DNA from: Patescibacteria group bacterium | GTDB taxonomy: Bacteria; Patescibacteriota; Minisyncoccia; Phycocordibacterales; SBAW01 | NCBI GenBank assembly: GCA_016176685.1 | Contig: JACOWS010000002.1 | Location: forward strand, 94,608 to 158,607 | Direction: 5' to 3' | Length of the DNA stretch: 64,000 nt | The notes under the pieces: model-generated | The model's database searches: none | The model's input: only the letters and a program-made list of their open reading frames with translations | What the model was told of the DNA's origin: nothing | Translations under genes and position numbers: made by a program | Shown: one piece after another, positions 1 through 64,000 of the stretch | How positions within the stretch are numbered: position 1 is the first letter of the stretch | Layout of the letters: every line of letters begins with the position of its first letter

Positions 1-11
1 CCACAAAGGCA

Positions 12-461
12 CTATACCATGCGCTCTAGCCCTCTGCCTGCCACCCAGACCGCGAACACTGCCAGTAGAGCACCAACCGCAATATCCAGAGGGTAGTGTA
101 AACCGGCCGCCATGCGCGCGATGCCTATGCACAAGGTAAGCACCCACAGCAGGAGCCCCACGCGCCGGTTTGCCAAAAACGCCACGGATGCAAAAATACC
201 CGCCGCTAGTGTGTGGTCGGACGGAAAAGTATTACCCACCGCGTGCGGTACAAGCGGCTCAAACCCTTCTGTGGCAAAGGGCTGCGCGTGCGAGTAAAAG
301 AGGCCTGCCAAGCGGGCTAACGCGTAGCCAAGCGGGAGCGACACCGCCAGGAGCCAAAGTAGGCGCCGGCGGCCCTCTGCCTTCCACACCACTGCCAAAA
401 CCCCCACCAGTGCAACCAGCACTACTAGATATGTGGCGGCAAAAATAATGAGAGTGTCCAT
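12..461 (-). CDS. PAP2-family membrane phosphatase (undecaprenyl-PP / phosphatidate phosphatase-like)
   Basis: 149-aa ORF, multiple TM helices. PAP2 motifs PSDHT and GLHYPLD present. Annotated from these motifs. Confidence 0.65.
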   Translation of the reverse strand: MDTLIIFAATYLVVLVALVGVLAVVWKAEGRRRLLWLLAVSLPLGYALARLAGLFYSHAQPFATEGFEPLVPHAVGNTFPSDHTLAAGIFASVAFLANRRVGLLLWVLTLCIGIARMAAGLHYPLDIAVGALLAVFAVWVAGRGLERMV

Positions 462-474
462 ACACTTAATACTA

Positions 475-1212
475 CTACGAGCGCACGTCGGTATATCCTT
501 TAGTATATGGCCTGTCCAATATACTTACCCATATAAAATTAGCAGCGTAGCGGATACCCATACGCACAATACCCTCGTGTGCGAGTCGCCGACCCGAGGT
601 ATACATAGGGAGCTTCCAGGTCCAGCGCACCTCGCCCACCTGCCCCAAGCGCTTGGCGATGTCGGTATCTTCGCCATAAAACGCAATGCGAGTATCAAAA
701 CCGCCTATAGTATCAAGCGCCTCGCGGCGCACCACATAGTTGCCACCCTGAAGCATCGCTCCGAGGTGCAGTACATAGTGCGCGACAAAGTAAAACAGGT
801 AGCCGACTGCATAAAATAATTTTACCAGTGCGCGCTTGGGTAAAGATAGGTCCTTATATATATATGGTCCCGACAGCGCAACCAGATGAGGGTTGTTCTC
901 AAAAACGTCAAGTACCGTGTCGACCCAGCCCAAGGGCAGTTGGGTATCGGCATCTATATGTGCCTCAAGCTCGCCCACCGCCGCACTGTGGCCGGTGTGG
1001 CGTGCCTGTACAAGACCCTTTTTCGGTTCGTCCACCACTTTGACCCCGGGGAAGCTTAGTACTATTTCTTTGGTGCGGTCGGTTGATGCGTTGTTTATGA
1101 CAATAATTTCCGCGTCATAACTACCCCGCGCCAGCTCGCGCCCTACCGACTCAAGGCACCGGGCAATAAGCGCCTCTTCATTATACGCCGGGATAACAAA
1201 ACTAAGCTTCAT
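475..1212 (-). CDS. GT2 family glycosyltransferase
   Basis: ORF 475..1230. N-terminal FVIPAYNEE...ASTDRT GT-A signature. Start placed at MKLSF (1212). Confidence 0.8.
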   Translation of the reverse strand: MKLSFVIPAYNEEALIARCLESVGRELARGSYDAEIIVINNASTDRTKEIVLSFPGVKVVDEPKKGLVQARHTGHSAAVGELEAHIDADTQLPLGWVDTVLDVFENNPHLVALSGPYIYKDLSLPKRALVKLFYAVGYLFYFVAHYVLHLGAMLQGGNYVVRREALDTIGGFDTRIAFYGEDTDIAKRLGQVGEVRWTWKLPMYTSGRRLAHEGIVRMGIRYAANFIWVSILDRPYTKGYTDVRS

Positions 1213-1265
1213 TTCTAACAAGCCTATCACAATTCTTCAGCCACGATACCACAATAATACTGCTA

Positions 1266-1300
1266 AACCTTATTATCCACGACCGTTGTAACTAAGGTTA
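1266..1300. repeat. cassette-1 flanking element, copy A (AACCTTAttatccaCGACCGTTgtaacTAAGGTTA)
   Basis: 7-nt terminal inverted repeat AACCTTA/TAAGGTT. Ends 4 nt from the stop codon of the 1305..1886 gene. Confidence 0.7.
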
Positions 1301-1304
1301 ACGA

Positions 1305-1886
1305 CTAAAGACCGAACCACTGTCGCAACTTCTGATCGTTCTCTATCCCTTCTGCTATAAGATATATAACTCCACCACCAAGTCGTAAATCCACTCTCAA
1401 AAAAGCAACGAGCTCTTCGCAGTCAAATGGACATATCCATACACTATTTTGAATACGCCGGAATCCCGCCTTTTGTAAAGCGAGGCGTAATTTGTCACGC
1501 ATTAGCCGGCGACTTTCCCAAATATCAAACATGACTATCCTCCACTTTCCATCCCACGTTTTTGGAACGCGTATGCGAATATGCTCGGCCGCATGCAACT
1601 TTTCTGCATGCGCCATTCCCTTTTCAGTAAGAGTGGCCGACCAGCCCTGCACGCCTTTCTTCCATTGTACCAGGCCTTTTTGCTCGAGCCGGCGAACGGC
1701 CTGCCTTAGCCGCCGTGTCAGCGTTCCTCTCGTAGATTCTGGGAAAAGATGTTTGCGTAGAACCGCCTCAGGGGCAAGGGCGGCACGCGCGTTTCGGGCA
1801 GTTAAACGAAAAATAGCCAGCGTGATTTTTTGTTGGATTTTCTCCCGTCGCGCGCGCTGTGCTATTTTTTCTTCCAGTTTTTCCAT
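1305..1886 (-). CDS. PaaX-like regulator-type protein: N-terminal winged HTH + C-terminal Cas2-like fold domain (paralog 1 of 3)
   Basis: 193 aa. wHTH-like segment LTRRLRQAVRRLEQKGLV. C-terminal W-D-G-K-W-R-I-V-M-F-D-I...LQKAGFRRIQNSVW matches the Cas2/PaaX-middle-domain pattern (hhVhYD....R......L...G.R.Q.SVF). Paralogs at 39728..40318 and 53698..54280. Confidence 0.7.
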   Translation of the reverse strand: MEKLEEKIAQRARREKIQQKITLAIFRLTARNARAALAPEAVLRKHLFPESTRGTLTRRLRQAVRRLEQKGLVQWKKGVQGWSATLTEKGMAHAEKLHAAEHIRIRVPKTWDGKWRIVMFDIWESRRLMRDKLRLALQKAGFRRIQNSVWICPFDCEELVAFLRVDLRLGGGVIYLIAEGIENDQKLRQWFGL

Positions 1887-1887
1887 G

Positions 1888-1922
1888 AACCTTAGTATAC
1901 ACGACCGTTACACTTATGGTTA
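1888..1922. repeat. cassette-1 flanking element, copy B (AACCTTAgtatacaCGACCGTTacactTATGGTTA)
   Basis: 28/35 identical to copy A. Starts 2 nt from the ATG. In gene orientation it provides TGTATACT 7 nt upstream of the ATG, a leaderless-type -10. Confidence 0.7.
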
Positions 1923-2017
1923 GTTTAATAAAATATACAAACATGGCATATCTATAAAATAAAGTGAGCGCGCAGTGGTAAGCTACGCGCCCGAGAAAAA
2001 CCTGGAACAGGGCTCGA

Positions 2018-2644
2018 TTATCGCAGGGCCCACCAAGAAAACCCGGCGAGTATTGCGGCCACGCCGCCGACCGGCGCCAGAGTTCCCACATCCAGCACCC
2101 CGTGGTAGGGGAACCACGTGGCACCCGACAGTTTCATCGGCGCATGCACACCGATGACCACGTGCACCCACAGCCATGCGGCCGTGAGGTATACCCAGAA
2201 TGGATCCGGGTGTGGGGTAGCGAGATAGAAGAGGCCTATTATTGCAAAAGCCGCTCCCATATACACCACGTGCTCCCACCCGGCCGGGGTGAGGTGCCCT
2301 CCGTAGGTCTGCGCCTCGGGGAACTTTAAGCCGCCTTGGATGTAGGTCCAGTGCATCACCGCGCTGAAGACCAGCGCAATGATGCCGATGACCGCAATCT
2401 GCTTGAGGCCCCACCCCGCCCCATACTTGGCCACCAGAGTGGCCAGGAGGATGGGGAGAATAAAGTCTAGATAGGCTGCGGCCCAGTGGCCGAGTAAGGG
2501 GATACCCTTCTGGAACCCCGCCCCTTTGCTCTGCATCTGCGCGACCGTGAGCATGTTGTCACGGTCGGCAAAAATATAACTGGCGAGGACCAGGACGGCG
2601 AACCACCCGTAGACCTCCACCCAAATAACCCAACTTGTGGGCAT
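2018..2644 (-). CDS. hypothetical polytopic membrane protein
   Basis: 208-aa ORF with ~6 hydrophobic helices. No recognisable catalytic motif. Confidence 0.55.
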   Translation of the reverse strand: MPTSWVIWVEVYGWFAVLVLASYIFADRDNMLTVAQMQSKGAGFQKGIPLLGHWAAAYLDFILPILLATLVAKYGAGWGLKQIAVIGIIALVFSAVMHWTYIQGGLKFPEAQTYGGHLTPAGWEHVVYMGAAFAIIGLFYLATPHPDPFWVYLTAAWLWVHVVIGVHAPMKLSGATWFPYHGVLDVGTLAPVGGVAAILAGFSWWALR

Positions 2645-2754
2645 TGCTGTCTCCTCCTCTGAATTTTAAAGGTTTCACCTATGAATATTATATCACAAAT
2701 TATTTATATAAGTCAATGGTTAGAAAAGTTACAAAATAAGCGTAAAATAGCGGG

Positions 2755-3960
2755 ATGCGCATCTCTTTTTTTGCCGACAATTTTTACCCGGAACTCTCCG
2801 GGATCCCCGACTCTATCCTCATAACCGGCAAAGAGCTCGTGCAACGCGGTCATCAGGTGTGCTACGTGGCGCCGCACTATGGCGCGCGCGATTACGAAGT
2901 AGTCGCGCGCGCACTGCCCCAGAGGCCGGAGTACCTCGAGGGTATGCCGGTTTTCCGGCTTCCTTCGATACCGCTTCTGCGTTCGCCTACCGGACAATCG
3001 CGTATCGCGCTCCCTACCGGACGCTCCTTTTCTTTTTTGCACGCGTTCAAACCCGACATACTCCATACACACAGCCCTTACGGCGCAGGGCTCGAGGCCC
3101 TGCGTGCGGCGAAGATGTTACGCGTGCCGCTTGTAGGGACAAACCATACGCCGGTTGAAGAATTTTATCGTTTTGCACCAAACATCGCGCGGCGGCTGGA
3201 CGCATGGTATTACAACCATTGTGCCCTCATCACCACGCCCTATCAGGGACTCGTCTCCCGCATGCAAGAGAAGGGTTTTAAACGCCCAGGCCGGGCAATG
3301 CCCAACCCGTTGGAGTTGTCGCTTTTTTATCCTGCAAGAAACGAAGAAGAAAGGGAGCATTTGCGTGCAGAAATGGGGCTTTCTGGACCGGTTGTCATAT
3401 ACTCCGGCAGGCTCGCGAGTGAAAAGCGTGTTGATGTTTTGCTCCACGCGATCAAATTATTGGTCCCAAAGTTCCCTTCCCTCACGCTCCTTGTAACGGG
3501 GCTCGGGATTGAGGCCCATTCTCTGCATACGTTGGCGCAAGAGCTTGATATAGAGGGGCGCGTGCGCTTTACCGGGTTTGTACCGCAAGACGAGCTGGCG
3601 CGCTACTATCGCGCTGCGGACGTCTTTGCCATCATGTCTACAGCCGACAGCCAGTCACTCTCTCTTATGCAAGCATATGCAACCGGCATACCGGCCGTGT
3701 GCGCGGACAGCCGCGGACTCCATGACTACACGCCGAGCGACTGCGGATTTTTGGTAGAGCCGGGCAACCACCACACCTTGGCAGGAAAATTGAAACTTCT
3801 TTTAAACGACTCCGCCTTGCGCGAGCGCATGGGTAAGGCGGCGGCGACTTTCGTTAAAACATTCTCCCCCGAAAAAATCGTAACGGAGTGGGAGAAAATC
3901 TACCGCGACGCTATTGTCCGAAATCTTTCTTTAAAAACTGCGAGCGTACAGAGTGGGTAA
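2755..3960 (+). CDS. GT4 (group 1) glycosyltransferase
   Basis: 401 aa. GT-B C-terminal domain with an E..E-like motif region (YSGRLASEKRVDVLL...GIPAVCAD). Confidence 0.85.
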   Translation: MRISFFADNFYPELSGIPDSILITGKELVQRGHQVCYVAPHYGARDYEVVARALPQRPEYLEGMPVFRLPSIPLLRSPTGQSRIALPTGRSFSFLHAFKPDILHTHSPYGAGLEALRAAKMLRVPLVGTNHTPVEEFYRFAPNIARRLDAWYYNHCALITTPYQGLVSRMQEKGFKRPGRAMPNPLELSLFYPARNEEEREHLRAEMGLSGPVVIYSGRLASEKRVDVLLHAIKLLVPKFPSLTLLVTGLGIEAHSLHTLAQELDIEGRVRFTGFVPQDELARYYRAADVFAIMSTADSQSLSLMQAYATGIPAVCADSRGLHDYTPSDCGFLVEPGNHHTLAGKLKLLLNDSALRERMGKAAATFVKTFSPEKIVTEWEKIYRDAIVRNLSLKTASVQSG

Positions 3961-4510
3961 TAAGATAGTAGATGCCGAATACGACCGCGGTGGCGGCGAT
4001 CAATATTTCCACCCGCACAAGCGTGCTTTCGACGGTCGCAAAGTATCCGCCGAAAAAGTATCCAAGCCCTATCAAAACCGTGTATTGGAAGACGGCGAGG
4101 ATTGCGCTGTATCGCCAAAAAATCTTAAACGGCAAGTGTACCAATCCTGCGCTGATGAGAAGCGGGGTCGAGAGTCCGTACGCAAACTTGGTGATAGCCA
4201 TAGCTTTGAACGGATGTGAGTGCCAAAGACCCCGTACCATTTCGAAATGCTCGGGAGTTATGCGCAGTTTAGGGCCAACCCTTTCGATGAGCGATTTTTT
4301 CTTTCCCCACCGTCCGAAAAAATAATAACCAATGTCGGGAAGTACGTCGGCAAGCACCAGCGTCACAAAGAGCGGCAGTGGGTGGAAGTACCCGAGCGGC
4401 ACCAAGGACCCCGTGATGAAGCCGAGCATCGGGCCCTCGAGGCTCGCCAAGGGAAAGAGTATGAGGTAGCGGTATTGCTCGAGGAGCGCGATAATTGTGG
4501 CAAGTTCCAT
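3911..4510 (-). CDS. DedA/SNARE-associated family membrane protein
   Basis: 199 aa. LILFPLASLEGPMLGFITG motif typical of the DedA family. 4-5 TM helices. Confidence 0.75.
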   Translation of the reverse strand: MELATIIALLEQYRYLILFPLASLEGPMLGFITGSLVPLGYFHPLPLFVTLVLADVLPDIGYYFFGRWGKKKSLIERVGPKLRITPEHFEMVRGLWHSHPFKAMAITKFAYGLSTPLLISAGLVHLPFKIFWRYSAILAVFQYTVLIGLGYFFGGYFATVESTLVRVEILIAATAVVFGIYYLITHSVRSQFLKKDFGQ

Positions 4511-4569
4511 ATGCTCTAGTAGTATTAGTATATAACGGTATGCCCCCGCACAAGACCCTTGAGCAAGAA

Positions 4570-5235
4570 ATGACTATAGAGGTCTGGCACGTGCGCCTGT
4601 GGCGGCGCTATCAGGAAAGCTGGTTTGACAAGTCTTTTCGCTTCTCTGCGCCGTTCGCGCTTTTGTTTTTTACGTTGTCGATAGTTGCTAACTACTACGC
4701 GGGTATATACGCCACCAGCCGTGCGAGTAACTATGTGGAGGATATTGTGCTTTCTAACATTCCTGCTCTTGATGTAGATATTTTCTTTGTGTATGGAGCC
4801 GTACTGCTTGTCGCTGTTATTTTTTGGCTCTGCTTTGAAAACCCCAAGCGTATCCCTTTCTTACTTCACTCTCTCACGCTGTTCATATTTATACGTGCAG
4901 CATTTGTCTCCATGACCCACCTCGGCCCCTTTCCGACCGCAATACTCGTAGACGACGTACAGATTTTTTTCAGCAAATATTTTCTTTTCGGCGGAGATTT
5001 ATTTTTTTCTGGGCACACGGGGATCCCCTTTCTTATGGCTCTTATGTTCTGGCACCGCCCGATGCTGCGATACTTGTTTCTTGCGTGGTCGGTATTCTTC
5101 GGCGTTATTGTGCTACTGGGCCACCTGCACTACACAATAGATGTGGCTTCGGCGTTTTTTATCACCTACGGCATTTACCACTTGGCACTGTGGATATTCC
5201 CCCGCGAACGCGCGCTATTTTTGTCCGACCGATGA
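4570..5235 (+). CDS. PAP2_C / sphingomyelin-synthase-like membrane protein
   Basis: ORF 4495..5235. Contains GGDLFFSGHTG and HYTIDVASAFFITYGIYH, matching the SMS D3 (C-G-D-x3-S-G-H-T) and D4 (H-Y-T-x-D-V-x3-Y...Y-H) motifs. Start probably at MTIEVW (~4570). Confidence 0.65.
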   Translation: MTIEVWHVRLWRRYQESWFDKSFRFSAPFALLFFTLSIVANYYAGIYATSRASNYVEDIVLSNIPALDVDIFFVYGAVLLVAVIFWLCFENPKRIPFLLHSLTLFIFIRAAFVSMTHLGPFPTAILVDDVQIFFSKYFLFGGDLFFSGHTGIPFLMALMFWHRPMLRYLFLAWSVFFGVIVLLGHLHYTIDVASAFFITYGIYHLALWIFPRERALFLSDR

Positions 5236-5282
5236 GCAGTTTTCCACCTGCCGGGTATACTCTTTTCAACTTTTGCCGTGTA

Positions 5283-5546
5283 CTAACTGCCCCTCTTGTA
5301 TATATCGTCAAGTCGCACGATATCGTCTTCGCCAAGGTAGCTCCCTGTTTGTACCTCCACTAACTCTAGTTGGATTTTGCCGGGGTTGCCGAGGCGGTGT
5401 AGAGCCCCCATCGGTACATATATGGACTCGTTTTCGTGCAGCAGTCTTTTTTCTTCATTGACGGTTGCTTCTGCCACACCGCGCACCACCACCCAATGCT
5501 CGGAGCGGTGCAGGTGTTTTTGGAGTGAAAGTATCTCACCCGGCAA
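5283..5546 (-). CDS. manC: C-terminal cupin (type II phosphomannose isomerase) fragment of manC, frameshifted relative to upstream ORF
   Basis: [18 protein letters not shown]...[33 protein letters not shown] matches the ManC C-terminal cupin. The same frame continues upstream ([16 protein letters not shown]) to ~5585 with no ATG/GTG start, overlapping the 3' end of the upstream ORF. Confidence 0.6.
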
Positions 5547-5560
5547 AACGACGATGCGCT

Positions 5561-6667
5561 TTACATGGAAACGGTCACCGATGTCACGCGGCTGTGTTCG
5601 CGCGCCTCTTTGTGGCCGGCATCGTGGAGGGCACCGACGAGTTTTTTTACATCTTCGGCGCGGTCCCGCGACGCCACCATGACCGCGTCTTGCGTCGTTA
5701 TGACCACAAGGTCTTTTACGCCCAGCAGTGCGGTTACCCGCTCGGCATGCACCAGGGAGTTCTCCGTATCAAGTAGCACCGCGGCGCCGCGCACCGCATT
5801 GCCGAGCGGGTCCTTATCGACACTTTGATACATCCCCTCCCAGCTGCCGATGTCCGACCAGCGAAAACGGCCTTCCACCACCGCGGCTTTGGAAGTTCGC
5901 TCCATAACCGCGTAATCAACGGACTTCTGCGGGGCGCGCGCAAACGCCGCCGGCTCAAGGCGCGTGAATCCAAGGTCAGATTTTGCGTGCGTTACGGCCT
6001 GTTCCACTTCTTTAAACATCTGCGGCTCATAGCGCGCGACTTCTTGTAAAAATACATCCGCTCTAAAGAGAAAATTCCCAGAATTCCATAAAAACCCGCT
6101 TTCCAGGTAGTATTGCGCGGTTTCTCTGTCCGGTTTTTCTACAAATGTAGAGACAACAAAAACATCGGGGACATCCAGAACCTCGCCTTGGCGTATGTAT
6201 CCGTAGCTGGTCTTGGGCTCTGTGGGGCGGATGCCGAACAGCACGATGCTGCCGTCCTCTGCCGCCCGTCTCCCCGTGATACACGCTTTATGAAATAATT
6301 CCGTATCGGGAATAAGCTGATCCGCGGCTAGCACCAACACAAGCGCTTTTGGGTTTTGCCGCGCCGCCAAGAATGTTCCGGCGAGTATCGCGGGTCCGGA
6401 ATCCCGTCGCACGGGTTCGAGAACTATGGTGGGAGAGACACCCTCCTCCTGCGCCTGCTGCCGTACAAAAAAACGAAAGGATTCGGATGTCAACACTATC
6501 GGTGTGGAAAAAAGATTTGGGTCGCTTACCCTACTCAACGTCTGCTGAAAAGTGGATTTTTCCCCAAACAGGGGTAAAAACTGCTTCGGCATCGTGTCGC
6601 GGGATACAGGCCAGAGCCTGGTGCCGCTGCCGCCGGTCAGTAGTATCGGTATGATGGGCGTTTCCAT
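5561..6667 (-). CDS. manC: mannose-1-phosphate guanylyltransferase (GDP-mannose pyrophosphorylase), nucleotidyltransferase part
   Basis: 368 aa. [13 protein letters not shown]...PKQF N-terminal NTP-transferase motif. C-terminal end ...EAREHSRV aligns to ManC ...EATEHRKV just before the cupin, then the frame breaks. Confidence 0.85.
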
Positions 6668-6817
6668 TGCACCTTTTTGCCTCTAAGGAGGCCTATATAA
6701 TACGCGCGCAGTGTAGCAGAGGTCTCAAGAAAAGTCATGCATGCGACTTTGTACTAAGGCGGGTTTTATACCCAACCAAAAAAATATTTTTGCAGTATTC
6801 TGTATTACAATAGGTGT

Positions 6818-7171
6818 ATGGGTGAAATCTCACATCATCTTAAGGAGGTGCGTCCGTGGGGCTACTTCGAGCGCTTTACGCTTAACGAACCTTGCACGGT
6901 AAAAATAATCACCCTCGACCCCGACCAGGAACTTTCCCTGCAGCAACATGAACACCGCGACGAAGAGTGGCGCATACTGCATGGATCCGGCACCGTAAGC
7001 ATAAACGGTGTTGATACGGCCGTAGGACCTGGGGGCGAATTTAAGGTGCTGCGCGGAGAGCGTCACCGCGTTGCAAGCGGCTCTGACGGACTAGTATTCC
7101 TTGAGATATCGTTCGGACAGTTTGATGAAAAGGACATTACCCGACTAGAGGATAAATACGGGAGGAAATGA
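6818..7171 (+). CDS. standalone cupin, ManC-C-terminal/PMI type II-like
   Basis: 117 aa. RPWGYFE...LSLQQHEHRDEEWRILHGSG...LEISFG cupin-2 signature. Confidence 0.75.
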   Translation: MGEISHHLKEVRPWGYFERFTLNEPCTVKIITLDPDQELSLQQHEHRDEEWRILHGSGTVSINGVDTAVGPGGEFKVLRGERHRVASGSDGLVFLEISFGQFDEKDITRLEDKYGRK

Positions 7172-8337
7172 ACACGGGACATGCAATACTAGCCGCGGCC
7201 ACAGCGCTTTCCACCGAGGCGGCTGGTGTTTTACTTGCGTTGTGTTTACTTGTTGTCGGGTTTATAGTTTTGCTCCTGTTTTGGTTTTTTGAGACTCGGC
7301 GGCCGCTTGTACTTACCCGCACGGCAGAAAACCCCGTCCTTGGGCCAAACCCTTCTAGTTGGTGGGAGTCTGCCGCTGTTTTTAACCCCGCCGCGGTCGT
7401 ACATGACGGCCGCGTGCACCTGTTTTACCGCGCATTGGGGCAAGATGGCATATCGCGCATCGGACACGCCAGTAGCCTCGACGGCATCCATTTTGACGAG
7501 CGCTCACCCGACCCGGTGTATGACTGGGGAATGTTCAATGCCACACAGGCCAGAAACCTCGGCAGGCAACCATACCGACCACTTTCCTACCGCACAGACC
7601 TCTATGCCTCCGGCGGCGGCTGGGGCGGGTGCGAAGACCCGCGCGCGGTCAAGATAGGCGGGAAAGTCTATATGACCTTCGGTATTTTTGGCGGGTGGCA
7701 GTCTCTGCGTTTGGCAGTCACTTCACTTGCGCTTGGAGACTTTTCAAAACGAGCGTGGGCGTGGGCACGGCATATTACCATATCTCCGCAGAACGAAACG
7801 CACAAAAACTGGGTACTCTTTCCGGAAAAAATCGGCGGCCAATTTGCCATTTTACACGCACTTACCCCGCAGGTACTGGTCGACTATGTCGACTCGCTTG
7901 AGAACCTTGCCGACAATCCTATACGAAGCAATAACAATCGGGTCGGTTTTTCAAACGGCTGGGACTCATTTGTGCGCGGTGCCGCGGCCCCGCCAATAAA
8001 AACTCCCTATGGGTGGCTGCTCTTTTACCACGGGATGGACCCCGCGCGCGAGCCCCATATCGGCTACAAGGTGGGGGCGCTTCTGCTAGACCTCAACGAC
8101 CCGACCAAAATTTTATACCGCTCACAGGAACCCGTACTGACACCGGCACAGTGGTACGAGCATGACTGGAAGCCGAATGTAGTATACGCCTCCGGGGCGG
8201 TGGTATGGGGTGAGGATGTGGTGGTGTACTACGGCGGCGGCGACAAATACATTGCCGCCGCGAAAGCAAACTTGCGCGACTTTGTACGCAAACTAATGCA
8301 ACACGAGCATGCAGTACTTACTCCGGTGAAAAAATAA
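7168..8337 (+). CDS. GH130 family glycoside phosphorylase (beta-mannoside phosphorylase-like) with N-terminal TM anchor
   Basis: 389 aa. NPVLGPNPSSWWESAAVFNPAAVVHDGRVHLFYRALG...SRIGHASSLDGIHF is the canonical GH130 N-terminal signature. Hydrophobic helix at residues ~20-42. Confidence 0.85.
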   Translation: MNTGHAILAAATALSTEAAGVLLALCLLVVGFIVLLLFWFFETRRPLVLTRTAENPVLGPNPSSWWESAAVFNPAAVVHDGRVHLFYRALGQDGISRIGHASSLDGIHFDERSPDPVYDWGMFNATQARNLGRQPYRPLSYRTDLYASGGGWGGCEDPRAVKIGGKVYMTFGIFGGWQSLRLAVTSLALGDFSKRAWAWARHITISPQNETHKNWVLFPEKIGGQFAILHALTPQVLVDYVDSLENLADNPIRSNNNRVGFSNGWDSFVRGAAAPPIKTPYGWLLFYHGMDPAREPHIGYKVGALLLDLNDPTKILYRSQEPVLTPAQWYEHDWKPNVVYASGAVVWGEDVVVYYGGGDKYIAAAKANLRDFVRKLMQHEHAVLTPVKK

Positions 8338-8354
8338 ACGTATACTTATTCCAT

Positions 8355-10295
8355 ATGTACGTCATACGCAGAAGCTCGCACAACCCTATCATCGCCCCTC
8401 TGACCGACAAGTCGTGGGAGGCGCGCGGCACTTTTAACCCCTGCCCCACCAAAAAAGGCACCATAACGCATGTGCTCTACCGAGCCTTGGGCCTGCCCGA
8501 TGCTCTTATGACCCCTGCCGGCATTTCAACCATCGGCAAAGCGCTTTCGCTCGATGGCAAGCACTTTCAAAACAGACGGCAGTTTATCATCCCGGAAGAG
8601 CCGTGGGAAAAGTATGGCTGTGAGGACCCGCGGGTAACCTATTTTGAAGGAAAGTATTATATTTTTTATACTGCGCTTGGCGGCCAGCCCTTTGGCCCGG
8701 GCAATATCAAAGTAGCGTGCGCCGTATCAAAAGACCTGGAGACGGTAACCGAGCGACACTTGGTGACCCCATTTAACGCTAAAGCCATGGCACTCTTTCC
8801 CGAGCGCATTGGCGGCCCTGGCCGGGCAGGCAAAATAACGGTCATTGTGACCACCCACACCGACGAGCCGCCGGCCAAAATAGCCATTGCGCAGTGCGAC
8901 CGCATTGAAGAGCTGTGGGACCTCTCCTTTTGGGAGAAGTGGCACAGCGAGCTCGACGAGCACACTATAAATCCTCTGCGTTTCGATCACGACCATGTCG
9001 AGGTTGGCTCCCCGCCTATCAAAACAAAAGAGGGGTGGCTCTTATTTTACTCCTACATTCAAAACTACTTTGGCGGGGGTGAGCGGGTGTTTGGTATTGA
9101 AGCGATGCTCTTAAATCTGACCGACCCGCACCAGATTGTCGGTAAAACCAATGGGCCCATTATGGTGCCCGAAGATATGTATGAAAAGTACGGCATAGTG
9201 CCTAACGTCGTTTTTCCTTCCGGAGCATTGCTGCAAAAAAACGACCGGGTGGACATTTACTACGGCGGCGCCGACACGGTGTGTGCGCGCGCCTCACTCA
9301 ACCTACCAGACCTTATAGCCGCGCTTATTCCGCAAAAGCGGGTGGAGCTTGCGGTGCGCGCTAAAGAAAACCCCATCATAGAACCAAATCCCGAGCACCC
9401 GTGGGAAAAGAATGCGACTTTTAATGCGGGCGCTATAGACCTCGGCGGTTCGGTGCACTTGCTGTACCGCGCGATGGGCGACGACAACACCTCGGTCTTG
9501 GGGTATGCGTCAAGCAAAAATGGCATTACATTTAGCGAGCGCTCCAAGAGGCCGGCGTACATCCCGCGTGAAGAGTTTGAAAAGAAGCACGGATCGCCCA
9601 CCGGAAACTCCGGCTGTGAGGACCCGCGCATTACAAAAATAGGCGGCACTCTCTATATGACCTACACCGCCTTCGACGGCGTACACCCCACCCGCGTGGC
9701 GCTTACCACCATTACAGCCAGAGACTTTCTCGCCAAACGTTGGGATAAATGGAGTAAACCAATTTTAACCACGCCGGAGAATGTCAACGACAAAGACATG
9801 TGCCTCCTGCCCGAGAAAGTGCGCGGGCAGTATATGCTCTTCCACCGCATTGACCCGATGATCTGCGCCGATTTTTTGAACACGCTCGACTTTAGCAAAA
9901 GCAAGCTCACCCGCTGTATCGAGATCATGGGCCCCAGGCCGGGCATGTGGGACTCTCAAAAGATAGGCATTGCCGGGCCGCCTATAAAAACTAAAAAGGG
10001 GTGGCTCCTCATTTACCACGGCGTTTCCAAAACAAACACCTACCGGCTCGGTGCGGTACTTTTGGACCTTAAAAACCCGTCTATTGTGCTTTCCCGCAGT
10101 GTCGACACCATTTTTGAGCCGCTGGAAGAGTACGAGCGCGTGGGGTTGGTGCGCAATGCGGTGTTTTCCTGCGGGCAAGTGGTGCGCGGTGACACGCTCT
10201 ATATTTACTACGGCGGGGCCGACACGGTGCTGGGGGTTGCAAAAGTGTCGCTCAAAAAACTCCTCAAAATTTTACTGCCGGACAATTTGGCATAA
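8355..10295 (+). CDS. tandem double GH130 glycoside phosphorylase
   Basis: 646 aa with two complete GH130 repeats. NPIIAPL...GTFNPC...LYRALG at the start and NPIIEPNPEHPWEKNATFNAGAIDLGGSVHLLYRAMG from residue ~330. Confidence 0.85.
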   Translation: MYVIRRSSHNPIIAPLTDKSWEARGTFNPCPTKKGTITHVLYRALGLPDALMTPAGISTIGKALSLDGKHFQNRRQFIIPEEPWEKYGCEDPRVTYFEGKYYIFYTALGGQPFGPGNIKVACAVSKDLETVTERHLVTPFNAKAMALFPERIGGPGRAGKITVIVTTHTDEPPAKIAIAQCDRIEELWDLSFWEKWHSELDEHTINPLRFDHDHVEVGSPPIKTKEGWLLFYSYIQNYFGGGERVFGIEAMLLNLTDPHQIVGKTNGPIMVPEDMYEKYGIVPNVVFPSGALLQKNDRVDIYYGGADTVCARASLNLPDLIAALIPQKRVELAVRAKENPIIEPNPEHPWEKNATFNAGAIDLGGSVHLLYRAMGDDNTSVLGYASSKNGITFSERSKRPAYIPREEFEKKHGSPTGNSGCEDPRITKIGGTLYMTYTAFDGVHPTRVALTTITARDFLAKRWDKWSKPILTTPENVNDKDMCLLPEKVRGQYMLFHRIDPMICADFLNTLDFSKSKLTRCIEIMGPRPGMWDSQKIGIAGPPIKTKKGWLLIYHGVSKTNTYRLGAVLLDLKNPSIVLSRSVDTIFEPLEEYERVGLVRNAVFSCGQVVRGDTLYIYYGGADTVLGVAKVSLKKLLKILLPDNLA

Positions 10296-10298
10296 GGT

Positions 10299-11066
10299 AT
10301 GCAGGCCCGCCCAAAACTAGTGGTGTTCGACCTTGATGGCACGTTGGTTGAAAGCAAACAGCCGATGTCGGCACAGATGGGCGAATTGGTTGGAGAGCTC
10401 CTGCAAATGATGCCGGTGGCGGTTATGTCCGGCGCGGCCTTCCATCAGTTTGAACGGCAATTTTTGCCGGCGCTCCCCGAGCAAGCGCGGTTTGAGCGGC
10501 TATACCTCTTTCCCACTAACGCGGCGGTATGCTACATACACAAAGACGGTGGGTGGCAAACCGCTTATGACCACTCGCTTACCATTATAGAAAAGAGTCG
10601 TATCTTGCAAGCGCTTAAAGAAGCCCGCGCGGAAACCGGCCTTGCCGTGGTACCGGAGTACAACCCAAAGTGGGGCGAACAGGAGGAGGACCGCGGCACA
10701 CAAATCACCTTCTCGGCTCTTGGCCAACGCGCCCCGGTGGGAGAAAAGAAAAGGTGGGATCCGACGAAGGAAAAGCGTTTGCCTTTGTATAAAGCGCTTG
10801 TGCGGCGGCTGCCAGATTTTTCCGTAGGGCTCAACGCGACAACCTCGATAGACATCACACGCAAAGGAATAAGCAAAGCGTACGGGGTGCGGCGCCTTAT
10901 AGAGATGACCGACATTTCCGTTTCCGAAATGCTCTATATCGGCGACGCCCTCAAAGAGGGCGGCAACGACGCCGTGGTTAAAGAGACGGGTATCCGCACC
11001 CAGGAGGTCTTTGGCCCGGAGGAGGCGGCTATTATTATACAAGACCTGCTCAACCGCGCACACTAG
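10299..11066 (+). CDS. HAD-superfamily phosphomannomutase of the eukaryotic PMM type
   Basis: 255 aa. FDLDGTL, FPTNAAVCYIHKDGGW, SIDITRKGISKAYG, YIGDALKEGGNDAVV align with PMM1/2 motifs (FDVDGTL, FPENGLVAYKDGK, SFDVFPxGWDKxY, FFGDKTMPGGNDHEI). Confidence 0.7.
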   Translation: MQARPKLVVFDLDGTLVESKQPMSAQMGELVGELLQMMPVAVMSGAAFHQFERQFLPALPEQARFERLYLFPTNAAVCYIHKDGGWQTAYDHSLTIIEKSRILQALKEARAETGLAVVPEYNPKWGEQEEDRGTQITFSALGQRAPVGEKKRWDPTKEKRLPLYKALVRRLPDFSVGLNATTSIDITRKGISKAYGVRRLIEMTDISVSEMLYIGDALKEGGNDAVVKETGIRTQEVFGPEEAAIIIQDLLNRAH

Positions 11067-11087
11067 TTTGTCGAGCGGTTTTTGGGT

Positions 11088-11540
11088 TTAGCGACTACCA
11101 AAGAAGGAAAAGAAGTTTGAAAACCAGTGCGAGACATTGCCGGGGAGACTGTAAGTAAAAAAGTAAAAATCTTGCCACACCCCCGCCCGTGCACTGACAC
11201 CGGCGCCGCTGGAGGTTGCTACAAATACCTGCACCGACTTGTCGCTGGGGGAAATAGTTTTTATTACTGACTCCTTGTGTACTACCCCCCCTGCCTCTGT
11301 TTGTACCTCGACTTCTACCACGCCGCTACCCGCGTTTGTGTTGAGCGTATTTTTTATTTCTACCGAGGCGCTCCCCGACTCGGAGTAGGCACTGCCGCTG
11401 CCGCCGACCTGTATACCGCCGGTTGAAACTTCCGAAGAGCTGTAGGTGGTCAACGCCAACCCGCCGCCCCCCGCAAAAGCAAGCGCAAAGAGCGGGTGAA
11501 GGGACAGAAGTATGCTTATGCCGGTAACGAAGTATTTCAT
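11088..11540 (-). CDS. small secreted Gly/Ser-rich protein
   Basis: ORF 11088..11570. Signal peptide MKYFVTGISILLSLHPLFALAFA. Shares a V..NT.NTNAG-like repeat flavour with the neighbouring giant protein. 13-nt gap to the next gene. Confidence 0.5.
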   Translation of the reverse strand: MKYFVTGISILLSLHPLFALAFAGGGGLALTTYSSSEVSTGGIQVGGSGSAYSESGSASVEIKNTLNTNAGSGVVEVEVQTEAGGVVHKESVIKTISPSDKSVQVFVATSSGAGVSARAGVWQDFYFFTYSLPGNVSHWFSNFFSFFGSR

Positions 11541-11583
11541 GGTGAGTACAGTACCAAGCACTTGGTACAAAAGGAAGACGGCT

Positions 11584-14500
11584 CTAGAGACCGCCGAGTA
11601 GGCCCTTGAGCACAGAGAACCACCCTGCCTTTTTGGGCGCAGGCGCTTGCTCTACGTCCGGGGCCAATGGCGCCAAAAAGGCGCCCGATGGCGGAACACT
11701 TTTAGGCGTTTTTGGTTCTGACTTTGGTGCGCTCGGCGCCGCGCTATGTACCGCAGCCGCAGCGGCAACCTGCGGCGCCGGTGCGCCAACCACTATAGGC
11801 GCCTTGCCGCCGCAGGCGAGCTGGTTTATTTTGCTCTGCGTCATTGAGTACACTCCTCCGGTGGGGGTCTTGAGCCCTAGCGGGGTCAGAACCTCGGCGG
11901 CATACTTTTGCTGAAATGCATTGACTGCCGCCGCGGTTAATGGCCCGTAGTAGCCGGTGGTCGGCAGGTGTGCATTTTGATGTGCGTTGAGAAAGGCCTG
12001 CAGATTGACCACCTCGGCACGGTTGTTTTTCCTACTACGGGACATAAAGCTGGTAAGGAGCGGCTTGCAATCTACTTCATCATCATCGGCAATCGCAACT
12101 GTGGAAGTACCGAGTACCTCTCCCGCTTCTGTAAACTCTACCTCGCTTGACGCCTCAACCGGCGTAAAGGGGTTGCCGACAACCGGGTGGTTGCGCATAC
12201 CGGTAACGCGGGCGACATTGCGATATATGCCCGGCTTGGTGCTGGTGCCAAACGCTATTGAGTACGAGAGGGTAATGAGGTCGGCCGGTGCCACGGTCTC
12301 GAGGTCCCACGAGCGCGCGTACATAACGCCGCCCGAGGGGTCGTAGAGCGTGTCGGTGAGCAAGCCGTGGTACAGAGCGCCCGCGCTGGTATTGTTTTCA
12401 ATAACTACCTGGTAGTCGACCATCGTGGGGGCGGTGGTTGTGCCTATACTTAGGGTCTTTTTAACCGTGATTTTTGGGTCTGGCGTTGCGCTGTATGTAC
12501 CGTTTGCGGTTATGCCGGCAATGAGTCCGCCACCACCGCCACCGCCTCCACCACCTCCTCCTCCGCCCCCACCGCCATTATTGACGACGGGTGCCGGCGA
12601 AGTGACATCTACTGTAACCACGGTAAATCCCGCCGTGTCTCCGCCTTCAACTGTAGCAGTCAGAGGGATAGTCATTGATGTGCCCGCCGGTGTATCGCCC
12701 ACCTCTGCCGTATAGGTAAACGTGCGCGTCTCGCCCCGAGCCACCCTGCCCAAGTTCCACTTCTTGCCGTTGTCGGTATCCGTTGCTCCGCTATCGGCGG
12801 CAAAGGTAAGCAAATTTTTGTCAAAGTCGGCCTTTAGCGCCACATCCTCCGCGTCGGCATCGCCGCTGTTTGTAACGGTAAAGCGGTACTCCACCGTGGA
12901 GCCCGGCAAGACCGCCCTGGTGGCGTTGGTAAAGGCCTCGAGAGAAAGGTCGGATTGTCCAAAAGCGATATCGCCGCTCCAGTCGCCAAAGATGTTAAAG
13001 ACGGCAAATATCCAGTTGCGCCCGACTATGTTGGTGTTGATGAGGTTTATAACATTGGCTACCGCGTAGGCATTGCCGGTATTGATATATCCGGTACCGT
13101 CTTCTGTCAGAGTTTCGTTTGCGCCAGTTTCTGCAGAGACGTCCACATTGTTTTCAACCACGGCAACATTGGTAGATGATGCTAGGAAGTGCGAGGAGTT
13201 GTAGCAGTTGGAGACGGGTCCCAACTTTTCTTTACAATTAGCATCAGGAGCTTCAGGCAACTCTACCCCGCTGTTGTCACTGGTGACCAAAATAACTGTT
13301 GAGGTGCTGTTTCCCTCGGAGTTCTCCGGAAGTGCCACCCACGAGAGCCCCGCGGGCAGGCCGGTAACATTGCCGCTCCACTCGCCCGAAACGCGGAAGA
13401 AGAAGAATGCCGAGGTACCGCCAAAGTAGCTCCCGTTGGCGTCGGTAAAGGTAGTGGCCGAGCTGTAGGCGTCGCCTGTTTCAACTTCGCCATGACCAAG
13501 ACCCGTGGTGGTAGCCACATTCTCGCCTGTCTCGGCACTTGCGGTAGTGGTACCGACAAAGTTTACATCGTTGGTGTTATTAACCCCGTAGGTGCTCGCG
13601 TTCATCGCCGGGGCAGAGCCGCCGTGGGCAAAAAGCTTCCCGAAGAAGTCGGCATTGGGCAGGGTGATGTTGCCCGCCAAGCTGCCAAAGTTGTTAAACG
13701 AGACAAGCAGGTAGCTTGAGTTGATGATGTTGGTGTTGACCACGTTAAGCACGTTGGCCGCGGCATAGGCGTCGCCGGTGTTTATAGAAGCACCGCCGCT
13801 CTCGGTTGAGGAAGCCACATTCTCCCCCGTTGAAGCGCGCACCAGGACGCTGTTGGTTACGGTGGCGGTGTTGTCGTTTACCACGTTAAGCTCGCTGGCA
13901 TTGAGGCAGGTTAAGAGGGTGCACTGCGGCTCGCCGGTTGTCTCGTTGACCGTTTGGGACGCGCCCGCCTCGCCGTCAAAGAAATAGGAGAGGTTGAAGT
14001 CGCGCAGGTCAAACCCGCCGCCGAAAAGCTGATTCAAAAAGAGGATGAGCCCGTAGGAGTTGAAGATGTTGGTGTTGACGAGGTTTATGACATTGGATGT
14101 TGCGGCGGCGTTGCCGGTATCAATGGTCGAGGTGGCTACCCCTCCATCGGCCATGTTCTCGCCCGTTGTCGCCAAGGTCTCGGACTCGCTCCCCAGCTCG
14201 GCCTCGTTTGTGGTAGAGGCGGTAAGGTTGGAGGAATTCATTTCCTCTCCCGGCGCGTCGCACAGCTCATCCGAGTCTTCCGAGCAGGTGTCTGCAACAT
14301 TTATAATGTTGGTGTTAAGCTCGTTGTCGACGGTTGTCGAAGCGGTGGCATCACCGGTGACTATCTCGCCGCCCACAAGACCGCCCGTGCCGTCGGTGGA
14401 GGTGGCTATGGTGGTGTTTAATTCGTCCGGCAGTATTTCATCGGTACTGGTGGCTGTGGTTGTAGGAGTGGAGGTAGCCACTGGAGCCGGCTCATCCGCG

Positions 14501-14724
14501 GGAGGTGGCGGCAGTTCGCAGGAATCACCGTTCCAGGAGCCGCCGTCTGTAGTGCACTGCACATCGGCGCATGGCTCGGCATCTTGCTCGCCCGGCACAT
14601 TTGCGCACACGTCAACCGGAGGTGGAGCTTCTTCAGCCCGTACGACGATAGACCCGGCCCCGGCCGCAAAGATGAGAAAAAGGCCCGTCCATAGAAAGTA
14701 GCGCGATGCAGAGGATATGGTCAT
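11584..14724 (-). CDS. giant secreted surface protein: repeat modules + DUF11/CARDB-like domain + Gly18 linker + C-terminal peptidoglycan-binding (PG_binding_1-like) domain
   Basis: 1046 aa. Signal peptide. At least five copies of module TGEN.A....G.A.I.TGDAYA.ANV(I/L)N.VNTNI..S. Domain TVEYRFTVTNSGDADAEDVALKADF. Run of 18 Gly. C-terminus AEVVNLQAFLNAHQ...TGYYGPLTAAAVNAFQQKY typical of the PG-binding domain. Confidence 0.85.
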   Translation of the reverse strand: MTISSASRYFLWTGLFLIFAAGAGSIVVRAEEAPPPVDVCANVPGEQDAEPCADVQCTTDGGSWNGDSCELPPPPADEPAPVATSTPTTTATSTDEILPDELNTTIATSTDGTGGLVGGEIVTGDATASTTVDNELNTNIINVADTCSEDSDELCDAPGEEMNSSNLTASTTNEAELGSESETLATTGENMADGGVATSTIDTGNAAATSNVINLVNTNIFNSYGLILFLNQLFGGGFDLRDFNLSYFFDGEAGASQTVNETTGEPQCTLLTCLNASELNVVNDNTATVTNSVLVRASTGENVASSTESGGASINTGDAYAAANVLNVVNTNIINSSYLLVSFNNFGSLAGNITLPNADFFGKLFAHGGSAPAMNASTYGVNNTNDVNFVGTTTASAETGENVATTTGLGHGEVETGDAYSSATTFTDANGSYFGGTSAFFFFRVSGEWSGNVTGLPAGLSWVALPENSEGNSTSTVILVTSDNSGVELPEAPDANCKEKLGPVSNCYNSSHFLASSTNVAVVENNVDVSAETGANETLTEDGTGYINTGNAYAVANVINLINTNIVGRNWIFAVFNIFGDWSGDIAFGQSDLSLEAFTNATRAVLPGSTVEYRFTVTNSGDADAEDVALKADFDKNLLTFAADSGATDTDNGKKWNLGRVARGETRTFTYTAEVGDTPAGTSMTIPLTATVEGGDTAGFTVVTVDVTSPAPVVNNGGGGGGGGGGGGGGGGGLIAGITANGTYSATPDPKITVKKTLSIGTTTAPTMVDYQVVIENNTSAGALYHGLLTDTLYDPSGGVMYARSWDLETVAPADLITLSYSIAFGTSTKPGIYRNVARVTGMRNHPVVGNPFTPVEASSEVEFTEAGEVLGTSTVAIADDDEVDCKPLLTSFMSRSRKNNRAEVVNLQAFLNAHQNAHLPTTGYYGPLTAAAVNAFQQKYAAEVLTPLGLKTPTGGVYSMTQSKINQLACGGKAPIVVGAPAPQVAAAAAVHSAAPSAPKSEPKTPKSVPPSGAFLAPLAPDVEQAPAPKKAGWFSVLKGLLGGL

Positions 14725-14862
14725 GGGTAAATTCCTGTTATATAAGCGTATAAGCGAAGGCTGTCTTGCTGGTTTCCCTCTCTGAAGCCTCGTTCTTTTA
14801 TCATAAACAAGGCCTCATGAGAAGGAGGGAGTCAAAAATTGGCTCCCTTCCCTCAACTCGCA

Positions 14863-16974
14863 TTACAACTCGCAACTTGTCAGCACATTGAAGCCTCCGC
14901 CAGCATTGCAGGTGTCGGTGCCTCCCTGGCCGTTTATCTTGTCGTTGCCGCCCTGCGCCATGATGGAGTCGTCTCCGCCACCCGCATCGACCTTATTGTT
15001 GCCGTCGCCGGCGTCTATGGTGTCGGCACCGGAGCCAGTCGTAATTTTGTCGTTTCCTGCACCTGTGGTAACGGTATAGCCGCCATCGCCCGCAATGATA
15101 GTGTTGTTACCGAACATAGAGAAGAGTGTGCCGCCGCCGTTGCCGACAGTAACTTTGTCGTTGCCGGCACCGGCATCTACCACTGCATCGCCGTCGCCGA
15201 GGTCTACCTTATCGTTGCCGCTACCAAGGCAGACGATAAAGTTGCCGTCGCCGCCCGTAACCTTGTCGTTGCCGCCAAGGCCGACAAACATGGTCATGGA
15301 TGCGAGCACTACTTTGTCGTGTCCGGCAGTGCCGTTTTGGAGCGTGTAGCCAGCCGGTGCCACGCCCGGAGTCTCGCACGCCTCTGCCAAAGACGGCGGC
15401 GCGGGAGGTGTATTGTCCACCGTAACCTTCCAGGCATCACTCCACGGGCTCATGTTGCCGTCGTTATCAACCGCGCGCACGTGCCAATAGTAGACTCCCT
15501 CGGGCGTGCCGGGGGTCGGGATTTCAGACACAGCCAGTGGGCCGGAAGTGTATACCGGGGTCGTAAACGAGCCGTCCGGGTTTGTCGCGGAAGAGTTGGA
15601 CGATTGATAGCGATAGGTCATCGGCAATGCCGGGTCGGTGACATCTGTCCAGTCGATTTTGTCCAGCGCGGCCGATGTTAGCGTGCTGTTGTCTGCCGGA
15701 GAAAGGTGCACCGGCGCGGGGACGCATATCTTGTTCCACACAATAACGTACTTGTCGCCGGTGATGCCGGTGAAGCTCGGGACAGTGAGTGACACGGGCG
15801 CACCTGCCGCCTCAACAGGCGTGTCGCCGGTGCTGTAGCCAACTAACGCATATGGCTGGCCGGTACTGCAGTCGGCGCCAACTACCGCGCCGCCTGTTAC
15901 CTCGTAGGTACTGTAGTCGGCACCCGAGGTCATCTCGGAGGTGATTGCCTGGTAGGGAGTGGGGTCGCCGTTAAAGCCGTCGGCATCGAGGTCGTACGAG
16001 CCGCTTCCTGCGCCGATGTTTGCGGCATCCCAGGTTGCCGACATAGGGAATGCGGATGAGTCCGCACTCACTGCCGTTGCCTGTGCCCCGTCAATAAACT
16101 TGTTGATGGTGACGGTCACTGGAGGCATAGGGCCAGAAAGGAGCGAGAGGTTGTCGAATAGGAAGCCGTTACCCGCCGTATCCGGAGCCGCCCCGCCGCC
16201 AGTGCGGAAGATGAGGTCGTCGGTCGTGCGCGGACTCTGTTCCGCGGATGCTTCGGAGTCAAAGCGGAAGTAGTTTTCCCAAGTGGTTCCCGTATGTACC
16301 AACACGCCGTCTATGTAGATTTTGACAATGTCGTTGGAAGCACTATCAACATAGTCAATTACGAACTTTGCCGAATGCGTTGTCGAGCGAGAAAGGCCTG
16401 TTGCAACCGTTGTCGGCGAGAAAGTTGCCGGGTTACCTGTGCCTGGCGTGTCATAGAAGATAACGTCAATACCGCCCGGCTCGTCGGAGAATCCTAGATA
16501 GCTCATACGCGAGCCGTCGCCGCGGTCTGGAGATACAGATACAAAGAGTCCCGGCTGTTGGGTTGATTCTGTAGAGGCAAAGTCAAACTGTGCCTCAAAG
16601 TGCGGCTGCCTGGTGCCGCCGGACATACCGCCGCTGGTAGAATCAACCTCGCCCGCTTCGTCTATTAGAGATTTAGAAAAGGTCATGTCGCCAAAACAAC
16701 CGCTCGTGACTGCGTTGGAGATGCGCAATACCTTCGAGCCGAATTCTACGAAACCGTAGGAGTTTGATACAACCGCGTGGTCATATATTGCACAGCCGGA
16801 TCCTACACTGCCGAGGCTAGACCACCCGTCTTGTCCGTTGACCGTTCCAAGCGTAAAGCTCTCGAAGTCGGTGGCGGTGCTGTCGGCAGATGCGTAAGAG
16901 AACAAGGCAAGGGCGCCGAGCAGTATCGCTACTGTTGTGAGAGTTCCTGCGCCGATTGATACTGTTTTACTCAT
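14863..16974 (-). CDS. secreted surface protein: ConA/LamG-like N-domain, Ig/Fn3-like middle, C-terminal RTX-type Ca-binding GG.G.D repeats
   Basis: ORF 14863..17112. Probable start at MSKTVSIGAGTLTTVAILLGALALFSYASA (signal peptide). C-terminal run GGNDKVTGGDGN...GAGNDKVTVGNGG...GAGNDKITTGSGADTIDAGDGNNKVDAGGGDD. Confidence 0.8.
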   Translation of the reverse strand: MSKTVSIGAGTLTTVAILLGALALFSYASADSTATDFESFTLGTVNGQDGWSSLGSVGSGCAIYDHAVVSNSYGFVEFGSKVLRISNAVTSGCFGDMTFSKSLIDEAGEVDSTSGGMSGGTRQPHFEAQFDFASTESTQQPGLFVSVSPDRGDGSRMSYLGFSDEPGGIDVIFYDTPGTGNPATFSPTTVATGLSRSTTHSAKFVIDYVDSASNDIVKIYIDGVLVHTGTTWENYFRFDSEASAEQSPRTTDDLIFRTGGGAAPDTAGNGFLFDNLSLLSGPMPPVTVTINKFIDGAQATAVSADSSAFPMSATWDAANIGAGSGSYDLDADGFNGDPTPYQAITSEMTSGADYSTYEVTGGAVVGADCSTGQPYALVGYSTGDTPVEAAGAPVSLTVPSFTGITGDKYVIVWNKICVPAPVHLSPADNSTLTSAALDKIDWTDVTDPALPMTYRYQSSNSSATNPDGSFTTPVYTSGPLAVSEIPTPGTPEGVYYWHVRAVDNDGNMSPWSDAWKVTVDNTPPAPPSLAEACETPGVAPAGYTLQNGTAGHDKVVLASMTMFVGLGGNDKVTGGDGNFIVCLGSGNDKVDLGDGDAVVDAGAGNDKVTVGNGGGTLFSMFGNNTIIAGDGGYTVTTGAGNDKITTGSGADTIDAGDGNNKVDAGGGDDSIMAQGGNDKINGQGGTDTCNAGGGFNVLTSCEL

Positions 16975-17005
16975 AATTGGTTTTACTAAATTAATAACTT
17001 GTTTG

Positions 17006-17437
17006 TTAGCGGGTGCGCGCGGCGTCCCTGGTTGAACAGCTGGATGTAGAGAGTCTGTCGCACTGCGTCTCCGGCTCCGGCGCCGGCTCATCGCCCCCAT
17101 CATCGCCGCCATAGCTGGTGTCTGGGGTGTTGGTTGGCCCTATGTTGACCACATACACCTCCACGTGCTCGTCGCCGGTGATGACCGTGCCGCCCTCGTT
17201 GCCGCCGGAGTCGGCGGTGCCGCTCGTTGAGTTTGAAATGTTGCCTGCACTTGGATTAATCGGAGCCGGAGTAGGAGTGCTCGGGGGAGCGTCGGTGGAG
17301 GGGCTCCCCGACCCGCCGCGGTCGCGTACCGAAGCGTCCCTGACCTCTGCCTGCGCGCTAAAGGCAAGCACATACATCGCAAGAATGGCGAGCGCCACCG
17401 CGACTACTTTTGTGGTGACCGAAAGTGTTTTAGTCAT
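17006..17437 (-). CDS. small secreted Pro/Gly/Ser-rich protein
   Basis: 143 aa. Signal peptide with AQA|EV cleavage-like site. Low complexity. Confidence 0.5.
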   Translation of the reverse strand: MTKTLSVTTKVVAVALAILAMYVLAFSAQAEVRDASVRDRGGSGSPSTDAPPSTPTPAPINPSAGNISNSTSGTADSGGNEGGTVITGDEHVEVYVVNIGPTNTPDTSYGGDDGGDEPAPEPETQCDRLSTSSCSTRDAARTR

Positions 17438-17595
17438 ACTTTTTTATACTTAGCTGATAATACTGTTAATGGTATACCCTCGGGAGAACCTTCTTTATTC
17501 CCTCAAGAAAGCTCTCCCGAGGGCGGCACCTCGGCCAAAGCCTAGGTACCGACCCCCAGAAAGAACCTTCGCGAACCGAACAAACCGAAACGAAA

Positions 17596-18309
17596 CTAGA
17601 TGCGAACGCGAACCAGCGTCGTGTTGAGTATGTTGATGCTGCCTGCCTCTGAAGTTGCAACACCTGTTGTAACCCAGCCGCCGCCAGCACCTGCGCCGCC
17701 ATTACCACCATCGCCGGCCTCTGCGCCGCCGTTGTTGTTGTCGCCGTCGTCAACTTCAACCTCGCCGCCTGTGCCACCGTTGCCGCCTGTGCTACCTGCA
17801 GCATTGTTGTCGCCAGTGCGTGCCTTAGCGCGAGTAGTGTTGTCGATGGAATTGCACCCGCAATCCTCATTTTCTACCTTAACCTTGATCTCGGAGCTGT
17901 TCATGTCCTCTCCGTCGAGGTCAATGTCAACGTCAGTTGCGTTGAGCGAGTTTGCCGAGCCAGCCGCCGCCCCTGCGTCGCCCGTCTCTACCGTGCCGCC
18001 GATACCGGCGTTGCCGCCGTTGCCGCCCTCGCCGGCCAATGCGCCGCCGTTGTTGTTGTCGCCGTCGTCAACCTCGATGTCGCCGCCCGAGCCGCCTTCT
18101 CCGCCCCTGCTACCGCCAGCCACATTGCTTCCGGTTGAAGCGCGAGCCGAGGTTGTGTTGGTGATCGAGCCGGAGTTTTCAGTCTCTATCTTAATCGAGC
18201 TGCTGTTCATAGCCGCCGAAGCAGGCATCGCAATCGCCAAGAGCGAGAGCGCCAGTGCCGCCGTCATAGAGAGAGCAACCGCGCGATTAAGTGTTGTGCT
18301 TTGAGTCAT
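17596..18309 (-). CDS. secreted protein with internal tandem duplication (Gly/Asn-rich, acidic)
   Basis: 237 aa. Signal peptide. Two ~95-aa repeats (AR/KA.TG.N.AGGS.GG.GG.GG.IEVDDGDNNNGGA.AG.GGNGG). Repeat tail ETGDAGAAAGSANSLNATDVDID resembles the TGDAYAAANVLNVVNTNI module of the 1046-aa protein. Confidence 0.65.
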   Translation of the reverse strand: MTQSTTLNRAVALSMTAALALSLLAIAMPASAAMNSSSIKIETENSGSITNTTSARASTGSNVAGGSRGGEGGSGGDIEVDDGDNNNGGALAGEGGNGGNAGIGGTVETGDAGAAAGSANSLNATDVDIDLDGEDMNSSEIKVKVENEDCGCNSIDNTTRAKARTGDNNAAGSTGGNGGTGGEVEVDDGDNNNGGAEAGDGGNGGAGAGGGWVTTGVATSEAGSINILNTTLVRVRI

Positions 18310-18882
18310 ATCTGTATTCTGTATTAATCTTTCTAATGTATAAATCTGTCATCCCGCTTCCGTACGGACAAGCGTGAAGCCAGGCATCGACCCGCGAACT
18401 GGACTTTATTAAGTACAGCTCACAGGAGCACTCGCCTTCCCCCGCGGGTGGTGCTGTGAACTTTACTGCCTGCTGCTGTCTTCCTGTTGTGCTGGTGTCA
18501 AGGTTCGTCCGGGAAACAAAAACGCGCAACACCTTGAGCGATGTTACGCTTTGTCTGACGCTATTCTGTTGTACAGAGAAAACAACAGCATAATTTTATG
18601 CCGCTGGTTTCCCCGCACACTCGCAACCAACCTGGCGCTGTGTACCTGTCCATTATTGAACACCGCCCAGGCATGTCAACACTTTTTTCCACTATCGAGC
18701 ATACTACGATATACTATAGAGGAGCGTGTCAAACTTTTGTGCGGGCGCGGAAAAAACAGAAACACTACCGCGGTTGCGTACGCGGGCAAGACGGGCCCCA
18801 AACCCTGGGAAACCAGCGGAAAACTGGAGTTTTTGGGGCCCCTCTCGCCCGCTTACTTTTATGGTAAGCGGGCCCTGTAGTT

Positions 18883-19881
18883 TTAAGGAAGCGGCGGGAT
18901 AGGCAGGTTAAGTGCGGCGCACGTGAGGTTGTTTATTTTGCGCAGGGTTGTTTTGTACACGTAACCGGTTGCGGTTTGGTTACTTTGCAAGCCAAACGGC
19001 ACCCACGGCGCAAGTATCTCGCCTGCGTACTTAAGTTGGAATGCGCGCACAGCCGCATCGGTCAGCGGGCCGAAATAGCCGGTCACCGGCAACCCCGAGG
19101 CCATATGTTCGTTGAGAAATGTTTGCAGTTTTTTTACCTCTGCCGAGTCGTTTTGTTTGCCGCGGCGCAAGTAGGAGTTTAGGTAGGGGCCGCAGGATGC
19201 TTCCGCCGGAGCCGCAACTTCTGCCACGGTCGTGGTACCTAATACTTCCCCGCCGCCGACTTGATATCCCACCGAAAGTGGGCCGCCTATAACACCATTG
19301 CCACCTCCTCCGCTCGAAGACCCCGAGCTGGGAGAAGGGCTGCCCCCTCCAGTATTGGAAGGGGGGGGGTTTGAATCGTCTTCTCCACCCCCGGTGTCGG
19401 TATCGCCATCTTCCTCGCCAGTGTCTCCCGTATCGCCAGAATCGCCGGTGTCGCCGGTGGCCTGCTCGACACAGTTACCTTCGCCATCAAGCTCGTACCC
19501 TTCAGGGACAGCTTCTTGCACGCCATCTATGTTTGGGCACAGGTCGGTTGGTGCCGGCGGCGGCACAAACGCCGCGCAGTCCGGGTCGGCAAGGTCTATA
19601 AGGCCGTCCCCATCGTTGTCCAGGCCATCGCTACAGAGCGCCTGCGTATTTTCGGGCTCTGTGGGTGTGGCATCGTCGGGGCACGAGCCGCCATCCAACA
19701 CCGGTATAGGCGTGCCGATACCGCCAAGCTCGGTAAAGACGAGACACACGATATCGCCGCCGAGCGATGCCTGTGCCACGTGAGAATGTATAAAAAACGA
19801 ACCGGAAAAAAACAGCCCGAGCATCATACCCGCAAACATAGTTGCGCAATGCGCAGAAAAACCCAGAGTTTTCATAAGCAT
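18883..19881 (-). CDS. secreted acidic protein with thrombospondin-type-3-like Asp repeats and C-terminal peptidoglycan-binding domain
   Basis: 332 aa. Signal/TM at N-terminus. DGDGLIDLADPDC and (GDT)n acidic repeats. C-terminus AEVKKLQTFLNEHMASGLPVTGYFGPLTDAAVRAFQLKYAGE is homologous to the C-terminus of the 1046-aa protein. Confidence 0.7.
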   Translation of the reverse strand: MLMKTLGFSAHCATMFAGMMLGLFFSGSFFIHSHVAQASLGGDIVCLVFTELGGIGTPIPVLDGGSCPDDATPTEPENTQALCSDGLDNDGDGLIDLADPDCAAFVPPPAPTDLCPNIDGVQEAVPEGYELDGEGNCVEQATGDTGDSGDTGDTGEEDGDTDTGGGEDDSNPPPSNTGGGSPSPSSGSSSGGGGNGVIGGPLSVGYQVGGGEVLGTTTVAEVAAPAEASCGPYLNSYLRRGKQNDSAEVKKLQTFLNEHMASGLPVTGYFGPLTDAAVRAFQLKYAGEILAPWVPFGLQSNQTATGYVYKTTLRKINNLTCAALNLPIPPLP

Positions 19882-20015
19882 TCCAGAAAAACAGCGAATA
19901 AAGAGTTATAGACAACCGACAGTACAGACTGCCAACTACCATATACTTCTTTGGTGCGCTGTCAAAATTGACAATACCTTTTGGCTATGTCAGAAATTGC
20001 TACCCTTTTTCGACG

Positions 20016-21113
20016 CTACCTCCTAGATTGTATAAGCGTGCGTATGGTGCGCCACAGCGTGGCGTCGCCCCGAGCGCTGTCGGGCAGATACCAGCCATCT
20101 CCCTCTTTGGCGCCGTACTTAAAGAACGCGACACCGATGAGATTTTCTGTTTTGAGCGCCTGGGTATAGTCGTTTATTAGGTGTGCGGTTGTGGGTTTAA
20201 CCCATATGGGCGGCTCCTCCCATACCCCGAGCGACGGGATAAAAACAACTTTTGGGTCAATGGCATAGATCGAGCGCGTGGCGCGAAGCATAACGGTTGA
20301 GACAAAGTCGGGAAAGTATTCGTCTACATTTGAGTAGGCATTGACCATCACTATGTCGGCAACATTGTTTGCAAAGCTGTTGCCCGGCCGGAAGAAGTCG
20401 TCGGCATAGTCATAAAAATACCAGCCGTTCATCCGTATCATCACCGGATGCGCCAAGTCGACACTCTTTACATCAAGGTAGGCCTGCCCGAGCTGTGCGG
20501 CCGAGAGAGCAAATTTTGTCTCCCACTGTGGGTCGGGCTGTATCCCGCCGGTGCCAAACGGGAATACGCCGCCGTCTTCGTTTGAAGTATCCCACGCATA
20601 CAAAGCCGGGTGGCCCTTCCATGCGGCAACCCACTGTTTAACCTTTTCGCTCTGCCACACTGGCTTTTGCCCAGGAATAAAGTTGTCGTCGCACGTATAG
20701 CCCCACTCCGCCTCCCCCGCTCCGGCATTGAGTATTACCTTGAGGCCGGCGTCTCGCGCGCTGTCGAGAAAGTACTGCACGTCTTCCCTACCGGCGCAGA
20801 TGTCGAAGTTGCCTTCAATGACGTCAAACCCGGCCTCTTTTATTGCCGAGAAGTCTTTTTGCGTAAGGCCGAAATGGTCGTATACCGCTTCCCCCACGTC
20901 TTTGAGTATGGCAAGAGTGCCGCCCTGCGGGGCGGGTGCGGTTGCAGAGAAGTTTGTTGTTGAAGCTTTTTCTGGCTCGCTCACGGATTGTACCTCTTGA
21001 GCGGTTTGCAAAGGAGCGTTTGTTGACGGCGGTGTACGGAGCGCGAGTGCGACAGCAAACACAACCACTGCTACTAGCGCCAGGGTGGTAATTAATTTAC
21101 TCTCGGTTGACAT
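20016..21113 (-). CDS. membrane-anchored TIM-barrel glycoside hydrolase (clan GH-A-like; family unresolved)
   Basis: 365 aa. N-terminal TM anchor. Candidate acid/base in AWDTSNEDGG and nucleophile in SLGVWEEPP. 17-nt overlap with the upstream CE4 gene. Confidence 0.6.
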   Translation of the reverse strand: MSTESKLITTLALVAVVVFAVALALRTPPSTNAPLQTAQEVQSVSEPEKASTTNFSATAPAPQGGTLAILKDVGEAVYDHFGLTQKDFSAIKEAGFDVIEGNFDICAGREDVQYFLDSARDAGLKVILNAGAGEAEWGYTCDDNFIPGQKPVWQSEKVKQWVAAWKGHPALYAWDTSNEDGGVFPFGTGGIQPDPQWETKFALSAAQLGQAYLDVKSVDLAHPVMIRMNGWYFYDYADDFFRPGNSFANNVADIVMVNAYSNVDEYFPDFVSTVMLRATRSIYAIDPKVVFIPSLGVWEEPPIWVKPTTAHLINDYTQALKTENLIGVAFFKYGAKEGDGWYLPDSARGDATLWRTIRTLIQSRR

Positions 21114-22341
21114 AGGAAGCGGAGTTGTAGTTTAGGCCCGCGCTCTCTCCATTACGGGCAAACAGCTCCACGTTGTCTATGAAGACACTGCCTTTTGTCC
21201 CTGGAGTCGCATACACCTGCACGGCGGCGGTCTTAACCAGCACCGAGGTCGGCTGGTACACATAGGAGCGGTCAATGACATTTTGGTTATAGAGCGCGCC
21301 TTGCCACTTGCCGGAGACCCAGGCGCCGCTCTCATCGTACTCGTCTATATAGAAGCCGACTTCTCCCGAAGTAAGATTTTGGCTATCGGTATAGACTCGC
21401 AGCCCGTAGGTTACCCCATGGGATACGGAGACTTTTTTTCCAAACAAGTGGCCGCCTTTTGCGGTGCCCACCACCTTGACGGTGTTTTTGGGTGTCGGGT
21501 AGCTGCCATTGTTGGCGGTATTGAGCTTCATGCTGTTTGTATTGTCGGTAATCCAGCCGGCAAGCTCCTCTTCGAAGCTCGGGTTTGCAATGAGGTTAAC
21601 GGACTGCATAAGCACTTTTGCCACCGTCTTTGTTCTAATGTTTTTTGCGTCCAGATAGTCAATAAAGCTCTGGAACGTAGCCGTCTCCCAGGAGTAGTCG
21701 TCCGTTGGATCAACCGCGGGCAAAATCTCGTGGAATACCAGCACCAGCCAGCCGTCTTGTGCCACCGCTTCGTCTACCCACACTTTTGCCTGTTCCAGAC
21801 TTGTTTGGTTTGTCACATAGCGCACATACAAAAGATATTTGTTGTACGGCCAAAAATTGAGCCCCTGGTTTGCGAAAGCGCGGTGAGAATTATATTTTTT
21901 GGCAATAGCTGAAAGCACAATATTGTCATAAGCGCCAAAAGGAGTCGCAAAGTCGGTTGGGGTGATACCTTTGGCCACAAAGTTGCTGTAGTCTTGGTTA
22001 AGTTCACTGCGAATGGTCGAAAGCGGCACCGTCGGCAGCTCTATGTGCATGAGGCCGTGTGCGGCTACCTCAAAGCCGGTGGTATGAAGGTTCTTTACCT
22101 GATTCCAGGTCATGTACCAATCACTTTGACCTACCAGCCCGGAGTTTATGTAGAAGGTGGCCGTTTGACCCGCGGCTTTCAATAGTTGTGCGGGAGTCTG
22201 GTACTGCGAAGGGTTGCCGTCATCGAACGTCAAGGTCACGGTGCCTGCGGCATGTGCGACGGCCCCGCCTATGACAAACAACATACTCACCACCGCAATG
22301 CGCAGAGTGTGGAGAGAAATATAATTGAAGGAGAGCTTCAT
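21097..22341 (-). CDS. polysaccharide deacetylase (CE4, NodB domain) with C-terminal CBM-like beta-sandwich
   Basis: ORF 21097..22473. Start at MKLSF...AVAHA signal peptide. TLTFDDGNPSQY and HGLMH NodB motifs. C-terminal NLIANPSFEEELAGW-type CBM4/9-like region. Confidence 0.8.
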   Translation of the reverse strand: MKLSFNYISLHTLRIAVVSMLFVIGGAVAHAAGTVTLTFDDGNPSQYQTPAQLLKAAGQTATFYINSGLVGQSDWYMTWNQVKNLHTTGFEVAAHGLMHIELPTVPLSTIRSELNQDYSNFVAKGITPTDFATPFGAYDNIVLSAIAKKYNSHRAFANQGLNFWPYNKYLLYVRYVTNQTSLEQAKVWVDEAVAQDGWLVLVFHEILPAVDPTDDYSWETATFQSFIDYLDAKNIRTKTVAKVLMQSVNLIANPSFEEELAGWITDNTNSMKLNTANNGSYPTPKNTVKVVGTAKGGHLFGKKVSVSHGVTYGLRVYTDSQNLTSGEVGFYIDEYDESGAWVSGKWQGALYNQNVIDRSYVYQPTSVLVKTAAVQVYATPGTKGSVFIDNVELFARNGESAGLNYNSASYVNRE

Positions 22342-22583
22342 ACTTTTAACTATAGTTACTAATCTAATAATAAATAGCTGTTGCGATGATAATTGATTAC
22401 GTATCGGCACAGCGTACAAACGACTAGACACGCGGACACGGCGGTGAGGGTTAAAAAGCCGATGCTTATCCATATATTGCCAGCACTCAAGAGCATATAT
22501 CCTGCGTACCCGCTCAAAGCAGCGGTACTGATTCCTGATATACCTGAACCGCCATTGAAATTAAACATATTATTAGTAGTATT

Positions 22584-23816
22584 TTAGCTTACTCGCGTAC
22601 CCCAACCGTCAGTATAGCCGACTAGCAGGAACAGTTTGCGACAGCGGGTAACCAGACCCTGCGGTACCAAACCGTTTTTTTGCGTCACGGTACGGGTTAA
22701 CATAGTAAAAATAAAAAACAGATACGAGCCGACCACCACCAGGGTGAGTATATTGCTGTACACAAACTCCGGGACCATACTCGCGCGTAGTACCCAGTCG
22801 TACCTATCCTTTTCCTTATAGAACCTCATAAGCCATAGTTGGAACAGGTACCAGACGGCAACTTGCAAAAGAGACAAGCCTATAATCCAGCGAGCGAGCT
22901 GCGGATGCGCCGCCCCGCCGCCAAAGAGCGTGAGCACTATAAGCAGGTCTATCATGAGCACGGTGGAAAAGAACACGCCGTGGCCCAGGAGGTCTTGCAA
23001 CACCGGGGCCGCGCGCTTGGCTTTTGCTATAACCGTAATGCCGCCGTAACTCCAGCGCGTTCTTTGCCGCCACAACACAGAAAAGCGCTCCGGCACTTTG
23101 GTCCACGCATAGGCGTTTATGGCTGCCTTCACGCGCCATCCGCGTGTTTTAAGCCGTGCCGTTATTTCGTAATCTTCTATCAGATGCTTTTCCGCAAAAC
23201 CCCCCGCCCCGAAAAGCGCGCGCGCTCTAAAAGCGGTGAGCATGCCGTGCATCACCAGCGGCCCGCCATAAAAACCCTCATCAGCCAAGCGTGTGGCGTT
23301 AAAACCAAGATATTCGAGCCCTTGCAAGCGCGTGAGTAAATTTTTATCTTTATTCAGCACCGCGCACTGGGAGCAGACTGCGCCAAGATTGTTGTCTGAC
23401 ATAAGTTCTGCAACCAGGTTTTGCACGGTGGTTGGACTAACGACCACATCATCGTCAAGTGTCAGAATAACATCTGGCATATACTCTTTTTTCCCTTCAA
23501 AGATATATTTGAGGGCATAATTGAGCGCCCCCGCTTTGAGTGCGTTGGCGGGTGTGCGAAGCAGGGTTATCCGGCTAGACACTCGAGCAATTTTTTCAAA
23601 AATTTGAAAGGGGTCTTTTTCGTCCCGCGGAGTGCAGTCGTCGACCACATATACCGCGAGGCGCGGATTCCACCGTATTAAATCTTCCACCAGAGTTACC
23701 GTGAGTTCTCCCGGTTTGTAGGTCGGGATTATGGCGCATACGCTTGTCTTCTCTACATCAAAAAATGATTTAGTGGCCCGAGTCGGCAGGATAAAATTTT
23801 TGAAATTGATTGCCAT
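22584..23816 (-). CDS. processive membrane GT2 synthase (cellulose/chitin/PNAG-synthase-like)
   Basis: 410 aa. VYVVDDCT, TLDDD, and the Q-x-x-R-W motif (WRQRTRW), followed by 4 TM helices. Confidence 0.85.
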   Translation of the reverse strand: MAINFKNFILPTRATKSFFDVEKTSVCAIIPTYKPGELTVTLVEDLIRWNPRLAVYVVDDCTPRDEKDPFQIFEKIARVSSRITLLRTPANALKAGALNYALKYIFEGKKEYMPDVILTLDDDVVVSPTTVQNLVAELMSDNNLGAVCSQCAVLNKDKNLLTRLQGLEYLGFNATRLADEGFYGGPLVMHGMLTAFRARALFGAGGFAEKHLIEDYEITARLKTRGWRVKAAINAYAWTKVPERFSVLWRQRTRWSYGGITVIAKAKRAAPVLQDLLGHGVFFSTVLMIDLLIVLTLFGGGAAHPQLARWIIGLSLLQVAVWYLFQLWLMRFYKEKDRYDWVLRASMVPEFVYSNILTLVVVGSYLFFIFTMLTRTVTQKNGLVPQGLVTRCRKLFLLVGYTDGWGTRVS

Positions 23817-23983
23817 GGGGAAACGTTACTGCGACACCACAAAATAACAGAGCCTTGGTCGGCTATGCCGGTTTCCCATGCGCCATGCCAGAGCAGCACG
23901 ACGCACTACTTAAGTGTAAGTTACACCACTGCAGCGTCAATGTTTTTGTGTTGATAAAAATAGTGTGCCGGATGGTTTTTACC

Positions 23984-24778
23984 CTACCACAGGGCGTCTT
24001 TGACGTCGTGCTCGCCCACCCTGGTGCGTAAAATGTGGAGCGCGAGCGCGGGCACCCCCAGCAGCTTGCCAAGCTCGTGCGCTATAGAGCGCACGTAGGT
24101 GCCGGAAGAACACTCCACGGAGATGGTAGCTGCGGGGAAAAGGCGCGTACCGCTTTTTTTGAGATATCTCTGCCAGGTGCGGAGTATCTCCTCTTGGCGG
24201 AAGTCTCCTTGCACTAGTCCGACGCTTTGCTCGATGTAGGAGAGAAGCGTTTTTTCATCTACCTGGTACATTTCTTTCAGCTCGATATGGTAGATGGTGA
24301 CCGAGCGCTGGGGAAGTACTATAGCGCTTAGAGTCCCATTGCGCGCCCACTCTATAAGCGACCTGCCTTCGACTGTTTTGGAAGAAAAGGGCGGGTACTC
24401 CTGTTCGCGCTTGCCGCGGAACTCGTTGATGCCTTGCGCCACTCTGCGGCGGCGCACGCTTTTGGTGCTGCCGGCATCCATAACGCGGCCGAGGATGTCG
24501 TAGGTGTCGGTTGTAAAGCCAAACAAAACGTCTAGCGTGTACTCTTTATTTAAATCAAGATAGTTTGAGCGGTGCTTGTTGGCGCTCCCCACCAAACACA
24601 AAAGTACTCCTTCGGCCATAGGGTCAAGGCGCCCGGCATAGGACAGAACCTCGTGCAGGTAGCGCGGGTTTAACTCGCGTAGGCGTTCCAGACACTCGCG
24701 CGGCGTCTCGCCCTGCTTTTTATAGAGGTTGAGCACGATATCGCCCGCAGTGGCATGCTCGTTTTTGATATCATCCAT
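23984..24778 (-). CDS. truB: tRNA pseudouridine(55) synthase
   Basis: ORF 23984..24883. GRLDPMAEGVLLCLVGSANK and KEYTLDVLFG TruB motifs. Start at MDDIK. Confidence 0.85.
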   Translation of the reverse strand: MDDIKNEHATAGDIVLNLYKKQGETPRECLERLRELNPRYLHEVLSYAGRLDPMAEGVLLCLVGSANKHRSNYLDLNKEYTLDVLFGFTTDTYDILGRVMDAGSTKSVRRRRVAQGINEFRGKREQEYPPFSSKTVEGRSLIEWARNGTLSAIVLPQRSVTIYHIELKEMYQVDEKTLLSYIEQSVGLVQGDFRQEEILRTWQRYLKKSGTRLFPAATISVECSSGTYVRSIAHELGKLLGVPALALHILRTRVGEHDVKDALW

Positions 24779-24802
24779 TTCTGCTACAATGTACCATACC
24801 CT

Positions 24803-26050
24803 ATGGTTAAAAGAGAAAAATTGTCGGTGGAACCATACAAAGGAGTGCGCGACTTCTATCCAAAGGAGTTTGCCTTCATGCACTACCTAATGGCCACATG
24901 GCGGGCGGTCTGCGAGCGTTATGGCTATGTCGAGTACAGTGCTTCCATACTGGAACCGGCCGAGCTGTACCGCGCCAAAGGTGCCGCAAACGAAGAGCTT
25001 TCAAACGAGCAAACCTACACTTTTGTGGACCGCGGTGAGCGAGAGGTCACGCTCCGGCCGGAGATGACTCCGTCGGTTGCTCGACTCGTGGCGGGAAAAT
25101 ACCGCGAGCTTGCCTACCCGCTGCGATGGTACTCGGTGCAAAACTTTTTCCGCTACGAGCGGCCGCAGCACGGCAGGTTGCGCGAGTTTTGGCAGCTTAA
25201 CTTCGATATTTTTGGTTCCCGCTCGCGCGTCGCCGATGCCGAGGTTATTGAGCTCTCGTATGCAATGATGCTGGCCTTGGGTGCCACAGAGAATGATTTT
25301 GTTATCAAAGTGGGTAGCCGCAACTTCCTCGACGCACTGGTGCGCGAGCTTAAACTCGACGAGCCGGCGGCTAAAAAACTGCGGATGTTTCTTGACCGGC
25401 GCGCCAAGATGCCGCACGGCGAGTTTGAGCGCGAACTAGCCGACCTTGGAGTGGCGGCCGAGCTGATTTCTCCCGAAAAGGTGCCGGGCGATGTCGCAGA
25501 GATACTCTCGATATTGAAAGACCGCGGGGTCACCAATGCGGTGTTTGACCCTTCCATTGTGCGGGGTTTTGACTACTACAGCGGGGTGGTGTTTGAGCTT
25601 TTTGATACCGACCCCGCAAACCCGCGCTCGCTGTGCGGAGGCGGTCGCTACGACAATATTCTTGACCTCTTTTGCGACGACAAGCTCCCCGCCGTCGGTG
25701 CCGCCGCGGGCGATGCGACTCTGCAACACTTCCTTTCCTCCCGCGGACTCCTCCCCGAGTATATGCCGCCGACAAAAGTGTATCTGGCGGTTACTTCGCC
25801 CTCACTGGTAAAGGAGGCTGCCGCGATTGCCGATGAATTGCGTAAAAAAAATGTGGCAACCGCGATCGATTTTGGCGAAAAGAAGTTGGGCGACCAGATA
25901 AAAGCCGCCGCCAAACACGGCATCCCCTACCTGGTGGTCATCGGCGACAACGAACTACAGTCGGGCGAGTTTGTCGTGCGCGACCTCATGACCGGCAAAG
26001 AGGAGCGGCGGTCGCGCGCAGAGCTTTCCTCACTCTTTCTTACCTTGTAA
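24803..26050 (+). CDS. hisS: histidyl-tRNA synthetase
   Basis: ORF 24755..26050. Class II motifs, RDFYP, LRPEMTPSVAR, GGGRYD. Start probably MVKREK. Confidence 0.9.
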   Translation: MVKREKLSVEPYKGVRDFYPKEFAFMHYLMATWRAVCERYGYVEYSASILEPAELYRAKGAANEELSNEQTYTFVDRGEREVTLRPEMTPSVARLVAGKYRELAYPLRWYSVQNFFRYERPQHGRLREFWQLNFDIFGSRSRVADAEVIELSYAMMLALGATENDFVIKVGSRNFLDALVRELKLDEPAAKKLRMFLDRRAKMPHGEFERELADLGVAAELISPEKVPGDVAEILSILKDRGVTNAVFDPSIVRGFDYYSGVVFELFDTDPANPRSLCGGGRYDNILDLFCDDKLPAVGAAAGDATLQHFLSSRGLLPEYMPPTKVYLAVTSPSLVKEAAAIADELRKKNVATAIDFGEKKLGDQIKAAAKHGIPYLVVIGDNELQSGEFVVRDLMTGKEERRSRAELSSLFLTL

Positions 26051-26634
26051 TGCGGCGCATAACCCTGGACATAGAAACAGCGGGCTCCTTTTCGGGCCCC
26101 ATGCAAGACCCAACCGAGTTGGAACTAACTATTGTGTGCACCCACAACTCGGAGACAAACCAGTATGACAGCTTTTTAAAAGAGGAGCTTCCGCGCCTGT
26201 GGCCTATACTTGAACACGCGGACCTTTTGGTTGGCTACAACTCCGACCACTTTGACATCCCCATACTCAACAAGTACTATGCTGGCGACCTCGCCCGAGT
26301 GCCGAGTCTCGACCTCTTAAAAGAGATAAAAAACGTGCTGGGTCGGCGGCTCAAGCTCGACAACCTGGCCGAGGCTACGCTTGGCAAAAAAAAGAGCGGT
26401 AACGGGCTCCAAGCGGTCAAGTGGTGGGAGGAGGGCGAGGTGGAGAAGGTACGTGAGTATTGCATCGATGACGTGCGGCTTACGCTCGAGTTGTACGAGT
26501 ATGCAAAAAAACATGGGCTCCTGAAGTACCGCGACTTTTCAGGAGGCGACGTGCGCGACATCAAATTAGATACTTCAAACTGGGAAAAAACCCGCGGCCC
26601 TGCCCAAGCCATGACCCACACTTTGCCGTTTTAA
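26050..26634 (+). CDS. DEDDh 3'-5' exonuclease (DnaQ/RNase T-like)
   Basis: 194 aa. Exo I LDIETAG, Exo II GYNSDHFDIPIL, Exo III YCIDDVRLT. ATG overlaps the hisS TAA by 1 nt (TAATG). Confidence 0.75.
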   Translation: MRRITLDIETAGSFSGPMQDPTELELTIVCTHNSETNQYDSFLKEELPRLWPILEHADLLVGYNSDHFDIPILNKYYAGDLARVPSLDLLKEIKNVLGRRLKLDNLAEATLGKKKSGNGLQAVKWWEEGEVEKVREYCIDDVRLTLELYEYAKKHGLLKYRDFSGGDVRDIKLDTSNWEKTRGPAQAMTHTLPF

Positions 26635-26681
26635 TACTTGTGCTACAATGCTCTTAAGAAATTAACATAATATATACAGAT

Positions 26682-27380
26682 ATGAGATCACCATATGCAT
26701 TGCCTATCACTATTGTTGTTGCGGGGTTGCTTATTGCCGGAGCGGTTTTTTTGGTCGGTACGAGCAGAACGCCGGGGACTACCGGCACCGATGGAACAAT
26801 TAAGGCGCAGGCCTACGACCCAAGCCGCGACCATATTTTGGGCAACCCCAATGCGCCGGTTAAAGTCATAGAGTATGCGGACCTTGAGTGCCCGTATTGC
26901 AAGACCTTCCACACCACGATGCACCAGGTTATGGACTACTACGGCGAGGGCGGCCAAGTGGCGTGGGTATACCGGGCATTCCCGCTTACTTCAATCCACT
27001 CCAAAGCACCTAAAGAAGCTGAAGCGTCCGAGTGTGCAGCAGCACAGGGTGGCGATGCGGCCTTCTTTGCCTACCTCGACAAAATCTATGAGATTACCCC
27101 ATCGGAAAACAATCTCGACTTGGCAGAGCTTCCTCTGGTGGCCGGGCAGTTGGGGCTCAATGTAGACGCATTCAACAAATGCTTAAACGACGGCACCTAC
27201 TCGGCAAAAGTCACCGCAAGTTATAACGAAGCTATAATTGCAGGCGGCCAGGGCACGCCCTACGTGCTGATTATGGCAAACGATGCGTTGGTGCCGGGCG
27301 GCAACCTCTCCGGCTCACAGCCGTACGACTCTATGCGCGCCATCATCGACGCAGTCCTCCAAGGGATCCCGAGCAACTAG
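26682..27380 (+). CDS. membrane-anchored DsbA-like thiol:disulfide oxidoreductase
   Basis: 232 aa. N-terminal TM anchor. Thioredoxin-fold CPYC active site. Confidence 0.75.
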   Translation: MRSPYALPITIVVAGLLIAGAVFLVGTSRTPGTTGTDGTIKAQAYDPSRDHILGNPNAPVKVIEYADLECPYCKTFHTTMHQVMDYYGEGGQVAWVYRAFPLTSIHSKAPKEAEASECAAAQGGDAAFFAYLDKIYEITPSENNLDLAELPLVAGQLGLNVDAFNKCLNDGTYSAKVTASYNEAIIAGGQGTPYVLIMANDALVPGGNLSGSQPYDSMRAIIDAVLQGIPSN

Positions 27381-27385
27381 AGCCA

Positions 27386-27446
27386 AACAAAAACCCTCCG
27401 CGCAAGAGTAAGGGTCGCGTGTATCTCTCCGGAGCGGAGGGTTTTT
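27386..27446. terminator. palindromic element at the dsbA-like / nuclease convergent junction (family element A)
   Basis: AAAAACCCTCCGCgcaagagtaagggtcgcgtgTATCTCTCCGGAGCGGAGGGTTTTT. Outer stem CCCTCCGC/GCGGAGGG. Homologous to 43861..43936. Confidence 0.5.
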
Positions 27447-27459
27447 GCTTGGCTCCTCC

Positions 27460-28302
27460 TTACTCCTGCGGGCGGAAGTGTGCGTCATACTCTTCGGGGT
27501 TTACGTTGATGCGGTAAATATCAAACGAGTTCTCCCCCTCAAACAGGTCGGAGGGGTTAGGGAGGAACACCTGTGTTTTAGCAACTGCGGCCGTCGCGTC
27601 GCGTATAAGGCGGTTAAAGATAACAAACTCCTGCCGATAGACACGAAAGTCTATACTATAGCGCCGCATCTGGGAGGCGCCGTCGCGGTTAGCGGACACT
27701 TTGCACTCGTGCACGATAAAGCGCCGAACCGGCCTGTTAAACGTCTTTTTGACCGTGTAGTAATTAAAAATCGCTTGGAGAACAAACAGTGGTTTGTCCG
27801 CCTTTTGCGGGCTAAAAGCCGAGACAAATTTAAAGTCGACCACATCGACCCCGCGCGGGTCTACCTTGCTTTGTACCACCAAGTCCGAAACTGCTTTGAT
27901 AGGCAGCGGCAGCCCGGACACCTCTACCGTGGCCTTGGACTCGACCCCCAGCACGCGGTACTTAGGCGGCCGCGCCAAAAAAAAGTTAACGGCCTGCAGA
28001 TACTCGCGTTCCATCCCCGCGCGCCTCTTTTTTTTGGCGGCGCGGGTTTTTGCTTTACCAAAATTTATTTCAAAGTCGGGAGTGTTGCGCATATACTCTA
28101 GCCCCAGTGCCACCGCACCCTCCTTCCCTATCCCGCTGTAGTAATGCTCAAGCGCCTTGTGCGCCGCCCGCCCGATAACCGCCGCGGGCGAGGTGGGCGT
28201 GTCGTACACTTCCTCGACATAGCGCTTGTACCAAGCTAAAGGATTTCGCAAAAAGGTCACCAAAGAGGAGTGGCTCCAGTGTTTTATAGGTAGCTCGGCC
28301 AT
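27460..28302 (-). CDS. PD-(D/E)xK superfamily nuclease-like protein (RecB/Cas4-like fold, no Fe-S cysteines)
   Basis: 280 aa. N-terminal HWSHSSLVTF...YKRY and a D...VDVVDFK motif consistent with PD-(D/E)xK. Only one Cys, so not Cas4. Confidence 0.55.
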   Translation of the reverse strand: MAELPIKHWSHSSLVTFLRNPLAWYKRYVEEVYDTPTSPAAVIGRAAHKALEHYYSGIGKEGAVALGLEYMRNTPDFEINFGKAKTRAAKKKRRAGMEREYLQAVNFFLARPPKYRVLGVESKATVEVSGLPLPIKAVSDLVVQSKVDPRGVDVVDFKFVSAFSPQKADKPLFVLQAIFNYYTVKKTFNRPVRRFIVHECKVSANRDGASQMRRYSIDFRVYRQEFVIFNRLIRDATAAVAKTQVFLPNPSDLFEGENSFDIYRINVNPEEYDAHFRPQE

Positions 28303-28380
28303 TACCCCGCCAGTATACCCCAGGCGTATATGTCACAAAAAACAAACCCACTATCCTGCAGATTTATTTTTTGCTCTTCA

Positions 28381-29676
<1,296 letters not shown>

Positions 29677-29735
29677 GTAGCGCACAGCATACCACACCAG
29701 GACATATAAGGGAACAGACGTCTATGCGGGAGGCC

Positions 29736-31442
29736 CTACTTTCGCAACTCTTGCTGGCGGCGCGCAAGCTCTGTAATTTTTTTTGTATCTTCGCCTGCTT
29801 GGGACAATTCCTCGCCGACAATGTGCTCCTCCACGCGGCGCAGCAGGTCGCCAACCACCTTGACTTCGTTTTCGCTGGCATCGCATTCGCTGTCGAATGC
29901 AAACCGTAAGGCCTCCGCGTGCGACAGTAACTTTTCTTCCAGTGCTAGTATCCGCTCGGCCCCCACCAACTCTATAAGGCGTTTATGCATCGGGCCGTCT
30001 TTTTCTCCTCCGGAAAAATGATACAAAAGCATGCCAACCGCCCGCTCAAAAGCGGATAGTTCCGGCATGGCTGGAGCCCCTTGTGGCGAATCCTCGGCCG
30101 GCTCGGTAAGAGCCGGCCGTTTGGCCACCTCGGCCATAACCGCTTCTTCGGGGACCTTAAGGCGAGCCGCTACCAAAGATATAAAGTGTGCCTGCTCTAT
30201 ACGGCTTTTAAGCGCCGCAACAAGAGGCAGCACCTGCGCCTCAATCAGGCGCTCATATGCTCGGTTATCGCGCGCGCCCGCTTGCAGTGTGTCGAGAAAA
30301 AACTCTACGGCGGTTTTAGAGGTGCGGATAGCCGCCTTGAGAAGCTCGGGGTTTTGCCCGGCAAGGTCGGCCGGGTCCTTACCCTCGGGGAAAGTTGCGA
30401 CCTTTACCTCAAACCCGTCCTTGAGTGCCATAAGGGTGGACTTGAGGCCTGAACGTAGCCCCGCTTGGTCGGCATCAAGCGCCAGGACGAGGCGTTTGGA
30501 GAACCGTCCGAGTAGAGACAGGTGCTCTTGCGTAAGCGCCGTGCCGGAGAGCGCCACGGCAAACGGCAAACCAGACTGATGCGACAAAATGAGGTCAAAC
30601 TGCCCCTCGACTAACAGGATGCAGTCGGCCTTGCGGATAGCCTGCTTGGCGCGGTCAAAGCCATAGAGAATGCGAGATTTTTTAAACAGCAAAGTCTCCG
30701 GTGAGTTTACATATTTGGCGCTAGACAGCTCGCCCCGCGAGCTGTCGGCCGAACTTCCGGCTTTGCCGGAAGTTTTAGGCGGCATTTCTTCAAAGATCCT
30801 GCCCGAAACCGCGACCACCCGCCCGCCGGTATCCATAATGGGAAATATGATCCGGCCGCGGAAGCGGTCAAAAATTTCGCCCGGCTTTTTTTCCGACCGC
30901 ACGGCAAACCCCGCTTCAACAATGTGGTCTTTGCTAAAACCTTTTGCAAGCAGATGTTTTGAAAGCTCTTCCCAAGCGGCAGGAGCATACCCCAGCCGCC
31001 ACGTTGCCTCGGTAGTCGGCTCTACCCCGCGGTGGTGTAAATACTCCCGCACATCCTTTCGTCCCTTAAGATTTGCTTCAAAAAATTTTACCGCTTCTTC
31101 GCACACTTCTCGCAAGTGTTCTTCTTTTTGTTTGTCTTCCGGACGTTTTGGAGCCCTGTGTTCCAGTGTGACCCCTGCCTTTTCTGCAAGTTGCGCGAGC
31201 GCGGTCGGGAAGTCGCTCCCCTCTATTTTTTGCACGAAGGAAAAGACATCGCCCTTTTCCCCGCAACCAAAACACATGTAGGTGCCGCGCTCCGGCGAGA
31301 CAAAAAACGACGGCGTGCGCTCTTTGTGGAAGGGGCACCGCGCGGTGTAGTTGCGGCCGGCTTTTTTGAGCGGTACATACTGCCCCACCACGTCCACAAT
31401 ATTCAGCCGTGCCTTTATTTTTTCAACATCCGACCCTGCCAT
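29736..31442 (-). CDS. dnaG: DNA primase
   Basis: ORF 29736..31472. CPFHKERTPSF...CFGCG zinc ribbon, Toprim domain. Start at MAGSDVEK. Confidence 0.9.
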   Translation of the reverse strand: MAGSDVEKIKARLNIVDVVGQYVPLKKAGRNYTARCPFHKERTPSFFVSPERGTYMCFGCGEKGDVFSFVQKIEGSDFPTALAQLAEKAGVTLEHRAPKRPEDKQKEEHLREVCEEAVKFFEANLKGRKDVREYLHHRGVEPTTEATWRLGYAPAAWEELSKHLLAKGFSKDHIVEAGFAVRSEKKPGEIFDRFRGRIIFPIMDTGGRVVAVSGRIFEEMPPKTSGKAGSSADSSRGELSSAKYVNSPETLLFKKSRILYGFDRAKQAIRKADCILLVEGQFDLILSHQSGLPFAVALSGTALTQEHLSLLGRFSKRLVLALDADQAGLRSGLKSTLMALKDGFEVKVATFPEGKDPADLAGQNPELLKAAIRTSKTAVEFFLDTLQAGARDNRAYERLIEAQVLPLVAALKSRIEQAHFISLVAARLKVPEEAVMAEVAKRPALTEPAEDSPQGAPAMPELSAFERAVGMLLYHFSGGEKDGPMHKRLIELVGAERILALEEKLLSHAEALRFAFDSECDASENEVKVVGDLLRRVEEHIVGEELSQAGEDTKKITELARRQQELRK

Positions 31443-31480
31443 AGTCCCCCTAGTGTACTCCACCCACCCCACCCCTCCGA

Positions 31481-31509
31481 CTTGACGAGGTGAGAAATTA
31501 AAGTTAAAA
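31481..31509 (+). promoter_or_regulatory. candidate sigma-70-type promoter (TTGACG-17-TAAAAA) for small ORF
   Basis: Hexamers read directly. Followed by SD AAAGGGGAGG 8 nt before the ATG at 31539. Confidence 0.3.
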
Positions 31510-31538
31510 AGTATTTAGAAAGAAAAGGGGAGGTCCTT

Positions 31539-31718
31539 ATGGAAAACTCAAGATACAGACCGGTTACCCTTGCGTGTGCTTTTATGTTGAGCGCCTATAT
31601 CGGCTTTTTGTCCGGCATGATGGTGTGGGTGGAGTTTGCATCCGCGCAGTTGAGCCTAGGCGTTGCCGCGCTTGTATGTGCGGTTATGATGGCAGCCTGG
31701 CTCACCAAGTGTATTTAA
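31539..31718 (+). CDS. 59-aa two-helix hydrophobic small protein (below the ORF-track cutoff)
   Basis: ATG preceded by strong SD (AAAGGGGAGG, 8-nt spacer). Translation MENSRYRPVTLACAFMLSAYIGFLSGMMVWVEFASAQLSLGVAALVCAVMMAAWLTKCI. Intrinsic terminator hairpin ~60 nt downstream. The track's 31574..31792 ORF in another frame is Arg/Cys-rich junk. Confidence 0.4.
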   Translation: MENSRYRPVTLACAFMLSAYIGFLSGMMVWVEFASAQLSLGVAALVCAVMMAAWLTKCI

Positions 31719-31776
31719 GGCACTGGCCAAGGACAGCAGCCCACGCGGGTAACACTCGCACCAGTTCGCAACGCCA

Positions 31777-31810
31777 AACGGCGGCCCCATAGGCCGCCGT
31801 TTAATTTTTT
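31777..31810 (+). terminator. Rho-independent terminator (AAACGGCGGCC-loop-GGCCGCCGTTT + T7)
   Basis: 11-bp perfect stem followed by AATTTTTTTAT. Lies between the small ORF and the rpoBC stop. Confidence 0.5.
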
Positions 31811-31824
31811 TATAACTCAATTTG

Positions 31825-38703
<6,879 letters not shown>

Positions 38704-38941
38704 AGTGTTATAGGTTACGCGAGCGAACGGTTAGTAATTGGGGCAAAACTACTTATGTAAAAAGTTGCAAGGACGTTATCCACAACCCATTAACACGAAA
38801 ATGGCGGACACATAGAGCGTCCTCCTTTGCAGGTCCTTATTTCCTCTTAGGTGGCTCCCATTGCCACTTTGTTATTATCGAAACCGAGTCACCGTTACTC
38901 AATCTCCGCCGGCTGGCGGATGCCCTCTTAGTTTCGCTACC

Positions 38942-38969
38942 CAGTATACTCGGCCCATGCAAGCTGTCA
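38942..38969 (-). promoter_or_regulatory. candidate promoter TTGACA-16-TATACT upstream of rpoBC (about 230-nt leader)
   Basis: On the minus strand: cTTGACAgcttgcatgggccgagTATACTg. Confidence 0.4.
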
Positions 38970-39051
38970 AGAGCCGTTTCCACAACCTTGTCACCGTCTC
39001 TTAATTATGGCATAGTGACCAGCAGACAGTCTGACGCGAAAGGAACTGATC

Positions 39052-39588
39052 ATGCACGAGTTAAAACATTATACGGATCCTTTTGACTTTATCCGCTACG
39101 CTCTTTCCTGCGAGCAAAGTTATGCAGGGGGCGGCAAAGCGGCATCCGTTCCTGAAATGCCCGGGTGGAAGGGGTACGAAGTATCAGACCCAGAGCGTAA
39201 ATGGCGGTTGGTTGATCGCTACTGGGTCAACAAGAGTGGAATGTCCGGCGGCTATACCTGCATGTGGGACGGCCGTGACATAAAAATGTACATGACCCTC
39301 CAAGGGTTTTACCCAAAAGAAGCCACGCTATTTCTGCGTGAGGTTCTCAAGTTCACCCACACGCACCATAAAGAGTTCCTCGGCTTCCGTGGTGCTTCGT
39401 GGTTGTCTAGGCCAAAACTCGGCTTCATATACAAAAATCGAATGTCTTCTGCTGAGGGGTTTGATCAGCCAAGCTGCTTCCGTGGCAAAGAGGCCGTCTA
39501 CAGGATTCTTCCGTCTAGTGAAGACGACCCGACCTCTTCAGCAACCCAGGTCGGATATCACCTCTATCAAGGTGCGATGTTCGCTTAA
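39052..39588 (+). CDS. hypothetical protein
   Basis: 178-aa ORF with SD AAAGGA 8 nt upstream. No recognisable domain. Followed by a strong terminator. Confidence 0.55.
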   Translation: MHELKHYTDPFDFIRYALSCEQSYAGGGKAASVPEMPGWKGYEVSDPERKWRLVDRYWVNKSGMSGGYTCMWDGRDIKMYMTLQGFYPKEATLFLREVLKFTHTHHKEFLGFRGASWLSRPKLGFIYKNRMSSAEGFDQPSCFRGKEAVYRILPSSEDDPTSSATQVGYHLYQGAMFA

Positions 39589-39593
39589 AAATA

Positions 39594-39628
39594 GAGCCGG
39601 AGCGCATTTGCGCTCCGGCTCTCAATAT
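39594..39628 (+). terminator. Rho-independent terminator (12-bp stem GAGCCGGAGCGC/GCGCTCCGGCTC)
   Basis: Perfect inverted repeat with 4-nt loop, followed by a T-rich tract. Confidence 0.55.
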
Positions 39629-39676
39629 TTCTACTAAATTTCTACCAATTTATAAAAACTTTACACAAAACTAGTC

Positions 39677-39716
39677 TTTACCATATATACCGCTATAGCA
39701 TTGTTTATGGTAAATA
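39677..39716. repeat. cassette-2 flanking element, copy A (TTTACCATATATACCGCTATAGCATtgtTTATGGTAAATA)
   Basis: 37/40 identical to copy at 40324..40362. Terminal inverted repeat TTTACCATA/TATGGTAAA. Ends 11 nt from the stop codon of the 39728..40318 gene. Confidence 0.7.
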
Positions 39717-39727
39717 CCTTGTTGCAT

Positions 39728-40318
39728 TTATTCTAAATCAAAATGCTGTTTAAGGTGTTTATCGTTCTCTAATCCTTCCGCAATGATATATAGAATGCCC
39801 GACCCAAGCTTTAGATCACTCCGTATGAATGCAATAAGTTCTTCGCAGGGATACGGGTGTACCCAGACGCTGTCTTGCAACATATAAAATCCAGCTTTCT
39901 TAAGGATGTTTCGCAACCGCTCTCGAACTTGCTTGCGTTTCTCCCACACATCAAAAATGACCACCCTCCATTTTCCATCCCATCGACGCGGCTGGCGAAT
40001 TTCTATACGACGGACAACCTCAAGCCGTTCGGCAAATTTCTCACCCTTTGTGGTCAATAGTATTCTCCACTCCTTCCCTTTTCCTTCTTGCTGAACAAGA
40101 CCACGAGACTCTAGACGTCTTACAGCTTGTTGGATACGATACCCAGGCTTACGTTTTTTTGCGAGGTCTGGATCAATGCGCTTTAACAGCCTGAGAGTGT
40201 TTGGAGCTAGTAGCACCATAGAAAGTGCGGCCGCACTGTACAGAGCAAGGACGAGGCCATCCTGTACTCGAACTCGTTTAGTAATTTTTCGGCTTCGCTC
40301 CTCTAACTGCCCCATCAC
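39728..40318 (-). CDS. PaaX-like wHTH + Cas2-fold protein (paralog 2 of 3)
   Basis: 196 aa. RRWDGKWRVVIFDVWEKRKQVRERLRNILKKAGFYMLQDSVWVHPYPCEELIAF. About 45% identical to the 1305..1886 protein over the C-terminal half. Confidence 0.7.
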   Translation of the reverse strand: MMGQLEERSRKITKRVRVQDGLVLALYSAAALSMVLLAPNTLRLLKRIDPDLAKKRKPGYRIQQAVRRLESRGLVQQEGKGKEWRILLTTKGEKFAERLEVVRRIEIRQPRRWDGKWRVVIFDVWEKRKQVRERLRNILKKAGFYMLQDSVWVHPYPCEELIAFIRSDLKLGSGILYIIAEGLENDKHLKQHFDLE

Positions 40319-40323
40319 TCCAG

Positions 40324-40362
40324 TTTACCATATATACCGCTATAGCATAAATTATGGTAAAT
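40324..40362. repeat. cassette-2 flanking element, copy B
   Basis: Direct repeat of 39677..39716. Begins ~5 nt upstream of the GTG/ATG start. Confidence 0.7.
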
Positions 40363-40410
40363 ATGTTTTGATTTAGATTGTAACTGTAAAAACTATAGCC
40401 ATTGAGCTAC

Positions 40411-41088
40411 CTATGCAGGCTTGCTGCGCTTTTTTTGCTTCCAGCTATCCATGTTGGCGTGGTGGCCGGAAAGGAGCACTTTGGGGACCCGGTACGACTT
40501 CCCTCTTACCTTCAAAGCTTCTGGGCGGGTATATACATCGTGGCTGGCTACTCGCGACTCTTCCAGTGACTCAAACTTCCCCAACACACCCTTAAGTTGG
40601 CGTGCTGTGGCGTCTATAACAGCTAGTGCTGGCACCTCGCCGCCGGTCAAAATGTAGGGACCTACAGACACTTCCTGTGCTTTTAGTATCTTTTTTGCAC
40701 GTGCATCGATACCCTCATATCGGCCACAGACAATGATGACATCTTTTTGTTTAGTAAGTTCTTTGGCGTAAGCGTTTGTCAGAGGTTTGCCGCCTGCCGC
40801 GGTGATAATCACCTTGGCGCGAGGCTTGTTCTCTTTTATCTTACGCACCGCCGCTAGTATCGGTTCGGCGCGCAAAACCATACCCGGGCCGCCGCCGTAG
40901 GGACGCCCGTCTACTTTGCCCCACTTGTTGCCTGCAAAGTCGCGCAATTGGTAGGTTTTAACCGACAAAATTTTCTCCCGCCGGGCAGAGCTCTCTGGGC
41001 GGCGCCTTTTTTGCGCGCGGCCCAAAATAGACGCGCTCGTATACGCCTCTATTACTTTGGGAAAAAGAGTGACGACGTGAAAATTCAC
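40411..41088 (-). CDS. trmD: tRNA (guanine37-N1)-methyltransferase
   Basis: 225 aa. SPOUT knot motifs YEGIDAR, GGEVPALAVIDA. Confidence 0.9.
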   Translation of the reverse strand: MNFHVVTLFPKVIEAYTSASILGRAQKRRRPESSARREKILSVKTYQLRDFAGNKWGKVDGRPYGGGPGMVLRAEPILAAVRKIKENKPRAKVIITAAGGKPLTNAYAKELTKQKDVIIVCGRYEGIDARAKKILKAQEVSVGPYILTGGEVPALAVIDATARQLKGVLGKFESLEESRVASHDVYTRPEALKVRGKSYRVPKVLLSGHHANMDSWKQKKRSKPA

Positions 41089-41112
41089 GTGTTATTTAAT
41101 ACCACAAAAAAA

Positions 41113-41484
41113 CTAGAGTTTCAAGTCTTCCATCGCTTCATCGACAGATTTCATCGAGGGGGATGCGGGCTTCTCGTGGGAGCCGTCCCATCCTTCGCCA
41201 GTCTCCTTTTCGCCCCCAACAAAACGAGTGCTCCCTGCGGGCTCGTTTATTTTGAGGTTTACTCGGGCATTGTGCTTCATGCCAACCACGCGCAAAAGCG
41301 TACGTATAGCTTTGGCGGTATTGCCGGAGCGGCCTATCACCTTGCCCATGTCTTCCGGATTAAGGTCGAGAGCCAAAAGAACGCCCATCTCGTCGACGGT
41401 GCGGTTGATTTTGACATCGTCCGGATGCTCAACCAGCCCTTTTACCACAAACTCCAAAAAATCTTGGTCTCTCTCTGCCATCAC
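41113..41484 (-). CDS. KH-domain RNA-binding protein (YlqC-like)
   Basis: 123 aa. KH fold (VIGRSGNTAKAIRTLL). Canonical position between rpsP and trmD. Confidence 0.8.
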   Translation of the reverse strand: MMAERDQDFLEFVVKGLVEHPDDVKINRTVDEMGVLLALDLNPEDMGKVIGRSGNTAKAIRTLLRVVGMKHNARVNLKINEPAGSTRFVGGEKETGEGWDGSHEKPASPSMKSVDEAMEDLKL

Positions 41485-41519
41485 AGTATATTTAGTTAAA
41501 TAAAAGTACCTCTTATATT

Positions 41520-41864
41520 CTATTGAGTGGGAGTCTCTTCGGCAACCGCGTTATCCACTGCGGGGGCTTGCGCATCCTTGCCTTCCATGGCTTTCGCATA
41601 GGATGGGAGCACGTTTATTTTTTTGGCGTCTATAATTTTTTGCGAGACCAGCAGATTATGCACCGTGTCGCTTGTTTGCGCGCCGTGCGCCATCCAGTGT
41701 TTGATACGCTCAATTTTAAGGTCAACCCGGTCACTGCGCGAGTCGTAGGAGCCCACCATTTCGAGATAATTGCCGGTCTTTGGTTTTTTCTTTGAGTCAA
41801 CTACAATAACCCGAAAACTCGGGTCATTTTTGCGGCCAACGCGGCTGAGGCGGATCATGAGCAT
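41520..41864 (-). CDS. rpsP: 30S ribosomal protein S16
   Basis: MLMIRLSRVGRKNDPSFRVIVVDS... with typical C-terminal extension. Confidence 0.9.
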   Translation of the reverse strand: MLMIRLSRVGRKNDPSFRVIVVDSKKKPKTGNYLEMVGSYDSRSDRVDLKIERIKHWMAHGAQTSDTVHNLLVSQKIIDAKKINVLPSYAKAMEGKDAQAPAVDNAVAEETPTQ

Positions 41865-41905
41865 GTGCGCGACACTGTAGCATACTCATGCTATAGTGGC
41901 AAGAA

Positions 41906-43861
41906 GTGACGCATAATAAGGATTCTTCGGAGAAGAAGAGTATCTCCGGCATTATTGAAATAACCCGCCGCGGCGTAGGGTACGTACCTTTTAGCGCGAA
42001 AACTACAAAGGGTAGTAAATCTCTCGAGGACATCGAAATCCATACAGAAGACCTGGCTGGTGCCTTAAATGGCGACGAAGTGGAAGTAGCGGTGTCAAAC
42101 CTATTTCCACGCCCCAAGGGCTTTGTAATACGCGTAGTGGCGAGGGTAAAAGAGGATTTTGTCTGTACACTTAAAAAAGAGGGCGCGGTGATGTTTGCAT
42201 TGCCGGATGATAAAAAGTTTTATAAACCAATTCTACTAAAAAAAGTTCCGCCGTATGCCGAGGGAGAAAAGGTGCTGGTGCACCTGCTCTCTTTTGACGG
42301 AAAGACGGACCCGCTCGGGAGTGTGACCGAACACTTGGGCCGTGCGGGAGAACATCGCGTAGAGATGAACGCGATAGTTTTGGAAAAAGGATTTGCCACC
42401 CGCTTCCCTGAAGTGGTTCTGAAAGAGGCGCGAGAGATAGAGCGCACCCACAAAAAAACAATTCAAGAAGAGGCGCGCGTGCGCACCGACTTCCGCGACA
42501 CCCCGACCTTTACCATCGACCCCGCGGATGCAAAAGACTTTGACGATGCGCTTTCTTTTGTGGCACTCCAAGACGGCACGTTTGAGGTCGGGGTGCACAT
42601 TGCCGATGTCACTCACTTTGTGCGCCCCGGCATGGCGCTTGAGGAAGAGGTGGTTAAACGCGGCACGAGTGTCTACCTGGTTGACTCGACCATACCCATG
42701 CTCCCGTTTGAGTTGTCGGCCGGTGTATGCAGTTTAAAACCAGGCGAGGACCGACTCGCCTTCTCTGCTATCTTTCGCCTCAACGACCAAGGAAAGGTGC
42801 TTTCTAGGCGGTTTGAAAAGACAATTATCCGCTCACACAAACGCTTTAGTTACGAAGAGGCTCAATCGGTTCTCAACTCCGGCAAAGGGCACTTTGCCGC
42901 AGAGCTCTGCACCTTGCGACACCTTGCGCGCATCTTGCGCAAAGGTCGCGAGCAAAAAGGAGCTATAGACTTTGGCGACAACGAGGTGCGCTTTACCCTG
43001 GATGAACACGGCAAGCCGATCAGCGTGGTGCGCAAAGAGCGGCTAGAGACCATGCAGCTTATAGAGGAGTTTATGCTCCTGGCCAATCGCGCGGTGGCGG
43101 AGCATATACACGAGCTGGCTTCGAAGGTGCCTGAAAAGAGGATGGTGTTTCTCTACCGGATACACGACGAGCCGAAAGAAGACCGGATAGAGGAACTCGC
43201 CACTTTTGTGCGAGCTATTGGGTATGAGTTTGGGCAGCACAAAAAAACGCCAAGCGCCAAAGACATCGCTAAACTTTTAAAAGATATAGCCGGCAAGCCG
43301 GAAGAGCACTTGATACGCACGGCAACCCTGCGCTCGATGGCCAAGGCCATTTACTCGACCAAAAACATCGGGCACTTCGGCCTGGCTTTTGAACACTATA
43401 CGCACTTCACCTCGCCTATACGCCGCTACCCCGACATGCTGGCACATAGGATACTAGCTTCACACTTAAGCGGTGCCCCGATTGAGCGGCAAGAGTTTGC
43501 CGACCTAGAAAAGAAGTGCGTTGCCGCTTCCCTTTCCGAGGCAAAAGCGGTTGACGCAGAGCGCGAGTCTATACGCTACAAACAGGTGGAGTATATGGGC
43601 ACAAAAATTGGCCAAATGTTTGATGCCGTCATCTCCGGCGTTACAGACTGGGGACTGTATGTCGAAGAAAAAGGCAGCGCCGCCGAGGGGTTGGTGCGCA
43701 TCTCTACCATCGGCAGGGAGTTTTACCGCCACGACCCCAAAAAGTACGCCATTGTCGGCGAGCGTACTAAAACTAAATATACGTTGGGCGACCGTGTGCG
43801 GGTCAAGTTGGTGGCGGCAGACCTCTCCGCCCGCACGCTAGATTTTGAGTTAGGTAGGTAG
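41906..43861 (+). CDS. rnr: ribonuclease R / RNase II family 3'-5' exoribonuclease
   Basis: 651 aa. RNB domain motif FTIDPADAKDFDDALS. C-terminal S1 domain. Confidence 0.9.
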   Translation: MTHNKDSSEKKSISGIIEITRRGVGYVPFSAKTTKGSKSLEDIEIHTEDLAGALNGDEVEVAVSNLFPRPKGFVIRVVARVKEDFVCTLKKEGAVMFALPDDKKFYKPILLKKVPPYAEGEKVLVHLLSFDGKTDPLGSVTEHLGRAGEHRVEMNAIVLEKGFATRFPEVVLKEAREIERTHKKTIQEEARVRTDFRDTPTFTIDPADAKDFDDALSFVALQDGTFEVGVHIADVTHFVRPGMALEEEVVKRGTSVYLVDSTIPMLPFELSAGVCSLKPGEDRLAFSAIFRLNDQGKVLSRRFEKTIIRSHKRFSYEEAQSVLNSGKGHFAAELCTLRHLARILRKGREQKGAIDFGDNEVRFTLDEHGKPISVVRKERLETMQLIEEFMLLANRAVAEHIHELASKVPEKRMVFLYRIHDEPKEDRIEELATFVRAIGYEFGQHKKTPSAKDIAKLLKDIAGKPEEHLIRTATLRSMAKAIYSTKNIGHFGLAFEHYTHFTSPIRRYPDMLAHRILASHLSGAPIERQEFADLEKKCVAASLSEAKAVDAERESIRYKQVEYMGTKIGQMFDAVISGVTDWGLYVEEKGSAAEGLVRISTIGREFYRHDPKKYAIVGERTKTKYTLGDRVRVKLVAADLSARTLDFELGR

Positions 43862-43936
43862 TTGGGCGGAAAAGTCCTCCGTGCAGGAGTAGGGCTCTTG
43901 TTTATCTCTCCGGAGCGGAGGACTTTTCCGCCCAAC
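43861..43936. terminator. 21-bp perfect stem-loop filling the rnr/smc convergent junction (family element B)
   Basis: GTTGGGCGGAAAAGTCCTCCG ... CGGAGGACTTTTCCGCCCAAC. The loop carries TATCTCTCCGGAGCGGAGG, shared with the element at 27386..27446. Confidence 0.5.
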
Positions 43937-46180
43937 TTATTTCGCTACGGCGAGCGCTTCTTCGAATTTTACTGAAAGGAGTTTGGATGCACCATCGGTG
44001 CCCATGGTGATGCCGTAGAGGACGCCGGCACGCGACATTGTCTCGCGATTGTGGGTTATCAAAATGAGCTGTGACTTCTTCGCCAAATTTTCTATCATAT
44101 CGCCGTAGCGGCGGCTGTTGGCCTCGTCCAGTGCCGCATCTGTCTCGTCGAGTATCAAAAACGGCGGTGGATTGACCTGGCTCATGGCAAAAATGAGCGC
44201 GATGGAGGTAAGCGCGCGCTCTCCTCCCGAGAGCGCGTTGAGACCTTTGAGGCGCTTGTGCGGGAGGTTAACCGCAATGTCCACCCCCTCTTCCACAGCA
44301 ACATCCTCTTCGTCATCATTAAGGTTCGACCTTACATCAAGGCTCCCCAAGGTCGAACCTTTTCGTAATCTTTTCTCCTTTACGACAGAAAGCGTGGCGC
44401 TCCCGCCGCCAAACATCAGTTTAAAAAACGCGTCAAACTCCCTGTTGATTTTTTTAATACCTTCTACAAAACGGGTCTCTAGTGTGTCGGTAAGATTGCC
44501 GATAAGTGCGTGGAGTTTTTCGCTCGAGGTCTCTAGGTCGGCCAACTCGCGGGCAAGAAACTGGTCGCGCTTTGTGGTGTCCTGGTACTCTTTAAGCACC
44601 TCCGCTCCCCCTCCAGCGCCAAGCCCTTCGAGTTTTATTTTCATCCTCTCAAGCGCCCTTCGTCTGCCTTCTTGTTTTGTACGTGACTCTTCCATTATTT
44701 CTGCAGTACCAACCTCCTCACCTCCCGCGGCGCTGATGCGGTAAGATTCGTACTCTAAAATTTCGCGCCCCAACAGCACTCCCGCTTCGGTAAACTCGGC
44801 CTTAAACGCCGCCTGGTCGCGCGCCAACATCTCCCCCTTGGCGCGCAAGCCCACCAATTGTGCCTCAAGCTCTCCGCGGCGAGCCATTGCCTCAAACAAT
44901 TCCCTCTGGGCCTCGTTTGCCGCGTCTTTCTCACTTTCTATACGGCGGCGCAGTGCGGCGACCTCAACCACCATGCGCTCTTCAACATTACCGATGTCGC
45001 AGAGCTCTTTTTCAAGTACGCGCTTTCTTTTTGCCAGTTCTTCGCCCTCTTTGGCGGGGACGTCCAGCGCCGTGATGCGTCCCACAAAATCTTTGGCGAT
45101 AGCGATGAGTGTTTTTATACGGTTGGTAAGTTCCGCGCCTTCAAGCGAGAGTGCTTCGCTAAGACCCTGCTCTACCTGCGTCGCAAATGCGCGTGTTTCC
45201 GCCGCTGGTACCTGCCCCTCTTGGTGCGCCACAAGGCGAGTGTGTGCGGCAAGCTCGCCCTCGATGCGGCCAAGCTCGCGGGTAACCGCCTCTTTGCGCT
45301 CACGTGCGGTGCGACCTCGAGCCTCAAGCGCTATAAGCTCCTTGGTATCCCTGTCACCACCTTTCTTTCCGCTAAGTTCTTCGCGCAAGCCGGCAATGCG
45401 TTGGTCGAGCGCCGCGCGCTCGGCAAGAGGAACTTCGTTTGCATCAGCCAATTCCTGCCCAACTTTTGCAATATAGACACTTTCCCGCTTAAGATACTCG
45501 GCATAAGCGCTGACGAGTGTATCGCGTAGTTCTTTCGCCTCTTCAATTTTTTTTACCTGGGCGGCAAGAAACTTTATGTGTGGCATAAGTTCGCGACGCA
45601 AGCTTGCCACCTCGCGCATATTTTCTGCAGTTTTTGCCATCTTGCGCTCGGCCTCTTCTCTCTTATATAGGTATGCGGTTAAACCAAGTGCATCCTCTAG
45701 CATCTCCCGACGCTCGCGGGTAGAGGCTAAGAGCGCGCGGTCTGCCTCGCCTTGTGAGATGATGTGGTGTCCCGTGCCGCCTATGTTGGCCTGCGACAAG
45801 AGCTCGGCTATGTCGCGCAGACGCACCTGCGAATTATTCAACAGGTAGTCGTTGACGCCGTCGCGGTGGACCACGCGTTCTATCACCACCTCGTCAAAGT
45901 CGAGGTTTAACCCGCGGTCGTGGTTGTCAAAGGTGAGCTTAACGCTTGCGCGGCCGGCGCGTGGCGAGCTTGTCGAACCATTCCATATCAAATCTTCTCC
46001 GCGCCGGCCGCGCATCGACTTCATCGACTGCTCGCCCAGGCAAAAGCGAAATGCCTCCGCAATGTTGCTCTTGCCGGAGCCGTTTGGGCCGACTATGCCG
46101 GTGACCGCGGACCCAAACTGTAGTTGGGTCTTTTTAACAAACGACTTGAACCCCGCGAGCTCTACCGACTTCAATCGCAT
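43937..46180 (-). CDS. smc: SMC-family chromosome segregation ATPase, shortened (~747 aa)
   Basis: ORF 43937..46306. Start at MRLKSVELAGFKSF. Walker A GPNGSGKSN. C-terminal LSGGERALTSIALIFA...LILDETDAALD. Long coiled coils. Confidence 0.85.
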   Translation of the reverse strand: MRLKSVELAGFKSFVKKTQLQFGSAVTGIVGPNGSGKSNIAEAFRFCLGEQSMKSMRGRRGEDLIWNGSTSSPRAGRASVKLTFDNHDRGLNLDFDEVVIERVVHRDGVNDYLLNNSQVRLRDIAELLSQANIGGTGHHIISQGEADRALLASTRERREMLEDALGLTAYLYKREEAERKMAKTAENMREVASLRRELMPHIKFLAAQVKKIEEAKELRDTLVSAYAEYLKRESVYIAKVGQELADANEVPLAERAALDQRIAGLREELSGKKGGDRDTKELIALEARGRTARERKEAVTRELGRIEGELAAHTRLVAHQEGQVPAAETRAFATQVEQGLSEALSLEGAELTNRIKTLIAIAKDFVGRITALDVPAKEGEELAKRKRVLEKELCDIGNVEERMVVEVAALRRRIESEKDAANEAQRELFEAMARRGELEAQLVGLRAKGEMLARDQAAFKAEFTEAGVLLGREILEYESYRISAAGGEEVGTAEIMEESRTKQEGRRRALERMKIKLEGLGAGGGAEVLKEYQDTTKRDQFLARELADLETSSEKLHALIGNLTDTLETRFVEGIKKINREFDAFFKLMFGGGSATLSVVKEKRLRKGSTLGSLDVRSNLNDDEEDVAVEEGVDIAVNLPHKRLKGLNALSGGERALTSIALIFAMSQVNPPPFLILDETDAALDEANSRRYGDMIENLAKKSQLILITHNRETMSRAGVLYGITMGTDGASKLLSVKFEEALAVAK

Positions 46181-46193
46181 GGTATGTATGGTA

Positions 46194-46895
46194 TCACCAC
46201 CCTTTTTCCTCAAGCGCATTTTGAGACGCGTCTTGCTCGGCCTCTTGTTTGCTTTTGCCGCTCCCTTCCGCCAAGAGCATATTTTTGACATACACTCCCA
46301 CGACAAACACTTTGTCGTGGTCTGGGCCGGTCTCGCGGATAACCGAGTAAAAAGGAGTGGCTCCTTCGGCTTCTTGCACTTTTTCCTGCAGGGTAGACTT
46401 GGAGTCGCGCCAAAGATTTTTCTTCACTATTTCGTCAATTTTTACCAGGAGATGCGCGGTGATAAAGTTTTTTGCCGCATCATATCCCTGGTCTAGGTAA
46501 ATGGCGCCGATGAGCGCCTCAAATGCGTTGGCAAGGAGCACTCCGCGCGCGCGGCCCTGGTCTTTTGCCTCGCCGCGCGACAAGAGTAAAAAGTCGTTCA
46601 TTTTTATGTCGTTTGCCACCGCGGCGCAGGTCACTGCATTAACCAAAGCCGCGCGATAGGCGGTCAGATCCCCCTCGGTTTTTTCCGGAAATTTATTGTA
46701 CAAAAAATGTGTTGAGACAAGCTCAAGCACCGCATCTCCCAAAAACTCTAAGCGCTCGTTGTGCTCAAGCGCTTCGCCGCGATGCTCGTTTAAGTAGGAG
46801 CGGTGCGTAAACGCCTGCCGCAAGAGCGCCGGGTTTTTAAACGTGAGGTTAAGACTGTGTGCAAAGGTATGTATGTCGCCCTGGGTGTCGTTCAT
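46194..46895 (-). CDS. rnc: ribonuclease III
   Basis: ERLEFLGDAVLELVSTHFLY signature plus dsRBD. Confidence 0.9.
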   Translation of the reverse strand: MNDTQGDIHTFAHSLNLTFKNPALLRQAFTHRSYLNEHRGEALEHNERLEFLGDAVLELVSTHFLYNKFPEKTEGDLTAYRAALVNAVTCAAVANDIKMNDFLLLSRGEAKDQGRARGVLLANAFEALIGAIYLDQGYDAAKNFITAHLLVKIDEIVKKNLWRDSKSTLQEKVQEAEGATPFYSVIRETGPDHDKVFVVGVYVKNMLLAEGSGKSKQEAEQDASQNALEEKGW

Positions 46896-47812
46896 GTCTT
46901 TTTGCCTGTCCGTGCTGGCTTTTGATTATCGTGTAACAACTGCATTGCTTTGGTTACAATTGGGAGCACATCATCGTAAAAGTTAAGTTCGAGAGCGTCG
47001 TGGAGTTTAAACCAGCGGGCATCGTCGAGCCCGCCGGTTTGTTTAAGCGTGATTTCCGAAAAAGGCGACTCTGCCAAAAAGTATGTCACCTGTTTGCGTT
47101 TTTTACCCACCTCGGGGTCGGAGGCGATATACTCGTTCTCGCCCACCTTGTGTTTGATGGTGATGTCGAGATTCATCTCCTCTTTTATCTCGCGCACGGT
47201 GGCTTGCTCGACCTCTTCATTTTCCTCGATACGGCCCTTGGAAAGCGTCCAGTGCCCAAAGATGTCATGCACGAGTGCGAGATACAACTCGCCCTGGTGT
47301 TTCGCATAGACTATCGCTCCGCCCAGGCGCTCGAGCGGCATCTGCTCGTACGGGACCGTCTTTTTCTTTTTTGAAGTTTCGTCCTTGCCGGGCTCGCCGA
47401 GCTCTTTGTATACCGCTCCCAACACCCCGTTGACAAAACGGCCGCTGTTTTCGCCGCCAAAACTTTTGGCAAGTTCTATGGCCTCGTTGATAGCCACTTT
47501 GGCCGGCACCTTGTCGCGGTCGGCAAACAAGAGCTCAAAGAGCCCGAGCCGCAAAACATTCCTGTCGACCGGTGCGATACGCGCAAGCGGCCACTCGGGG
47601 GCCGCTTTTTCTATCACGAGGTCAAGGTCGCCACGGCGCTCGATAACTCCTTTTAAAAGGTCGGCCATAAAAGCCGAGTCACCCGCCGCAGGAGCGAACT
47701 CCGCCGTGTTACGCAGAAGCGACTCGTGAGCAGAGGCGCTGGTGGCATTGCGGAAGTCCCACTCGAAGAGCGATTGTAGGACGACCGATCTTGAAAGGTG
47801 CCTGTTTGCCAT
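46892..47812 (-). CDS. nusB: NusB antitermination factor fused to a C-terminal NUDIX hydrolase domain
   Basis: 306 aa. Residues 1-150 are NusB (RHLSRSVVLQSLFEWDF...AINEAIELAKSFGGENSGRFVNGVLGAV). Residues ~185-300 carry the Nudix box GHWTLSKGRIEENEEVEQATVREIKEEMNL. Confidence 0.8.
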   Translation of the reverse strand: MANRHLSRSVVLQSLFEWDFRNATSASAHESLLRNTAEFAPAAGDSAFMADLLKGVIERRGDLDLVIEKAAPEWPLARIAPVDRNVLRLGLFELLFADRDKVPAKVAINEAIELAKSFGGENSGRFVNGVLGAVYKELGEPGKDETSKKKKTVPYEQMPLERLGGAIVYAKHQGELYLALVHDIFGHWTLSKGRIEENEEVEQATVREIKEEMNLDITIKHKVGENEYIASDPEVGKKRKQVTYFLAESPFSEITLKQTGGLDDARWFKLHDALELNFYDDVLPIVTKAMQLLHDNQKPARTGKKT

Positions 47813-47884
47813 TGTTTTTAAAGAGCTCCTCTACCTCCACTCCCCCGCACAAAGAAACAAAGCCGACGCTCCGGTCTGCTGTAG

Positions 47885-48133
47885 TTACCGGCTCTCGGAT
47901 TTGCTTCCTTCCTTCTTCTTCACCTTTTCTCGCTTAGCTGCCTTAGCGGCCGCTTTGCTTGCATGGTCAACAACGACACGGCCCTTGTACCGGCCGCACG
48001 AAGCACACGCGCGGTGCGACAGACGCGCCGCCCCGCACTCGCAGGTTGAGAGCCCCTGCGCTTTGAGCGCATGGTGGCTGCGGCGGTTAGCCGTGTGGGC
48101 CCTGGTGTGTCGCATCCTGACGACCATGCTCAC
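47885..48133 (-). CDS. rpmF: 50S ribosomal protein L32
   Basis: 82 aa. RRSHHALK...C.CG...C..CG.YKGR zinc ribbon. Confidence 0.85.
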
Positions 48134-48177
48134 ACTGTAGCAAGAACACCCTTAAAACACAATCGGGTGTGGGTATG

Positions 48178-48219
48178 TGAAAAGCCGGCCGCGTTGATAC
48201 GCGCCGGCTTTTGATTTTT
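48178..48219. terminator. intrinsic terminator hairpin flanked by A-tract and T-tract (bidirectional)
   Basis: AAAAGCCGGCCGCG-TTGATA-CGCGCCGGC-TTTTGATTTTTT. Confidence 0.5.
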
Positions 48220-48556
48220 TCTCCGTTGAAGATTATTCGGCGTGCAGATCTTGACCTGCTTGTGCCGGCGACTGCGAGGTGCGTGGCGAAGGTAAAAACT
48301 CCGCACACTTACACGGGATATGTCTTGTCCCATACTTGAGACATACTACCTCGGTAGGTGTCGACCCCATGCAAGGAGAGAACATATCCTCTCCTCCGTA
48401 TGTGCACCTCGCACAAAGGCACGTTTGATGTTTGCCCTTTCCACCATTTTTTAGACTCACGATTTCCTCCTCAAGTCTTTTGGTTTAAATTTTCCAACCC
48501 AAAAAACAAACAACAACTGATGATAAATACTACGCAACTTATGTTGCACTGTCAAC

Positions 48557-49132
48557 TTACAAAAAACTGCGGCGGTGTATAGCTGACGGCCCGTGTTTTT
48601 TAAGTGCGCCGTAGTGCGCCTTGGTGCCGTATCCTTTGTGCGTTTCAAATCCATATTCCGGATAGCGCATGGCAAGCCGCCGCATCAGCCGGTCGCGGCG
48701 CACCTTGGCGGCTATGGAGGCCAGCGATATCAGTGGCTCGGTTTCGTCTCCCCGTATGATAGTTTGTTGGAAAATAAACCGCGCGGGCGCCTTGAGTGAG
48801 CCGTCTAAAAGAATACGGGAGGTTTCTGCCGATGCTTCCAAAGAGCGCAGCGCCCGCGCGAGCGCTACCTGCACGGCAGGAACAATACCTTTAGCATCTA
48901 TGTAATGTGCAGAGGAAAAAACCACGGCGTAACGCAGACCCTCCTCTTGTTCTAAAATACGCAGCTTTTCAAACCAAATCTCCCGCCCCAGCTCCGACAT
49001 CTGCTTACTGTCGCGTACGCCCGCAAGCAATGCAAAGTCGAAGTGGCGCGGCACCGCAACCGCTCCAACCGCCACGGGCCCGGCCAAAGGCCCGCGGCCC
49101 GCCTCGTCTATGCCAATCAACAATCGCGCCAT
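48557..49132 (-). CDS. rnhB: ribonuclease HII
   Basis: Track ORF 48557..49741. RNase HII starts at MARLLIGIDEAGRGPLAGPV. The upstream 200 codons of the ORF are non-homologous read-through. Confidence 0.85.
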   Translation of the reverse strand: MARLLIGIDEAGRGPLAGPVAVGAVAVPRHFDFALLAGVRDSKQMSELGREIWFEKLRILEQEEGLRYAVVFSSAHYIDAKGIVPAVQVALARALRSLEASAETSRILLDGSLKAPARFIFQQTIIRGDETEPLISLASIAAKVRRDRLMRRLAMRYPEYGFETHKGYGTKAHYGALKKHGPSAIHRRSFL

Positions 49133-49150
49133 TAGTAGTAGTATAGAGGT

Positions 49151-52100
49151 ATGGCGGCTCCGTTTGTACACTTGCATGTCCACTCGCACTACTCCCTGCT
49201 TAAAGCCCTGCCCAAAATCCCCGACCTGGTAGCTGCGGCAAAAAAAGAGGGGTGCGAGGCGCTCGCGCTCACCGACCTTGGCAGCATGTATGGCACCATC
49301 GAATTTATAAAAGAGTGCCGCAAGGCCGATATAAAACCAATCGTCGGGCTCGACATCGCGGCCGAGGGAGGCGGGCGCATCATCCTTTTGGTAGAAAACG
49401 CGGCTGGGTACAAAAACCTGCTGGCGCTTATAACCGCCGCCAACTTTGCCGAGCACCAGGGCGAGCCATTGGTGACCCTTGAGGAACTTGCGGGCCGCAC
49501 CGAGGGGCTCCTTGCCATAGGAAATCATCTGGGCGGAGTTCGTGTGTTTGAGTATCAGAAACTGTTTGGCAAAGATAATTTTTATGCCAATGTCGCGATG
49601 CAGGAAATCTTTTATATTGCACCTGGGGACCGGCGCGCGTGGGAAACGCTGTGCGCCATAGGCGAGCGCGGGCCCGCCGACCGTGGCGACATAAACGACG
49701 AGGAGGAGAGCTACGCCTTCCCCACCGCTAAAGAAATGCAAAAACGCTTTTCAAAAGAAGCGCTCGATCAAACGCTGGCCATAGCGGCGCGATGCAACCT
49801 GGAGATTACTCTCGGCTCGTGGATATTCCCACCCTACCTTACCCAAAAAGGCGCTACCTATGACCAAGAACTGCGCCGCAATATAGAAAAAGGGTTGGCC
49901 GACCGCGGGCTCACAAAGACACCAGCCGTATGTGAGCGCATCGAGTACGAATATAAAATCATTTGCGACAAAGGGTACTCGCCGTACTTTTTGGTGGTTG
50001 CCGACCTTCTCCATTTTGCTCGCGAAAGCGGGATACTCGCCACCACGCGCGGCAGCGCCGGCGGCTCGCTCATTTCCTACTTAACCGGCGTCACCACCAT
50101 AAATCCGCTCGAGTATCTGCTACCCTTCGAGCGCTTTTTAAACCCCGAGCGCCCAAAAGCACCCGACATCGACATGGACTTTGCCGACAACCGCCGCGAC
50201 GAAGTTATAGACTACGTCCGCACAACGTACGGCGAAAACCGGGTAGCACAGATAGGCACCTTTGGTACTATGCTCGCGCGCGGGGTGGTGCGCGACGTGG
50301 CGCGTGCGCTTGGGCACCCGTACGGACTCGGCGACCGCATCGCGCGCGAAGTGCCGTTTGGTAGCCAAGGGTTCCCCATGACGCTTGACCGCGCGCTTGA
50401 AGAAAACTCGGCGCTGAAAAAAATGTACGAGAGCGAGCCCGACGTACACGACATTATCGACTTGGGAAAAAAAATAGAGGGCTGTGCGCGCCACATCTCG
50501 GTGCACGCGGCCGGGGTGGTTATCGCACCTGGACCCTTACTCGAGTACGCACCGCTTCAACGCGACCCAAAGGGGGGAAAAATTATCACCCAGTACGACA
50601 TGTACTCCATAACCGACGAGTATGGCGGCGTGGGGTTGCTCAAGTTTGACTTCCTTGGCATACGCAACCTGGCGATTTTAGCGCATGCGGTGAAGCTCGT
50701 GGAGCATATACGAGGGATAAGAGTAGACATAGAGCGCGTCCCCGTGGATGATGCCAAAACATTCGAGATGCTCGCGCGCGGCGAAACCGAGGGGACCTTC
50801 CAGCTGGGCGGCGCCGGGATGACACGGTATCTAAAAGAATTGCGGCCAACCTCCATACACGACATCAACGCGATGGTTGCGCTCTTCCGCCCCGGGCCGA
50901 TGGAGACCATTCCTTCCTACATTGAGCGCAAGCACAACCCCGCGCTCATTACCTACCTCGACCCGCGGATGAAGGATTATCTCGACTTTTCCTACGGCCT
51001 GTTGGTGTACCAGGATGACGTGCTGTTGAGCGCAATAAAAATCGCCGGCTACTCGTGGCTAGAGGCCGACGCTCTGCGCAAAGCGATGGGTAAAAAGATC
51101 CCCGCAGAGATGGAAAAGCAACGGGAAAAACTTATCGCGGGCGCGGTAAAAAACGGGATGTCGCCACAAAAAGCGGAACAGTTGTGGAAACTCATCGAGC
51201 CTTTTGCGGCGTACGGTTTTGGCAAGGCGCACGCCGCAAGTTATGGGCGCGTGGCATACCAAACCGCGTATATGAAGGCAAATTTCCCCGTGGAGTACAT
51301 GGCGGCGGTACTCACCGCCGAGGCGGGCGACATCGACACCGTGTCGGTGATGGTGCGCGAGTGCAAGCGCATGGGCGTGCCGGTCCTGCCGCCGGACATA
51401 AATGAGAGTTTTGGCGACTTTACCGTGGTGCTTAAGGGGTCGGGAAATCCTAAGGTGGAGCCTATTACTCGCTTTGCTCATGGCTCAGTCTCCACTTTAG
51501 GATTTCCCGACCCAAAAAAAGCTCCGCCTCCTGGGGGCGAGACTGAGCCGTCCGCAAAGCGGACTATAGGCTCGCCCCCAGGAGGCGGAGCTGCGGTAAA
51601 GGACTCGATCCGTTTCGGCCTTTACTCTATTAAAAATGTTGGCAGCGGTGTGGCCGACAGCATTATAGCCGAGCGTAAAGCACGGGGTCCTTTTGTATCT
51701 ATCTCCGACTTTTTGCGCCGCATCAAAGACCAAAACCTCAACAAAAGAGGGCTCGAGTCTTTAATAGAGTGCGGTGCGCTTGATTGTCTTGGCGAGCTTG
51801 GTTCGACAGACGCCGGCCGCGGCGCCATGCTCGCATCGATAGAGCTTTTGCTAGAGTATCACCGCGAAATGTCCAAAGAACAGCCGCAAGACTCGCTCTT
51901 TGCCGGGCAGGGTGACACGGCCGACATCACACTGCCGCCTGCAGAAGCCGCCACGCAAGCACAGCGCCTTGCGTGGGAAAAGGAGCTCCTTGGGCTCTAC
52001 GTTTCCGGACACCCGCTCGACCGGTTTACAGAACAACTTTCCAAACGGCCGATGACCTTGGAAGAGTTGCACAAAAAAATGACACCGGGTATGACCGCCA

Positions 52101-52333
52101 TTGCGGCGGGGATGGTAGAGAGTGTGCGCACCATATTAACCCGCGGCGGCGACCAAATGGCATTTGTCAAAATCACCGACCACAGCGGCTCGATAGAGGC
52201 GGCGGTTTTCCCCCGGGTGTTCGCCGAGCACAAAGACATACTCAAACCCGAGACGGTTATCGCTCTCAAGGGGCGCCTAAGCCAGCGCAACGGCGAGCTT
52301 TCCATGGTGGCCGACAAACTCAAGGTGCTGTAA
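49151..52333 (+). CDS. dnaE: DNA polymerase III alpha subunit
   Basis: 1060 aa. PHP domain HLHVHSHYSLL. Polymerase core. Low-complexity insertion around residues 780-830. Confidence 0.9.
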   Translation: MAAPFVHLHVHSHYSLLKALPKIPDLVAAAKKEGCEALALTDLGSMYGTIEFIKECRKADIKPIVGLDIAAEGGGRIILLVENAAGYKNLLALITAANFAEHQGEPLVTLEELAGRTEGLLAIGNHLGGVRVFEYQKLFGKDNFYANVAMQEIFYIAPGDRRAWETLCAIGERGPADRGDINDEEESYAFPTAKEMQKRFSKEALDQTLAIAARCNLEITLGSWIFPPYLTQKGATYDQELRRNIEKGLADRGLTKTPAVCERIEYEYKIICDKGYSPYFLVVADLLHFARESGILATTRGSAGGSLISYLTGVTTINPLEYLLPFERFLNPERPKAPDIDMDFADNRRDEVIDYVRTTYGENRVAQIGTFGTMLARGVVRDVARALGHPYGLGDRIAREVPFGSQGFPMTLDRALEENSALKKMYESEPDVHDIIDLGKKIEGCARHISVHAAGVVIAPGPLLEYAPLQRDPKGGKIITQYDMYSITDEYGGVGLLKFDFLGIRNLAILAHAVKLVEHIRGIRVDIERVPVDDAKTFEMLARGETEGTFQLGGAGMTRYLKELRPTSIHDINAMVALFRPGPMETIPSYIERKHNPALITYLDPRMKDYLDFSYGLLVYQDDVLLSAIKIAGYSWLEADALRKAMGKKIPAEMEKQREKLIAGAVKNGMSPQKAEQLWKLIEPFAAYGFGKAHAASYGRVAYQTAYMKANFPVEYMAAVLTAEAGDIDTVSVMVRECKRMGVPVLPPDINESFGDFTVVLKGSGNPKVEPITRFAHGSVSTLGFPDPKKAPPPGGETEPSAKRTIGSPPGGGAAVKDSIRFGLYSIKNVGSGVADSIIAERKARGPFVSISDFLRRIKDQNLNKRGLESLIECGALDCLGELGSTDAGRGAMLASIELLLEYHREMSKEQPQDSLFAGQGDTADITLPPAEAATQAQRLAWEKELLGLYVSGHPLDRFTEQLSKRPMTLEELHKKMTPGMTAIAAGMVESVRTILTRGGDQMAFVKITDHSGSIEAAVFPRVFAEHKDILKPETVIALKGRLSQRNGELSMVADKLKVL

Positions 52334-52347
52334 TATACCTTTTATAT

Positions 52348-53574
52348 ATGGAAGAACGCGATCATAAAAAGTTGGGGCCGGCACTGGGCCTCTTTTACAT
52401 AGACCAAACGGTTGGCAAGGGGCTCCCTATGTTTTTACCAAAAGGGGCGATAATCAAACGCGAGCTTGAAAAGTTTGTGGTGGAAGAGGAAACCAAACGC
52501 GGCTACCTACACGTTATCACCCCCGACCTGGCGCGGTTGGAGCTATACAAAAAAAGCGGCCACTACCCGCACTACAGAGACTCCATGTACGCGCCCATTG
52601 TGATAGACGACGAGGAGTTTATGCTCCGGCCGATGACCTGCCCGCACCACTTCCAACTCTACCTGTCTCGACCGCACAGCTACAAAGAGCTCCCGATGCG
52701 CATTGCCGAGCTGGCACAGCTATACCGCTACGAGCAGTCCGGCGAGCTGATGGGCCTCCAGCGCGTACGCACATTTTGCCTGGCAGATGCGCACATTATC
52801 TGCGCGAACGAAGAGCAGGCAATGCAGGAAATGAGCGACGCGCTCGACCTCATCGAGCATATGGCGGGAGTATTTGGGCTCAAACTGGGCGAGCACTATC
52901 GTTACCGCCTGTCGCTTGGCGACCGCGCTAACACCGAAAAGTATTACAAAAACGACGCCGCGTGGGAAAAAGGCGAGGACATGCTGCGCCGCGTGATGCA
53001 AAACCGCGAATGCGAGTTCGAGGAGGCCAAAGACGAGGCCGCGTTTTACGGCCCCAAGGTGGACATACAGATGAAGAACGCCAATGGCAAAGAAGACACG
53101 GCGTTTACCTGCCAATACGACTTTTGCATGCCGGACCGCTTTAACCTCACCTACATCGGCGAGGACGGCAAAGACCACCGCGCGTTTGTGGTGCACCGCT
53201 CCTCCATAGGCGCCATAGAGCGCAGTATGGCGTTTTTGATAGAGCACTATGCCGGGGCCTTCCCCACGTGGCTCTCGCCCGTGCAGGCGCGGGTCTTGCC
53301 TATTGCCGACGCGCACAAAACCTTTGCAAAAGATGTTTTAAAACAATTGAAGGATGCCGGTATCCGCGCCGATATAGACGAGAGCAACGAAACGCTGGGT
53401 AAAAAAGTGCGCGAGGCAAAGACGGAAAAGATCCCCTACCTTTTGGTAATAGGCGACAAAGAAATGCAGGAGCAAAAAGCGGCGCTGGAAGGCCGCGACC
53501 ACGGCAAGCTCGGGGTACTGCCTGTGGCCGACATTATTTCAAAACTCAAAGAAGAAATAAAAAACCGATCTTAG
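52348..53574 (+). CDS. thrS: threonyl-tRNA synthetase catalytic core + anticodon-binding domain (no N-terminal TGS/editing domains)
   Basis: Starts MEERDHKKLGPALGLF, the beginning of the class II catalytic domain. 409 aa. The track ORF is artificially extended upstream in the dnaE overlap. Confidence 0.85.
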   Translation: MEERDHKKLGPALGLFYIDQTVGKGLPMFLPKGAIIKRELEKFVVEEETKRGYLHVITPDLARLELYKKSGHYPHYRDSMYAPIVIDDEEFMLRPMTCPHHFQLYLSRPHSYKELPMRIAELAQLYRYEQSGELMGLQRVRTFCLADAHIICANEEQAMQEMSDALDLIEHMAGVFGLKLGEHYRYRLSLGDRANTEKYYKNDAAWEKGEDMLRRVMQNRECEFEEAKDEAAFYGPKVDIQMKNANGKEDTAFTCQYDFCMPDRFNLTYIGEDGKDHRAFVVHRSSIGAIERSMAFLIEHYAGAFPTWLSPVQARVLPIADAHKTFAKDVLKQLKDAGIRADIDESNETLGKKVREAKTEKIPYLLVIGDKEMQEQKAALEGRDHGKLGVLPVADIISKLKEEIKNRS

Positions 53575-53617
53575 AGCTAAAGAACCGATCTTAGAGGTAT
53601 TACTGAGTCGCAACAGT

Positions 53618-53657
53618 ATGTAATATTTACTACACTATAGTTTCTTATTTATTACAT
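53618..53657. repeat. cassette-3 flanking element, copy A (ATGTAATatttACTACACTATAGtttcTTATTTATTACAT)
   Basis: Direct repeat of 54283..54322 (shared ACTATAG..TT.TTATTTATTACA). Terminal inverted repeat ATGTAAT/ATTACAT. Confidence 0.6.
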
Positions 53658-53697
53658 TCCTCTTACCTTATTAAGATGGTGTTGCGGTAGCAGGATA

Positions 53698-54280
53698 TTA
53701 GCCGAGTCTGAAGTGGATGCGCAGAGCCCGATCGTCTTCCACCCTATCAACGATCAGATACAAGACATCCCTACCCAATCCAAGCTCCGCTTTGAGTAAA
53801 ACAACAAACTCTTCACAATTATATGGATATATCCATACGCTATCCTGGAGTCGCACAAAACCGATACCAGTAAGTATTGCCCGCACCTCGCCACGGAGTG
53901 CGTCTTTCAGGGATATCAAAAATCACAACGCGCCACTTTTTATCCCATTTTTTGGGTTTTTTTACCTTGTAGCCGCGAAGTTCCCATTGAGCTACACAAT
54001 TCTTTCCTTTTTTAGTTAGTACAACAAAGGATCCCCGACGGGTCTTTTCCATCATAAGAAATCCCCCTGCGACGAGTCTGGAAATTGCTTTTTTTGTTTG
54101 ATATTTTTTCTGCCGTTCGTACTGCTTCAAAAAAGGTTTTAGCATTGATAGAGCGTTTGGGGCTATGAGTGCTGTGGAGATTACTCCAACCGCAGCTACC
54201 GAGCCGAGTACGGCACGCCGGACAGTGGTCATGCGCATTTTTTTCCGCAGGTCTTTCTCAAGAGATACAGGTGGTTTCAT
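53698..54280 (-). pseudogene. PaaX-like wHTH + Cas2-fold paralog 3, disrupted by a frameshift near 53900-53920
   Basis: Two overlapping ORFs. 53840..54280 ends ...KWDKKWRVVIFDIPERR (then out of frame). 53698..53919 is the C-terminal half ...LRGEVRAILTGIGFVRLQDSVWIYPYNCEEFVVLL. Restoring one A in a GAAAGA run reunites them. Confidence 0.55.
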
Positions 54281-54282
54281 AC

Positions 54283-54322
54283 TTGTAGCGGATAACCTAC
54301 TATAGAATTTTATTTATTACAA
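54283..54322. repeat. cassette-3 flanking element, copy B
   Basis: TTGTAgcggataaCCTACTATAGaattTTATTTATTACAA. Begins 3 nt upstream of the start codon. Confidence 0.6.
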
Positions 54323-54374
54323 TAAGTTTCGATTTGTCACAGATTTGCCACATCAGACTGGTATCAGGAAACAC

Positions 54375-54402
54375 AAAACCCGCCGTACGGCGGGTTTTGT
54401 GT
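54375..54402. terminator. palindromic terminator AAAACCCGCCGTACGGCGGGTTTT
   Basis: Perfect palindrome flanked by A/T tracts, downstream of the 54473..55393 gene. Confidence 0.5.
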
Positions 54403-54472
54403 TGGACAATGTTTTGCCTTGTCATCCATAGCCATTGGCGACGGAGGGGAGCTCACATCCGCTTTCTTTTAT

Positions 54473-55393
54473 TTATGCGCGGGCGCGAGAAATTTGCGCT
54501 GCGATGAACGGGTCGACACCGGACGGGATCTTGGCAGAGACCGGCTCGTTTTTGGAGAAAGTTGGCGCAGTTACCTCGGCTGACTTTTCAACACTCCGCT
54601 CTGCCGTAGGCGAACCAAAGAGAAACGAGTTCAGCGAGCGGTAGATGCCGGTCTGTACGCGCTTGACCACCAAGAGGTACGCGATGAAGAAGGCCCACAG
54701 CGCGAGGAAGCCCCAGTAGAGCGCGGTGCCAACCGGCCCCAGCTCCAAGCCCGTGTAGGGCACCTGCGAAAGGGTCACATACGGAGTGGTCGGGTTGTTG
54801 TAGACAACCGGGTTGTATTTGTAGCAGTTGGGATAGGTACCGTACCAGCCAGACTGACAGGCGGGCTGCGTGTAGGTATTGTAATAATTGTTGACCGGCT
54901 GTACCACCTGCGTCGCAGGAATATTGACCGTTACCGTATTGTTGTTGGTGTTAGTGTTGGTAACGGTAGTGGTCTGTGTTTGCTGTTGCTGTTGTGTTTG
55001 GGTCTGCGTCTGCGAACCGCCGCCGGTGGAGCCGGACGGGCCGTACGCAAAGCCGTAGTTGCTGTAAAAACCAGGAGAGGAATACGAGTATGAGGGATAG
55101 GAGTAAGAAGGAGTGGAGTAGCTGTACGAAGGATACGAATAGTCAATTGAGGAGGTGTAGCTCGGAGTATAGTAGTCGTAGGATGGATAAGAGTAGTCAA
55201 TGGACGACGTGTAGCTTGGAGTGTAGTAGTCGTAGGAAGGGTATGAGTAGTCTATAGAGTCGGTGTAGCTGGGGTAGTAGCCATAGTCTGCCGCATGAGC
55301 AACAGCCGGTGTGATAACCGGAGCGACAGAGAACACAAGCGCCGCAAAAGCGATGCTTACTGCACGAGGTGTGTTGGTCATGCTGTTTTTCAT
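54473..55393 (-). CDS. secreted Tyr/Ser/Pro-rich repeat protein with polyQ/T linker and C-terminal TM segment preceded by VPYTG
   Basis: 306 aa. Signal peptide. 3x 18-aa repeat SIDYSYPSYDYYTPSYTS then YSYPSYSYSSP heptad-like units. TQTQTQQQQQTQTTT. C-terminal VPYTG-LELGPVGTALYWGFLALWAFFIAYLLVV-KR. Confidence 0.7.
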   Translation of the reverse strand: MKNSMTNTPRAVSIAFAALVFSVAPVITPAVAHAADYGYYPSYTDSIDYSYPSYDYYTPSYTSSIDYSYPSYDYYTPSYTSSIDYSYPSYSYSTPSYSYPSYSYSSPGFYSNYGFAYGPSGSTGGGSQTQTQTQQQQQTQTTTVTNTNTNNNTVTVNIPATQVVQPVNNYYNTYTQPACQSGWYGTYPNCYKYNPVVYNNPTTPYVTLSQVPYTGLELGPVGTALYWGFLALWAFFIAYLLVVKRVQTGIYRSLNSFLFGSPTAERSVEKSAEVTAPTFSKNEPVSAKIPSGVDPFIAAQISRARA

Positions 55394-55558
55394 AAATTAA
55401 CGGCTTAACGATGCTATGTTATCACATCTAATAATTTTGTCAACTCCCCTCACGAGAGTCTAGCTAGGCACCTTGCAAGGCGCGCAGTTAGAAAATAGTG
55501 AAGAAAAATGGGAGGCGGGGGTTTGTGTATTGCTACACGCAACCCCGCCCCACCGATG

Positions 55559-56461
55559 TTATTGACGCACACCGCACACTTGGTGTGCGATGCCTGCCGG
55601 CATACCGTTGCGCGGCGGAATCTGGATATCATAACGATATCCAGCCGGCTTGCCACGGCAATTCGGGTCGTCCGCCCGGTCCGGCATGATTTTCTGGACC
55701 GCCACCGGGTCGGAGATGTGCAGGACGCATGCCCCGATTTCCCGGACGAAGACCGAGCCTGGGATTTTGCAGCCCCGGCGGCCCTGCTGTTGCTGCTGGC
55801 CCTGATACATGCCGGCCAGTTGAACCGGCTGCGGCTCGTCGGCGACCGGCGGCTGTTCACACCGCGCGAACTGGTTCGCGCGGTCCTCGGGCAACATGCC
55901 CGCGGCCCGCCCGGCCTTCCATCCGCACATGACTTCGACGTCATGTGAGGAAGGAGCGTAGGTCTGCAAAGCCTCCTCCTGCGATGCAGGTTGGTCGGCC
56001 TGTACCACCTGTTCTTCGGCAGGCGGCGGCAGGATTTGCTCCTCCCCGATCTTGACCGGTTCTTCGACCGGCTGGTCGAGGCGGTCGGCCAGCTTCTTGG
56101 TCGGCTGTTCGACCGAGGTTTTCTTTTCCTCGGTCGGGGTGGCCGGCAACTCGATCTTGGTCGGCGCGAAATACGTCGACTCCAACAACCAGTTGGACCG
56201 AAGGATGCCCAGCCCGGCCATAAAAAAGCTAAACAGCCCGGCCAGAAGGCCGACAAGAAAGAGGACCACAATAATTACGGTCTTCATCTTGCCGCCGGAC
56301 TTCGGCTTCGGCGAGTCCGGCGGCTCCGGCGTCGCGCCCGGGGCCGGACCAGTCGCCGCCTTAAGAGCGGCATTTTCCGCGGCGAGGCGCACGATTTCCT
56401 CGTGTGCCTCCACCAACCGGTCGGTTGGTGTTGGACGTTTCGTCACAGTCTTGGCCATCAC
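55559..56461 (-). CDS. hypothetical single-pass membrane protein with Pro/Glu-rich extracellular region and Cys-containing C-terminal domain
   Basis: 300 aa. TM helix VIIVVLFLVGLLAGLFSFFMAGL. Lies in the GC-rich patch. The alternative-frame ORF 55450..56271 is Arg/Ser-rich and was rejected. Confidence 0.45.
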   Translation of the reverse strand: MMAKTVTKRPTPTDRLVEAHEEIVRLAAENAALKAATGPAPGATPEPPDSPKPKSGGKMKTVIIVVLFLVGLLAGLFSFFMAGLGILRSNWLLESTYFAPTKIELPATPTEEKKTSVEQPTKKLADRLDQPVEEPVKIGEEQILPPPAEEQVVQADQPASQEEALQTYAPSSHDVEVMCGWKAGRAAGMLPEDRANQFARCEQPPVADEPQPVQLAGMYQGQQQQQGRRGCKIPGSVFVREIGACVLHISDPVAVQKIMPDRADDPNCRGKPAGYRYDIQIPPRNGMPAGIAHQVCGVRQ

Positions 56462-56615
56462 TGGCCTCCTTTCTGCCCCCGCAGGGGCGGTTTGTTATTA
56501 TTTCAGTACTTTCCCTCCTCCGCGGCACCTTCCGGCGCCGCGGTGGCGAAATTGTCTCCTACTTTAGCAAGGCCTTGCCTTGCTATTGCAGGGACATACC
56601 CGACCGCCTCTCGAT

Positions 56616-57257
56616 TTAATTCGAGGCGAGCGCGTATGTTCCCACAAACTCCGCCGTGACCACAAAACGGGCGGTCTTTTTGGCAAAGGACAGGTCGCAG
56701 GTCACCAACACCAGACGTTTGCCATCCTTGGGCATCTCTATCACATCCTCGTCGGCATCCGCAAGTTTGACCCCAACGACACTGTAGCGATACTCGGCAG
56801 AGCCGGAGTATACGCTCACCATCTGCCCGCTCTTCAAATTTTGTATCGAGTTGAAGGCCTTGTACGCCTGATTGTACACGACGGGCAGATTGCTCGAGTG
56901 CCCAAATAAAAGTACCGTCCCTTCCTCGCCAAGCAGAGCCGAGGTCGGGTAGCGCACCGCGCCCGAAAGGAGCGCTTGGTCGAGCACTTCTATGTCGGTC
57001 GAGGTCGGATTGTTGATTGCAACATCAAGGCCGATATTTTTGGCTACCACGCGCACAGGCGCCTCTTGCGCGCCACTTTGTGATAGTTCCTGTTGAGAAG
57101 CAGCGGGAGTCTGTGCCACCGCCGCCGTGGGGTCCGGCGTTGCGCCCACACCCCACAAAAAGGCGTAGGAAAGCAAAAATATGCCAACAAAGGTGGCCGA
57201 AAACGATTTCGGCTGGTTGAGTATGCGCGGTATGATGCCTCCTTTGCGAGTTTGCAT
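56616..57257 (-). CDS. sortase family transpeptidase
   Basis: 213 aa. N-terminal TM anchor. Catalytic His in LLFGHSS, Cys in LVLVTCD (TLxTC), downstream Arg. Confidence 0.8.
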   Translation of the reverse strand: MQTRKGGIIPRILNQPKSFSATFVGIFLLSYAFLWGVGATPDPTAAVAQTPAASQQELSQSGAQEAPVRVVAKNIGLDVAINNPTSTDIEVLDQALLSGAVRYPTSALLGEEGTVLLFGHSSNLPVVYNQAYKAFNSIQNLKSGQMVSVYSGSAEYRYSVVGVKLADADEDVIEMPKDGKRLVLVTCDLSFAKKTARFVVTAEFVGTYALASN

Positions 57258-57337
57258 AGTGTGTGCCCGGTGGTGTATACCTAAACCAGAGCTGTGAATA
57301 GCTTATGCCATAAACACCATTTTGTCAATAGCAAAGC

Positions 57338-57366
57338 TTGACATTAAAAATCTAATATGCTACGAT
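57338..57366 (+). promoter_or_regulatory. candidate promoter TTGACA-17-TACGAT, near-leaderless for the 57380 gene
   Basis: aagcTTGACAttaaaaatctaatatgcTACGATattttttacctatATG. Confidence 0.35.
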
Positions 57367-57379
57367 ATTTTTTACCTAT

Positions 57380-58273
57380 ATGACTGAACACAAAAAAGAA
57401 GAGTCGGGTGTCCGCGAGCTTTTTCTGCGCACTGTGGCCATAGTTGGCTTGGTGGCCGTACTCTTGCTTGGCGCATGGGGCATTATCCTTATCGCCTTTA
57501 ACCTTCCCAACCTTTTTAGTACTCTCGGCGGGAGCGTCAGTTCACTCTTTGCTCCGTCACAGCAGCCGGAGAGCGCTACACCTGCCATCGGTGCTATCGC
57601 GCAAGACACACCCGCCACTGTGCCCACAACAAAGAGCAACGCTGCAGTTGCAGCAAAGTCTACCGCTACCGCAAGCACAGGAGGCGCCAGTGCAAAGTAT
57701 GTCGCGAGCGGCACGCGCACCAACCTCTATGGCGCCGCGGACCTTTCTGTGCGCATTCTTTCCGTTGTGCCTGCCGGCGCGCGCACCAACGTGCAGTTTG
57801 AAGTGCAAAACATCGGTTCCAATGTAACCCCAAGCAACTGGACCTTTGACGCACAGCTCCCGCTTACCCCCGCCTACACCTACCGCTCGCAAGGCCAGCA
57901 GGCGCTCTACCCGGGCGACAAGATTGTCTACACAATCGGCTTTGACACGCCTTACACCTATACCAACTGGTACTGCACGCTCCAGTACCCAAACTATAAC
58001 TGCCCGCAGTACAACTATTCGTACAACAATCAGTACCCGTACAACTACTACAACTCTGGTACGTGCTACCACTACGACGGATACAACAACTACCCCACCA
58101 CTTGCCCCGGTGTAAACTACAACCAAAATTACTACAGCAATTATATTTACGGCTCTAGCAACTATGCATACTTGCCGCAGCAGACGGGCCGCCTGGTCAC
58201 GGTCACGGTTGACCCATATAATTTGGTAGCCGACTACAACCGCGCCAACAACACCGCCAGCGTTTCTATCTAG
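57380..58273 (+). CDS. membrane-anchored protein with CARDB/DUF11-like beta-sandwich and Tyr/Asn-rich C-terminal region
   Basis: 297 aa. N-terminal TM anchor. LSVRILSVVPAGARTNVQFEVQNIGSNV domain. YNYSYNNQYPYNYYN... low complexity. LPQQTG near the C-terminus, without a following TM segment. Confidence 0.6.
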   Translation: MTEHKKEESGVRELFLRTVAIVGLVAVLLLGAWGIILIAFNLPNLFSTLGGSVSSLFAPSQQPESATPAIGAIAQDTPATVPTTKSNAAVAAKSTATASTGGASAKYVASGTRTNLYGAADLSVRILSVVPAGARTNVQFEVQNIGSNVTPSNWTFDAQLPLTPAYTYRSQGQQALYPGDKIVYTIGFDTPYTYTNWYCTLQYPNYNCPQYNYSYNNQYPYNYYNSGTCYHYDGYNNYPTTCPGVNYNQNYYSNYIYGSSNYAYLPQQTGRLVTVTVDPYNLVADYNRANNTASVSI

Positions 58274-58283
58274 TTTAGCAAGG

Positions 58284-58399
58284 AGCGACGCCGCAAAAAC
58301 AAATAAAAAAGAGAGTCTAAGACGCGACGGCGTCGAGGCGAGGGAATTTATCAGCAGGAAATTCCCGCTCTCTTTTTTATTTGTTTTTGCGGCGTCGCT
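58284..58399. terminator. large bidirectional cruciform terminator between the 57380 gene and gyrB
   Basis: 32-nt arms AGCGACGCCGCAAAAACAAATAAAAAAGAGAG / CTCTCTTTTTTATTTGTTTTTGCGGCGTCGCT with nested hairpins GGGAATTT-9-AAATTCCC and CGACGGCGTCG in the loop. Confidence 0.5.
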
Positions 58400-60419
58400 A
58401 AATATCCAAGTTTGCCAACTTTGCGTTGGACTGGATAAACGACTTGCGGCTTGAGACATCCTCGCCCATCAAAATGTCGAAAACTTGGTCAGCGTCGGCG
58501 GCGTCTTCTACCGTAACCTGTTTGAGCACGCGCCGCGCCGGGTCCATGGTGGTTTCCCACAGCTCCTCCGGGTTCATCTCGCCCAAACCTTTGTAGCGTT
58601 GGATGTGGAGTTTGGATTTTTTGCCGGAACCAGATGGAAAATCACCTTCTGACGAGCGCAACGCGGCGTCTTCGGCAGTGAGCGAGGAGGAGGGTGATTT
58701 TCCATCTGGTTCCTCGCCCTCGCCTTCATCAACCACCTCTTCCTTGCCGACAAATTTCGCCTTTTCTTCCTCGCTGTAGGCGTACACCACCTCCTTGCCC
58801 TTTTTTATTTTGTAGAGCGGCGGCTGTGCGATGTAGAGGAATCCGCCGTCGATAACCGGCTTAAAGTGACGGAAGAAGAGGGTTAGCAGGAGCGTGCGAA
58901 TGTGCGCACCGTCTACGTCGGCATCGGTCGCGATAATAACCTTGTGGTAGCGCAGTTTGGTGAGGTCGAACACGTCGCCTATGGCGGTGCCGAGCGCCAG
59001 TATCAAATATTTAATTTCTTGGCTCGCGAGCATTTTGTCGAGCCGCGCGCGCTCGACGTTCAAAATCTTTCCGCGAAGCGGCAAAATCGCCTGGGTGCGG
59101 CGGTCGCGCCCCTGCTTGCCGGAGCCGCCTGCCGAGTCGCCCTCGACGATAAACAGTTCCGACTCGCTCGCCTCTTTGCTTTGACAGTCGGCCAATTTGC
59201 CCGGCAGGCCAAAACCTTCGAGTGCTCCCTTGCGCAAAACGGAGTCTTTGGCCGCCTTGGCGGCTTTGCGCGCCTTGAGCGCCAGCGCCGCTTTGCCAGC
59301 CATGGCGCGCGCATCCTCTGGATTTTCTTCCAAAAAGGCGGCGAGCTGTTCGCTCACTACACTTTCAACCGCGCCGCGCGCCTCCACACTCCCCAGCTTT
59401 GCTTTTGTCTGGCCTTCAAACTGCACCTCGCGCAGCTTCACCGAGATAACGGCGGTCAGACCCTCAAGCACGTCGTCGCCGGTAAAGTTCTCTTCGCTGT
59501 CTTTGAGTGCTCCAACTTTGCGCGCGTAGGCGTTGAGTGTGCGGGTAAGCGCTGTGCGAAATCCGGTGATGTGCGTACCTCCCTCGCCGTTGTATATGTT
59601 GTTTGCAAACGGGGAAATGAGTGAGCGTAAGCCCCCCTCAAAATAAAAAGATTGCGACGGAAAATCGGTGAGATAGTCGCGCAGGTACAACTCTTTGCCA
59701 ACCTCGGTAAAAGCAATAGTACTTGTGCGCGCGTCTATTATGGTGATGCGCAGACCTTTTACCAGGTATGCCTGCTCGCGCAGGTGCGAAACCACTTTGT
59801 CGAAGTCGTACTCGATTGTTTGAAAAATTTCAGGGTCGGCGGTGTAAGTCTGGACCGTGCCGTGGAGTTTGGAGGTACCAACTTTTTTGACAGCTACCTT
59901 GCGCTTGCCGCGCACATACTCTTGTACATACGCCGCGCCCTCGCGGTGCACCTCGGTGCGCATCCAAATTGAAAGTGCGTTTACTACCGACACGCCGACG
60001 CCGTGCAACCCTCCTGAAACCTTGTACCCTTCGCCGCCAAACTTGCCGCCGGCGTGGAGCGTGGTCATCACCGTCTCGAGAGCCGAGACTTTGGTTTGTT
60101 TGTGGGTGTCTACCGGGATACCGCGGCCGTTGTCGGCGATGCGAACGACATTGTTTGGCAAGAGAACCACCTCGATATCGTTGGCAAAGCCGCCCATTGC
60201 CTCATCGCGGCCGTTGTCGAACACTTCCCAAATGAGATGGTGCAAGCCGTCAGGACCGGTGGTGCCGATGTACATGCCGGGGCGGCGACGTACCGCCTGA
60301 AGCCCCTCGAGTACGGTAATGTCCTCGGCGCTATACCTATGGGGTTTTTTCCCCTGCGCGTCTTTAGGAGTTGTTTTTTTAGCCTTGTTTTCAGCCACAA
60401 AATTGAAGAAAGCCCACAC
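58398..60419 (-). CDS. gyrB: DNA gyrase subunit B
   Basis: 673 aa. GHKL ATPase, Toprim, acidic insertion near C-terminus. Confidence 0.9.
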   Translation of the reverse strand: MWAFFNFVAENKAKKTTPKDAQGKKPHRYSAEDITVLEGLQAVRRRPGMYIGTTGPDGLHHLIWEVFDNGRDEAMGGFANDIEVVLLPNNVVRIADNGRGIPVDTHKQTKVSALETVMTTLHAGGKFGGEGYKVSGGLHGVGVSVVNALSIWMRTEVHREGAAYVQEYVRGKRKVAVKKVGTSKLHGTVQTYTADPEIFQTIEYDFDKVVSHLREQAYLVKGLRITIIDARTSTIAFTEVGKELYLRDYLTDFPSQSFYFEGGLRSLISPFANNIYNGEGGTHITGFRTALTRTLNAYARKVGALKDSEENFTGDDVLEGLTAVISVKLREVQFEGQTKAKLGSVEARGAVESVVSEQLAAFLEENPEDARAMAGKAALALKARKAAKAAKDSVLRKGALEGFGLPGKLADCQSKEASESELFIVEGDSAGGSGKQGRDRRTQAILPLRGKILNVERARLDKMLASQEIKYLILALGTAIGDVFDLTKLRYHKVIIATDADVDGAHIRTLLLTLFFRHFKPVIDGGFLYIAQPPLYKIKKGKEVVYAYSEEEKAKFVGKEEVVDEGEGEEPDGKSPSSSLTAEDAALRSSEGDFPSGSGKKSKLHIQRYKGLGEMNPEELWETTMDPARRVLKQVTVEDAADADQVFDILMGEDVSSRKSFIQSNAKLANLDI

Positions 60420-60565
60420 AGGCTTTACCTATTTATTATACCAAATACCGGCCTATTTTGAAAGGGTGTGGATAGCCAATCCACCTTGCAAAACAAGGGT
60501 TCTAGGGGAGCGACCGGCACTTTGTTTTTTAAAGTCTATTGTATAAATAGGGTCAATTATAAATT

Positions 60566-60600
60566 AACCTTAATCGTAACGACCGTTATAGCTAAGGTTA
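60566..60600. repeat. solo copy of the cassette-1 element (AACCTTAatcgtaaCGACCGTTatagcTAAGGTTA)
   Basis: 28/35 identical to 1266..1300. Lies in the pheT-gyrB intergenic region with no adjacent PaaX-like gene. Confidence 0.6.
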
Positions 60601-60621
60601 AAATGTTTTAAATAATTGATG

Positions 60622-62436
60622 CTAGCGGATATCAAGCCCTTGTGCCTGGAGAGCGGCGTGAACCCTTGCCATCGCCTCATTTGCCTCTGCTTCGGTCAAC
60701 GTCCTTTCAAACGACTGGAAGACAAGTCGAAACGCCAGCGACACTTTTCCCTCCCCGCCCGCCCGCCCGGAGTCGTCCGGGCGGGCGGGCTTCTCAAACC
60801 GATCAAAGAGATATACACGCACAGCAAGATGGCCCGCTTCCTTTGCGATGTGTTTTTCGATTTCCTCGATTTTTACTTCTCCTGTGGTCCAAAACGCAAT
60901 ATCACGGACGATGTACGGATAGCGTGAGTACGGCTGGTAGCGCCGCGCAGTCGAGAGCGGAAGACTCTCATACGCTGAGGCTTTCTCCGGCTGCAGTTCT
61001 TTTTCTGATACTCCTTCCTTTTCATTAGCGGTGCCGATCATTATTTTTTCCTCACCTTCTTTCCAGACCGTCCCGATTTCAAAAAGTTTTATTTCCTCGA
61101 GCCCGAGTAGATCTTTATTCGGTCTGTTTTTTTCAATAGCCGCCTGAAGCCCCGGGATCAGGCTCTCGCGCAGGTATGGACGCACGCTGTCTACTTTGTT
61201 TAAGACCGCATACTCGCCCGCCTCGGCAAAGACGCTGGTGTACACCTCGCTGTAACCTTGCGCAGCAAGCTCTTCGCGGACCCGCTCTGCGGTATAAAAA
61301 TTTGGGTTTACTGTTGCCCCCTCTGCATATACCGGCAAGGGAATTTCCGGAATCTTGTCGTACCCAACTATCCTCCCCACCTCTTCCACGAGGTCCTCGG
61401 CAATTTCAATATCTAGTCGCTCAAACGGCACCACCACCTCGAACTTCCCCCCTTCTTCTTTGTAGTTAAAACTTAATCGAGAAAAGACATCTGCAACCTC
61501 CGCACCTGTGAGCTTTGTCCCAAGGACGTTGTTTACTTTATCTACCGAAATCTCGACTCTTTTTTCTTTCTGGGGTGCGGGGTACACATCCACAAACCCT
61601 TCCGCCGCTCCGCCGGACAACTCTACAATAAGTTTTGCCGCCTGGCGCATACCATACCCCGCAAGTTCCGGTGAAAGTCCTTGCTCAAAGCGTATTGAGG
61701 CATCAGTGCGCAGTTTAAGGAGCTGTGAGCTTTTGCGGACAGAAAAACTGTTGAAGTTAGCCGCCTCTATGACGATGTTTTGCGTCGTCTCGTCTATCCT
61801 ATCGGCCATGCCACCCTTAATGCCTGCTATTCCCACCGGGCGGTCTGCGGCGGTAATAACCAATGTGGAGCCTCCAAGCTCGTACTCTTTTTCGTCGAGT
61901 GCTTTGAGTACCTCGCCTTGCCGCGCGAGGCGCACGCCTATGGCGCTGCTCCCGAGCCGCCCCGCGTCAAAAGCGTGCAGGGGCTGGCCCAGGTTAAACA
62001 TCACAAAATTGGTTGCGTCGACAATGTTATTTATAGCGTGCTGACCCATGGCCGTAAGGCTCTTTTGAAGCCACTCGGGCGAAGGGCCGACCCTTACCCC
62101 CGTGATATATCCCGCCAGATAACGCGGGCACAAGGCCGCATCTTCCACCACCACGGTTACCCGGTCTGTTTTCTTTGATATATCAAACCCGAGCGAAAAC
62201 GGGTCGCGGGTCATCGGGATTTTTAAAATGGCGGAAAGCTCCTTGGCTATGCCGCGGTGAGAGAGGCAGTCGTGCCCGCGGTTGGGGGTAATTTTTACGT
62301 CCAAGATATCGTCACCGTCTATATTTTCTATCCCATCTATCTCAAATGTGTGGAAGGTAAGTGCTTTCGCTAGTATGTCTGTAGACGGGAGTGTTTCATC
62401 AAAAAAATTCTGCAACCACTGGCGCGATATTTTCAT
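60622..62436 (-). CDS. pheT: phenylalanyl-tRNA synthetase beta subunit (shortened, 604 aa)
   Basis: N-terminus MKISRQWLQNF. B3/4, B5, catalytic-like and FDX-ACB domains recognisable. Confidence 0.9.
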   Translation of the reverse strand: MKISRQWLQNFFDETLPSTDILAKALTFHTFEIDGIENIDGDDILDVKITPNRGHDCLSHRGIAKELSAILKIPMTRDPFSLGFDISKKTDRVTVVVEDAALCPRYLAGYITGVRVGPSPEWLQKSLTAMGQHAINNIVDATNFVMFNLGQPLHAFDAGRLGSSAIGVRLARQGEVLKALDEKEYELGGSTLVITAADRPVGIAGIKGGMADRIDETTQNIVIEAANFNSFSVRKSSQLLKLRTDASIRFEQGLSPELAGYGMRQAAKLIVELSGGAAEGFVDVYPAPQKEKRVEISVDKVNNVLGTKLTGAEVADVFSRLSFNYKEEGGKFEVVVPFERLDIEIAEDLVEEVGRIVGYDKIPEIPLPVYAEGATVNPNFYTAERVREELAAQGYSEVYTSVFAEAGEYAVLNKVDSVRPYLRESLIPGLQAAIEKNRPNKDLLGLEEIKLFEIGTVWKEGEEKIMIGTANEKEGVSEKELQPEKASAYESLPLSTARRYQPYSRYPYIVRDIAFWTTGEVKIEEIEKHIAKEAGHLAVRVYLFDRFEKPARPDDSGRAGGEGKVSLAFRLVFQSFERTLTEAEANEAMARVHAALQAQGLDIR

Positions 62437-62439
62437 AAC

Positions 62440-63225
62440 CTAAAATTGATTTACAAAACGCAGGTCTGCCGAGTGCATAAGCCGCACATCGTCTATCCCC
62501 CATCGCAGCATAGCCAAGCGGTCGAGTCCCATGCCAAATGCAAAACCCTGAAATGTGGTATGGTCCACACCCGCGTTTTTGAGGACTTGTGGATGAACCA
62601 TACCGGCGCCCATCATCTCTATCCACTTGTCCCGCAGTTTTTCCGGCACCTGCTTGCCCACCAAGCGCGCGTCTACCTCTACCCCCGGCTCGACAAACGG
62701 AAAGTAGCTTGGGCGAAAGCGGACTTCGACCGACGCTCCCTTAAATATCTCTTGGTAAAAGCGCGCCAGCGTGTCCTTGAGGTGTGCGAGCGAAATATCT
62801 TTGCCCACGCAGAGCCCCTCGAGTTGGTAAAACTCGGCCTCGTGGGTCATGTCGGTCGCCTCGTTGCGAAACACCTTGCCCGGGACAATGATGCGGTACG
62901 GCGGCGGAATACCCTTTTGTATTTGCTCTTCCATATAGCGGATTTGTACGTTGCTGGTGTGTGTGCGCAACACCATGCCCGGAGAGTCTTTAATAAAAAA
63001 GGTGTCCTGCATGTCGCGCGCGGGGTGGTCTTTGGGGACGTTGAGCGCATCAAAATTGTGCCACTCGTCTTCCAAGAGCGGCCCCTCTGCAAAAGAAAAA
63101 CCCATGCGATAAAAAATGTCGTTTGCCTCCCGGATAAGGAGCGAGAGCGGGTGTATGTGTCCCCTCGACTGCGCTTTGGATAAACCTACATTGATATCCA
63201 TAGAAGTAGAACAATTATGGCTCAA
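62440..63225 (-). CDS. pheS: phenylalanyl-tRNA synthetase alpha subunit catalytic core (no N-terminal coiled coil)
   Basis: Class II motifs HPL...FSFAEGP, FRNEA, GAGMVHP, GFAFGMGLDRLAML. Start at 63225 or 63201 (MDINV). Confidence 0.85.
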   Translation of the reverse strand: MSHNCSTSMDINVGLSKAQSRGHIHPLSLLIREANDIFYRMGFSFAEGPLLEDEWHNFDALNVPKDHPARDMQDTFFIKDSPGMVLRTHTSNVQIRYMEEQIQKGIPPPYRIIVPGKVFRNEATDMTHEAEFYQLEGLCVGKDISLAHLKDTLARFYQEIFKGASVEVRFRPSYFPFVEPGVEVDARLVGKQVPEKLRDKWIEMMGAGMVHPQVLKNAGVDHTTFQGFAFGMGLDRLAMLRWGIDDVRLMHSADLRFVNQF

Positions 63226-63253
63226 AAGCGTCTAAAATGCTATAGTTCCTGCC

Positions 63254-64000
63254 ATGGATCTAGGGGCCCTTGGTGTATATGCATGCCTTTTTATGGGCCT
63301 CTACTTCGAGGTGTTTTTGCTGATCAGTTTTTTTGAAAAACGCCCGAGTCAAAAGACCGCTCACGGGCCGCGCCGCTTCCCCGCTGTTTCTATCATTGTG
63401 CCCTGTTATAACGAAGAGCGAACTATTGCAGCAACCGTGCAATCGCTCTTGGCGCTTGAGTATCAAAAAAAAAAACTCAATATTGTGGTGGTGGACGAGA
63501 AGGTGTATAGGCCGCGCAATCTTCTTGAACACATGCAGGCGGTTGAGTATATCTTTGGCGTCTTTTTTAAAAAAATGTTCGACAATCTCGCCTCTATAAG
63601 CGTTTTGCCGGGACCATTTTCGCTCTATCGGCGGGAGGTGTTTCAGAAGGTGGGGACCTTCCGACATGCGCACAATACGGAAGATATGGAAATGGCCTTT
63701 CGCATGCATGCACACGGGCTTAAAATCGCAAATGCGCACACGGCGTATGTCCATACCACGGTACCCAAGACACTACGCACATTGCTTACCCAGCGGGTGC
63801 GCTGGTCGCAGGGGTACCTGCAAAATTCACTAGATTATCGGTACATGTACGGTAACCTGCGCTTCGGGCATTTTGGTATGTTTACGCTCCCGTTTGGGCT
63901 CGCGGCGTTTGCGGCCGGGCTCTACCTAGCGGGCTATATGCTCTACCACGTGGCGACAACCCTTGGGGCCCGCACGCTTACCTTGTGGGCAACCGGCATA
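63254..64000 (+). CDS. membrane GT2 glycosyltransferase (processive type, QxxRW), partial, runs off window end
   Basis: Not in the ORF track (no stop inside window). Translated by hand as MDLGALGVYACLFMGLYFEVFLLISFF...SIIVPCYNEE...NIVVVDE...QRVRWSQGYLQN...(TM helices). Contains an A11 homopolymer at 63465..63475. Confidence 0.65.
   Translation, partial: MDLGALGVYACLFMGLYFEVFLLISFFEKRPSQKTAHGPRRFPAVSIIVPCYNEERTIAATVQSLLALEYQKKKLNIVVVDEKVYRPRNLLEHMQAVEYIFGVFFKKMFDNLASISVLPGPFSLYRREVFQKVGTFRHAHNTEDMEMAFRMHAHGLKIANAHTAYVHTTVPKTLRTLLTQRVRWSQGYLQNSLDYRYMYGNLRFGHFGMFTLPFGLAAFAAGLYLAGYMLYHVATTLGARTLTLWATGI

Follow-up and report, generated by a model that had tools for sequence, protein, structure and literature searches.

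A gene for a truncated PaaX relative between two copies of its putative operator in Patescibacteria

Why is a short gene in a Patescibacterial genome enclosed, almost to the nucleotide, by two copies of the same repeat, and what could such repeats be to the gene? The question is raised by an ORF of 193 aa (1305..1886, minus strand) in the window, i.e. in the whole 64-kb stretch of DNA analysed in this work. An inspection made from the letters alone, here called the sequence-only reading, had described two 35-nt repeats hugging this ORF and ending in 7-nt inverted repeats. The position-by-position count bore this out: copy A (1266-1300) and copy B (1888-1922) are identical at 28 of 35 bases, copy A ends 4 nt past the stop codon, and copy B starts 1 nt past the A of the ATG. 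The consensus AACCTTA-N7-CGACCGTT-N5-TAAGGTTA fits copy A without mismatch and copy B with one, and no occurrence of it is expected by chance (100 shuffles). The arms AACCTTA/TAAGGTT are perfect in copy A and carry one mismatch (TATGGTT) in copy B. The repeat is thus real, but its extent had been put slightly too short, the full element being an even-length palindrome of 36-40 bp centred on the core CG-AC-CG.

In the following, copy A, a tripartite palindrome with the core CGACCG, is referred to as the putative downstream operator (D) of cassette 1, and copy B, which overlaps the promoter of the gene, as its putative upstream operator (U). One of the spacers of U contains the -10 hexamer TATACT (1894..1899, minus strand), which ends 7 nt ahead of the A of the ATG and implies a transcript that would be leaderless. 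Further upstream, a pattern scan found an intrinsic-terminator-like hairpin with a T-run (1966..1992, minus strand), which ends the preceding gene (2018..2644) and would make cassette 1 rely on its own promoter.

The protein consists of an N-terminal helix, a winged helix (recognition helix at about residues 55-69), a linker and a Cas2-like domain (115-190). In Pfam, PF20803 (PaaX_M, the central Cas2-like domain of PaaX) matched residues 109-182 with an E value of 3.9e-20 (6.9e-20 for the paralogue in cassette 2), and CRISPR_Cas2 matched with an E value of 2e-5 and a score of 25.0 against a cut-off of 23.8. The Cas2 model TIGR01573 gave a score of 31.3 against a cut-off of 24.5, with only profile positions 2-43 of 96 covered, and the Cas2 model of PADLOC an E value of 1e-8. 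The match to the PaaX model TIGR02277 (44.5 bits) was below the threshold of that full-length equivalog (264.55). Pfam detected no PaaX_C domain, and the protein stops at residue 193. The N-terminal PaaX model of Pfam was not matched either; in the AlphaFold model a winged helix precedes a ferredoxin-like Cas2 fold. The top solved structure in the Foldseek search was E. coli PaaX (8a39; 135 columns, E 2e-5), and Cas2 chains came next. The pairing of a winged helix with a Cas2-like fold, which had been suggested from the sequence, is thereby confirmed, and the protein is a truncated relative of PaaX, which has the winged helix and the Cas2-like domain without the PaaX effector domain. We call it mini-PaaX. 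Its Cas2-like domain contains a number of invariant polar residues (D112, R116, D121, R130, R134, Q146, S148, E157, E182 and D184), among them D121, which in the alignment falls on the Asp of the 'YD' motif of Cas2 (3exc).

The window was said to hold two more such cassettes and a solo repeat, and all were found at the places given. In cassette 2 the mini-PaaX gene (39728..40315, minus strand) encodes a protein with a PaaX_M match and 45% identity to that of cassette 1, and it is bracketed by palindromes of the form TTTACCATA...TATGGTAAA, with arms TTTACCATA and core GCTATAGC, at 39677-39714 (putative downstream operator) and 40324-40361 (putative upstream operator). The upstream palindrome ends 8 nt before the ATG, and GGAG in this gap places cassette 2 in the leadered class. 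Its downstream palindrome is followed by a true bidirectional terminator (39593-39622). The gene of cassette 3 (~53700..54280, minus strand), recognised by tblastn matches in two frames, is frameshifted and probably a pseudogene; its putative downstream operator (53618..53657; arms TGTAATA, core ACTATAGT) is a good palindrome, and the upstream one (about 54290-54325) is half-decayed and has lost one arm. The three copies share no more than 45% protein identity and differ in their repeats. The solo palindrome (60564..60601) has the arms and the core of cassette 1, lies 21 nt past the pheT stop codon and ~145 nt upstream of gyrB, and is kept at the same position in related genomes. A conserved gyrB promoter-like site, TTCAAA-16-TATAAT, is ~100 nt away, thus the solo palindrome is not a classical gyrB operator.

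The arrangement is not peculiar to this genome. At E <= 1e-30 the mini-PaaX family falls into 547 clusters (50% identity), and species-representative genomes contain at least 593 of its loci; in the searches made it was confined to Patescibacteria. The flanking pair was present at 70 of 77 homologous loci in other Patescibacteria, where the best upstream/downstream match exceeded every control window of the same locus. In 69 of the loci the upstream and downstream copies could be placed in register, and the position-wise statistics below are based on these pairs. The neighbours of the homologous loci are housekeeping genes, and no CRISPR array was noticed there. No second cassette, tandem or decayed, was found within 3 kb of these loci; L066 has a third palindrome, without a gene remnant beside it. 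Solo copies are rare: one occurs in the 64-kb window and one clear case in ~415 kb around the 77 cassettes. At the level of titles and abstracts we found no description of the mini-PaaX family in the literature, and the literature search revealed no paper in which PaaX and Cas2 appear together.

Comparison of the aligned pairs showed that the palindromes are tripartite, with variable outer arms of 8 bp, a loose spacer, and the core C-[G/T]-R-Y-[C/A]-G. All 69 upstream and all 69 downstream copies had C at position -3 and G at position +3. Positions 1-4 (core) and 11-18 (arms) stood out by high identity between the two copies of a locus and by high internal symmetry, and both values were lower at positions 5-10; the arms are ~29 bp apart, centre to centre. 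The downstream copy is the more symmetric of the two. In 31 of the 69 loci (~45%), including cassette 1, the centre of the upstream palindrome is 17-19 nt before the ATG, and in this leaderless class a -10-like hexamer occupies positions +6..+11 in 23 of 31 upstream vs. 3 of 31 downstream copies.

These results bear on the first of the three readings that had been offered for cassette 1, in which the repeats are a self-recognising operator pair, the upstream copy carrying a leaderless -10 and the downstream copy acting as a hairpin terminator. It is the best supported of the three, but its two halves fared differently. The -10 is there, as TATACT in cassette 1 and with the same layout in 31 of 69 relatives, whereas the terminator is not: a T-run comes after only 7 of 69 downstream copies, compared with 6 of 69 upstream ones, the pattern scan detected no terminator at 1266-1300, and the RNA hairpin of this copy is weak (-8.8 kcal/mol, z -0.5).

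It had also been proposed that repeat and protein diverge together, and this proved to hold well beyond the three copies in the window. Residues 58, 59, 60 and 62 of the recognition helix covary with arm positions 14, 17 and 18; helix-3 columns supply 13 of the top 40 arm pairs, yet make up only 15 of 154 columns. Residues 125, 127, 131 and 147 of the Cas2-like domain covary with core positions 2 and 4, and this domain supplies 13 of the top 20 core pairs. It must be noted that the observed maximum of 0.408 was compared with a permutation maximum of 0.314 obtained by label permutation, which ignores phylogeny and leaves shared ancestry uncorrected. No single protein column predicts the core type perfectly: residue 147 is Asp in all 24 CTATAG-type loci, but also in 13 loci of the CGRYCG type. 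Overall arm identity correlates weakly with the identity of the winged helix domain and also with that of the Cas2 domain, thus this measure does not discriminate between the two.

We consider it probable that the repeats serve the gene between them as cognate operators, and that gene and operators make up a self-contained, self-repressing unit. How such a unit might work can be outlined from the anatomy of the palindrome. A mini-PaaX dimer would bind the 36-40-bp element in three parts, with the two recognition helices reading the variable 8-bp arms (positions 11-18 from the centre) and the Cas2-like dimer lying over the core with its invariant outer C and G. The 6 bp between arm and core would be left largely free, and it is this spacer that in U houses the -10. 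The transcript would start at the A of the ATG, thus protein bound to U would silence the gene, i.e. the gene would be autorepressed. We infer for D the role of an auxiliary site, which may act jointly with the promoter site by way of a ~620-700 bp loop or, alternatively, may act as a roadblock to polymerases entering or leaving the gene. The putative promoter-operator, the gene and the putative second operator are inherited as one unit and occasionally inserted elsewhere as a whole, as at the trmD|rpoBC and rpsG|fusA gaps described below, and a few extra cognate sites, such as that in the pheT/gyrB gap, could widen the reach of the unit.

Some observations do not sit easily with the operator reading. 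An autoregulator aimed mainly at its own flanks brings no obvious benefit to the cell, and the reading does not account for the constant placing of the second site, downstream and never upstream of the gene. Among 24 metagenomic sites with the same arms, 17 had no adjacent family gene; many of the solo sites directly follow a stop codon or separate convergent genes, an atypical place for a classical operator. The invariant polar residues of the Cas2-like domain, D121 included, also count against it, and to ascribe to them a role in dimerisation or DNA contact alone may be too modest.

The possibility that D serves as promoter or operator of the next gene was rejected for the general case, since 29 of 72 loci have a convergent gene on the downstream side and a -10-like hexamer at the promoter offset was found in 1 of 69 downstream copies. 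In cassette 1 specifically, however, D may have this role. It stands ~54 nt upstream of the inferred ATG (1212) of a GT2 gene, the promoter scan found the promoter-like sequence TTAACC-18-GATAAT on the minus strand within it, and GT2 and PAP2 genes follow the cassette in three genomes.

We know of no characterised transcription factor in Patescibacteria. For every member of the family, the protein and its presumed site are found side by side in the genome, and if the operator reading is right, the family constitutes a natural specificity set, with dozens of presumed protein/operator pairs for the winged helix (arms) and, unexpectedly, presumed cognate pairs for a Cas2-fold domain (core) as well.

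PaaX, the repressor of phenylacetate catabolism in E. coli and Pseudomonas (PDB 8a39, 3l09), has the same order of winged helix and Cas2-like domain, and represses its own promoter, as mini-PaaX putatively does. In E. coli, PaaX binds TGATTC(N27)GAATCA, an inverted repeat with a long spacer (PMC9493321). The geometry of the two sites appears to be compatible, with arms ~29 bp apart in mini-PaaX vs. 33 bp in PaaX, centre to centre. The differences are that PaaX has ~305-316 aa vs. ~190 aa, that its C-terminal effector (phenylacetyl-CoA) domain is missing from mini-PaaX, that the putative mini-PaaX operator has an additional invariant core, that the mini-PaaX gene always has a second putative operator after its stop codon, and that no paa genes were noticed near it. 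With Cas2, mini-PaaX shares the ferredoxin-like fold, the 'hhhh-F/Y-D-I/V' first strand and the 'RIQ-S' motif; in Cas1-Cas2 complexes the Cas2 dimers lie along duplex DNA. Unlike Cas2, mini-PaaX carries a fused winged helix. Instead of a CRISPR array there are exactly two palindromes around the gene, and the 64-kb window contained neither an array, nor an array-like repeat family, nor any Rfam family, CRISPR repeat families included.

Parallels to the architecture of the unit can be found among well-known regulators. In the immunity region of phage lambda (OL ... cI ... OR) the repressor gene is enclosed by its cognate operator regions, and the promoter of that gene overlaps one of them. Distant operators of this kind, among them auxiliary ones (lac O2, gal OI), work together through DNA looping, and a repressor and its operators co-diverge, forming a specificity module that can be exchanged. 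The mini-PaaX unit differs from these systems in having a single 36-40-bp site on each side, in that its loop would enclose just the ~580-nt gene, and in that no outward-facing regulated promoters are evident in general; in contrast to lambda, no phage context was found. In B. subtilis the gene of RTP, a winged-helix dimer, and in E. coli the gene of Tus, at TerB, lie beside their own site and are autoregulated through it, and the few further intergenic sites of these proteins are polar roadblocks. The sites of mini-PaaX are, in contrast to those of RTP and Tus, symmetric, and there are many paralogues of differing specificity per genome.

A repressor gene that lies between its own two sites and moves with them as a unit could be a regulator, an insulator or something selfish. 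One alternative takes the operators as real and sees the purpose of the unit in addiction or defence rather than in regulation: it would be a fused, toxin-antitoxin-like or defence-like module, with the Cas2-like domain as nuclease effector and the winged helix for autoregulation. The matches to the TIGR01573 and PADLOC models of Cas2, the many invariant polar residues and the position of D121 would all suit a nuclease, and a self-contained unit with many diversifying paralogues, patchy insertion and few external targets would be in keeping with such a module. There is, however, no second gene and no known defence gene in the neighbourhood, and PADLOC yielded just generic Cas2 and weak winged-helix matches. 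The equivalent middle domain of E. coli PaaX has been described as a dimerisation motif (PMC9493321), and the covariation of core bases with Cas2-like residues is consistent with DNA reading. We regard this explanation as unlikely.

The second of the earlier readings, that the cassette is selfish and mobile, would make the palindromes the terminal repeats of a minimal, ~700 bp IS-like element, each of them both a direct and an inverted repeat, and the mini-PaaX protein its own mobility enzyme, which binds the ends and cuts the core; here, too, D121 would fit. One part of this reading is supported: the unit is inserted between conserved neighbours together with both palindromes. Cassette 1 lies between trmD and rpoBC, a gap that in four relatives contains neither gene nor palindrome, and in L007 the unit is placed between rpsG and fusA, which are otherwise adjacent. 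Several diverged copies can occur per genome (three in the 64-kb window, and two loci from each of seven assemblies among the best 80), and one copy, cassette 3, is decaying. Longer stretches of duplicated target DNA are found around the unit in L007, L032, L039 and L065, and the pheT|gyrB gap is occupied either by a full cassette with the same arms (in L087) or by a palindrome on its own (window, L094, L098 and L089). The ends of IS elements are autoregulated, which can be compared with the upstream repeat overlapping the promoter. IS elements and REPtrons (RAYT + REP) resemble the unit also in that the gene is abutted on both sides by repeats which its product recognises (putatively so here), in the co-divergence of protein and repeat, and in the extra copies of the repeat elsewhere in the genome.

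Other evidence speaks against mobility of this kind. No target-site duplication was detected directly outside the palindromes at any offset; matches of 3-8 nt at offsets of 16-23 were not above the shifted control (69 loci), and in this the units differ from IS elements. The visible footprints of insertion end 20-95 nt or more outside the palindromes, and in the window the inserted block also takes in another gene. Near-identical copies within a genome are missing, the paralogues being at most 45% identical and having different arms, and orthologues with 65-77% identity keep their downstream neighbours, GT2 then PAP2. We found no relatives on viral contigs, plasmids or phages. Searches of Pfam, NCBIfam and PHROGs for transposase, recombinase, integrase and HUH domains gave only PaaX_M, Cas2 and weak winged-helix matches; unlike IS elements and REPtrons, mini-PaaX has no DDE, HUH, serine or tyrosine enzyme domain. 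REP copies, moreover, are many and dispersed, whereas solo palindromes are rare. Altogether, the selfish element appears to us quite unlikely.

A more radical view is that the units belong to a class of autonomous DNA elements, based on a Cas2-fold domain, which has so far gone unrecognised. The invariant core would be recognised by the dimer of the winged helix-Cas2 protein, which might also nick or cleave it, and the repeat-gene-repeat unit would spread through Patescibacteria while diversifying its specificity. Both the existence of such a class and this mode of action are long shots in our judgement. If true, they would mean that there is a free-living relative of Cas2 which reads palindromic repeats alone, would bear on how Cas2 became tied to CRISPR repeats, and would make available a collection of programmable 40-bp DNA readers that nature has already diversified.

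The third earlier reading, site-specific recombination sites, was not borne out. The gene would be an excisable cassette, mobilised by a host recombinase, e.g. of the Xer type, and the solo palindromes its scars or landing sites. Core sites of recombinases, with inverted arms around a short centre, are alike in size and shape, and the alternation of solo palindrome and full same-arm cassette in the pheT|gyrB gap is what this reading has in its favour. In many loci, however, the central dinucleotide differs between the two copies (AC vs. GT, AT or GC, e.g. in L005, L007, L020, L021, L040 and L050), which argues against recombination, since the crossover region must match in both partners. The 'flipped' AC/GT centres were also considered as traces of inversion or recombination and rejected as such: the central dinucleotide is family-wide merely purine-pyrimidine, a degenerate symmetry. 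The spacers of the two copies have diverged as well (identity 0.52-0.83), and there is no linked recombinase gene. Empty sites in related genomes had been suggested as a check; those at trmD|rpoBC in the four relatives carry no solo palindrome, thus insertion into an existing solo site with duplication of the site is not supported there, though it may have occurred at pheT|gyrB. The cassette proteins on the gyrB side belong to another subfamily than that of cassette 1 and are absent from the 12 best matches to W1, the last of which still has 45% identity. We consider recombination sites very improbable.

We give just as little credence to an element acting at the RNA level, with D as a 3' hairpin terminator or stabiliser and its likeness to U incidental or due to gene conversion: D copies and many solo copies do lie 0-80 nt past stop codons and some family members are perfect palindromes with 16-20 pairing positions in each arm, but, besides the scarcity of T-runs, pairing is poor at positions 5-10, arms and core conserve specific bases and not mere pairing, the hairpins in the window have little stability (-8.8 to -13.9 kcal/mol, z -0.5 to -2.5), genuine G+C-rich terminators lie beyond the palindrome in cassette 2 and in L098/L089, and the U copy of leaderless loci would not be transcribed from the promoter of the gene.

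A minor observation concerns annotation. In public records (NCBI, JGI) some mini-PaaX proteins are named 'CRISPR-associated endonuclease Cas2', which is misleading.

The 193-aa mini-PaaX ORF of cassette 1 (1305..1886, minus strand) lies between two repeats: copy A (1266-1300, AACCTTATTATCCACGACCGTTGTAACTAAGGTTA) ends 4 nt past the stop codon, and copy B (1888-1922, AACCTTAGTATACACGACCGTTACACTTATGGTTA) begins 1 nt beyond the ATG. Counted position by position, the two share 28 of 35 bases. With up to three mismatches allowed, the 35-nt pattern was found at three places in the window, copies A and B and 60566-60600, and in none of 100 dinucleotide-preserving shuffles. The sequence-only reading, which had described this pair and a solo repeat at 60566, was right on both, and also on two further genes lying between different repeats. 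These are paralogues detected by tblastn, both on the minus strand: cassette 2 (39734-40315), whose protein is 45% identical to that of cassette 1, and cassette 3 (about 53710-54172), where the match is divided between two reading frames. Each is bracketed by a repeat pair of its own, at 39677 and 40324 in cassette 2 (TTTACCATATATACCGCTATAGCAT...TATGGTAAA) and at 53634 and 54299 in cassette 3 (ACTATAG...TTTATTTATTACA). Cassette 3 looks like a decaying copy; in this region (53700-54325) there is a frameshift after '...FDIPER', and one arm of the upstream palindrome is gone. A palindrome scan of the window that asked for seven or more perfect outer pairs around a C[G/T]RY[C/A]G centre gave 15 raw matches, compared with 0-3 in shuffles. 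Of these, seven were listed as distinct, non-nested palindromes; the solo site, copy A, the cassette 2 pair and the downstream palindrome of cassette 3 are among them, and copy B is absent because of a single arm mismatch and nothing else.

The bracket is a property of the mini-PaaX family, beyond this genome. The family has 547 representatives at 50% identity (E <= 1e-30), and at least 593 loci were confirmed by scanning one genome per species. The 80 best loci all belong to Patescibacteria lineages (Adler-, Kaiser-, Nomura-, Taylor- and Zambryskibacteria, Paceibacterota) or to unclassified metagenome-assembled genomes. When the 150 nt before the start were compared with the 150 nt after the stop, the best ungapped match outscored all control windows from that locus in 70 of the 77 loci that could be tested. 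A second palindrome scan, independent and stricter, placed a site immediately before the gene in 53 of 77 loci and immediately after it in 52; the remainder of the flanks, about 415 kb, contained almost no palindromes. The repeats are real and non-random, and they are conserved across a large uncharacterised family, of which no description was found in the titles and abstracts listed by literature searches.

The protein had been described as a winged helix-turn-helix joined to a Cas2-like fold, and the database and structure searches agree with this. In Pfam, PaaX_M ('PaaX protein central Cas2-like domain') matched residues 109-182 of the cassette 1 protein (E 3.9e-20) and CRISPR_Cas2 barely passed its cut-off; in NCBIfam, the Cas2 model TIGR01573 scored above cut-off over less than half of the profile, and the PaaX model matched partially, at 44.5 bits far under its cut-off of 264.55. 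In the AlphaFold2 model (mean pLDDT 81) the chain opens with a long N-terminal helix and continues as a winged helix (helices 40-47 and 55-69, hairpin 73-86); a linker helix then leads into a beta-alpha-beta-beta-alpha-beta domain (115-190). The top Foldseek match in the PDB was E. coli W PaaX (8a39), followed by Rv0674 (3kfw), a Jannaschia PaaX-like regulator (3l09) and, for the C-terminal half, Cas2 chains. In a pairwise alignment with Sulfolobus Cas2 SSO8090 (3exc) the invariant D121 falls on the Asp of the Cas2 'YD' motif, and an 'RIQ-S' motif is common to both. The PaaX C-terminal domain has no counterpart in the cassette 1 protein. In the family alignment the N-terminal helix (residues ~17-40, window 1767-1838) has in most members, cassettes 2 and 3 included, about 20 hydrophobic residues with basic flanks and by eye would be called a membrane anchor; in the cassette 1 subfamily it contains several arginines. 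Some family members may be tethered to the membrane. In public annotation (P0001, P0044, P0050, P0063, P0094) NCBI's pipeline labels family members 'CRISPR-associated endonuclease Cas2', and JGI labels some of them 'PaaX'; despite the Cas2 naming, no CRISPR array was found in the window.

The anatomy of the site was read from 69 repeat pairs (67 loci, and cassettes 1 and 2 of the window) aligned at their centres of symmetry. The site is a palindrome of 36-40 bp, with an even number of bases. The two copies of one locus agree closely near the centre (identity 0.81-1.00 at positions 1-4) and in the arms (0.84-0.94 at positions 11-18), and less closely at positions 5-10, with only 0.52-0.83; the profile of internal symmetry parallels that of identity. 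All 69 upstream and all 69 downstream copies have C at -3 and G at +3, core position 2 is G/C in about two thirds and T/A otherwise, and the outer arms vary among paralogues and genera, with the core constant. Apparent flips of an asymmetric centre between copies (e.g. in loci L020, L021 and L040) are not real but mere degenerate symmetry, because the central pair is invariably purine-pyrimidine (AC, GT, AT or GC). Merely copied sequence, or an RNA stem, does not match the conservation of arms, spacer and core; the profile is that of a site read by a symmetric dimer via two separate surfaces. The target of E. coli PaaX is TGATTC(N27)GAATCA (PMC9493321), thus half-sites about three helical turns apart are normal for the PaaX architecture. 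PaaX-type repressors with long-spaced inverted-repeat operators are already known, and the mini-PaaX unit would be a variant of that kind.

Covariation between alignment columns and half-site positions (APC-corrected mutual information, 69 loci) bore out the suggested correlation of recognition-helix residues with the repeats. Residue 58 of the predicted recognition helix and arm position 17 formed the top pair (Tyr with A in 14/16, Glu with T in 10/12). Next came the pairing of residue 58 to position 18 and, for position 14, those of residues 62 and 60; Gln62 occurs with G in 16/16. This helix makes up 15 of 154 columns and supplied 13 of the 40 best arm pairs. The best partners of the core positions were residues 127, 131, 147 and 125 of the Cas2-like domain, which gave 13 of the 20 best pairs. 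The observed maximum (0.408) exceeded all of 30 label permutations (maximum 0.314), and as these ignore phylogeny the covariation is supportive, not conclusive, of the protein reading the site. It suggests a Cas2-like dimer on the core, with its two winged helices on the two arms.

In 31 of the 69 loci, cassette 1 among them, the upstream palindrome is centred 17-19 nt ahead of the A of the ATG. Within this class a -10-like hexamer occupies +6..+11 in 23 of 31 upstream copies and in 3 of 31 on the downstream side. The hexamer stops 7 nt short of the ATG, which would put the first base of the transcript on the start codon; in cassette 1 it reads TATACT (1894-1899, minus strand). The leaderless -10 proposed earlier stands. 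The right-hand spacer is the least conserved between copies because the -10 sits in this loosely constrained part. The gene upstream of cassette 1 ends in a terminator-like hairpin and T-run (1966-1992, minus strand), therefore the cassette depends on its own predicted promoter. At other loci, e.g. cassette 2, the palindrome lies 8-30 nt further upstream and a Shine-Dalgarno-like GGAG precedes the ATG. From this geometry the upstream copy appears to be a promoter-operator, which the gene's own product would bind, and we regard it as quite probable that the repeats are operators of that product, with autorepression.

The second cognate tripartite operator, after the gene, would act in a loop or as a roadblock, a role to which we give an even chance. 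At cassette 1 a local regulatory role is possible, since the downstream copy holds a weak promoter-like TTAACC-18-GATAAT directed at the GT2 gene, and the order mini-PaaX, GT2, PAP2 is kept in orthologues at 77% and 65% identity. As a general promoter of the next gene the copy is rejected: 43 loci have a co-directional downstream neighbour and 29 a convergent one. Nor is it the hairpin terminator supposed earlier, as T-runs follow 7/69 downstream and 6/69 upstream copies, the RNA hairpins of the four window sites are weak (-8.8 to -13.9 kcal/mol, z-scores -0.5 to -2.5), and cassette 2 has a separate 14-bp G+C-rich bidirectional terminator beyond its downstream palindrome. The order stop, palindrome, terminator is also seen after pheT in loci L098 and L089. 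Symmetry is slightly higher in downstream than in upstream copies.

Sites also occur alone. A metagenome scan with AACCTTA-N7-CGRYCG-N7-TAAGGTT gave 24 loci, with a family gene beside the site in seven (L086, L087, L092, L100, L101, L103, L108) and none in 17. The window's solo site (60564-60601) recurs 17-21 nt past the pheT stop in L094, L098, L089 and L107, with differences concentrated in the spacer; gyrB follows in the first three, and the L107 sequence ends before it. More distant genomes have a full cassette with the same arms in this neighbourhood, between pheT and gyrB (L087) or just upstream of gyrB (L108, L092). Their proteins belong to another subfamily and are not among the 12 best matches to cassette 1, which reach down to 45% identity. 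Further solo sites lie just after ruvB, msrA, gyrB or rnr, between convergent genes, or, in L097, 81 nt ahead of a small gene and past a terminator. The conserved promoter-like site of gyrB is some 100 nt away from the solo site between pheT and gyrB. These positions seem more in keeping with a roadblock or boundary role than with classical control of a promoter. Between solo palindrome and gyrB, L098 (860-910) and L089 (975-1010) carry a gene for a 215-aa membrane protein as well as a bidirectional terminator; in the window (60480-60530) and L094 only half of that terminator is left (GTGCCGGTCGCTCCCC), a deletion scar. L097 also has, beside thrS and adjoining its solo AACCTTA-type palindrome, a low-complexity protein similar to that of the window ORF 54473..55393 (minus strand), a predicted membrane or surface protein in which three 54-nt tandem repeats (55099-55260) encode a Tyr/Ser-rich repeat.

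The self-recognising operator pair, stripped of its terminator half, is the best supported reading, and we hold the whole statement, that the unit is a self-contained autorepressor whose two cognate operators are tripartite, to be somewhat more probable than its opposite. The unit may, less probably, have a selfish or toxin-like purpose: what it chiefly targets is its own flanks, its paralogues are many and diversified, and the Cas2-like domain retains a catalytic-looking set of invariant residues.

The mobile mini-cassette considered earlier stands in one part: the unit, palindromes included, has entered conserved gene orders by insertion. Four relatives (L109-L112) have the fused rpoBC gene, with a conserved promoter and leader, within about 270-700 nt after trmD, and these empty sites contain no palindrome; the large downstream gene of L109 has no Pfam entry, and its upstream leader is the same as in the others. 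In the window, where rpoB and rpoC are fused in one 2292-aa ORF (31825-38703, minus strand), about 1.4 kb with cassette 2 separates trmD from the leader (about 38700-38990). The conserved ~290 nt before rpoBC (38704-38990: promoter CTTGACA...TATACT, then ...GAAAC..GATTGAGTA.CG...GGTTTCGATA...) have no Rfam match and may form a structured rpoBC leader. A convergent 178-aa ORF with no function assigned (39052-39588, plus strand), inside the block missing from the relatives, may have arrived together with cassette 2. In L007, where rpsG and fusA enclose the unit, a duplicate of the rpsG 3' end flanks it (2842-2905 and 3650-3710, 84% identical over 61 nt). In the 54-nt coding core 9 of 10 differences were counted as synonymous, therefore the copies evolved as coding sequence in different lineages before joining, which points to recombination with DNA of another lineage. 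L032, L039 and L065 have similar outer duplications of neighbouring genes.

The unit does not behave as a self-mobilising transposon with the palindromes as junctions: no short target duplications beside the palindromes, near-identical copies, mobility enzyme, or relatives on viral contigs, phages or plasmids were found, and orthologues retain synteny. In all the cases of insertion the inserted DNA ends beyond the palindromes; the unit is thus cargo carrying both sites. Site-specific recombination sites, also proposed earlier, failed direct tests, the relatives' empty trmD|rpoBC sites being without a palindrome. In L066 the neighbours of the cassette (1732-2094 and 3665-4894) are a small ORF resembling a four-helix bundle and a reverse-transcriptase ORF (409 aa, YVDD motif); about 555 nt upstream there is a third, degenerate copy of its palindrome, and the DNA between shows no gene remnant.

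Follow-up and report, generated by a model that had tools for sequence, protein, structure and literature searches.

Known systems that bear on the locus presented here are built around enzymes of the GH130 fold that act on beta-1,2-linked mannosides. The Thermoanaerobacter cluster containing Teth514_1788 and Teth514_1789 has been read as a route for GDP-mannose salvage (PMC4264767). In Leishmania, beta-1,2-mannan is cycled by strict-glycosyltransferase primers and phosphorylases of the same fold (PMC10913872). Specificity for beta-1,2 linkages in GH130 is marked by an E/K pair (PMC7660257), and GH130 beta-1,2 phosphorylases have weak glycosyltransferase activity with GDP-Man (PMC12814180).

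The operon described here is a variant of these known GH130 systems and was found in a 64,000-nucleotide stretch of Patescibacteria DNA (the window). It differs from the Thermoanaerobacter cluster with respect to a transporter, a solute-binding protein and a secreted endo-glycanase. No ABC transporter, solute-binding protein or secreted endo-glycanase was found in the operon or the window, and no transporter of any kind in the operon or its neighbourhood in the window.

Organization and conservation of the operon

The following features make up the operon and its upstream region:

6668-6817, no strand: intergenic stretch separating the divergent manC and cupin operon (sequence read)
6818-7171, plus strand: operon gene 1, stand-alone type II PMI-like cupin, 117 aa (PF01050)
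7168-8337, plus strand: N-terminally anchored single-module GH130, 389 aa (PF04041)
7225-7290, plus strand: predicted single TM helix of the anchored GH130, residues ~20-41 (hydropathy)
8355-10295, plus strand: tandem GH130-GH130 protein (PF04041)
8355-9338, plus strand: N-terminal GH130 module of the tandem protein, aa 1-328
9339-10295, plus strand: C-terminal GH130 module of the tandem protein, aa 329-646
10299-11066, plus strand: HAD-IIB (C2B cap) alpha-phosphohexomutase, PgmH/PMM clade, 255 aa

A sequence-only reading of this DNA had placed five gene products here, namely these four and a divergent manC, and all five were found at the positions assigned to them with domain assignments well above chance (Pfam/NCBIfam profiles). 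The tight, operon-like packing that it described on the plus strand is also borne out. The cupin and anchored GH130 genes overlap by 4 nt (ATGA) with GGGAGG shortly 5' of the junction, a 17-nt gap separates the anchored GH130 gene from the tandem gene, and a 3-nt gap separates the tandem gene from the HAD gene. The unit cupin/anchored GH130/tandem GH130/HAD is a real operon, and these core four genes are conserved, order included, across class-level lineages of Patescibacteria (Paceibacteria). In 74 of 76 loci the tandem gene directly follows the anchored GH130 gene, the cupin gene precedes the GH130 genes in 62 of 71, and the HAD gene adjoins the GH130 genes in most loci; in some, the HAD gene or the cupin lies apart from the rest. 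The intergenic region 6668-6817 gave no Rfam match and no promoter signal above chance. The operon recurs in many ultra-small Paceibacteria.

The three GH130 modules

The GH130 residue signatures of Li et al. 2020 (PMC7660257) were scored in 71-80 orthologues of each module. PF04041, PDB and Foldseek searches all assign the ORFs to GH130, and not to an unrelated beta-propeller family, the outcome named beforehand as refuting this identity. Their closest solved relatives are the beta-1,2-mannoside phosphorylases Teth514_1788 and Teth514_1789 (E 4e-61 to 5e-39). The catalytic Asp and the beta-1,2 E/K pair are present in 100% of the orthologues of each of the three modules. The substrate linkage is predicted to be specifically beta-1,2, which keeps the mannoside type proposed earlier but not a generic or beta-1,4 linkage. 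The full R/H/Y phosphate-binding set is found in the C-terminal module of the tandem protein only.

The tandem protein scores 310 bits against PF04041 and falls slightly under the NCBIfam equivalog cutoff (448.3 versus 450 bits), and its AF2 model consists of two complete propellers in one chain. It is 55-82% identical across lineages from soil, groundwater and lakes, a conservation that, judged by sequence, is housekeeping-like. The C-terminal module matches 9fj8 (4e-61) and 7fip (1e-60), its best Foldseek matches are Teth514_1789 and Teth514_1788 (TM 0.86-0.89), and D423, E422/K480, R498, K536, H555, Y563/R564 and D623 are kept in 78-80 of 80 orthologues. It looks ordinary and is predicted to be a canonical beta-1,2-mannoside phosphorylase module.

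The N-terminal module also matches 9fj8 (5e-39) and shows no variation at D91, R43, E90/K143 and D307. At the positions equivalent to R168, H231 and Y242 it carries Thr, S233 and F246, respectively, and G247 is found where an Arg stood. Acidic residues have been gained at E216 (80/80), E249 (79/80) and D170 (80/80). This residue pattern indicates that the sugar subsites are retained and that the phosphate site is lost and acidified. The conservation score of the N-terminal module is 0.63 versus 0.625 for the C-terminal module; being as conserved as its partner, it is therefore considered functional and not decaying.

The anchored GH130 scores 123 bits against PF04041 and matches 9fj8 at 5e-46. 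It retains D157, R88, E156/K213, H288, Y300 and D359, and the R168 equivalent is A231, a position occupied by S, N, A or G in 71 of 71 orthologues. These residues point to an enzyme in which the beta-1,2 signature is present and the key phosphate-binding Arg is absent. Because the phosphate site is lost in part in the anchored enzyme and in whole in the N-terminal module, neither appears to be an ordinary phosphorylase; the earlier description of the GH130s as phosphorolytic holds for the C-terminal module, whose phosphate residues are kept, but not for these two.

The TM helix of the anchored GH130 has a mean Kyte-Doolittle hydropathy of 3.2, with no K/R before it and three within 15 aa after it, and this charge bias is repeated in 27 of 28 TM-type orthologues. 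The protein is predicted to be oriented N-out/C-in with a cytoplasmic catalytic domain, and no signal peptide was found in any GH130 module. The membrane anchor noted in the sequence-only reading is predicted here as well, but it is lineage-specific: 44 other orthologues have a Lys/Arg-rich (polybasic) tail in place of the TM helix.

The stand-alone cupin and the HAD-type mutase

The cupin scores 61 bits against PF01050 (cutoff 23.6) and carries the type II PMI motifs common to the C-terminal domain of ManC (RPWGxF, SLQxHxxRxE, H83 and the C-terminal GxFxxExDIxRxxDxYGR), in agreement with its earlier description as PMI-type. A search for solved or close characterised relatives among stand-alone PF01050 cupins gave none. 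In two loci (L077 and L081) the cupin slot is taken by a GMP-type ManC.

The HAD protein matches 4bnd at 2e-38 as a single sequence and at 2e-54 as a family profile. The family profile groups it with L. lactis alpha-phosphoglucomutase (2e-54) and eukaryotic PMMs (7e-18 to 6e-9); Cof-type phosphatases, a grouping that had been named as refuting the PMM assignment, appear only at ~1e-4. The protein contains the motifs D11-x-D13-x-T15 and GD216-x4-GGND, and its score against the Pfam PMM profile is under the cutoff (18.4 versus 22.4 bits). It is predicted to be a phosphomannomutase, and glucose-1-P may also be a substrate, since the closest characterised relative is a phosphoglucomutase. A mutase of this kind had been called atypical, but the type (PgmH) is already known from bacteria. 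In four relatives (L035, L052, L053 and L059) the operon position of the HAD gene is taken by a classical PGM/PMM mutase, and a phosphatase-like, Cof-type HAD occupies the mutase slot of 10 loci. The route Man-1-P <-> Man-6-P <-> Fru-6-P is plausible because the GH130s are genuine and the HAD profile favours PGM/PMM over Cof, and it is reinforced by the non-orthologous displacement of the HAD gene by PGM/PMM in the four relatives.

A truncated manC outside the conserved unit

The manC region contains the following features:

5283-6667, minus strand: manC region, divergent from the operon
5561-6667, minus strand: 5' part of manC, 368-aa mannose-1-phosphate guanylyltransferase, NTP_transferase and ManC beta-helix (profiles)
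5585-5586, minus strand: junction at which 31 bp of manC are deleted (window aligned with L002 at the DNA level)
5283-5546, minus strand: orphaned 3' part of manC, encoding the last 87 aa of the type II PMI cupin domain in another frame than the 5' part

The manC gene is divided into two ORFs in different frames, of 368 and 87 aa. In L002, a 95%-identical relative, ManC is intact (471 aa); DNA alignment and direct reading show that GTACCGCCCGTGGGGCTACTTCGAGTCCATG is absent from the window, which loses 'YRPWGYFESM' and shifts the frame, and the 5' part ends at a premature stop at 5561-5563. An independent Logan assembly contig (L001), which ends 28 nt past the junction, has the identical junction and stop codon. 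The 5' part scores 146 bits against PF00483, 57 bits against PF22640 and 420 bits against TIGR01479 (profile positions 1-359 of 467), and its architecture is that of the natural GMP-only ManC (373 aa) in L077. The orphaned 3' part scores 122 bits against PF01050 (positions 37-116 of 116), covers TIGR01479 positions 383-467, and is probably not translated. In this genome manC is therefore reduced to its guanylyltransferase half by the 31-bp deletion, and it is outside the conserved unit, adjoining the operon in only 4 of 80 related loci. The divergent position described in the sequence-only reading is correct, but the gene is not intact.

Genomic neighbourhood

Glycan and envelope genes elsewhere in the window (Pfam/NCBIfam for the GT4, DedA/VTT and PAP2_C entries) are as follows:

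475-1230: GT2
2755-3960, plus strand: GT4
3911-4510, minus strand: DedA/VTT protein
4495-5235, plus strand: PAP2_C membrane protein
22584-23816: chitin-synthase-like GT2

The many glycosyltransferases reported nearby amount to the two GT2s and the GT4, a modest agreement, but the rest of the window consists of housekeeping genes. The GT4/DedA/PAP2_C order is repeated in five relatives (L002, L005, L013, L018 and L025), and the genes are found in only ~6-7 of 80 loci.

Function of the operon

One alternative is catabolic salvage, the model of the Thermoanaerobacter cluster and, in outline, of the sequence-only reading. Beta-1,2-mannosides taken up from outside, such as those of host or fungal glycans, would be converted by the GH130s to Man-1-P, which would then enter GDP-mannose via ManC or glycolysis via PMM and PMI. 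The Thermoanaerobacter cluster has a Man-1-P guanylyltransferase and a GT4, manC and a GT4 neighbour the operon here, and a hydrolase-like N-terminal module together with a short-chain-restricted tethered enzyme would fit stepwise degradation. We nevertheless consider such salvage unlikely. No mannoside importer was found in the operon or its conserved neighbours, although the genome could encode transporters at another site, and the missing endo-glycanase and the frameshifted, rarely adjacent manC also argue against it. Beta-1,2-mannans are environmentally rare, yet the tandem protein is conserved across lineages from three habitats. An endogenous substrate is favoured over scavenging because of the missing uptake system and the strong conservation in minimal genomes. 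Our literature searches found no report of beta-1,2-mannan from any CPR bacterium.

If the product were instead an envelope glycoconjugate, the tethered GH130, possibly with the tandem protein, would use operon-made Man-1-P or NDP-mannose to attach beta-1,2-mannose to an acceptor held in the membrane, such as a glycolipid or lipoglycan primer from GT4/GT2, with later export of the product. The TM helix or polybasic tail could bind membranes, glycosyltransferase activity is on record for GH130 beta-1,2 enzymes (PMC12814180), and a nucleotidyltransferase gene comes first in the operon in 27 of 80 loci. Upstream, the window and several relatives carry GT2, monoglucosyl-diacylglycerol synthase-like GT4, DedA/UptA-like and PAP2_C genes, and BacA is present in L003. 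This role is nonetheless improbable: few loci have adjoining envelope genes, the fully conserved +1 subsite (R, E/K) of the tethered enzyme suggests a mannoside acceptor rather than a lipid, the basic residues implicated in binding the GDP-Man diphosphate (equivalents of R202 and R242 of Uhgb_MS) are missing or shifted in it, and one-way biosynthesis needs no canonical phosphorylase module. Least probable of all is that the phosphate-site-deficient modules are non-catalytic, the N-terminal one being a fused pseudo-dimer partner or mannan-binding module, the tethered protein a scaffold, and the C-terminal phosphorylase the sole active enzyme. GH130 phosphorylases do act as dimers with sites shaped by loops of both subunits, the two-propeller model would suit such a pairing, and the N-terminal module is without any phosphate ligand; but neither deficient module varies at the catalytic Asp or at any sugar-subsite residue, the N-terminal one is conserved equally to the active one, and E216, E249 and D170 lie on formerly basic strand faces, which looks like remodelling and not decay.

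From the gene content, order, conservation, residue patterns and family placement observed above we infer all enzymatic activities, which way the flux runs and that the substrate is endogenous. The reading we prefer, at about even odds (probability roughly 0.5), is a cytoplasmic, nucleotide-independent shuttle, Fru-6-P <-> Man-6-P <-> Man-1-P <-> beta-1,2-mannoside, probably working on an endogenous mannogen-like pool. All operon products are predicted to be cytoplasmic. The C-terminal module would reversibly catalyse beta-1,2-(Man)n + Pi <-> beta-1,2-(Man)n-1 + alpha-Man-1-P, the HAD-type mutase would interconvert Man-1-P and Man-6-P, and the PMI-like cupin would interconvert Man-6-P and Fru-6-P, joining the beta-1,2-mannoside pool to the central hexose phosphates at no ATP/GTP cost in either direction. 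The anchored and N-terminal modules, having retained the catalytic Asp, the Arg, the Glu/Lys pair and the Asp, would still bind beta-1,2-mannoside. The anchored GH130 would most likely be a membrane- or polyanion-tethered primer-forming or transferring enzyme, and the N-terminal module a hydrolase-like or chain-holding partner. The substrate would most likely be a mannogen-like beta-1,2-oligomannan buffer, not imported mannan, and this buffer would also supply Man-1-P to a sugar-1-P nucleotidyltransferase (ManC here). Linkage of the operon to a nucleotidyltransferase occurs in three independent forms: in the window and in L002 the partner is a divergent ManC, in L077 and L081 it is a ManC of the GMP-only type, and in 27 of 80 loci an RfaE-domain-II-like gene is first in the operon.

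Organization and conservation of the operon

The operon consists of genes for a cupin, an anchored (tethered) single-module GH130 enzyme, a tandem GH130-GH130 protein and a HAD protein, and a manC-like region lies divergently on the other strand. ORF listing, direct reading and unambiguous domain scans established that this layout, as described in a sequence-only reading, is real.

Features of the operon and the divergent manC-like region
5283-6667, minus strand: manC-like region (ORF listing and direct reading)
6818-7171, plus strand: cupin, 117 aa (PF01050, 61 bits; cutoff 23.6)
7168-8337, plus strand: anchored single-module GH130, 389 aa (PF04041, 123.2 bits; cutoff 26)
8355-10295, plus strand: tandem GH130-GH130 protein, 646 aa (PF04041, 310.4 bits in two stretches; cutoff 26)
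10299-11066, plus strand: HAD protein, 255 aa (best solved relative 4bnd)

The intergenic gap between manC and the cupin gene is 150 bp. The cupin and anchored GH130 genes share 4 nt (ATGA) at the cupin stop, with GGGAGG shortly 5' of the overlap, and the gaps from the anchored GH130 gene to the tandem gene and from the tandem gene to the HAD gene are 17 and 3 nt, respectively. An Rfam scan of 4000-12000 (E <= 0.1) found no RNA element, and a promoter and terminator scan gave counts not above those of shuffled sequence. A -10-like hexamer, TACAAT (6809-6814), which is absent from the consensus scan output, lies a few nucleotides 5' of the cupin ATG (6818), and no Shine-Dalgarno sequence is visible at the cupin start. 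These two features together raise the possibility that the operon transcript may be leaderless. No sugar transporter was found near the operon in the window, the remainder of which holds housekeeping genes.

Patescibacteria (CPR bacteria) have tiny genomes with few conserved operons of understood function. Relatives of the tandem protein number in the thousands, and the best 120 clusters are 76-95% identical to it and belong, where named, to Paceibacterota, Adlerbacteria, Kaiserbacteria, Parcubacteria and Minisyncoccia. Scanning the species genomes of GTDB gave at least 581 confirmed stretches, the best 80 of which encode full-length tandem proteins (53-82% identical) in Patescibacteria MAGs. 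We compared 80 independent loci by tblastn and ORF clustering. A single-module GH130 gene with an N-terminal extension lies directly upstream of the tandem gene, on the same strand, in 74 of the 76 loci with enough flank, and the cupin gene is found upstream in 62/71. In the group with at least 65% identity the PMM-type HAD gene comes after the tandem gene (23/24 loci), and in a more distant Nomurabacteria-like group it precedes the cupin gene in 21/47 loci. The sequence-only reading had also placed manC in the cluster; a manC-like region is indeed present, but it is frameshifted here and only 4 of the 80 loci have a manC-like gene next to the operon. On these adjacency counts the conserved unit is cupin, tethered GH130, tandem GH130 and HAD, and manC is an accessory neighbour. 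The operon keeps the same gene order across class-level lineages and the tandem enzyme is conserved like a housekeeping protein. The upstream GT4, DedA, PAP2_C and GT2 genes recur in only about 6-7 of the 80 loci.

In some relatives genes of two kinds, encoding proteins of about 197 aa and about 340 aa, lie between the tethered and tandem GH130 genes (L013 at 8388-8981, L035 at 4856-5452, L046, L047 and L059; L019 at 7508-8512 and L076 at 7956-8996). The larger protein has a 'GLEDPD' motif reminiscent of the catalytic motif of GH130, and these inserted genes gave no Pfam or PDB match.

Linkage signature and phosphate sites of the GH130 modules

The tandem protein is made up of an N-terminal module (residues 1-328) and a C-terminal module (residues 329-646). 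Together with the tethered enzyme, both were assigned to GH130, and not to an unrelated β-propeller family, by the Pfam domain scan and Foldseek. The closest characterised relatives of all three modules are the Thermoanaerobacter β-1,2-mannoside phosphorylases Teth514_1788 (9fj8) and Teth514_1789 (7fip), which are also the best match in sequence and structure (about 40% identity; TM 0.86-0.89 against the model of the tandem protein). In the match to 9fj8 the C-terminal module reaches E = 4e-61, the tethered enzyme 5e-46 and the N-terminal module 5e-39. The AlphaFold model of the tandem protein has a pLDDT of 86 and a pTM of 0.72, and its top Foldseek matches are all GH130. Against NF052550, the NCBIfam equivalog model for β-1,2-mannobiose phosphorylase (cutoff 450), the tandem protein scores 448.3 bits summed over its two modules and the anchored enzyme 208.2 bits.

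Criteria for mechanism and linkage were taken from PMC7660257 and PMC4599007 and were applied to alignments of 71-80 orthologues per module. The catalytic proton-donor Asp (D104 in Uhgb_MP numbering) is D157 in the anchored enzyme (71/71), D91 in the N-terminal module (80/80) and D423 in the C-terminal module (80/80). β-1,2 specificity is marked by a Glu/Lys pair in the +1 subsite, at the positions equivalent to Y103 and R150 (PMC7660257), and this pair is found in 100% of orthologues as E156/K213 in the anchored enzyme, E90/K143 in the N-terminal module and E422/K480 in the C-terminal module. The +1-subsite Arg and the D304 equivalent are likewise kept in 100% in all three modules. The β-mannoside linkage that had been left general is thus predicted to be β-1,2. 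The assignment of three GH130 domains holds at the level of family, but their description as phosphorylases is predicted to hold only for the C-terminal module, the one in which the predicted phosphate-binding set is complete.

Phosphate-site positions in the three GH130 modules
R168 equivalent: C-terminal module R498; tethered enzyme A231 (S, N, A or G in 71/71); N-terminal module Thr
Basic residue of the 'ARVG' strand: C-terminal module K536; tethered enzyme shifted one position (R270); N-terminal module His
H231 equivalent: C-terminal module H555; tethered enzyme H288; N-terminal module S233
Y242 equivalent: C-terminal module Y563; tethered enzyme Y300; N-terminal module F246
Arg after the Y242-equivalent Tyr: C-terminal module R564; tethered enzyme K301; N-terminal module G247

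The set of the C-terminal module is kept in 78-80 of 80 orthologues, and R498, H555 and Y563 are present in all 80. In the N-terminal module the phosphate Arg, His and Tyr positions are occupied by Thr, S233 and F246 in 80/80; the R168 equivalent is T169 or T166, on which HMMER and MAFFT disagree, neither residue being basic. Additionally, the Gly two positions after the His of the 'ARVG' strand is replaced by E216 (80/80), the Gly two positions past G247 is replaced by E249 (79/80), and an invariant D170 lies inside a module-specific 'TD.PP' insert. The HVEV and VFGIEAMLL segments of this module are β-strands in the AlphaFold model, and strand periodicity in the model would place the new glutamates on the face of the strand that held the lost basic residues. 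Mean pairwise identity is 0.63 for the N-terminal module versus 0.625 for the C-terminal module. The N-terminal module thus appears remodelled, not decayed, and we rejected its reading as a decaying pseudo-domain because its conservation equals that of the C-terminal module and it has gained near-invariant residues. In the tethered enzyme a conserved insertion of about 20 aa ('SGGGWGG') lies just N-terminal of the catalytic motif, at the position where GH130_4 enzymes have a lid that limits chain length.

Predicted tethering of the single-module GH130

The N-terminal extension of the single-module enzyme takes two forms. In the window and 27 other orthologues it contains one hydrophobic helix, with essentially no Lys or Arg before the helix and 3-5 just after it, a bias present in 27/28. 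By the positive-inside rule this bias predicts a cytoplasmic catalytic domain. Another 44 orthologues lack the helix and have in its place a tail, about 65 aa long, with 42% Lys/Arg. The membrane-anchored GH130 of the sequence-only reading is therefore retained for the TM-helix form, with its domain predicted to face the cytoplasm, but does not extend to the 44 orthologues with the polybasic tail. Either form would suit attachment to a polyanion or to the inner membrane face, and neither is a secretion signal. Reading of the ORFs showed no N-terminal hydrophobic segment in the tandem protein, the cupin or the HAD protein.

The cupin and the predicted HAD-type mutase

A PDB sequence search with the cupin returned only generic cupins (E >= 0.002) and no close solved relative. 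When compared with the intact ManC of the related contig L002, the cupin has nearly every motif of the type II PMI domain at the ManC C-terminus, namely RPWGxF, SLQxHxxRxE, H83 and the C-terminal motif, all of which are conserved across 66 orthologues. The cupin is thus type II PMI-like, and isomerase activity is predicted. Two loci (L077 and L081) have a GMP-only ManC in the cupin slot.

On its own the HAD protein of the window scores 18.4 bits against the Pfam PMM model (PF03332), below the gathering cutoff of 22.4. Its PDB relatives are 4bnd, the HAD-type α-phosphoglucomutase of Lactococcus lactis (2e-38, aligned over the full length), followed by human PMM2. A profile of 20 orthologues matches 4bnd at 2e-54 and 15 PMM sequences at 7e-18 to 6.5e-9, whereas Cof-type phosphatases match at only about 1e-4 and over partial length, and the grouping with PMM/PgmH proposed for this protein is upheld. 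PF03332 matches in most orthologues, and many were named 'phosphomannomutase' by JGI. The protein shares with PgmH (4BND) and the eukaryotic PMM1/PMM2 (PF03332) the HAD-IIB fold, the C2B cap, the DxDxT nucleophile motif (D11, D13, T15), the GDx4GGND motif, in which G215-D216 and G221 are invariant and the GND part is nearly invariant, and the cap motif R-x6-S-x-x-G-Q. It is predicted to be a phosphohexomutase, and the strongest contextual support comes from non-orthologous displacement: four loci (L035, L052, L053 and L059) have a classical four-domain PGM/PMM phosphohexomutase in the HAD slot. HAD-type PMMs commonly act on both mannose and glucose phosphates (PMC8808168), and the sequence of the window protein does not decide between the two. 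Ten loci (L036, L048, L051, L055-L057, L075, L076, L078 and L085) have a phosphatase-like Cof-type HAD-IIB protein in the slot of the PMM-type HAD, and the pathway proposed below does not account for them.

The manC deletion and nucleotide-sugar links

The manC region consists of two ORFs in different frames.

ORFs of the manC region
5561-6667, minus strand: 5' ORF, 368 aa, NTP_transferase and ManC β-helix (TIGR01479, 420 bits, profile positions 1-359)
5283-5546, minus strand: orphan 3' ORF, 87 aa, C-terminal PMI domain (TIGR01479 positions 383-467)

ManC is intact at 471 aa in the JGI contig L002, the tandem GH130 of which shares 95% identity with that of the window. Alignment with L002 showed that the window lacks exactly 31 bp, GTACCGCCCGTGGGGCTACTTCGAGTCCATG, between 5586 and 5585, and this deletion removes the conserved 'YRPWGYFESM' and yields a stop at 5561-5563. 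A bifunctional ManC (TIGR01479 GMP_PMI) is therefore not encoded as one polypeptide, and only the GMP part and the β-helix remain in frame. The same junction and stop are found in L001, an independent Logan assembly of run SRR12113430 that corresponds to window 5557-12073. L001 ends at window 5557, 28 nt past the deletion junction, which suggests that deleted and intact alleles coexist in SRR12113430. Since this end matches the point at which the two alleles re-merge in a k=31 de Bruijn graph, we infer that the deletion is a real allele in a mixed population. Searching metagenome contigs for exact matches to the junction found 0 further copies and so gave no independent confirmation from JGI.

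It is likely that the GMP half alone is made from the split gene. The architecture of the 368-aa ORF is that of the natural GMP-only ManC (373 aa) of L077, and on this likeness the product may still make GDP-mannose. As in the type II PMI-GMP enzymes ManC/CpsB/AlgA (TIGR01479), a C-terminal PMI domain is recognizable, both in the orphan fragment and in the stand-alone cupin, but here the gene is split by the deletion and the PMI-like domain is a separate conserved gene of 117 aa. Additionally, a 164-aa gene of the cytidylyltransferase fold opens the operon in 27 of the 80 loci (L034, L038, L041, L042 and others), preceding HAD-cupin-GH130-GH130 in Nomurabacteria-like lineages. The best model for this gene is RfaE domain II (heptose-1-phosphate adenylyltransferase), at 71.5 bits against an equivalog cutoff of 181.5. 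The manC of the window and L002, the ManC of L077 and L081 and this 164-aa gene together indicate that a putative sugar-1-phosphate activating step is recurrently linked to the operon through different genes.

Comparison with known GH130 and GT108 systems

The cluster Teth514_1785-1796 of Thermoanaerobacter sp. X-514 encodes the 1,2-β-oligomannan phosphorylase Teth514_1788 and the β-1,2-mannobiose phosphorylase Teth514_1789 (GH130_6) (PMC4264767). It resembles the Paceibacteria operon in its E/K signature, in having several GH130 genes with a Man-1-P guanylyltransferase and a GT4 nearby, and in its ATP-sparing logic. The two differ in that the ABC transporter and GH5 of Thermoanaerobacter are absent from the Paceibacteria operon, in which two of three modules lack the phosphate site, two are fused, one enzyme has a membrane or polybasic tether, genes for a PMI-like cupin and a HAD-type mutase are included, and manC is accessory and broken.

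All characterised GH130 β-1,2 phosphorylases also have weak GDP-Man transferase activity (PMC12814180). Uhgb_MS and other dual-activity enzymes, which use GDP-Man as well as Man-1-P, share the family and linkage signature of the modules described here. Uhgb_MS keeps K184, R202 and R242, whereas the tethered enzyme and the N-terminal module have no R202 equivalent and their R242 equivalent is missing or shifted; the GH130_4 lid loop is also absent here, the tethered enzyme having its own insertion instead. Like the GH130_3 β-1,2-mannosidases BT3780 and BACOVA_03624 (PMC4599007), the N-terminal module has lost basic phosphate ligands and keeps the β-1,2 Lys. Its carboxylates E216, E249 and D170, which would lie near the anomeric pocket, recall in overall pattern the base-to-carboxylate switch of the BT3780 type, with its glutamates Glu227 and Glu268. 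The N-terminal module differs from these hydrolases in having no signal peptide and in scoring 189 bits against the cutoff of 550 for NF058598. Its match to 9fj8 (5e-39) is far stronger than its matches to hydrolases (about 1e-14 to 1e-16), which argues for descent from GH130_6-like phosphorylases.

Leishmania cycles β-1,2-mannan by means of phosphorylases and strict-transferase primers of the same fold, the latter with an altered phosphate-pocket Arg (PMC10913872). In this mannogen cycle (GT108 MTP1-7; PMC10913872, Sernee et al. 2019 cited therein), as in the operon, several five-bladed propeller paralogues act or are predicted to act on β-1,2-mannan, some as phosphorylases and some with an altered phosphate pocket, as primers in Leishmania. 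Mannogen is linked to GDP-Man and Man-1-P and serves as a cytosolic reserve or buffer. The modules here are GH130, and the substitute at the arginine position is Ser/Asn/Ala/Gly or Thr, not His as in GT108. Membership of GT108 was rejected, as the Foldseek matches (E 1e-10 to 1e-9, 13-17% identity) are at the fold level only, and PDB sequence searches with the GH130 modules returned no MTP chain. Additionally, β-1,2-mannan is known in Leishmania and only postulated in CPR bacteria.

Proposed pathway and its alternatives

The operon could encode a cytoplasmic chain, Fru-6-P <-> Man-6-P <-> Man-1-P <-> β-1,2-mannoside (+Pi), with the cupin, the mutase and the C-terminal phosphorylase module acting in that order. 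The other two GH130 modules would carry out chemistry without free phosphate, such as priming, transfer or hydrolysis.

We favour an endogenous, mannogen-like pool as the substrate, with a probability of about one half, over scavenging, because the operon contains no genes for uptake and, even in minimal genomes, shows conservation of the housekeeping kind. Scavenging of external mannosides has a precedent in the Thermoanaerobacter model (PMC4264767) and is essentially what the sequence-only reading proposed, but these same two properties of the operon speak against it and we consider it doubtful. That the operon helps to build a membrane-bound β-1,2-mannosylated glycoconjugate seems to us unlikely. 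The formation of polyprenyl-phosphate-mannose by the anchored enzyme was set aside, as its mannose-binding +1-subsite residues are fully conserved. A non-catalytic role of the degenerate GH130 modules is less likely than the glycoconjugate reading. The endogenous pool can be specified further, and here our view is tentative: Paceibacteria might make and cycle an intracellular β-1,2-mannan ('mannogen') as a carbohydrate and phosphate buffer by nucleotide-independent phosphorylase chemistry, with the tethered, Arg-less GH130 as primer synthase and the acidified N-terminal module as a new, independently evolved hydrolase or regulatory partner.

The family of every component and the ATP-sparing logic are known already, and a similar salvage logic has been proposed for Thermoanaerobacter. 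Tandem GH130-GH130 proteins have been noted in CAZy but not characterised (PMC7660257), and the CPR literature on GH130 or mannoside phosphorylase yielded a single incidental reference to GH130, in a genome paper on Microgenomates, and no account of the operon. The conserved Paceibacteria operon architecture is new, as are the predicted graded loss or remodelling of the phosphate site among three modules encoded together, the putative alternative tethers and the endogenous substrate they may imply. If a reversible, ATP-free link between hexose phosphate and β-1,2-mannoside is real, it would show how energy-poor episymbionts buffer carbon and phosphate and would be a bacterial counterpart to the Leishmania mannogen cycle. 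If the pool is indeed mannogen, no storage-glycan system would have been described in CPR bacteria before this one, which would also be a living example of the bacterial enzyme type presumed to be the ancestor of the trypanosomatid mannogen enzymes. The three modules form a natural series, with a complete, a partly lost and a fully remodelled phosphate site, that would serve as a test set for phosphorylase versus transferase versus hydrolase chemistry in GH130.

Other genes in the window

Several further genes of the window deserve mention.

Genes flanking the operon and paralogues elsewhere in the window
1305-1886, minus strand: paralogue of about 195 aa with a PaaX central/Cas2-like domain
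11584-14724, minus strand: 1046-aa ORF downstream of the operon, hydrophobic near its N-terminus, with DUF11 and peptidoglycan-binding domains and about 17 consecutive glycines
14863-17112, minus strand: 749-aa ORF with RTX repeats, downstream of the operon
39728-40318, minus strand: second paralogue of about 195 aa with a PaaX central/Cas2-like domain

The GT4 (plus) and DedA (minus) genes are convergent and overlap by 50 nt at 3911-3960, as they do in L002 and in L005, another related locus. One of the PaaX/Cas2-like paralogues lies directly upstream of these two genes, and the 1305-1886 copy is also kept in L002. The upstream GT2 received no specific assignment from NCBIfam. The product of the 1046-aa ORF is probably secreted, judging from its hydrophobic N-terminal segment, and relatives of this ORF are also found downstream of the operon in several loci.

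A single ORF of 2292 aa (31825-38703, minus) contains all RNA polymerase β (Rpb2) domains followed by all β' (Rpb1) domains and looks like an rpoB-rpoC fusion. A 306-aa ORF (46892-47812, minus) has a NusB domain at its N-terminus and a NUDIX hydrolase domain at its C-terminus. The RNase HII ORF (48557-49741, minus) overlaps the start of dnaE (49151-52333, plus) by about 590 nt; it has a TTG start, its domain is confined to residues 209-393, and it is probably over-extended at its 5' end.

Follow-up and report, generated by a model that had tools for sequence, protein, structure and literature searches.

The window, i. e., the entire 64,000-nucleotide stretch analyzed here, contains six co-oriented minus-strand open reading frames (ORFs; positions 11088–19881) encoding p332, p237, p143, p749, p1046, and p160, which represent the most complete version of an operon that is conserved among Parcubacteria and, with a probability of roughly one half, build a peptidoglycan-tethered, multi-subunit surface structure of the cell envelope. 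A modular, cell-wall-attached, and secreted surface system had already been proposed in a preliminary description, in which all six ORFs were placed correctly. Given the signal peptides, two PG_binding_1 domains, a CLIPPER/DUF11 stalk, lectin-fold and RTX accessory parts, and conserved synteny over about 80 Parcubacteria loci, this reading fits all tests, while the size and number of its repeat modules had to be revised.

Sequence features bear out the signal peptides assigned earlier to all six proteins and mark them as Sec-type: in every N-terminus a basic n-region precedes a hydrophobic core of 12 residues (Kyte–Doolittle 1.9–2.7) and an AxA-type site, and no further transmembrane-like segment was found in any of them. 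Mature cysteine counts are even throughout (12, 8, 2, 2, 8, and 0). An LPXTG sorting signal is absent from all six proteins, and the window holds no sortase signature except for a chance TLLTC inside p1046.

According to its ORF, Pfam matches, and an AlphaFold model, p1046 (11584–14724, minus strand) is a predicted wall-tethered scaffold protein, the N-terminal part of which comprises a signal peptide, a Cys-rich acidic N-terminus, the module head, and two Ig domains, while a poly-Gly run, PG_binding_1, a Pro/Ala linker, and an amphipathic C-terminal tail make up its C-terminal part. Profile and pairwise matches together with the AlphaFold model resolve the head (12955–14373, minus strand) into four in-register modules of about 85 aa plus one partial copy, instead of the five or more modules of about 60 aa assumed previously. 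The full modules, joined by linkers, span aa 160–244 (M1, 13993–14247), 272–356 (M2, 13657–13911), 372–456 (M3, 13357–13611), and 506–590 (M4, 12955–13209), and the partial copy M0 lies at aa ~118–145 (14290–14373). This repetition is far beyond chance: M2 and M4 are 45 % identical over 83 aa (E 2e-20) and score 72 bits, whereas none of 100 shuffles exceeds 25 bits, with M1/M2 and M2/M3 aligning at E 5e-11 and 5e-12, respectively.

The preliminary description could not place the repeat in any described family, rightly so, as searches of Pfam, NCBIfam, and PDB sequences as well as Foldseek returned no relative and the fold has no match among PDB and BFVD structures. A Pfam family, for example a β-helix, had been named there as the result that would speak against the proposal; neither a Pfam match, nor a β-helix, nor a PDB fold match was obtained. 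In the AlphaFold model (pLDDT 84, pTM 0.80) the head is all-β with strands of 10–21 residues and thus not a β-helix; as modeled, the module is a previously undescribed, all-β unit. Since the head is predicted to be self-contained (pTM 0.80), partner strands are not obviously needed. Its invariant residues are limited to Gly, Asn, Thr, Ala, and Pro, indicating a structural rather than a catalytic role. Moreover, the modules are the most conserved regions of p1046 (pairwise identity 0.45–0.60 versus 0.37 for the Ig domains), which suggests that the distal head serves a conserved function in structure or self-assembly and argues against a fast-evolving, host-specific adhesin tip.

The stalk (12190–12951, minus strand; PF01345, 43 bits versus a cut-off of 24.6) consists of a first CLIPPER/DUF11 Ig domain (12643–12951), a run of 17 Gly (12526–12576), and a second Ig domain (12190–12477), the two domains matching each other with 97.5 % in hhalign. 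The triad K756/D791/N836 of the second domain, which is probably locked by a Lys–Asn isopeptide bond, is kept in 79–81 of 82 sequences; it is missing from the first. The anchor (11587–12069, minus strand; PF01471, 30.4 bits versus 23) is composed of a Cys-bracketed PG_binding_1 domain (11812–12069), a Pro/Ala-rich linker, and the amphipathic tail KKAGWFSVLKGLLGGL (11587–11634). This tail motif recurs in most tail-bearing members of the p1046 family, and an amphipathic aromatic C-terminal tail is common to the p1046 family, the p160 family, and one p332 homologue.

The homologous peptidoglycan-binding C-termini noticed earlier in two of the proteins belong to p1046 and p332; both exceed the Pfam cut-off, share 53 % identity across 93 aa (E 2e-30), and are assumed to have Parcubacteria peptidoglycan as their ligand. 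In p332 (18883–19881, minus strand; PF01471, 32.5 bits versus 23; NCBIfam NF033662, 45.3 versus 41) a signal peptide is followed by a Cys motif, an acidic double-disulfide repeat (aa 77–104, 19570–19653), a Gly/Ser/Pro linker, and the Cys-bracketed PG_binding_1 domain (aa 229–321, 18919–19197). With a promoter-like site at 19965–19938 and hairpins 3′ of its stop codon, p332 is probably a transcription unit of its own; homologues lie upstream in 28–63 related loci.

Four of the six proteins, namely p1046, p237, p160, and, more weakly, p143, appear from sequence comparison to share the module or its core hairpin. The clearest case is p237 (17596–18309, minus strand; module HMM E 8e-12), which comprises a signal peptide and two modules (aa 33–130, 17920–18213, and aa 135–237, 17599–17907; hhalign 97.5 % and 96.5 %), each interrupted by a Gly/Asn/Asp-rich insert and missing the last strand. 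Its halves are 60 % identical to each other, and all 132 homologues are named "hypothetical". Related units had been suggested for both p237 and p160 (11088–11540, minus strand; probable start Met11, MKYF..., nt 11540); for p160 this holds at the level of its 41-member family profile (hhalign against the module core 88 %, P 3e-6), whereas the protein of the window alone gave no significant pairwise match to the module. p160 carries a signal peptide, a degenerate module-core hairpin (~11334–11480), a Ser/Thr-rich stretch, and the aromatic amphipathic C-terminal tail (11091–11168), and its family adjoins the big gene in about 55 loci. A link of p143 (17006–17437, minus strand) to the module was absent from the earlier account: between a signal peptide with a Pro-rich linker and a Pro-rich segment with a Cys pair lies one putative copy of the module-core hairpin (aa 63–99, 17141–17251), which the family matches weakly (hhalign 53 %, P 1.4e-4). 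The p143 family occurs in 12 loci, never without the operon. As in p160, the match of the window's own p143 to the module is weak. Apart from the p160 tail, the small paralogues lack an anchor.

The remaining accessory protein, p749 (14863–16974, minus strand), was delimited by Pfam RTX matches and an AlphaFold/Foldseek analysis of its head. Its 749-aa ORF overlaps p143, and the signal peptide begins at the true start Met47 (MSKTV..., nt 16974); a ConA-like lectin-fold head (16093–16974; pLDDT 87, pTM 0.84), conserved middle β domains, and a C-terminal RTX β-roll (~14866–15315; PF00353, 41.6 bits versus 23) follow. Both the RTX-type repeats (Pfam E 1e-10, with PDB-sequence matches to CyaA and lipase RTX blocks) and the ConA-like part had been recognized before. 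Pfam is blind to the latter, which is supported at the level of the predicted fold: the modeled jelly-roll resembles structures of the ConA-like lectin/glucanase fold (PDB 5hca, 1wbl, 8q2a, and 7oa7; Foldseek E 4e-7 to 1e-4, probability 1.0), including the lectin domain of calreticulin, legume lectins, TtX122, and the lectin module of PilC (best E 4e-7). However, identity to ConA-like proteins is only 10–16 %, and no Pfam lectin model recognizes the head. Its domain family is Patescibacteria-wide and tightly conserved (>1246 matches, 55–74 % identity) but has no Pfam entry; within the p749 family heads vary, with β-helix, LamG, and SpaA swapped in.

Two conserved structured non-coding elements, A and B, were additionally observed 5′ of p237. 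Element B (18775–18861, no strand assigned; RNAalifold and covariance model) is a long hairpin of ~85 nt bearing GGGAAACCAGCGNAAAGCUG (plus-strand reading) at its tip, with compensatory changes in 26 of 31 pairs and a covariation that none of 500 shuffles reached. Among 72 independent metagenome contigs, 53 show it in linkage with p237-like genes, and Rfam has no match for it. A σ70-like promoter, TTGACA-16-AATAAT (18652–18679, minus strand; 11 of 12 consensus matches), is directed towards element A and p237, and related loci have a GATAAT box at the equivalent position. Element A (18514–18645, minus strand; motif and hairpin comparison) is a leader or small RNA in which a variable hairpin, P1, precedes the motif GGGAAACCAGCGG (18601–18613), followed by another hairpin, P2, and by an intrinsic terminator (18524–18549) with a U-tract. 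All three hairpins including the terminator are present in 23 of 27 sequences, and 28 of 60 loci have the motif 5′ of a p237-like gene. A third copy of this 13-nt motif, GGGAAACCAGCAA (14766–14778, minus strand), forms part of a hairpin, 54 nt before the start codon of p1046, and similar copies precede the big gene in two related loci (L039 and L041).

The module family comprises 3143 clusters at 50 % identity and at least 205 species genomes, and its named lineages are Parcubacteria without exception. About 80 loci, which come from at least 205 species genomes, have p237, big protein, and p160 in this conserved, co-oriented order, p237 being immediately upstream of the big gene in 69–81 of 81 loci, and recurrent accessories are the p143/p749 pair and p332. 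The six-gene order of the window recurs in two loci (L036 and L023) and in part in four others (L013, L027, L033, and L035). The big protein is mostly single copy, with an architecture of 4.5 modules that does not vary over hundreds of clusters.

Based on the domain content and secretion signals observed, together with paralogy, synteny, and the size of the family, we propose a localization, topology, and function for these proteins, whose co-assembly is suggested by paralogy and synteny. The structure would sit outside a cell without an outer membrane, with p1046 as scaffold held at membrane and wall by its amphipathic tail and PG_binding_1, the two CLIPPER Ig domains serving as a short stalk and the four-and-a-half-module β head facing outward. 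Through the common β unit, p237 (two modules) as well as p143 and p160 (one core each) may dock onto or extend this head, p160 additionally bearing a p1046-type tail. p749 could contribute a Ca2+-stabilized (RTX) lectin-fold head for glycan binding, and p332 might be a second wall-bound component. In favor of this layout, the stalk follows the logic described for CLIPPER adhesins (bioRxiv 10.1101/2025.04.25.650565), and polysaccharide genes (GT2 and a deacetylase) adjoin the operon, the GT2 recurring in 13 loci. Against it speak the weak module matches of the window's own p160 and p143, the head modeled as self-contained, and the number of stalk domains, which is only two.

Monoderm surface and S-layer proteins bind the wall non-covalently via SLH, CWB2, LysM, or PG_binding_1 domains and share with the operon proteins Sec secretion without LPXTG or sortase, a dedicated wall-binding module, and Ca2+-binding accessory repeats. 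Conceivably, though rather improbably, p1046 with p237 as co-subunit could form the two-dimensional paracrystalline layer observed on ultra-small CPR cells, PG_binding_1 taking the role of SLH or CWB2. The mostly single-copy, syntenic, and widespread occurrence, the self-similar, strongly conserved head, the wall-binding domain of p1046, and accessory proteins that by sequence are Ca2+-binding (RTX, acidic disulfide repeats) would agree with this, and no S-layer gene is known in these organisms, whose envelope is unresolved according to the literature (PMC5220378; PMC13293708). However, no known S-layer domain was found in Pfam/NCBIfam searches of the six proteins, the p1046 anchor combines PG_binding_1 with an amphipathic tail, and a known self-assembly domain is absent. 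S-layer proteins also usually diverge fast, whereas the p1046-type head is 45–60 % identical across classes, and Ig stalks locked by isopeptide bonds are more typically found in fibrils and adhesins.

An equally doubtful alternative is that the genes encode independent host-attachment adhesins or lectins, which owe their common domain to duplication and their clustering to co-regulation and do not form a single assembly. Fibrillar adhesins have the same order of signal peptide, head, Ig stalk, and wall anchor, and their described stalk logic relies on CLIPPER/DUF11 (PF01345) Ig domains (bioRxiv 10.1101/2025.04.25.650565). p1046 shares with them the distal head, the C-terminal wall/membrane anchor, and a CnaA-like Ig stalk with a Lys/Asp/Asn isopeptide triad; yet it has two stalk domains, the first without the triad, instead of a long tandem array, its head is an undescribed four-module fold, and it is accompanied by small paralogues of this head. 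Lectin and pectin-lyase surface proteins are reportedly abundant in CPR genomes (PMC5220378), and both the resemblance of the p749 head to the lectin module in the PilC pilin of S. sanguinis and the head swapping in its family suit adhesins. The putative binding head of p1046, however, is its most conserved rather than most variable part and is constant in architecture, a strict paralogue order would be unusual for independent proteins, and the small paralogues, except for the p160 tail, have no anchor of their own. Sortase-assembled Gram-positive pili consist of a tip lectin or adhesin, a backbone pilin, and a base pilin. A cluster in which a lectin-type protein occurs along with isopeptide Ig domains and a base attached to the wall is reminiscent of them, but the operon proteins lack LPXTG and their wall attachment would be non-covalent.

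Less probable still is a matrix fiber. TasA/TapA of Bacillus and the curli proteins CsgA/CsgB are operon-encoded, secreted paralogous subunits, one of which is cell-anchored, and p237 might likewise polymerize by β-strand stacking on p1046 as nucleator, jointly with neighboring exopolysaccharide genes. Here, too, secreted paralogues share a β unit, one is anchored, and polysaccharide genes (GT2, a deacetylase, and a putative glycosidase) adjoin the operon upstream; Gly/Asn-rich turn motifs (TGxN, TGDA, NTN) and the absence of the last hydrophobic strand from the p237 modules point in the same direction. Nevertheless, a sequence or profile relation is lacking (Curlin, TasA, and Fap families unmatched at E ≤ 1 in Pfam and NCBIfam), a dedicated factor for secretion or assembly (CsgG/E/F-like, SipW-like) was not identified, the large, multi-domain p1046 is predicted to fold alone with a compact, monomeric head, and the polysaccharide link, via GT2, recurs in only 13 of ~80 loci. 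Mobile or phage-derived cargo (tail fibers, receptor-binding proteins, or a wall-degrading toxin) is effectively refuted, as PHROGs matches to endolysin families are confined to PG_binding_1, no catalytic domain, BFVD fold match, compositional anomaly, or phage genes near the operon were found, and the conserved chromosomal synteny block adjoins housekeeping genes.

The peptidoglycan-tethered, multi-subunit structure remains our preferred reading, and the operon products are probably part of the outer surface of Parcubacteria, a group of uncultured ultra-small bacteria.

The preliminary description had listed six co-oriented minus-strand reading frames at window 11088-19881, and all six were found there, in the order p332, p237, p143, p749, p1046, and p160 (numbers denote lengths in amino acids). 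Every one of the six products carries a Sec-type N-terminus, other TM-like segments are absent, and the number of cysteines in each mature protein is even. The 749-aa frame overlaps with p143; the position of its signal peptide, from Met47 onward, makes nt 16974 the most likely start of the gene, and the most likely start of p160 is Met11. In composition, the array does not stand out from the remainder of the window. The domains, secretion signals, paralogy, and synteny described below are observed features of the array, and the reading that they support best is a surface structure of several subunits tethered to peptidoglycan.

Central to this reading is a repeat in p1046, the big protein of the array. 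The motif TG(D/N)A..A.ANV.N.VNTNI is present as previously claimed, but turned out to be only the centre of a longer unit of approximately 85 aa. Laying the predicted secondary structure over the sequence placed four such modules in perfect register (aa 160-244, 272-356, 372-456, and 506-590), together with a partial copy at aa 118-145. From an opening (M/L/Y)N(S/A)S, each module runs through a strand of 21 residues, a TGxN turn, a pair of short strands, and a TGDA turn; its second part comprises a strand of 11 residues that closes with NTN and one of 10 residues that is very hydrophobic (e. g., YLLVSFNNFG or WIFAVFNIFG). Pairwise BLAST comparisons linked the modules with scores far exceeding those of shuffles (second and fourth, E 2e-20; second and third, E 5e-12; first and second, E 5e-11). 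An alignment of 86 instances from homologues yielded the consensus ...NxS......TNxA...NxVxVxAxTGxNxA....GxAxIxTGxAYAxANVxNxVNTNI..S..L...FN..G...GDI, in which G29, G46, and N59 are invariant, and the spacing of the module motifs is likewise conserved in the homologues. Pairwise identity is 0.45-0.60 for the head modules as compared to 0.37 for the stalk, and the invariant residues of p1046 are Gly, Asn, Thr, Ala, and Pro, which indicates a structural or self-interaction role rather than a catalytic or host-specific one.

The head formed by these modules was modelled with AlphaFold2 as an all-beta structure (aa 95-590; pLDDT 84, pTM 0.80, alignment of 82 sequences), and all five head models reached pLDDT values of 75-84. 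No match to the module regions was found in Pfam, NCBIfam, or PHROGs, and module and full-family profiles searched against all PDB sequences retrieved PG-binding domains only. In Foldseek searches with the head model, E values stayed at or above 2.9 for PDB chains and at or above 0.09 for BFVD models, a null result that is meaningful because the same pipeline readily assigned the p749 head to a ConA-like fold. The repeat had been described as uncharacterised, with a pectate-lyase-like beta-helix as an example of what would have changed this view, and this description held up: the Beta_helix and pectate-lyase Pfam models matched none of p1046, p237, p160, and p143, there was no beta-helix among the Foldseek matches of the head model, and the predicted head strands of 10-21 residues, as opposed to coils made of 3-5-residue strands, exclude a beta-helix in p1046. 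A literature search on Parcubacteria surface, S-layer, or DUF11 proteins returned nothing relevant.

Related units had also been suspected in the smaller proteins, and more members emerged than had initially been seen. Within the window, the module profile matched p237 (E 8e-12) and nothing outside the array operon. At the family level, hhalign related both p237 modules (97.5% and 96.5%), the p160 core (88%), and the p143 core (53%) to the module, so that the unit is clearly present in three of the six proteins, with p143 as a weak fourth match at family level only; the window's own p160, taken alone, is too degenerate to show it. Members of the p160 family consist of a signal peptide, the segment 'vSaSaxTGGNxAxxGGxVxTGdaSASv', and a C-terminal aromatic amphipathic tail, while those of the p143 family combine a signal peptide with a Pro-rich linker and 'SGGNxGGxVTTGDExVxVxVVNxGPTN'.

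Beneath the head, p1046 continues into a stalk of two Ig-like domains. The first (Ig1, aa 592-694) belongs to the CLIPPER/DUF11 family (PF01345; 43 bits against a gathering score of 24.6), and the second (Ig2) has no Pfam match and is homologous to Ig1 (hhalign 97.5%). In Ig2, residues K756, D791, and N836 are kept in 79-81 of 82 sequences with a spacing that resembles K715/D748/N806 of PDB 9IFR, a solved CLIPPER domain in which the K/D/N triad forms an isopeptide bond; no conserved Lys/Asn pair was found in Ig1. Between the two domains lie 17 uninterrupted Gly codons (window 12526-12576, minus strand), which are either a flexible hinge or a site prone to slippage or misassembly; the Gly runs of homologues are shorter. 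Ig2 is followed by a Cys-bracketed PG_binding_1 domain (PF01471; 30.4 bits), and the same domain occurs in p332 (32.5 bits; cut-off 23 bits in both cases). The two share 53% identity (E 2e-30). These matches substantiate the homologous PG-binding domains noted earlier, which are predicted to bind peptidoglycan.

After the PG_binding_1 domain, p1046 ends with a Pro/Ala linker and the tail KKAGWFSVLKGLLGGL (window 11587-11634). Similar tails (GLFGWIKGLF, GILGAVGSFFGLW, and others) close most family members that extend past the PG-binding domain, and the amphipathic aromatic pattern G-W/F-F-S-x-L/F-K-x-L/F-F... is shared at the C-termini of three protein families of the operon, including p160 (window 11091-11168) and, among p332-like proteins, the closest homologue of p332 (related locus L005). 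C-terminal amphipathic anchors are known, for example, from E. coli PBP5, and by analogy the tail may serve as a membrane-surface anchor or sorting motif.

The accessory proteins p749 and p332 add further binding domains. As had been proposed, p749 contains RTX-type repeats (PF00353; 41.6 bits against a gathering score of 23, in three stretches), which were matched in 13 of 14 family members and correspond to the RTX blocks of CyaA and lipases among PDB sequences. However, RTX toxins and type I secreted proteins lack an N-terminal signal peptide, whereas p749 has a Sec-type one; p749 furthermore scored only 26-31 bits against NCBIfam RTX-toxin models with cut-offs of 625-2000, and no T1SS genes were detected among the neighbours scanned. 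The anticipated ConA-like domain was recovered at fold level: the model of the p749 head (window 16093-16974, minus strand; pLDDT 87, pTM 0.84) predicts a ConA-like jelly roll, with 94 PDB matches at E <= 1e-3, foremost TtX122, calreticulin, lyases, and legume lectins. Pfam lectin models such as Laminin_G_3 did not match the head of the window's p749, and homologues carry other heads, namely a beta-helix or, in locus L013, Laminin_G_3. The ConA-like head, a very highly conserved domain with approximately 44 invariant residues and no Pfam entry, is distributed Patescibacteria-wide (>1246 database matches, 55-74% identity); it forms proteins of 310-350 aa by itself or is joined to RTX, SpaA, FG-GAP, cohesin, or fn3 domains. 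In p332, an acidic double-disulfide repeat is joined to the PG-binding domain homologous to that of p1046.

Full-length homologues of p1046 (33-65% identity) stem from Parcubacteria, Paceibacterota, Minisyncoccia, and Kaiserbacteria and are named 'peptidoglycan-binding' or 'DUF11 domain' protein at best. The module profile retrieved 3143 clusters at 50% identity (951 below 1e-30); nearly all of the best 150 contain four to six module stretches, and one contains nine. At least 205 GTDB species genomes encode a relative, and all named lineages are of the Parcubacteria type; many TPA MAG titles carry the putative label 'Saccharibacteria'. Of 81 loci compared, 69-81 have a co-oriented p237-like gene directly upstream of the big gene, about 55 have a p160-like gene that follows or lies in between, and 28-63 encode a p332-like wall-binding protein upstream. 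In loci L036 and L023, the p143/p749 pair has exactly the same insertion site as in the window, and L013, L027, L033, and L035 show this arrangement in part; by this comparison, the window contains the complete form of an operon that is variable yet conserved. In some genomes, two copies of the cluster lie within approximately 15-20 kb of each other (CAZWFX010000002.1, L006/L011; CAZELA010000002.1, L012/L014).

The operon is flanked upstream (window 20016-23816, minus strand) by genes for a GT2/chitin-synthase-like synthase, a polysaccharide deacetylase, and a secreted 365-aa protein without Pfam match, and downstream (window 5561-11066) by a HAD/PMM-like phosphatase gene, two GH130 genes, and a mannose-1-P guanylyltransferase-like gene. 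In 13 related loci, the GT2 (63% identical) is likewise found close to the operon. In relatives, genes for a CAP-domain membrane protein (17 loci) and a secreted subtilase S8 (13 loci) repeatedly occur shortly after the big gene (e. g., L041:11312-12742 and L064:9664-11562), and both are absent from the window. Elsewhere in the window, a single ORF of 2292 aa (31825-38703, minus strand) contains the complete set of RpoB (Rpb2) domains and, after it, that of RpoC (Rpb1); this is either an rpoB-rpoC fusion or a pair of genes lacking the stop between them.

In the layout that we infer for the array proteins, the C-terminus of p1046 would be held at membrane and wall with the head facing outward, the small paralogues would join through the common beta unit, and the lectin/RTX protein p749 and p332 would act as accessory wall or glycan binders. 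The wall-attached modular surface system of the preliminary description accordingly survives as the best-supported reading, with an S-layer and independent adhesins both as live rivals. An S-layer would be another way of reading the same secreted, wall-binding proteins, and scans of Pfam and NCBIfam (E <= 1) found no SLH, CWB2, SLAP, or other S-layer domains. Of the parts that operationally define a fibrillar adhesin (signal, adhesive head, repeated stalk, and anchor), p1046 has the signal peptide and the anchor, while its stalk has two domains only and its head lies outside known adhesive families. None of the six proteins has an LPXTG-type C-terminal signal, and the only sortase TLxTC signature in the window is a chance match within p1046. 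A TasA- or curli-like fibre is a further live rival that would likewise draw on the all-beta units, and no Curlin_rpt, Fap, or TasA/Peptidase_M73 model of Pfam or NCBIfam matched at E <= 1. That the array derives from a phage or a toxin can effectively be discarded, the phage version because the PHROGs matches concern endolysin PG-binding only.

The operon also harbors conserved non-coding elements. The 573-nt spacer between p332 and p237 contains two of them, A and B, that have GGGAAACCAGCG in common. Element A (window 18514-18645, minus, i. e., operon strand) has the layout of a leader or small RNA upstream of p237: a TTGACA-16-AATAAT promoter, a variable, pairing-preserving hairpin, the motif GGGAAACCAGCGG (18601-18613, minus), a second hairpin (P2) whose loop contains an AUG, and an intrinsic terminator (18524-18549, minus). 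As hairpin lengths vary, RNAalifold on a plain MAFFT alignment was unusable and sequences were folded individually, an approach biased toward finding hairpins, by which all three hairpins appeared in 23 of 27 loci examined. The motif precedes p237-like genes in 28 of 60 loci. The 5' arm of the terminator (AGCGAA) repeats AGCG of the second hairpin and thus leaves room for a possible attenuator, and the P2-AUG reading frames, read by eye, vary in length and sequence, so that a leader peptide from the conserved AUG seems unlikely.

Element B (window 18775-18861; related loci L005-L058 and L085-L164) is a hairpin of approximately 85 nt with the 13-nt motif of element A at its tip. Its covariation is strong: compensatory changes occur in 26 of its 31 pairs, and 85% of cells are paired as compared to 72.5% in shuffles and 28-49% in slid controls. 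It is present in one copy per locus (87 CM matches), and a p237-like gene adjoins it in 53 of the 72 usable, independent contigs among 83 metagenome contigs picked by its 20-mer only. In the modelled orientation, A.C mismatches outnumber G.U pairs (165 vs 114), for which reason the RNA may derive from the operon strand; its loop would then be complementary to the motif in leaders such as that of element A. A third copy of the motif, GGGAAACCAGCAA (window 14766-14778, minus), lies within a hairpin 54 nt ahead of the start codon of p1046, and comparable copies precede the big gene in L039 and L041 and p143 in L009.

An invertible promoter with inverted repeats was rejected, given the identical orientation in all loci, the location of each copy in its own covarying helix, and the direct motif copies elsewhere in the operon. 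A DNA-uptake-type genomic repeat was dismissed on account of only three copies in the 64-kb window, all within the array operon, and SRP RNA or another known RNA was ruled out since elements A and B have no Rfam match even at E <= 5. A literature search on the motif also gave nothing relevant.

Sec signal, head, Ig stalk, and wall anchor follow a known logic; what is undescribed is the fold of the head, the set of paralogues, the tail, and the operon itself. A considerably bolder reading, to which we would assign a chance of roughly one in five, is that the operon encodes the principal lineage-defining surface structure of Parcubacteria (their long-sought S-layer or a fibrillar coat). It would be assembled on a new principle, the beta-module head of a PG-tethered scaffold being completed or lengthened by small secreted paralogues, and would be controlled by two undescribed structured RNAs whose shared 13-nt motif also marks leaders within the operon.

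Parcubacteria and their relatives make up a large share of bacterial diversity and are thought to live attached to other cells. The existing annotation of the set goes no further than 'hypothetical' or 'peptidoglycan-binding', and its head is a confidently predicted fold without a solved relative, to which the lectin-fold head of p749 adds a second large, unannotated, Patescibacteria-wide domain. Possible uses include the definition of new Pfam families, the sorting or imaging of uncultured cells with antibodies or affinity handles, metaproteomic searches aimed at these proteins, and tests of host attachment. The RNA-like elements may offer a regulatory handle in organisms in which almost no regulation is known. 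The envelope composition of Parcubacteria and their relatives has explicitly been called unknown (PMC5220378; PMC13293708), and the conserved, Sec-secreted, wall-tethered set, with its thousands of clusters, represents a concrete candidate for the surface of this envelope.

Follow-up and report, generated by a model that had tools for sequence, protein, structure and literature searches.

The C2 gene, its repeats and its neighbors

The window analyzed here, the whole 64,000-nucleotide stretch of a contig from a Patescibacteria group bacterium, carries on its reverse strand a small gene, designated C2, that is bracketed by two copies of a 40-nt repeat. The downstream copy, D (39677..39716, reverse strand, TTTACCATATATACCGCTATAGCATTGTTTATGGTAAATA), lies 11 nt past the stop codon, and the upstream copy, U (40324..40363, reverse strand, TTTACCATATATACCGCTATAGCATAAATTATGGTAAATA), lies 48 nt past the stop codon of trmD and leaves 5 nt to a GTG start codon or 8 nt to an ATG. 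The copies are identical at 37 of 40 positions, with the three mismatches side by side (TGT versus AAA), and the first 25-mer of the repeat occurs twice in the window at up to three mismatches, compared with no occurrence in 100 shuffled sequences. Thus, the original prediction of two flanking repeats with palindromic ends, closely spaced around a genuine open reading frame (39728..40318, reverse strand), is borne out by the sequence. The ends of each copy are complementary over 9 nt (TTTACCATA / TATGGTAAA) and both copies have the central palindrome GCTATAGC. The site proper is 38 bp long, extending from 39677-39714 for D (core at 39692-39699) and from 40324-40361 for U (core at 40339-40346), with palindrome centers at 39695/39696 and 40342/40343, respectively. 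A claimed resemblance between the C2 core, given as ACCGCTATAGC, and ACCGTTATAGC in a solo element of the window did not survive alignment. The match is out of register: ACCGCTATAGC consists of the left spacer plus the core, whereas ACCGTTATAGC consists of the core ACGACCGT plus the right spacer; aligned at their centers, the cores to be compared are GCTATAGC in C2 and ACGACCGT in the solo element.

The neighborhood of C2 comprises trmD, KH, rpsP, an ORFan and rpoBC, and includes no paa genes. The immediately adjoining genes are trmD and the ORFan (39052..39588), which is convergent and has no Pfam match, rather than cas1, and no CRISPR-like array was found among the 20 largest repeat families of the window. 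The strong terminator previously assigned to the neighboring gene is indeed present, as a GC-rich hairpin with a 13-bp stem (39593..39622) that scores on both strands and is common to the ORFan and the cassette. Because this terminator lies beyond D, the D site would be transcribed as part of the cassette 3' UTR. No terminator-like hairpin was found in the window between the trmD stop codon and the U site. Nor was a canonical sigma-70 -35/-10 pair found in the C2 region; such a promoter was therefore rejected, leaving only a -10-type or extended -10 element as plausible. A candidate extended -10, TGGTAAACT (40322..40330, reverse strand), is composed of the end of the right arm and two unique bases, and its counterpart in the D copy reads TGGTAAAGA, with the final T missing. 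On the sense strand the candidate ends 6 nt ahead of the ATG at 40315, implying that transcription from it would yield a leaderless, or near-leaderless, C2 mRNA.

The N-termini of homologs and a 195-amino acid database protein 100% identical to C2 (P0001) point to the ATG at 40315 as the true start, although the GTG at 40318 is also possible. The gene (39728..40315) then encodes a 195-amino acid mini-PaaX protein, consisting of a winged helix and a Cas2-like domain (Pfam PaaX_M). The match to PF20803 (PaaX_M) covers residues 111-182 (E 6.9e-20, 71.4 bits against a cutoff of 24) and is shared by the paralog C1. The N-terminal PaaX model PF07848 was not among the Pfam matches of C2, and the PaaX_C domain (PF08223) had no match in the protein, which ends at residue 195/196 directly after the Cas2-like domain. 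Partial matches were obtained to TIGR02277 (45 bits against a cutoff of 264) and, in the beta1-alpha1 region, to the Cas2 model TIGR01573 (29.5 bits against a cutoff of 24.5). An AF2 model (pLDDT 86.6) contains a helix at residues 58-71 followed by a beta hairpin at 75-88, and Foldseek ranks E. coli PaaX (8a39, E 8e-5) first, ahead of Rv0674 and Cas2 structures; the Cas2 structures match the fold of the C-terminal half, with TM-target values of 0.45-0.69. E. coli PaaX is the nearest solved relative both by sequence (HMM) and by fold, and both alignments span the wHTH and the Cas2-like part. The Cas2 annotation that P0001 carries at NCBI is a mislabel. An Asp of the Cas2 type after beta1 (D123) is invariant in a 29-sequence alignment and is absent from E. 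coli PaaX when aligned with C2, and its retention leaves room for a putative catalytic role. Searches of Pfam, NCBIfam, PHROGs and PADLOC revealed no recombinase or transposase catalytic domain in C2. An origin in a defense system or phage was also rejected, because PADLOC returned only partial Cas2-like and wHTH matches and PHROGs only weak wHTH matches.

Two paralogous cassettes bring the number within the 64-kb window to three, and each owns a separate repeat pair, in line with the original prediction. Cassette C1 (1264..1923, reverse strand) contains a gene (1305..1886) for a 193-amino acid protein 45% identical to C2. Its D site (1264-1301) and its U site (1886-1923), which overlaps the first base of the start codon, have arms AACCTTA..TAAGGTT and the core ACGACCGT. 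Cassette C3 (53619..54321, reverse strand; core CTATAG) holds a frameshifted pseudogene (53698..54280), a D site (53619-53656) that is still palindromic and a U site (54284-54321) without its right arm. The solo site (60564..60601, reverse strand) has C1-type arms, TTAACCTTA..TAAGGTTAA, complementary at nine of nine positions, together with the C1 core. It is located 20 nt past the pheT stop codon and approximately 145 nt upstream of gyrB, a position at which two relatives (L070 and L065) carry a whole cassette.

Sites across the family and their covariation with the protein

The family to which C2 belongs is large, with 1,183 clusters (50% identity) at E <= 1e-30 and 4,185 at E <= 1e-10, and its members occur in several copies per genome, the paralogs of one genome differing in their arms. 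Among 79 homologous loci of Parcubacteria genomes, 62 have a related palindrome on both flanks, and 48 of the 79 score above the maximum of a control made up of 200 mismatched-partner comparisons. As had been proposed, the gene belongs together with its two private repeats as one unit, and in these 62 loci relatives carry it with repeats rather than without. The family site is a 38-bp palindrome whose 8-bp outer arms vary and whose core, set off by 5-nt spacers, is conserved, with C(-3)/G(+3) unchanged throughout the 62 analyzed cassettes. Identity between U and D copies is 0.82-0.97 in the arms (+-11..18) and 0.84-1.0 in the core (+-2..5), but falls to 0.61-0.74 in the spacers and to about 0.3 outside +-20. 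The spacers are often non-complementary, with pairing of 0.47-0.71 at positions 6-10; some members are perfect 38-nt palindromes. The spacers of the two copies are alike at 7.1 of 10 positions, more than binding constraint alone would predict, and the copies stand in inverted relation in three cassettes (L052, L066 and L074), which points to gene conversion or recombination between copies. A flipped central dinucleotide (AC/GT, CGACCG versus CGGTCG) was rejected as evidence of recombination; CGATCG and CGGCCG cores also occur in the family, and free R/Y variation at +-1 is the simpler explanation.

The two copies are not equivalent. Family-wide, D copies are better palindromes than U copies, and in 33 of the 62 cassettes the start codon is 16-19 nt from the center of the U site. 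Within these 33 cassettes, TAnnnT is found at the leaderless position in 19 U copies, compared with 6 D copies (p = 0.002). The U copy thus overlaps a -10-like box and the start codon, an arrangement that fits a leaderless, autorepressed promoter. U sites typically follow the end of a co-directional gene by 7-100 nt (39/58). No set distance separates the D site from the next gene (-18 to 920 nt), and the downstream neighbors are convergent in 23 of 56 cases (41%). On these grounds, a role for D as the promoter or operator of the next gene was rejected as a general rule. The U-D distance (602-747 bp) shows no helical phasing (Rayleigh p about 0.8); this gives no support to a phased loop, though phasing matters little at such length. 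A search of 977 kb of loci identified 121 family-type sites, 109 of which adjoin a cassette gene; the remaining 12 are solo, against a chance expectation of 1-6 (mean about 3), and several of these resemble GC-rich hairpins more than family sites. Each cassette stands alone, no two occurring within +-4 kb of each other in the 87 cassette-bearing loci.

The repeats diverge in step with the proteins family-wide, as originally suggested: arm identity between cassettes falls from 13.5/16 at >=70% protein identity to 5.1/16 at 30-40%. In the arms, positions 15-17 show their strongest covariation with residues 57-66 of the predicted recognition helix; in the core, it is position 4 that covaries, with residue 129 in the Cas2-like domain (Z = 21.5). 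These statistics are confounded by shared ancestry. Lys at residue 129 occurs with C in 18 of 21 cases, and Arg with T or G in 34 of 39. The residue 129-core association also holds among related pairs; the pairwise test is not significant at >=60% identity, where pairs are few. C2 itself combines K129 with the core GCTATAGC, and its same-locus counterpart in the relative L001 combines R129 with ACGGTCGT, the arms being conserved. E. coli Cas2 touches duplex DNA via Asn10, Arg14 and Arg16, at the beta1-alpha1 junction (PMC6395717), and in a by-eye alignment residue 129 falls within the same structural element.

Presence, absence and age of the cassette at the trmD-rpoBC locus

The original prediction described this neighborhood as typical of an insertion, a view that stands only in part. 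In many relatives nothing but a gap of 219-324 nt, holding neither cassette nor site, separates trmD from the rpoBC leader; thus, the cassette is dispensable, and its repeats are not conserved trmD-operon sequence. The ORFan, which the suggested comparison pairs with trmD, is itself found in no relative. Arguing against insertion, there is no target-site duplication, the mean match between outer flanks being 1.48 nt in 60 cassettes and 1.42 nt in controls pairing flanks from different cassettes, and C2 has no recombinase or transposase domain. Moreover, a lineage sharing the arms ATTTACCAT..AAGGTAAAT (lineage A) sits between trmD and rpoBC in the window and in three relatives (L001, L117 and L119), whose proteins show 54-59% identity, indicating that the cassette has long been at this spot. 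A second lineage (B), which is closer to the C1 cassette located elsewhere in the window, occupies the same spot in L098 and L138, and solo sites follow trmD in L086, L088, L113 and L153.

Because the nearest relatives are 66-76% identical over the coding flanks and the trmD-rpoBC intergenic DNA cannot be aligned between cassette-bearing and empty loci, exact insertion boundaries are not definable. An HMM search of six-frame translations (E <= 10) found no decayed cassettes in gaps of 600-900 nt, and the gaps examined in L104 and L153 hold unrelated small ORFs; L104, which has no cassette, has a GC-rich inverted repeat directly after trmD. In L001 and L117 the D site precedes rpoBC by 400-530 nt and falls outside its conserved leader. 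Of 20 cassette pairs in the family that share >=70% identity, 13 are syntenic, and the more divergent the pairs, the less synteny is kept. At 65 of 73 loci the cassette gene is richer in AT than the surrounding genes (p = 9e-12), and the GC3 of the cassettes follows that of the host (r = 0.75). Taken together, these patterns argue that the C2 cassette is not a recent insertion but an old, dispensable and occasionally replaced module.

Proposed function, alternatives and known systems

We read the U copy of C2 as an operator over the gene's own promoter and the D copy as a second operator. C2 would be a small, sequence-specific DNA-binding protein of the PaaX type that dimerizes through its Cas2-like domain and has no ligand-binding C-terminal domain, and the two repeats would be two copies of its own 38-bp palindromic operator, with one dimer sitting on each. 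The winged helices of the dimer would read the private 8-9 bp outer arms, whose centers are about 29 bp apart, and the conserved central core would be read by the Cas2-like domains, through the N-terminal end of helix alpha1. Specific binding of the C2 protein to the 38-bp sites is, on the sequence evidence, very likely. At U, the bound protein would cover the -10 element and the transcription start, together with the start codon in half of the family, and so would repress the gene's own, probably leaderless, transcription. The D copy would be a second high-affinity site, most likely cooperating with U by way of a ~650-bp loop or a roadblock, and this cooperation would clamp and insulate expression of the enclosed gene. 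D is probably functional, being the better palindrome and not tied to the next gene, and it is the U site that is decaying in the pseudogene cassette C3. The complete proposal, in which a PaaX-type repressor acts on its own gene through operators on both flanks and D cooperates with U, is the account we favor, with some reserve. The module is self-contained, because almost all such sites flank such genes, and over evolutionary time it can be lost, reduced to a solo site or replaced by another lineage. We infer binding, repression, a loop or roadblock, leaderless transcription and any benefit to the cell from these patterns; a repressor that acts mostly on itself, with no obvious use to the cell, suggests that something is missing from the explanation.

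A gene set between two private sites bound by its own product, with the promoter in one end, is also the layout of an insertion sequence, and the unit could be a selfish mobile cassette. Its sites would then be recombination or transposition ends recognized by the encoded protein, the chemistry would be performed by the Cas2-like domain or a host enzyme, and solo sites would be empty or excised targets. The patchy presence of cassettes between trmD and rpoBC, the occupation of this one spot by lineages A and B, solo sites where relatives carry cassettes (between pheT and gyrB, where L070 has a cassette and L065 one adjoining gyrB) and after trmD, the AT-richness of the genes, the concerted evolution of copies that are sometimes mutually inverted, and the invariant Cas2-type Asp are all consistent with mobility. 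However, target-site duplications and recombinase or transposase domains are lacking, no near-identical copies exist in the window, where C1 and C2 are the 45% identical paralogs described above, most close pairs are syntenic, GC3 tracks the host, and empty trmD-rpoBC loci hold no site. Each end is, furthermore, a full palindrome, unlike the terminal repeats of transposons, and we consider a selfish cassette unlikely. Somewhat more doubtful still is a variant in which the Cas2-like protein recognizes, and perhaps nicks or recombines, its own two palindromes, thereby driving gene conversion between copies, excision to solo sites and replacement at preferred intergenic spots; C2 would then represent a new kind of self-contained element.

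The sites might instead act mainly on neighboring units, as roadblock terminators or insulators where operons end, or as operators of neighboring housekeeping genes like rpoBC or gyrB, the bracketing of the gene being secondary. The solo sites examined are 0-36 nt past a stop codon (trmD in L088, L113 and L153; pheT in the window), most U sites closely follow a co-directional gene, no terminator-like hairpin was found in the window between trmD and U, where L104 has its GC-rich inverted repeat, and in three genomes gyrB is preceded by a family site (the solo site in the window and the U sites of L065 and L070). We nevertheless regard this explanation as improbable: solo sites are rare and partly expected by chance or hairpin-like, D sites keep no fixed distance or orientation to the next gene, and those of L001 and L117 avoid the rpoBC leader. 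The solo site of the window, for its part, does not overlap the gyrB promoter, because it is approximately 110 nt upstream of the likely -10, TGGTATAAT. RNA hairpins, in the form of a 3' stabilizer, terminator or 5' leader structure, are very unlikely to account for the repeats. The palindromes are able to fold, the C2 copies with energies of -13.3 and -11.6 kcal/mol (z = -3.3 and -2.5), perfect palindromes occur in the family, and D is probably transcribed, lying upstream of the terminator. These folds, however, have large internal loops and no T-run, and the C1 copies behave like shuffled sequences (z = -1.3 and 0.0). In half of the family the start codon forms the end of the U copy, which must then lie upstream of, or contain, the promoter; two conserved blocks, arms and core, separated by relaxed spacers resemble a protein footprint rather than a continuous stem; and the arms covary with protein residues. 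A known RNA element was likewise rejected, as Rfam gave nothing over the U repeat and, over D, a sole overlap with MicC (E 0.84) far below the gathering threshold. The position of U just past trmD would also suit a generic promoter or terminator of the trmD operon, or a duplication that arose by chance and has nothing to do with the gene; this is refuted, to the point of carrying almost no weight, by the shuffles, by the same layout around homologs in unrelated contexts and by cassette-less relatives with no such sequence after trmD.

The autorepressor proposal draws on one of the closest known systems, PaaX. PaaX of E. coli and Pseudomonas (8a39, 3l09; PF07848 + PF20803 + PF08223) is a phenylacetyl-CoA-responsive repressor with the same order of N-terminal winged helix and Cas2-like middle domain. 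Its operator, TGATTC-N27-GAATCA, is a 39-bp site with widely spaced inverted halves, PaaX occupies and represses its own promoter, and effector (phenylacetyl-CoA) binding has been assigned to PaaX_C (PMC9493321). The span of the C2 site (38-40 bp), its inverted arms and its predicted overlap with a -10-like box and the start agree with this precedent. Mini-PaaX differs in having neither the C-terminal effector domain nor paa genes nearby, and hence no evident ligand, in keeping the Cas2-type Asp, in the additional central core that covaries with the Cas2-like domain, in the duplication of the operator on both sides of the regulator gene, and in its radiation into many mutually distinct specificities per genome. 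With Cas2 it shares the fold of the C-terminal half and a beta1-alpha1 region that matches Cas2 models (TIGR01573, PADLOC) and that, around residue 129, corresponds to the DNA contacts of the Cas2 dimer (PMC6395717). Cas2, however, is a stand-alone protein of ~90 amino acids encoded beside cas1 and an array, and contacts the DNA backbone non-specifically, whereas the 195-amino acid wHTH fusion encoded beside trmD is predicted to read a specific sequence.

Other systems resemble the cassette in arrangement rather than in protein. The repressor gene or promoter lies between two operator sets of one protein in the lambda CI system (OR and OL around cI-rexAB) and in the Lac and Gal loops, where the distal operator raises occupancy and tightens autoregulation; here, by contrast, one short gene has one palindrome on either side, with few or no further targets, no helical phasing and a predicted unit that is only a dimer. 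Insertion sequences, in which transposase binds both ends and the promoter lies within one of them, likewise have private sites around a gene, and the promoter-like element in U, AT-richness, patchiness and solo sites extend the likeness; C2 has no DDE, serine or tyrosine recombinase domain and no target duplications, each site is complete for a dimer, and inheritance is mostly vertical and syntenic. TerB in the tus promoter of E. coli is a site at which a monospecific protein autoregulates, and sites placed at gene ends as barriers, polar or non-polar, are a further parallel, seen with other protein roadblocks too, but Tus is monomeric and its many sites per genome are asymmetric, whereas the sites here are palindromic and almost all confined to the flanks of their own gene. 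Integron cassettes, promoterless ORFs each with an attC site behind it, differ in being arrayed beside an integrase rather than single; the sites described here are also private, and the promoter-like element is inside U.

Parcubacteria and other Patescibacteria have tiny genomes with few recognizable regulators, and no paper was found that links PaaX to Patescibacteria, Parcubacteria or the candidate phyla radiation. Mini-PaaX members are routinely annotated as CRISPR Cas2, and correcting this label removes false CRISPR signals from a group that has been described as nearly devoid of CRISPR. The family is also a natural data set for a recognition code, with dozens of protein-site pairs and two sites per protein, in which residues 57-66 are predicted to read the arms and residue 129 to read core position 4. 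If the prediction for residue 129 is true, a Cas2-fold domain reads base sequence. If the nicking or recombining variant were true, a sequence-specific Cas2 relative would be the engine of a mobile or addictive module, with implications for the route by which the Cas2 fold acquired its handling of duplex DNA in CRISPR adaptation. It is unusual for a regulator gene to be enclosed so strictly by its own operators, and the arrangement raises the question of whether it serves insulation, looping or selfish persistence in minimal genomes.

Paired palindromic sites around a small PaaX-like gene

The cassette under study (C2) contains two repeats, at 39677-39716 and 40324-40363, that lie where the original prediction had placed them and are identical at 37 of 40 positions. 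A 25-mer common to both copies occurs at just two places in the window when up to three mismatches are allowed, and at none in 100 shuffles. Both are imperfect palindromes: their 9-nt ends are complementary (TTTACCATA/TATGGTAAA) and their centre is GCTATAGC. The three mismatches between the copies are grouped in a single one of the spacers that separate the outer arms from the central core. As had also been claimed, the copies bracket ORF 39728..40318 (minus strand); the true start is most probably the ATG at 40315, judging from the N-termini of homologues and an identical 195-aa database protein. The neighbours of C2 are trmD and an ORFan without a Pfam match, and a GC-rich hairpin with a 13-bp stem (39593-39622), which scores as a terminator on both strands, lies just past the downstream copy. 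None of the window's 20 largest repeat families resembles a CRISPR array.

An identical GenBank protein from a Patescibacteria MAG, MBI2004826.1, is annotated as 'CRISPR-associated endonuclease Cas2'. In Pfam, the C2 protein matches the central Cas2-like domain of PaaX (PF20803, E = 6.9e-20) and not the PaaX C-terminal domain; NCBIfam returns partial matches to both PaaX and Cas2. The AlphaFold2 model (mean pLDDT 86.6) shows a winged helix (helix 58-71, hairpin 75-88), then a linker helix and a beta-alpha-beta-beta-alpha-beta domain (residues 117-192). Among solved structures, E. coli PaaX (8a39) matches this model best, with E = 8e-5, and Rv0674 and several structures of Cas2 come next; the sequence profile agrees in giving E. 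coli PaaX as the top solved relative. The Cas2-type aspartate, D123, is invariant in the alignment of homologues, whereas E. coli PaaX lacks it in the profile alignment.

The window holds two paralogous cassettes. The C1 gene (1305..1886, minus strand), 45% identical to C2, has sites at 1264-1301 and 1886-1923 with arms AACCTTA..TAAGGTT and core ACGACCGT. The C3 gene (53698..54280, minus strand) is split by a frameshift into two overlapping ORFs (146 and 73 aa), which marks it as a pseudogene or else reflects an error in the assembly. Of its two sites, the downstream one has kept its palindrome and the upstream one has lost the right arm. A solo site with C1-type arms, adjoining no cassette gene, lies between pheT and gyrB (60564-60601). 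A scan for this architecture gave five sites in the window, where 0.18 would be expected; one of them is an ordinary terminator hairpin. One motif comparison in the original prediction proved to be out of register.

Several other repeats were observed in the window. Two long hairpins (27380-27455 and 43860-43937) have arms of 29-30 nt and 58-nt cores that are 81% identical to each other, and may be terminators of a common type or copies of a small repeat element; one sits where the convergent genes 41906..43861(+) and 43937..46306(-) meet. A 32-nt inverted repeat without mismatches (58284-58315 and 58368-58399, 52 nt apart) lies at the gyrB stop codon and immediately past it. Nested inverted repeats with arms of 25-45 nt, clustered at 51437-51592 upstream of thrS, may form a regulatory or leader RNA; the thrS ORF as listed has an odd N-terminal extension rich in arginine and proline, which suggests that the real start is further downstream. 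Three tandem paralogous segments at about 1-kb spacing in 7990-10237 (repeat families D6, D7, D11, and D17) would indicate a small tandem gene family, and at about 12.5-18 kb there are large repetitive ORFs with degenerate repeats inside them.

Covariation of sites and proteins across the family

The family comprises 1,183 clusters at 50% identity with E <= 1e-30, almost all of 180-200 aa. From species-representative genomes we fetched 80 loci with homologues, all of them Parcubacteria or Patescibacteria MAGs. In 48 of 79 loci, the upstream flank matched its own downstream partner better than any of 200 mismatched-partner controls, and when flanks were centred on palindromes a related site pair was seen in 62 of 79, which upholds the claim that gene and repeats form a unit. 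The family site is 38 bp long. Between the two copies, identity is 0.82-0.97 in the arms (±11..18 from the centre), 0.84-1.0 in the core (±2..5), and 0.61-0.74 in the 5-nt spacers, falling to background beyond ±20. All 62 cassettes have C at -3 and G at +3, and their cores are CGRYCG, CTATAG, or hybrids of both. Within 977 kb, 109 of 121 family-type sites sit at cassette flanks; this near confinement argues that the protein regulates mainly itself.

Repeats and proteins co-diverge, as had been proposed: arms of different cassettes agree at 13.5 of 16 positions where the proteins are at least 70% identical, at 9.4 where they are 50-60% identical, and at 5.1 where they are 30-40% identical, and arms differ in every case between paralogues of one MAG. 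We computed mutual information between protein columns and half-site positions. Because these statistics ignore shared ancestry, the contacts that they indicate are predictions rather than proof: covariation with arm positions 15-17 peaks at residues 57, 58, 60, 61, and 64 of the predicted recognition helix (mean maximum Z = 6.5, versus 2.7-3.9 in other regions), and covariation with the core peaks (Z = 21.5) at residue 129, in the alpha1 helix of the Cas2-like domain. At core position 4, Lys129 goes with C in 18 of 21 cases and Arg129 with T or G in 34 of 39. The link repeats in several arm lineages and among related pairs such as L026 and L047 (84% identity). It also switches at a single locus, since C2 has K129 with GCTATAGC and its counterpart L001 has R129 with ACGGTCGT, arms and recognition helices being conserved. 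In E. coli Cas1-Cas2, the Cas2 dimer contacts duplex DNA via Asn10, Arg14, and Arg16 (beta1-alpha1 junction; PMC6395717), and in a by-eye alignment residue 129 falls between the equivalents of Arg14 and Arg16. The mini-PaaX protein appears to read its own sites.

Upstream and downstream copies as candidate operators

The start codon lies 16-19 nt from the centre of the upstream copy, that is, within its right arm, in 33 of the 62 cassettes. Among these 33, 19 upstream copies versus 6 downstream copies (p = 0.002) have a TAnnnT hexamer that ends 5-9 nt short of the start, mostly TATACT, TATAAT, or TACAAT. This pattern suggests that family genes may be transcribed from -10-only promoters as leaderless messages; a bound dimer would block such transcription. 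The upstream site of C2 is 10 nt further upstream than in this class. Its sense strand reads TGGTAAACT-GGAGTG-ATG, in which the arm end plus two unique bases form a candidate extended -10 that ends 6 nt before the ATG; the equivalent bases of the downstream copy are TGGTAAAGA. No canonical -35/-10 pair was found in the C2 region. PaaX occupies, and so represses, its own promoter through the operator TGATTC-N27-GAATCA, which spans 39 bp (PMC9493321). Judged by its sequence, the upstream copy looks like a promoter-operator.

The downstream copy is no less well maintained than the upstream one, and its palindrome is if anything better. It lies 3-115 nt beyond the stop codon and has no fixed relation to the next gene, which is co-directional in 33 cases (at -18 to 920 nt) and convergent in 23. 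No T-run follows it, and RNA folds of the repeats are weak. The two centres are 602-747 bp apart, with no helical periodicity seen in this spacing. We interpret the downstream copy as a putative second operator for the enclosed gene, which would act via cooperative looping or as a roadblock.

The trmD-rpoBC spot and the history of the cassettes

We compared the content between trmD and rpoBC in 80 trmD loci from metagenomes (L081-L160). The gene order rpsP-KH-trmD-rpoBC is conserved, and the spot after trmD is a variable hotspot with six classes of content. In many loci (including L082, L090, L092-L096, L118, L127, and L131) it is empty, leaving a gap of 219-324 nt that contains no cassette and no site. 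The original prediction took the neighbourhood of C2 as typical of an insertion; a recent insertion at this locus is not borne out: the C2 lineage, A, also occupies the spot in L001, L117, and L119 (54-59% identity to C2), with arms ATTTACCAT..AAGGTAAAT in the sites examined (L001 and L117). The lineage-specific addition is the ORFan (178 aa, 39052-39588, plus strand) rather than the cassette. This gene has its own strong terminator, a host-like GC3 of 0.57, and no Pfam, NCBIfam, PHROG, or PADLOC match, and it is missing from all 160 related loci.

A different lineage, B, nearer to C1 (57-59% identity), holds the spot in L098 and L138, and lone sites of other specificities directly follow the trmD stop codon in L086, L088, and L153. 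Unrelated small ORFs occur in both intermediate-gap loci examined, such as that of a 137-aa repeat protein (L104) and one of 102 aa (L153). In L113 (4001-6000), a 278-aa gene in the reverse orientation comes after trmD, and after it a second copy of the trmD 3' end (5731..5955). A solo site of the family type, TAGTACATATTTTATACGGTCGTATAAAATATGTAC, overlaps the stop codon of this duplicated fragment, an arrangement suggestive of an insertion in which the end of trmD was duplicated. Upstream of rpoBC, a segment of about 130-280 nt can be aligned across several of the relatives, which fits a conserved rpoBC leader. The rpoB-rpoC gene itself is one 2292-aa ORF (31825-38703, minus strand) encoding fused RNA polymerase beta and beta' subunits, its N-terminal 500 aa being 62-82% identical in relatives' trmD-linked loci.

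Other positions recur as well. Cassettes adjoin thrS, as C3 does, in L022, L029, and L045, with differing arms; that of L070 lies between pheT and gyrB, the position of the window's solo site, and that of L065 adjoins gyrB. Neighbours are shared by 13 of 20 cassette pairs at protein identities of at least 70%, and by 60 of 2,078 pairs below 40%. GC3 in the window is 0.38-0.46 for cassette genes versus 0.57-0.76 for their neighbours; across the family, cassette GC is below that of the neighbours in 65 of 73 loci (p = 9e-12), and cassette GC3 correlates with host GC3 (r = 0.75).

The spacers of the two copies of one cassette agree at 7.1 of 10 positions versus 3.7 between unrelated cassettes, a likeness equal to that of cassettes whose proteins are at least 70% identical, and in L052, L066, and L074 the copies match best in inverted orientation. 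Both observations point to gene conversion or recombination between copies. They would also fit a mobile or selfish element whose driver is a sequence-reading relative of Cas2, as would the confinement of sites to the flanks of a mainly self-regulating gene and the invariance of an aspartate missing from E. coli PaaX; no target duplications were found at cassettes, and we consider such an element unlikely. Our picture is instead of an old, mainly vertically inherited, dispensable module, which would sometimes be lost, at times leaving a solo site, and sometimes replaced at favoured intergenic spots. The C2 family would be best filed as truncated PaaX-type autorepressors, mis-annotated as Cas2, and the twin private putative operators that bracket the gene are a distinctive, previously undescribed arrangement.
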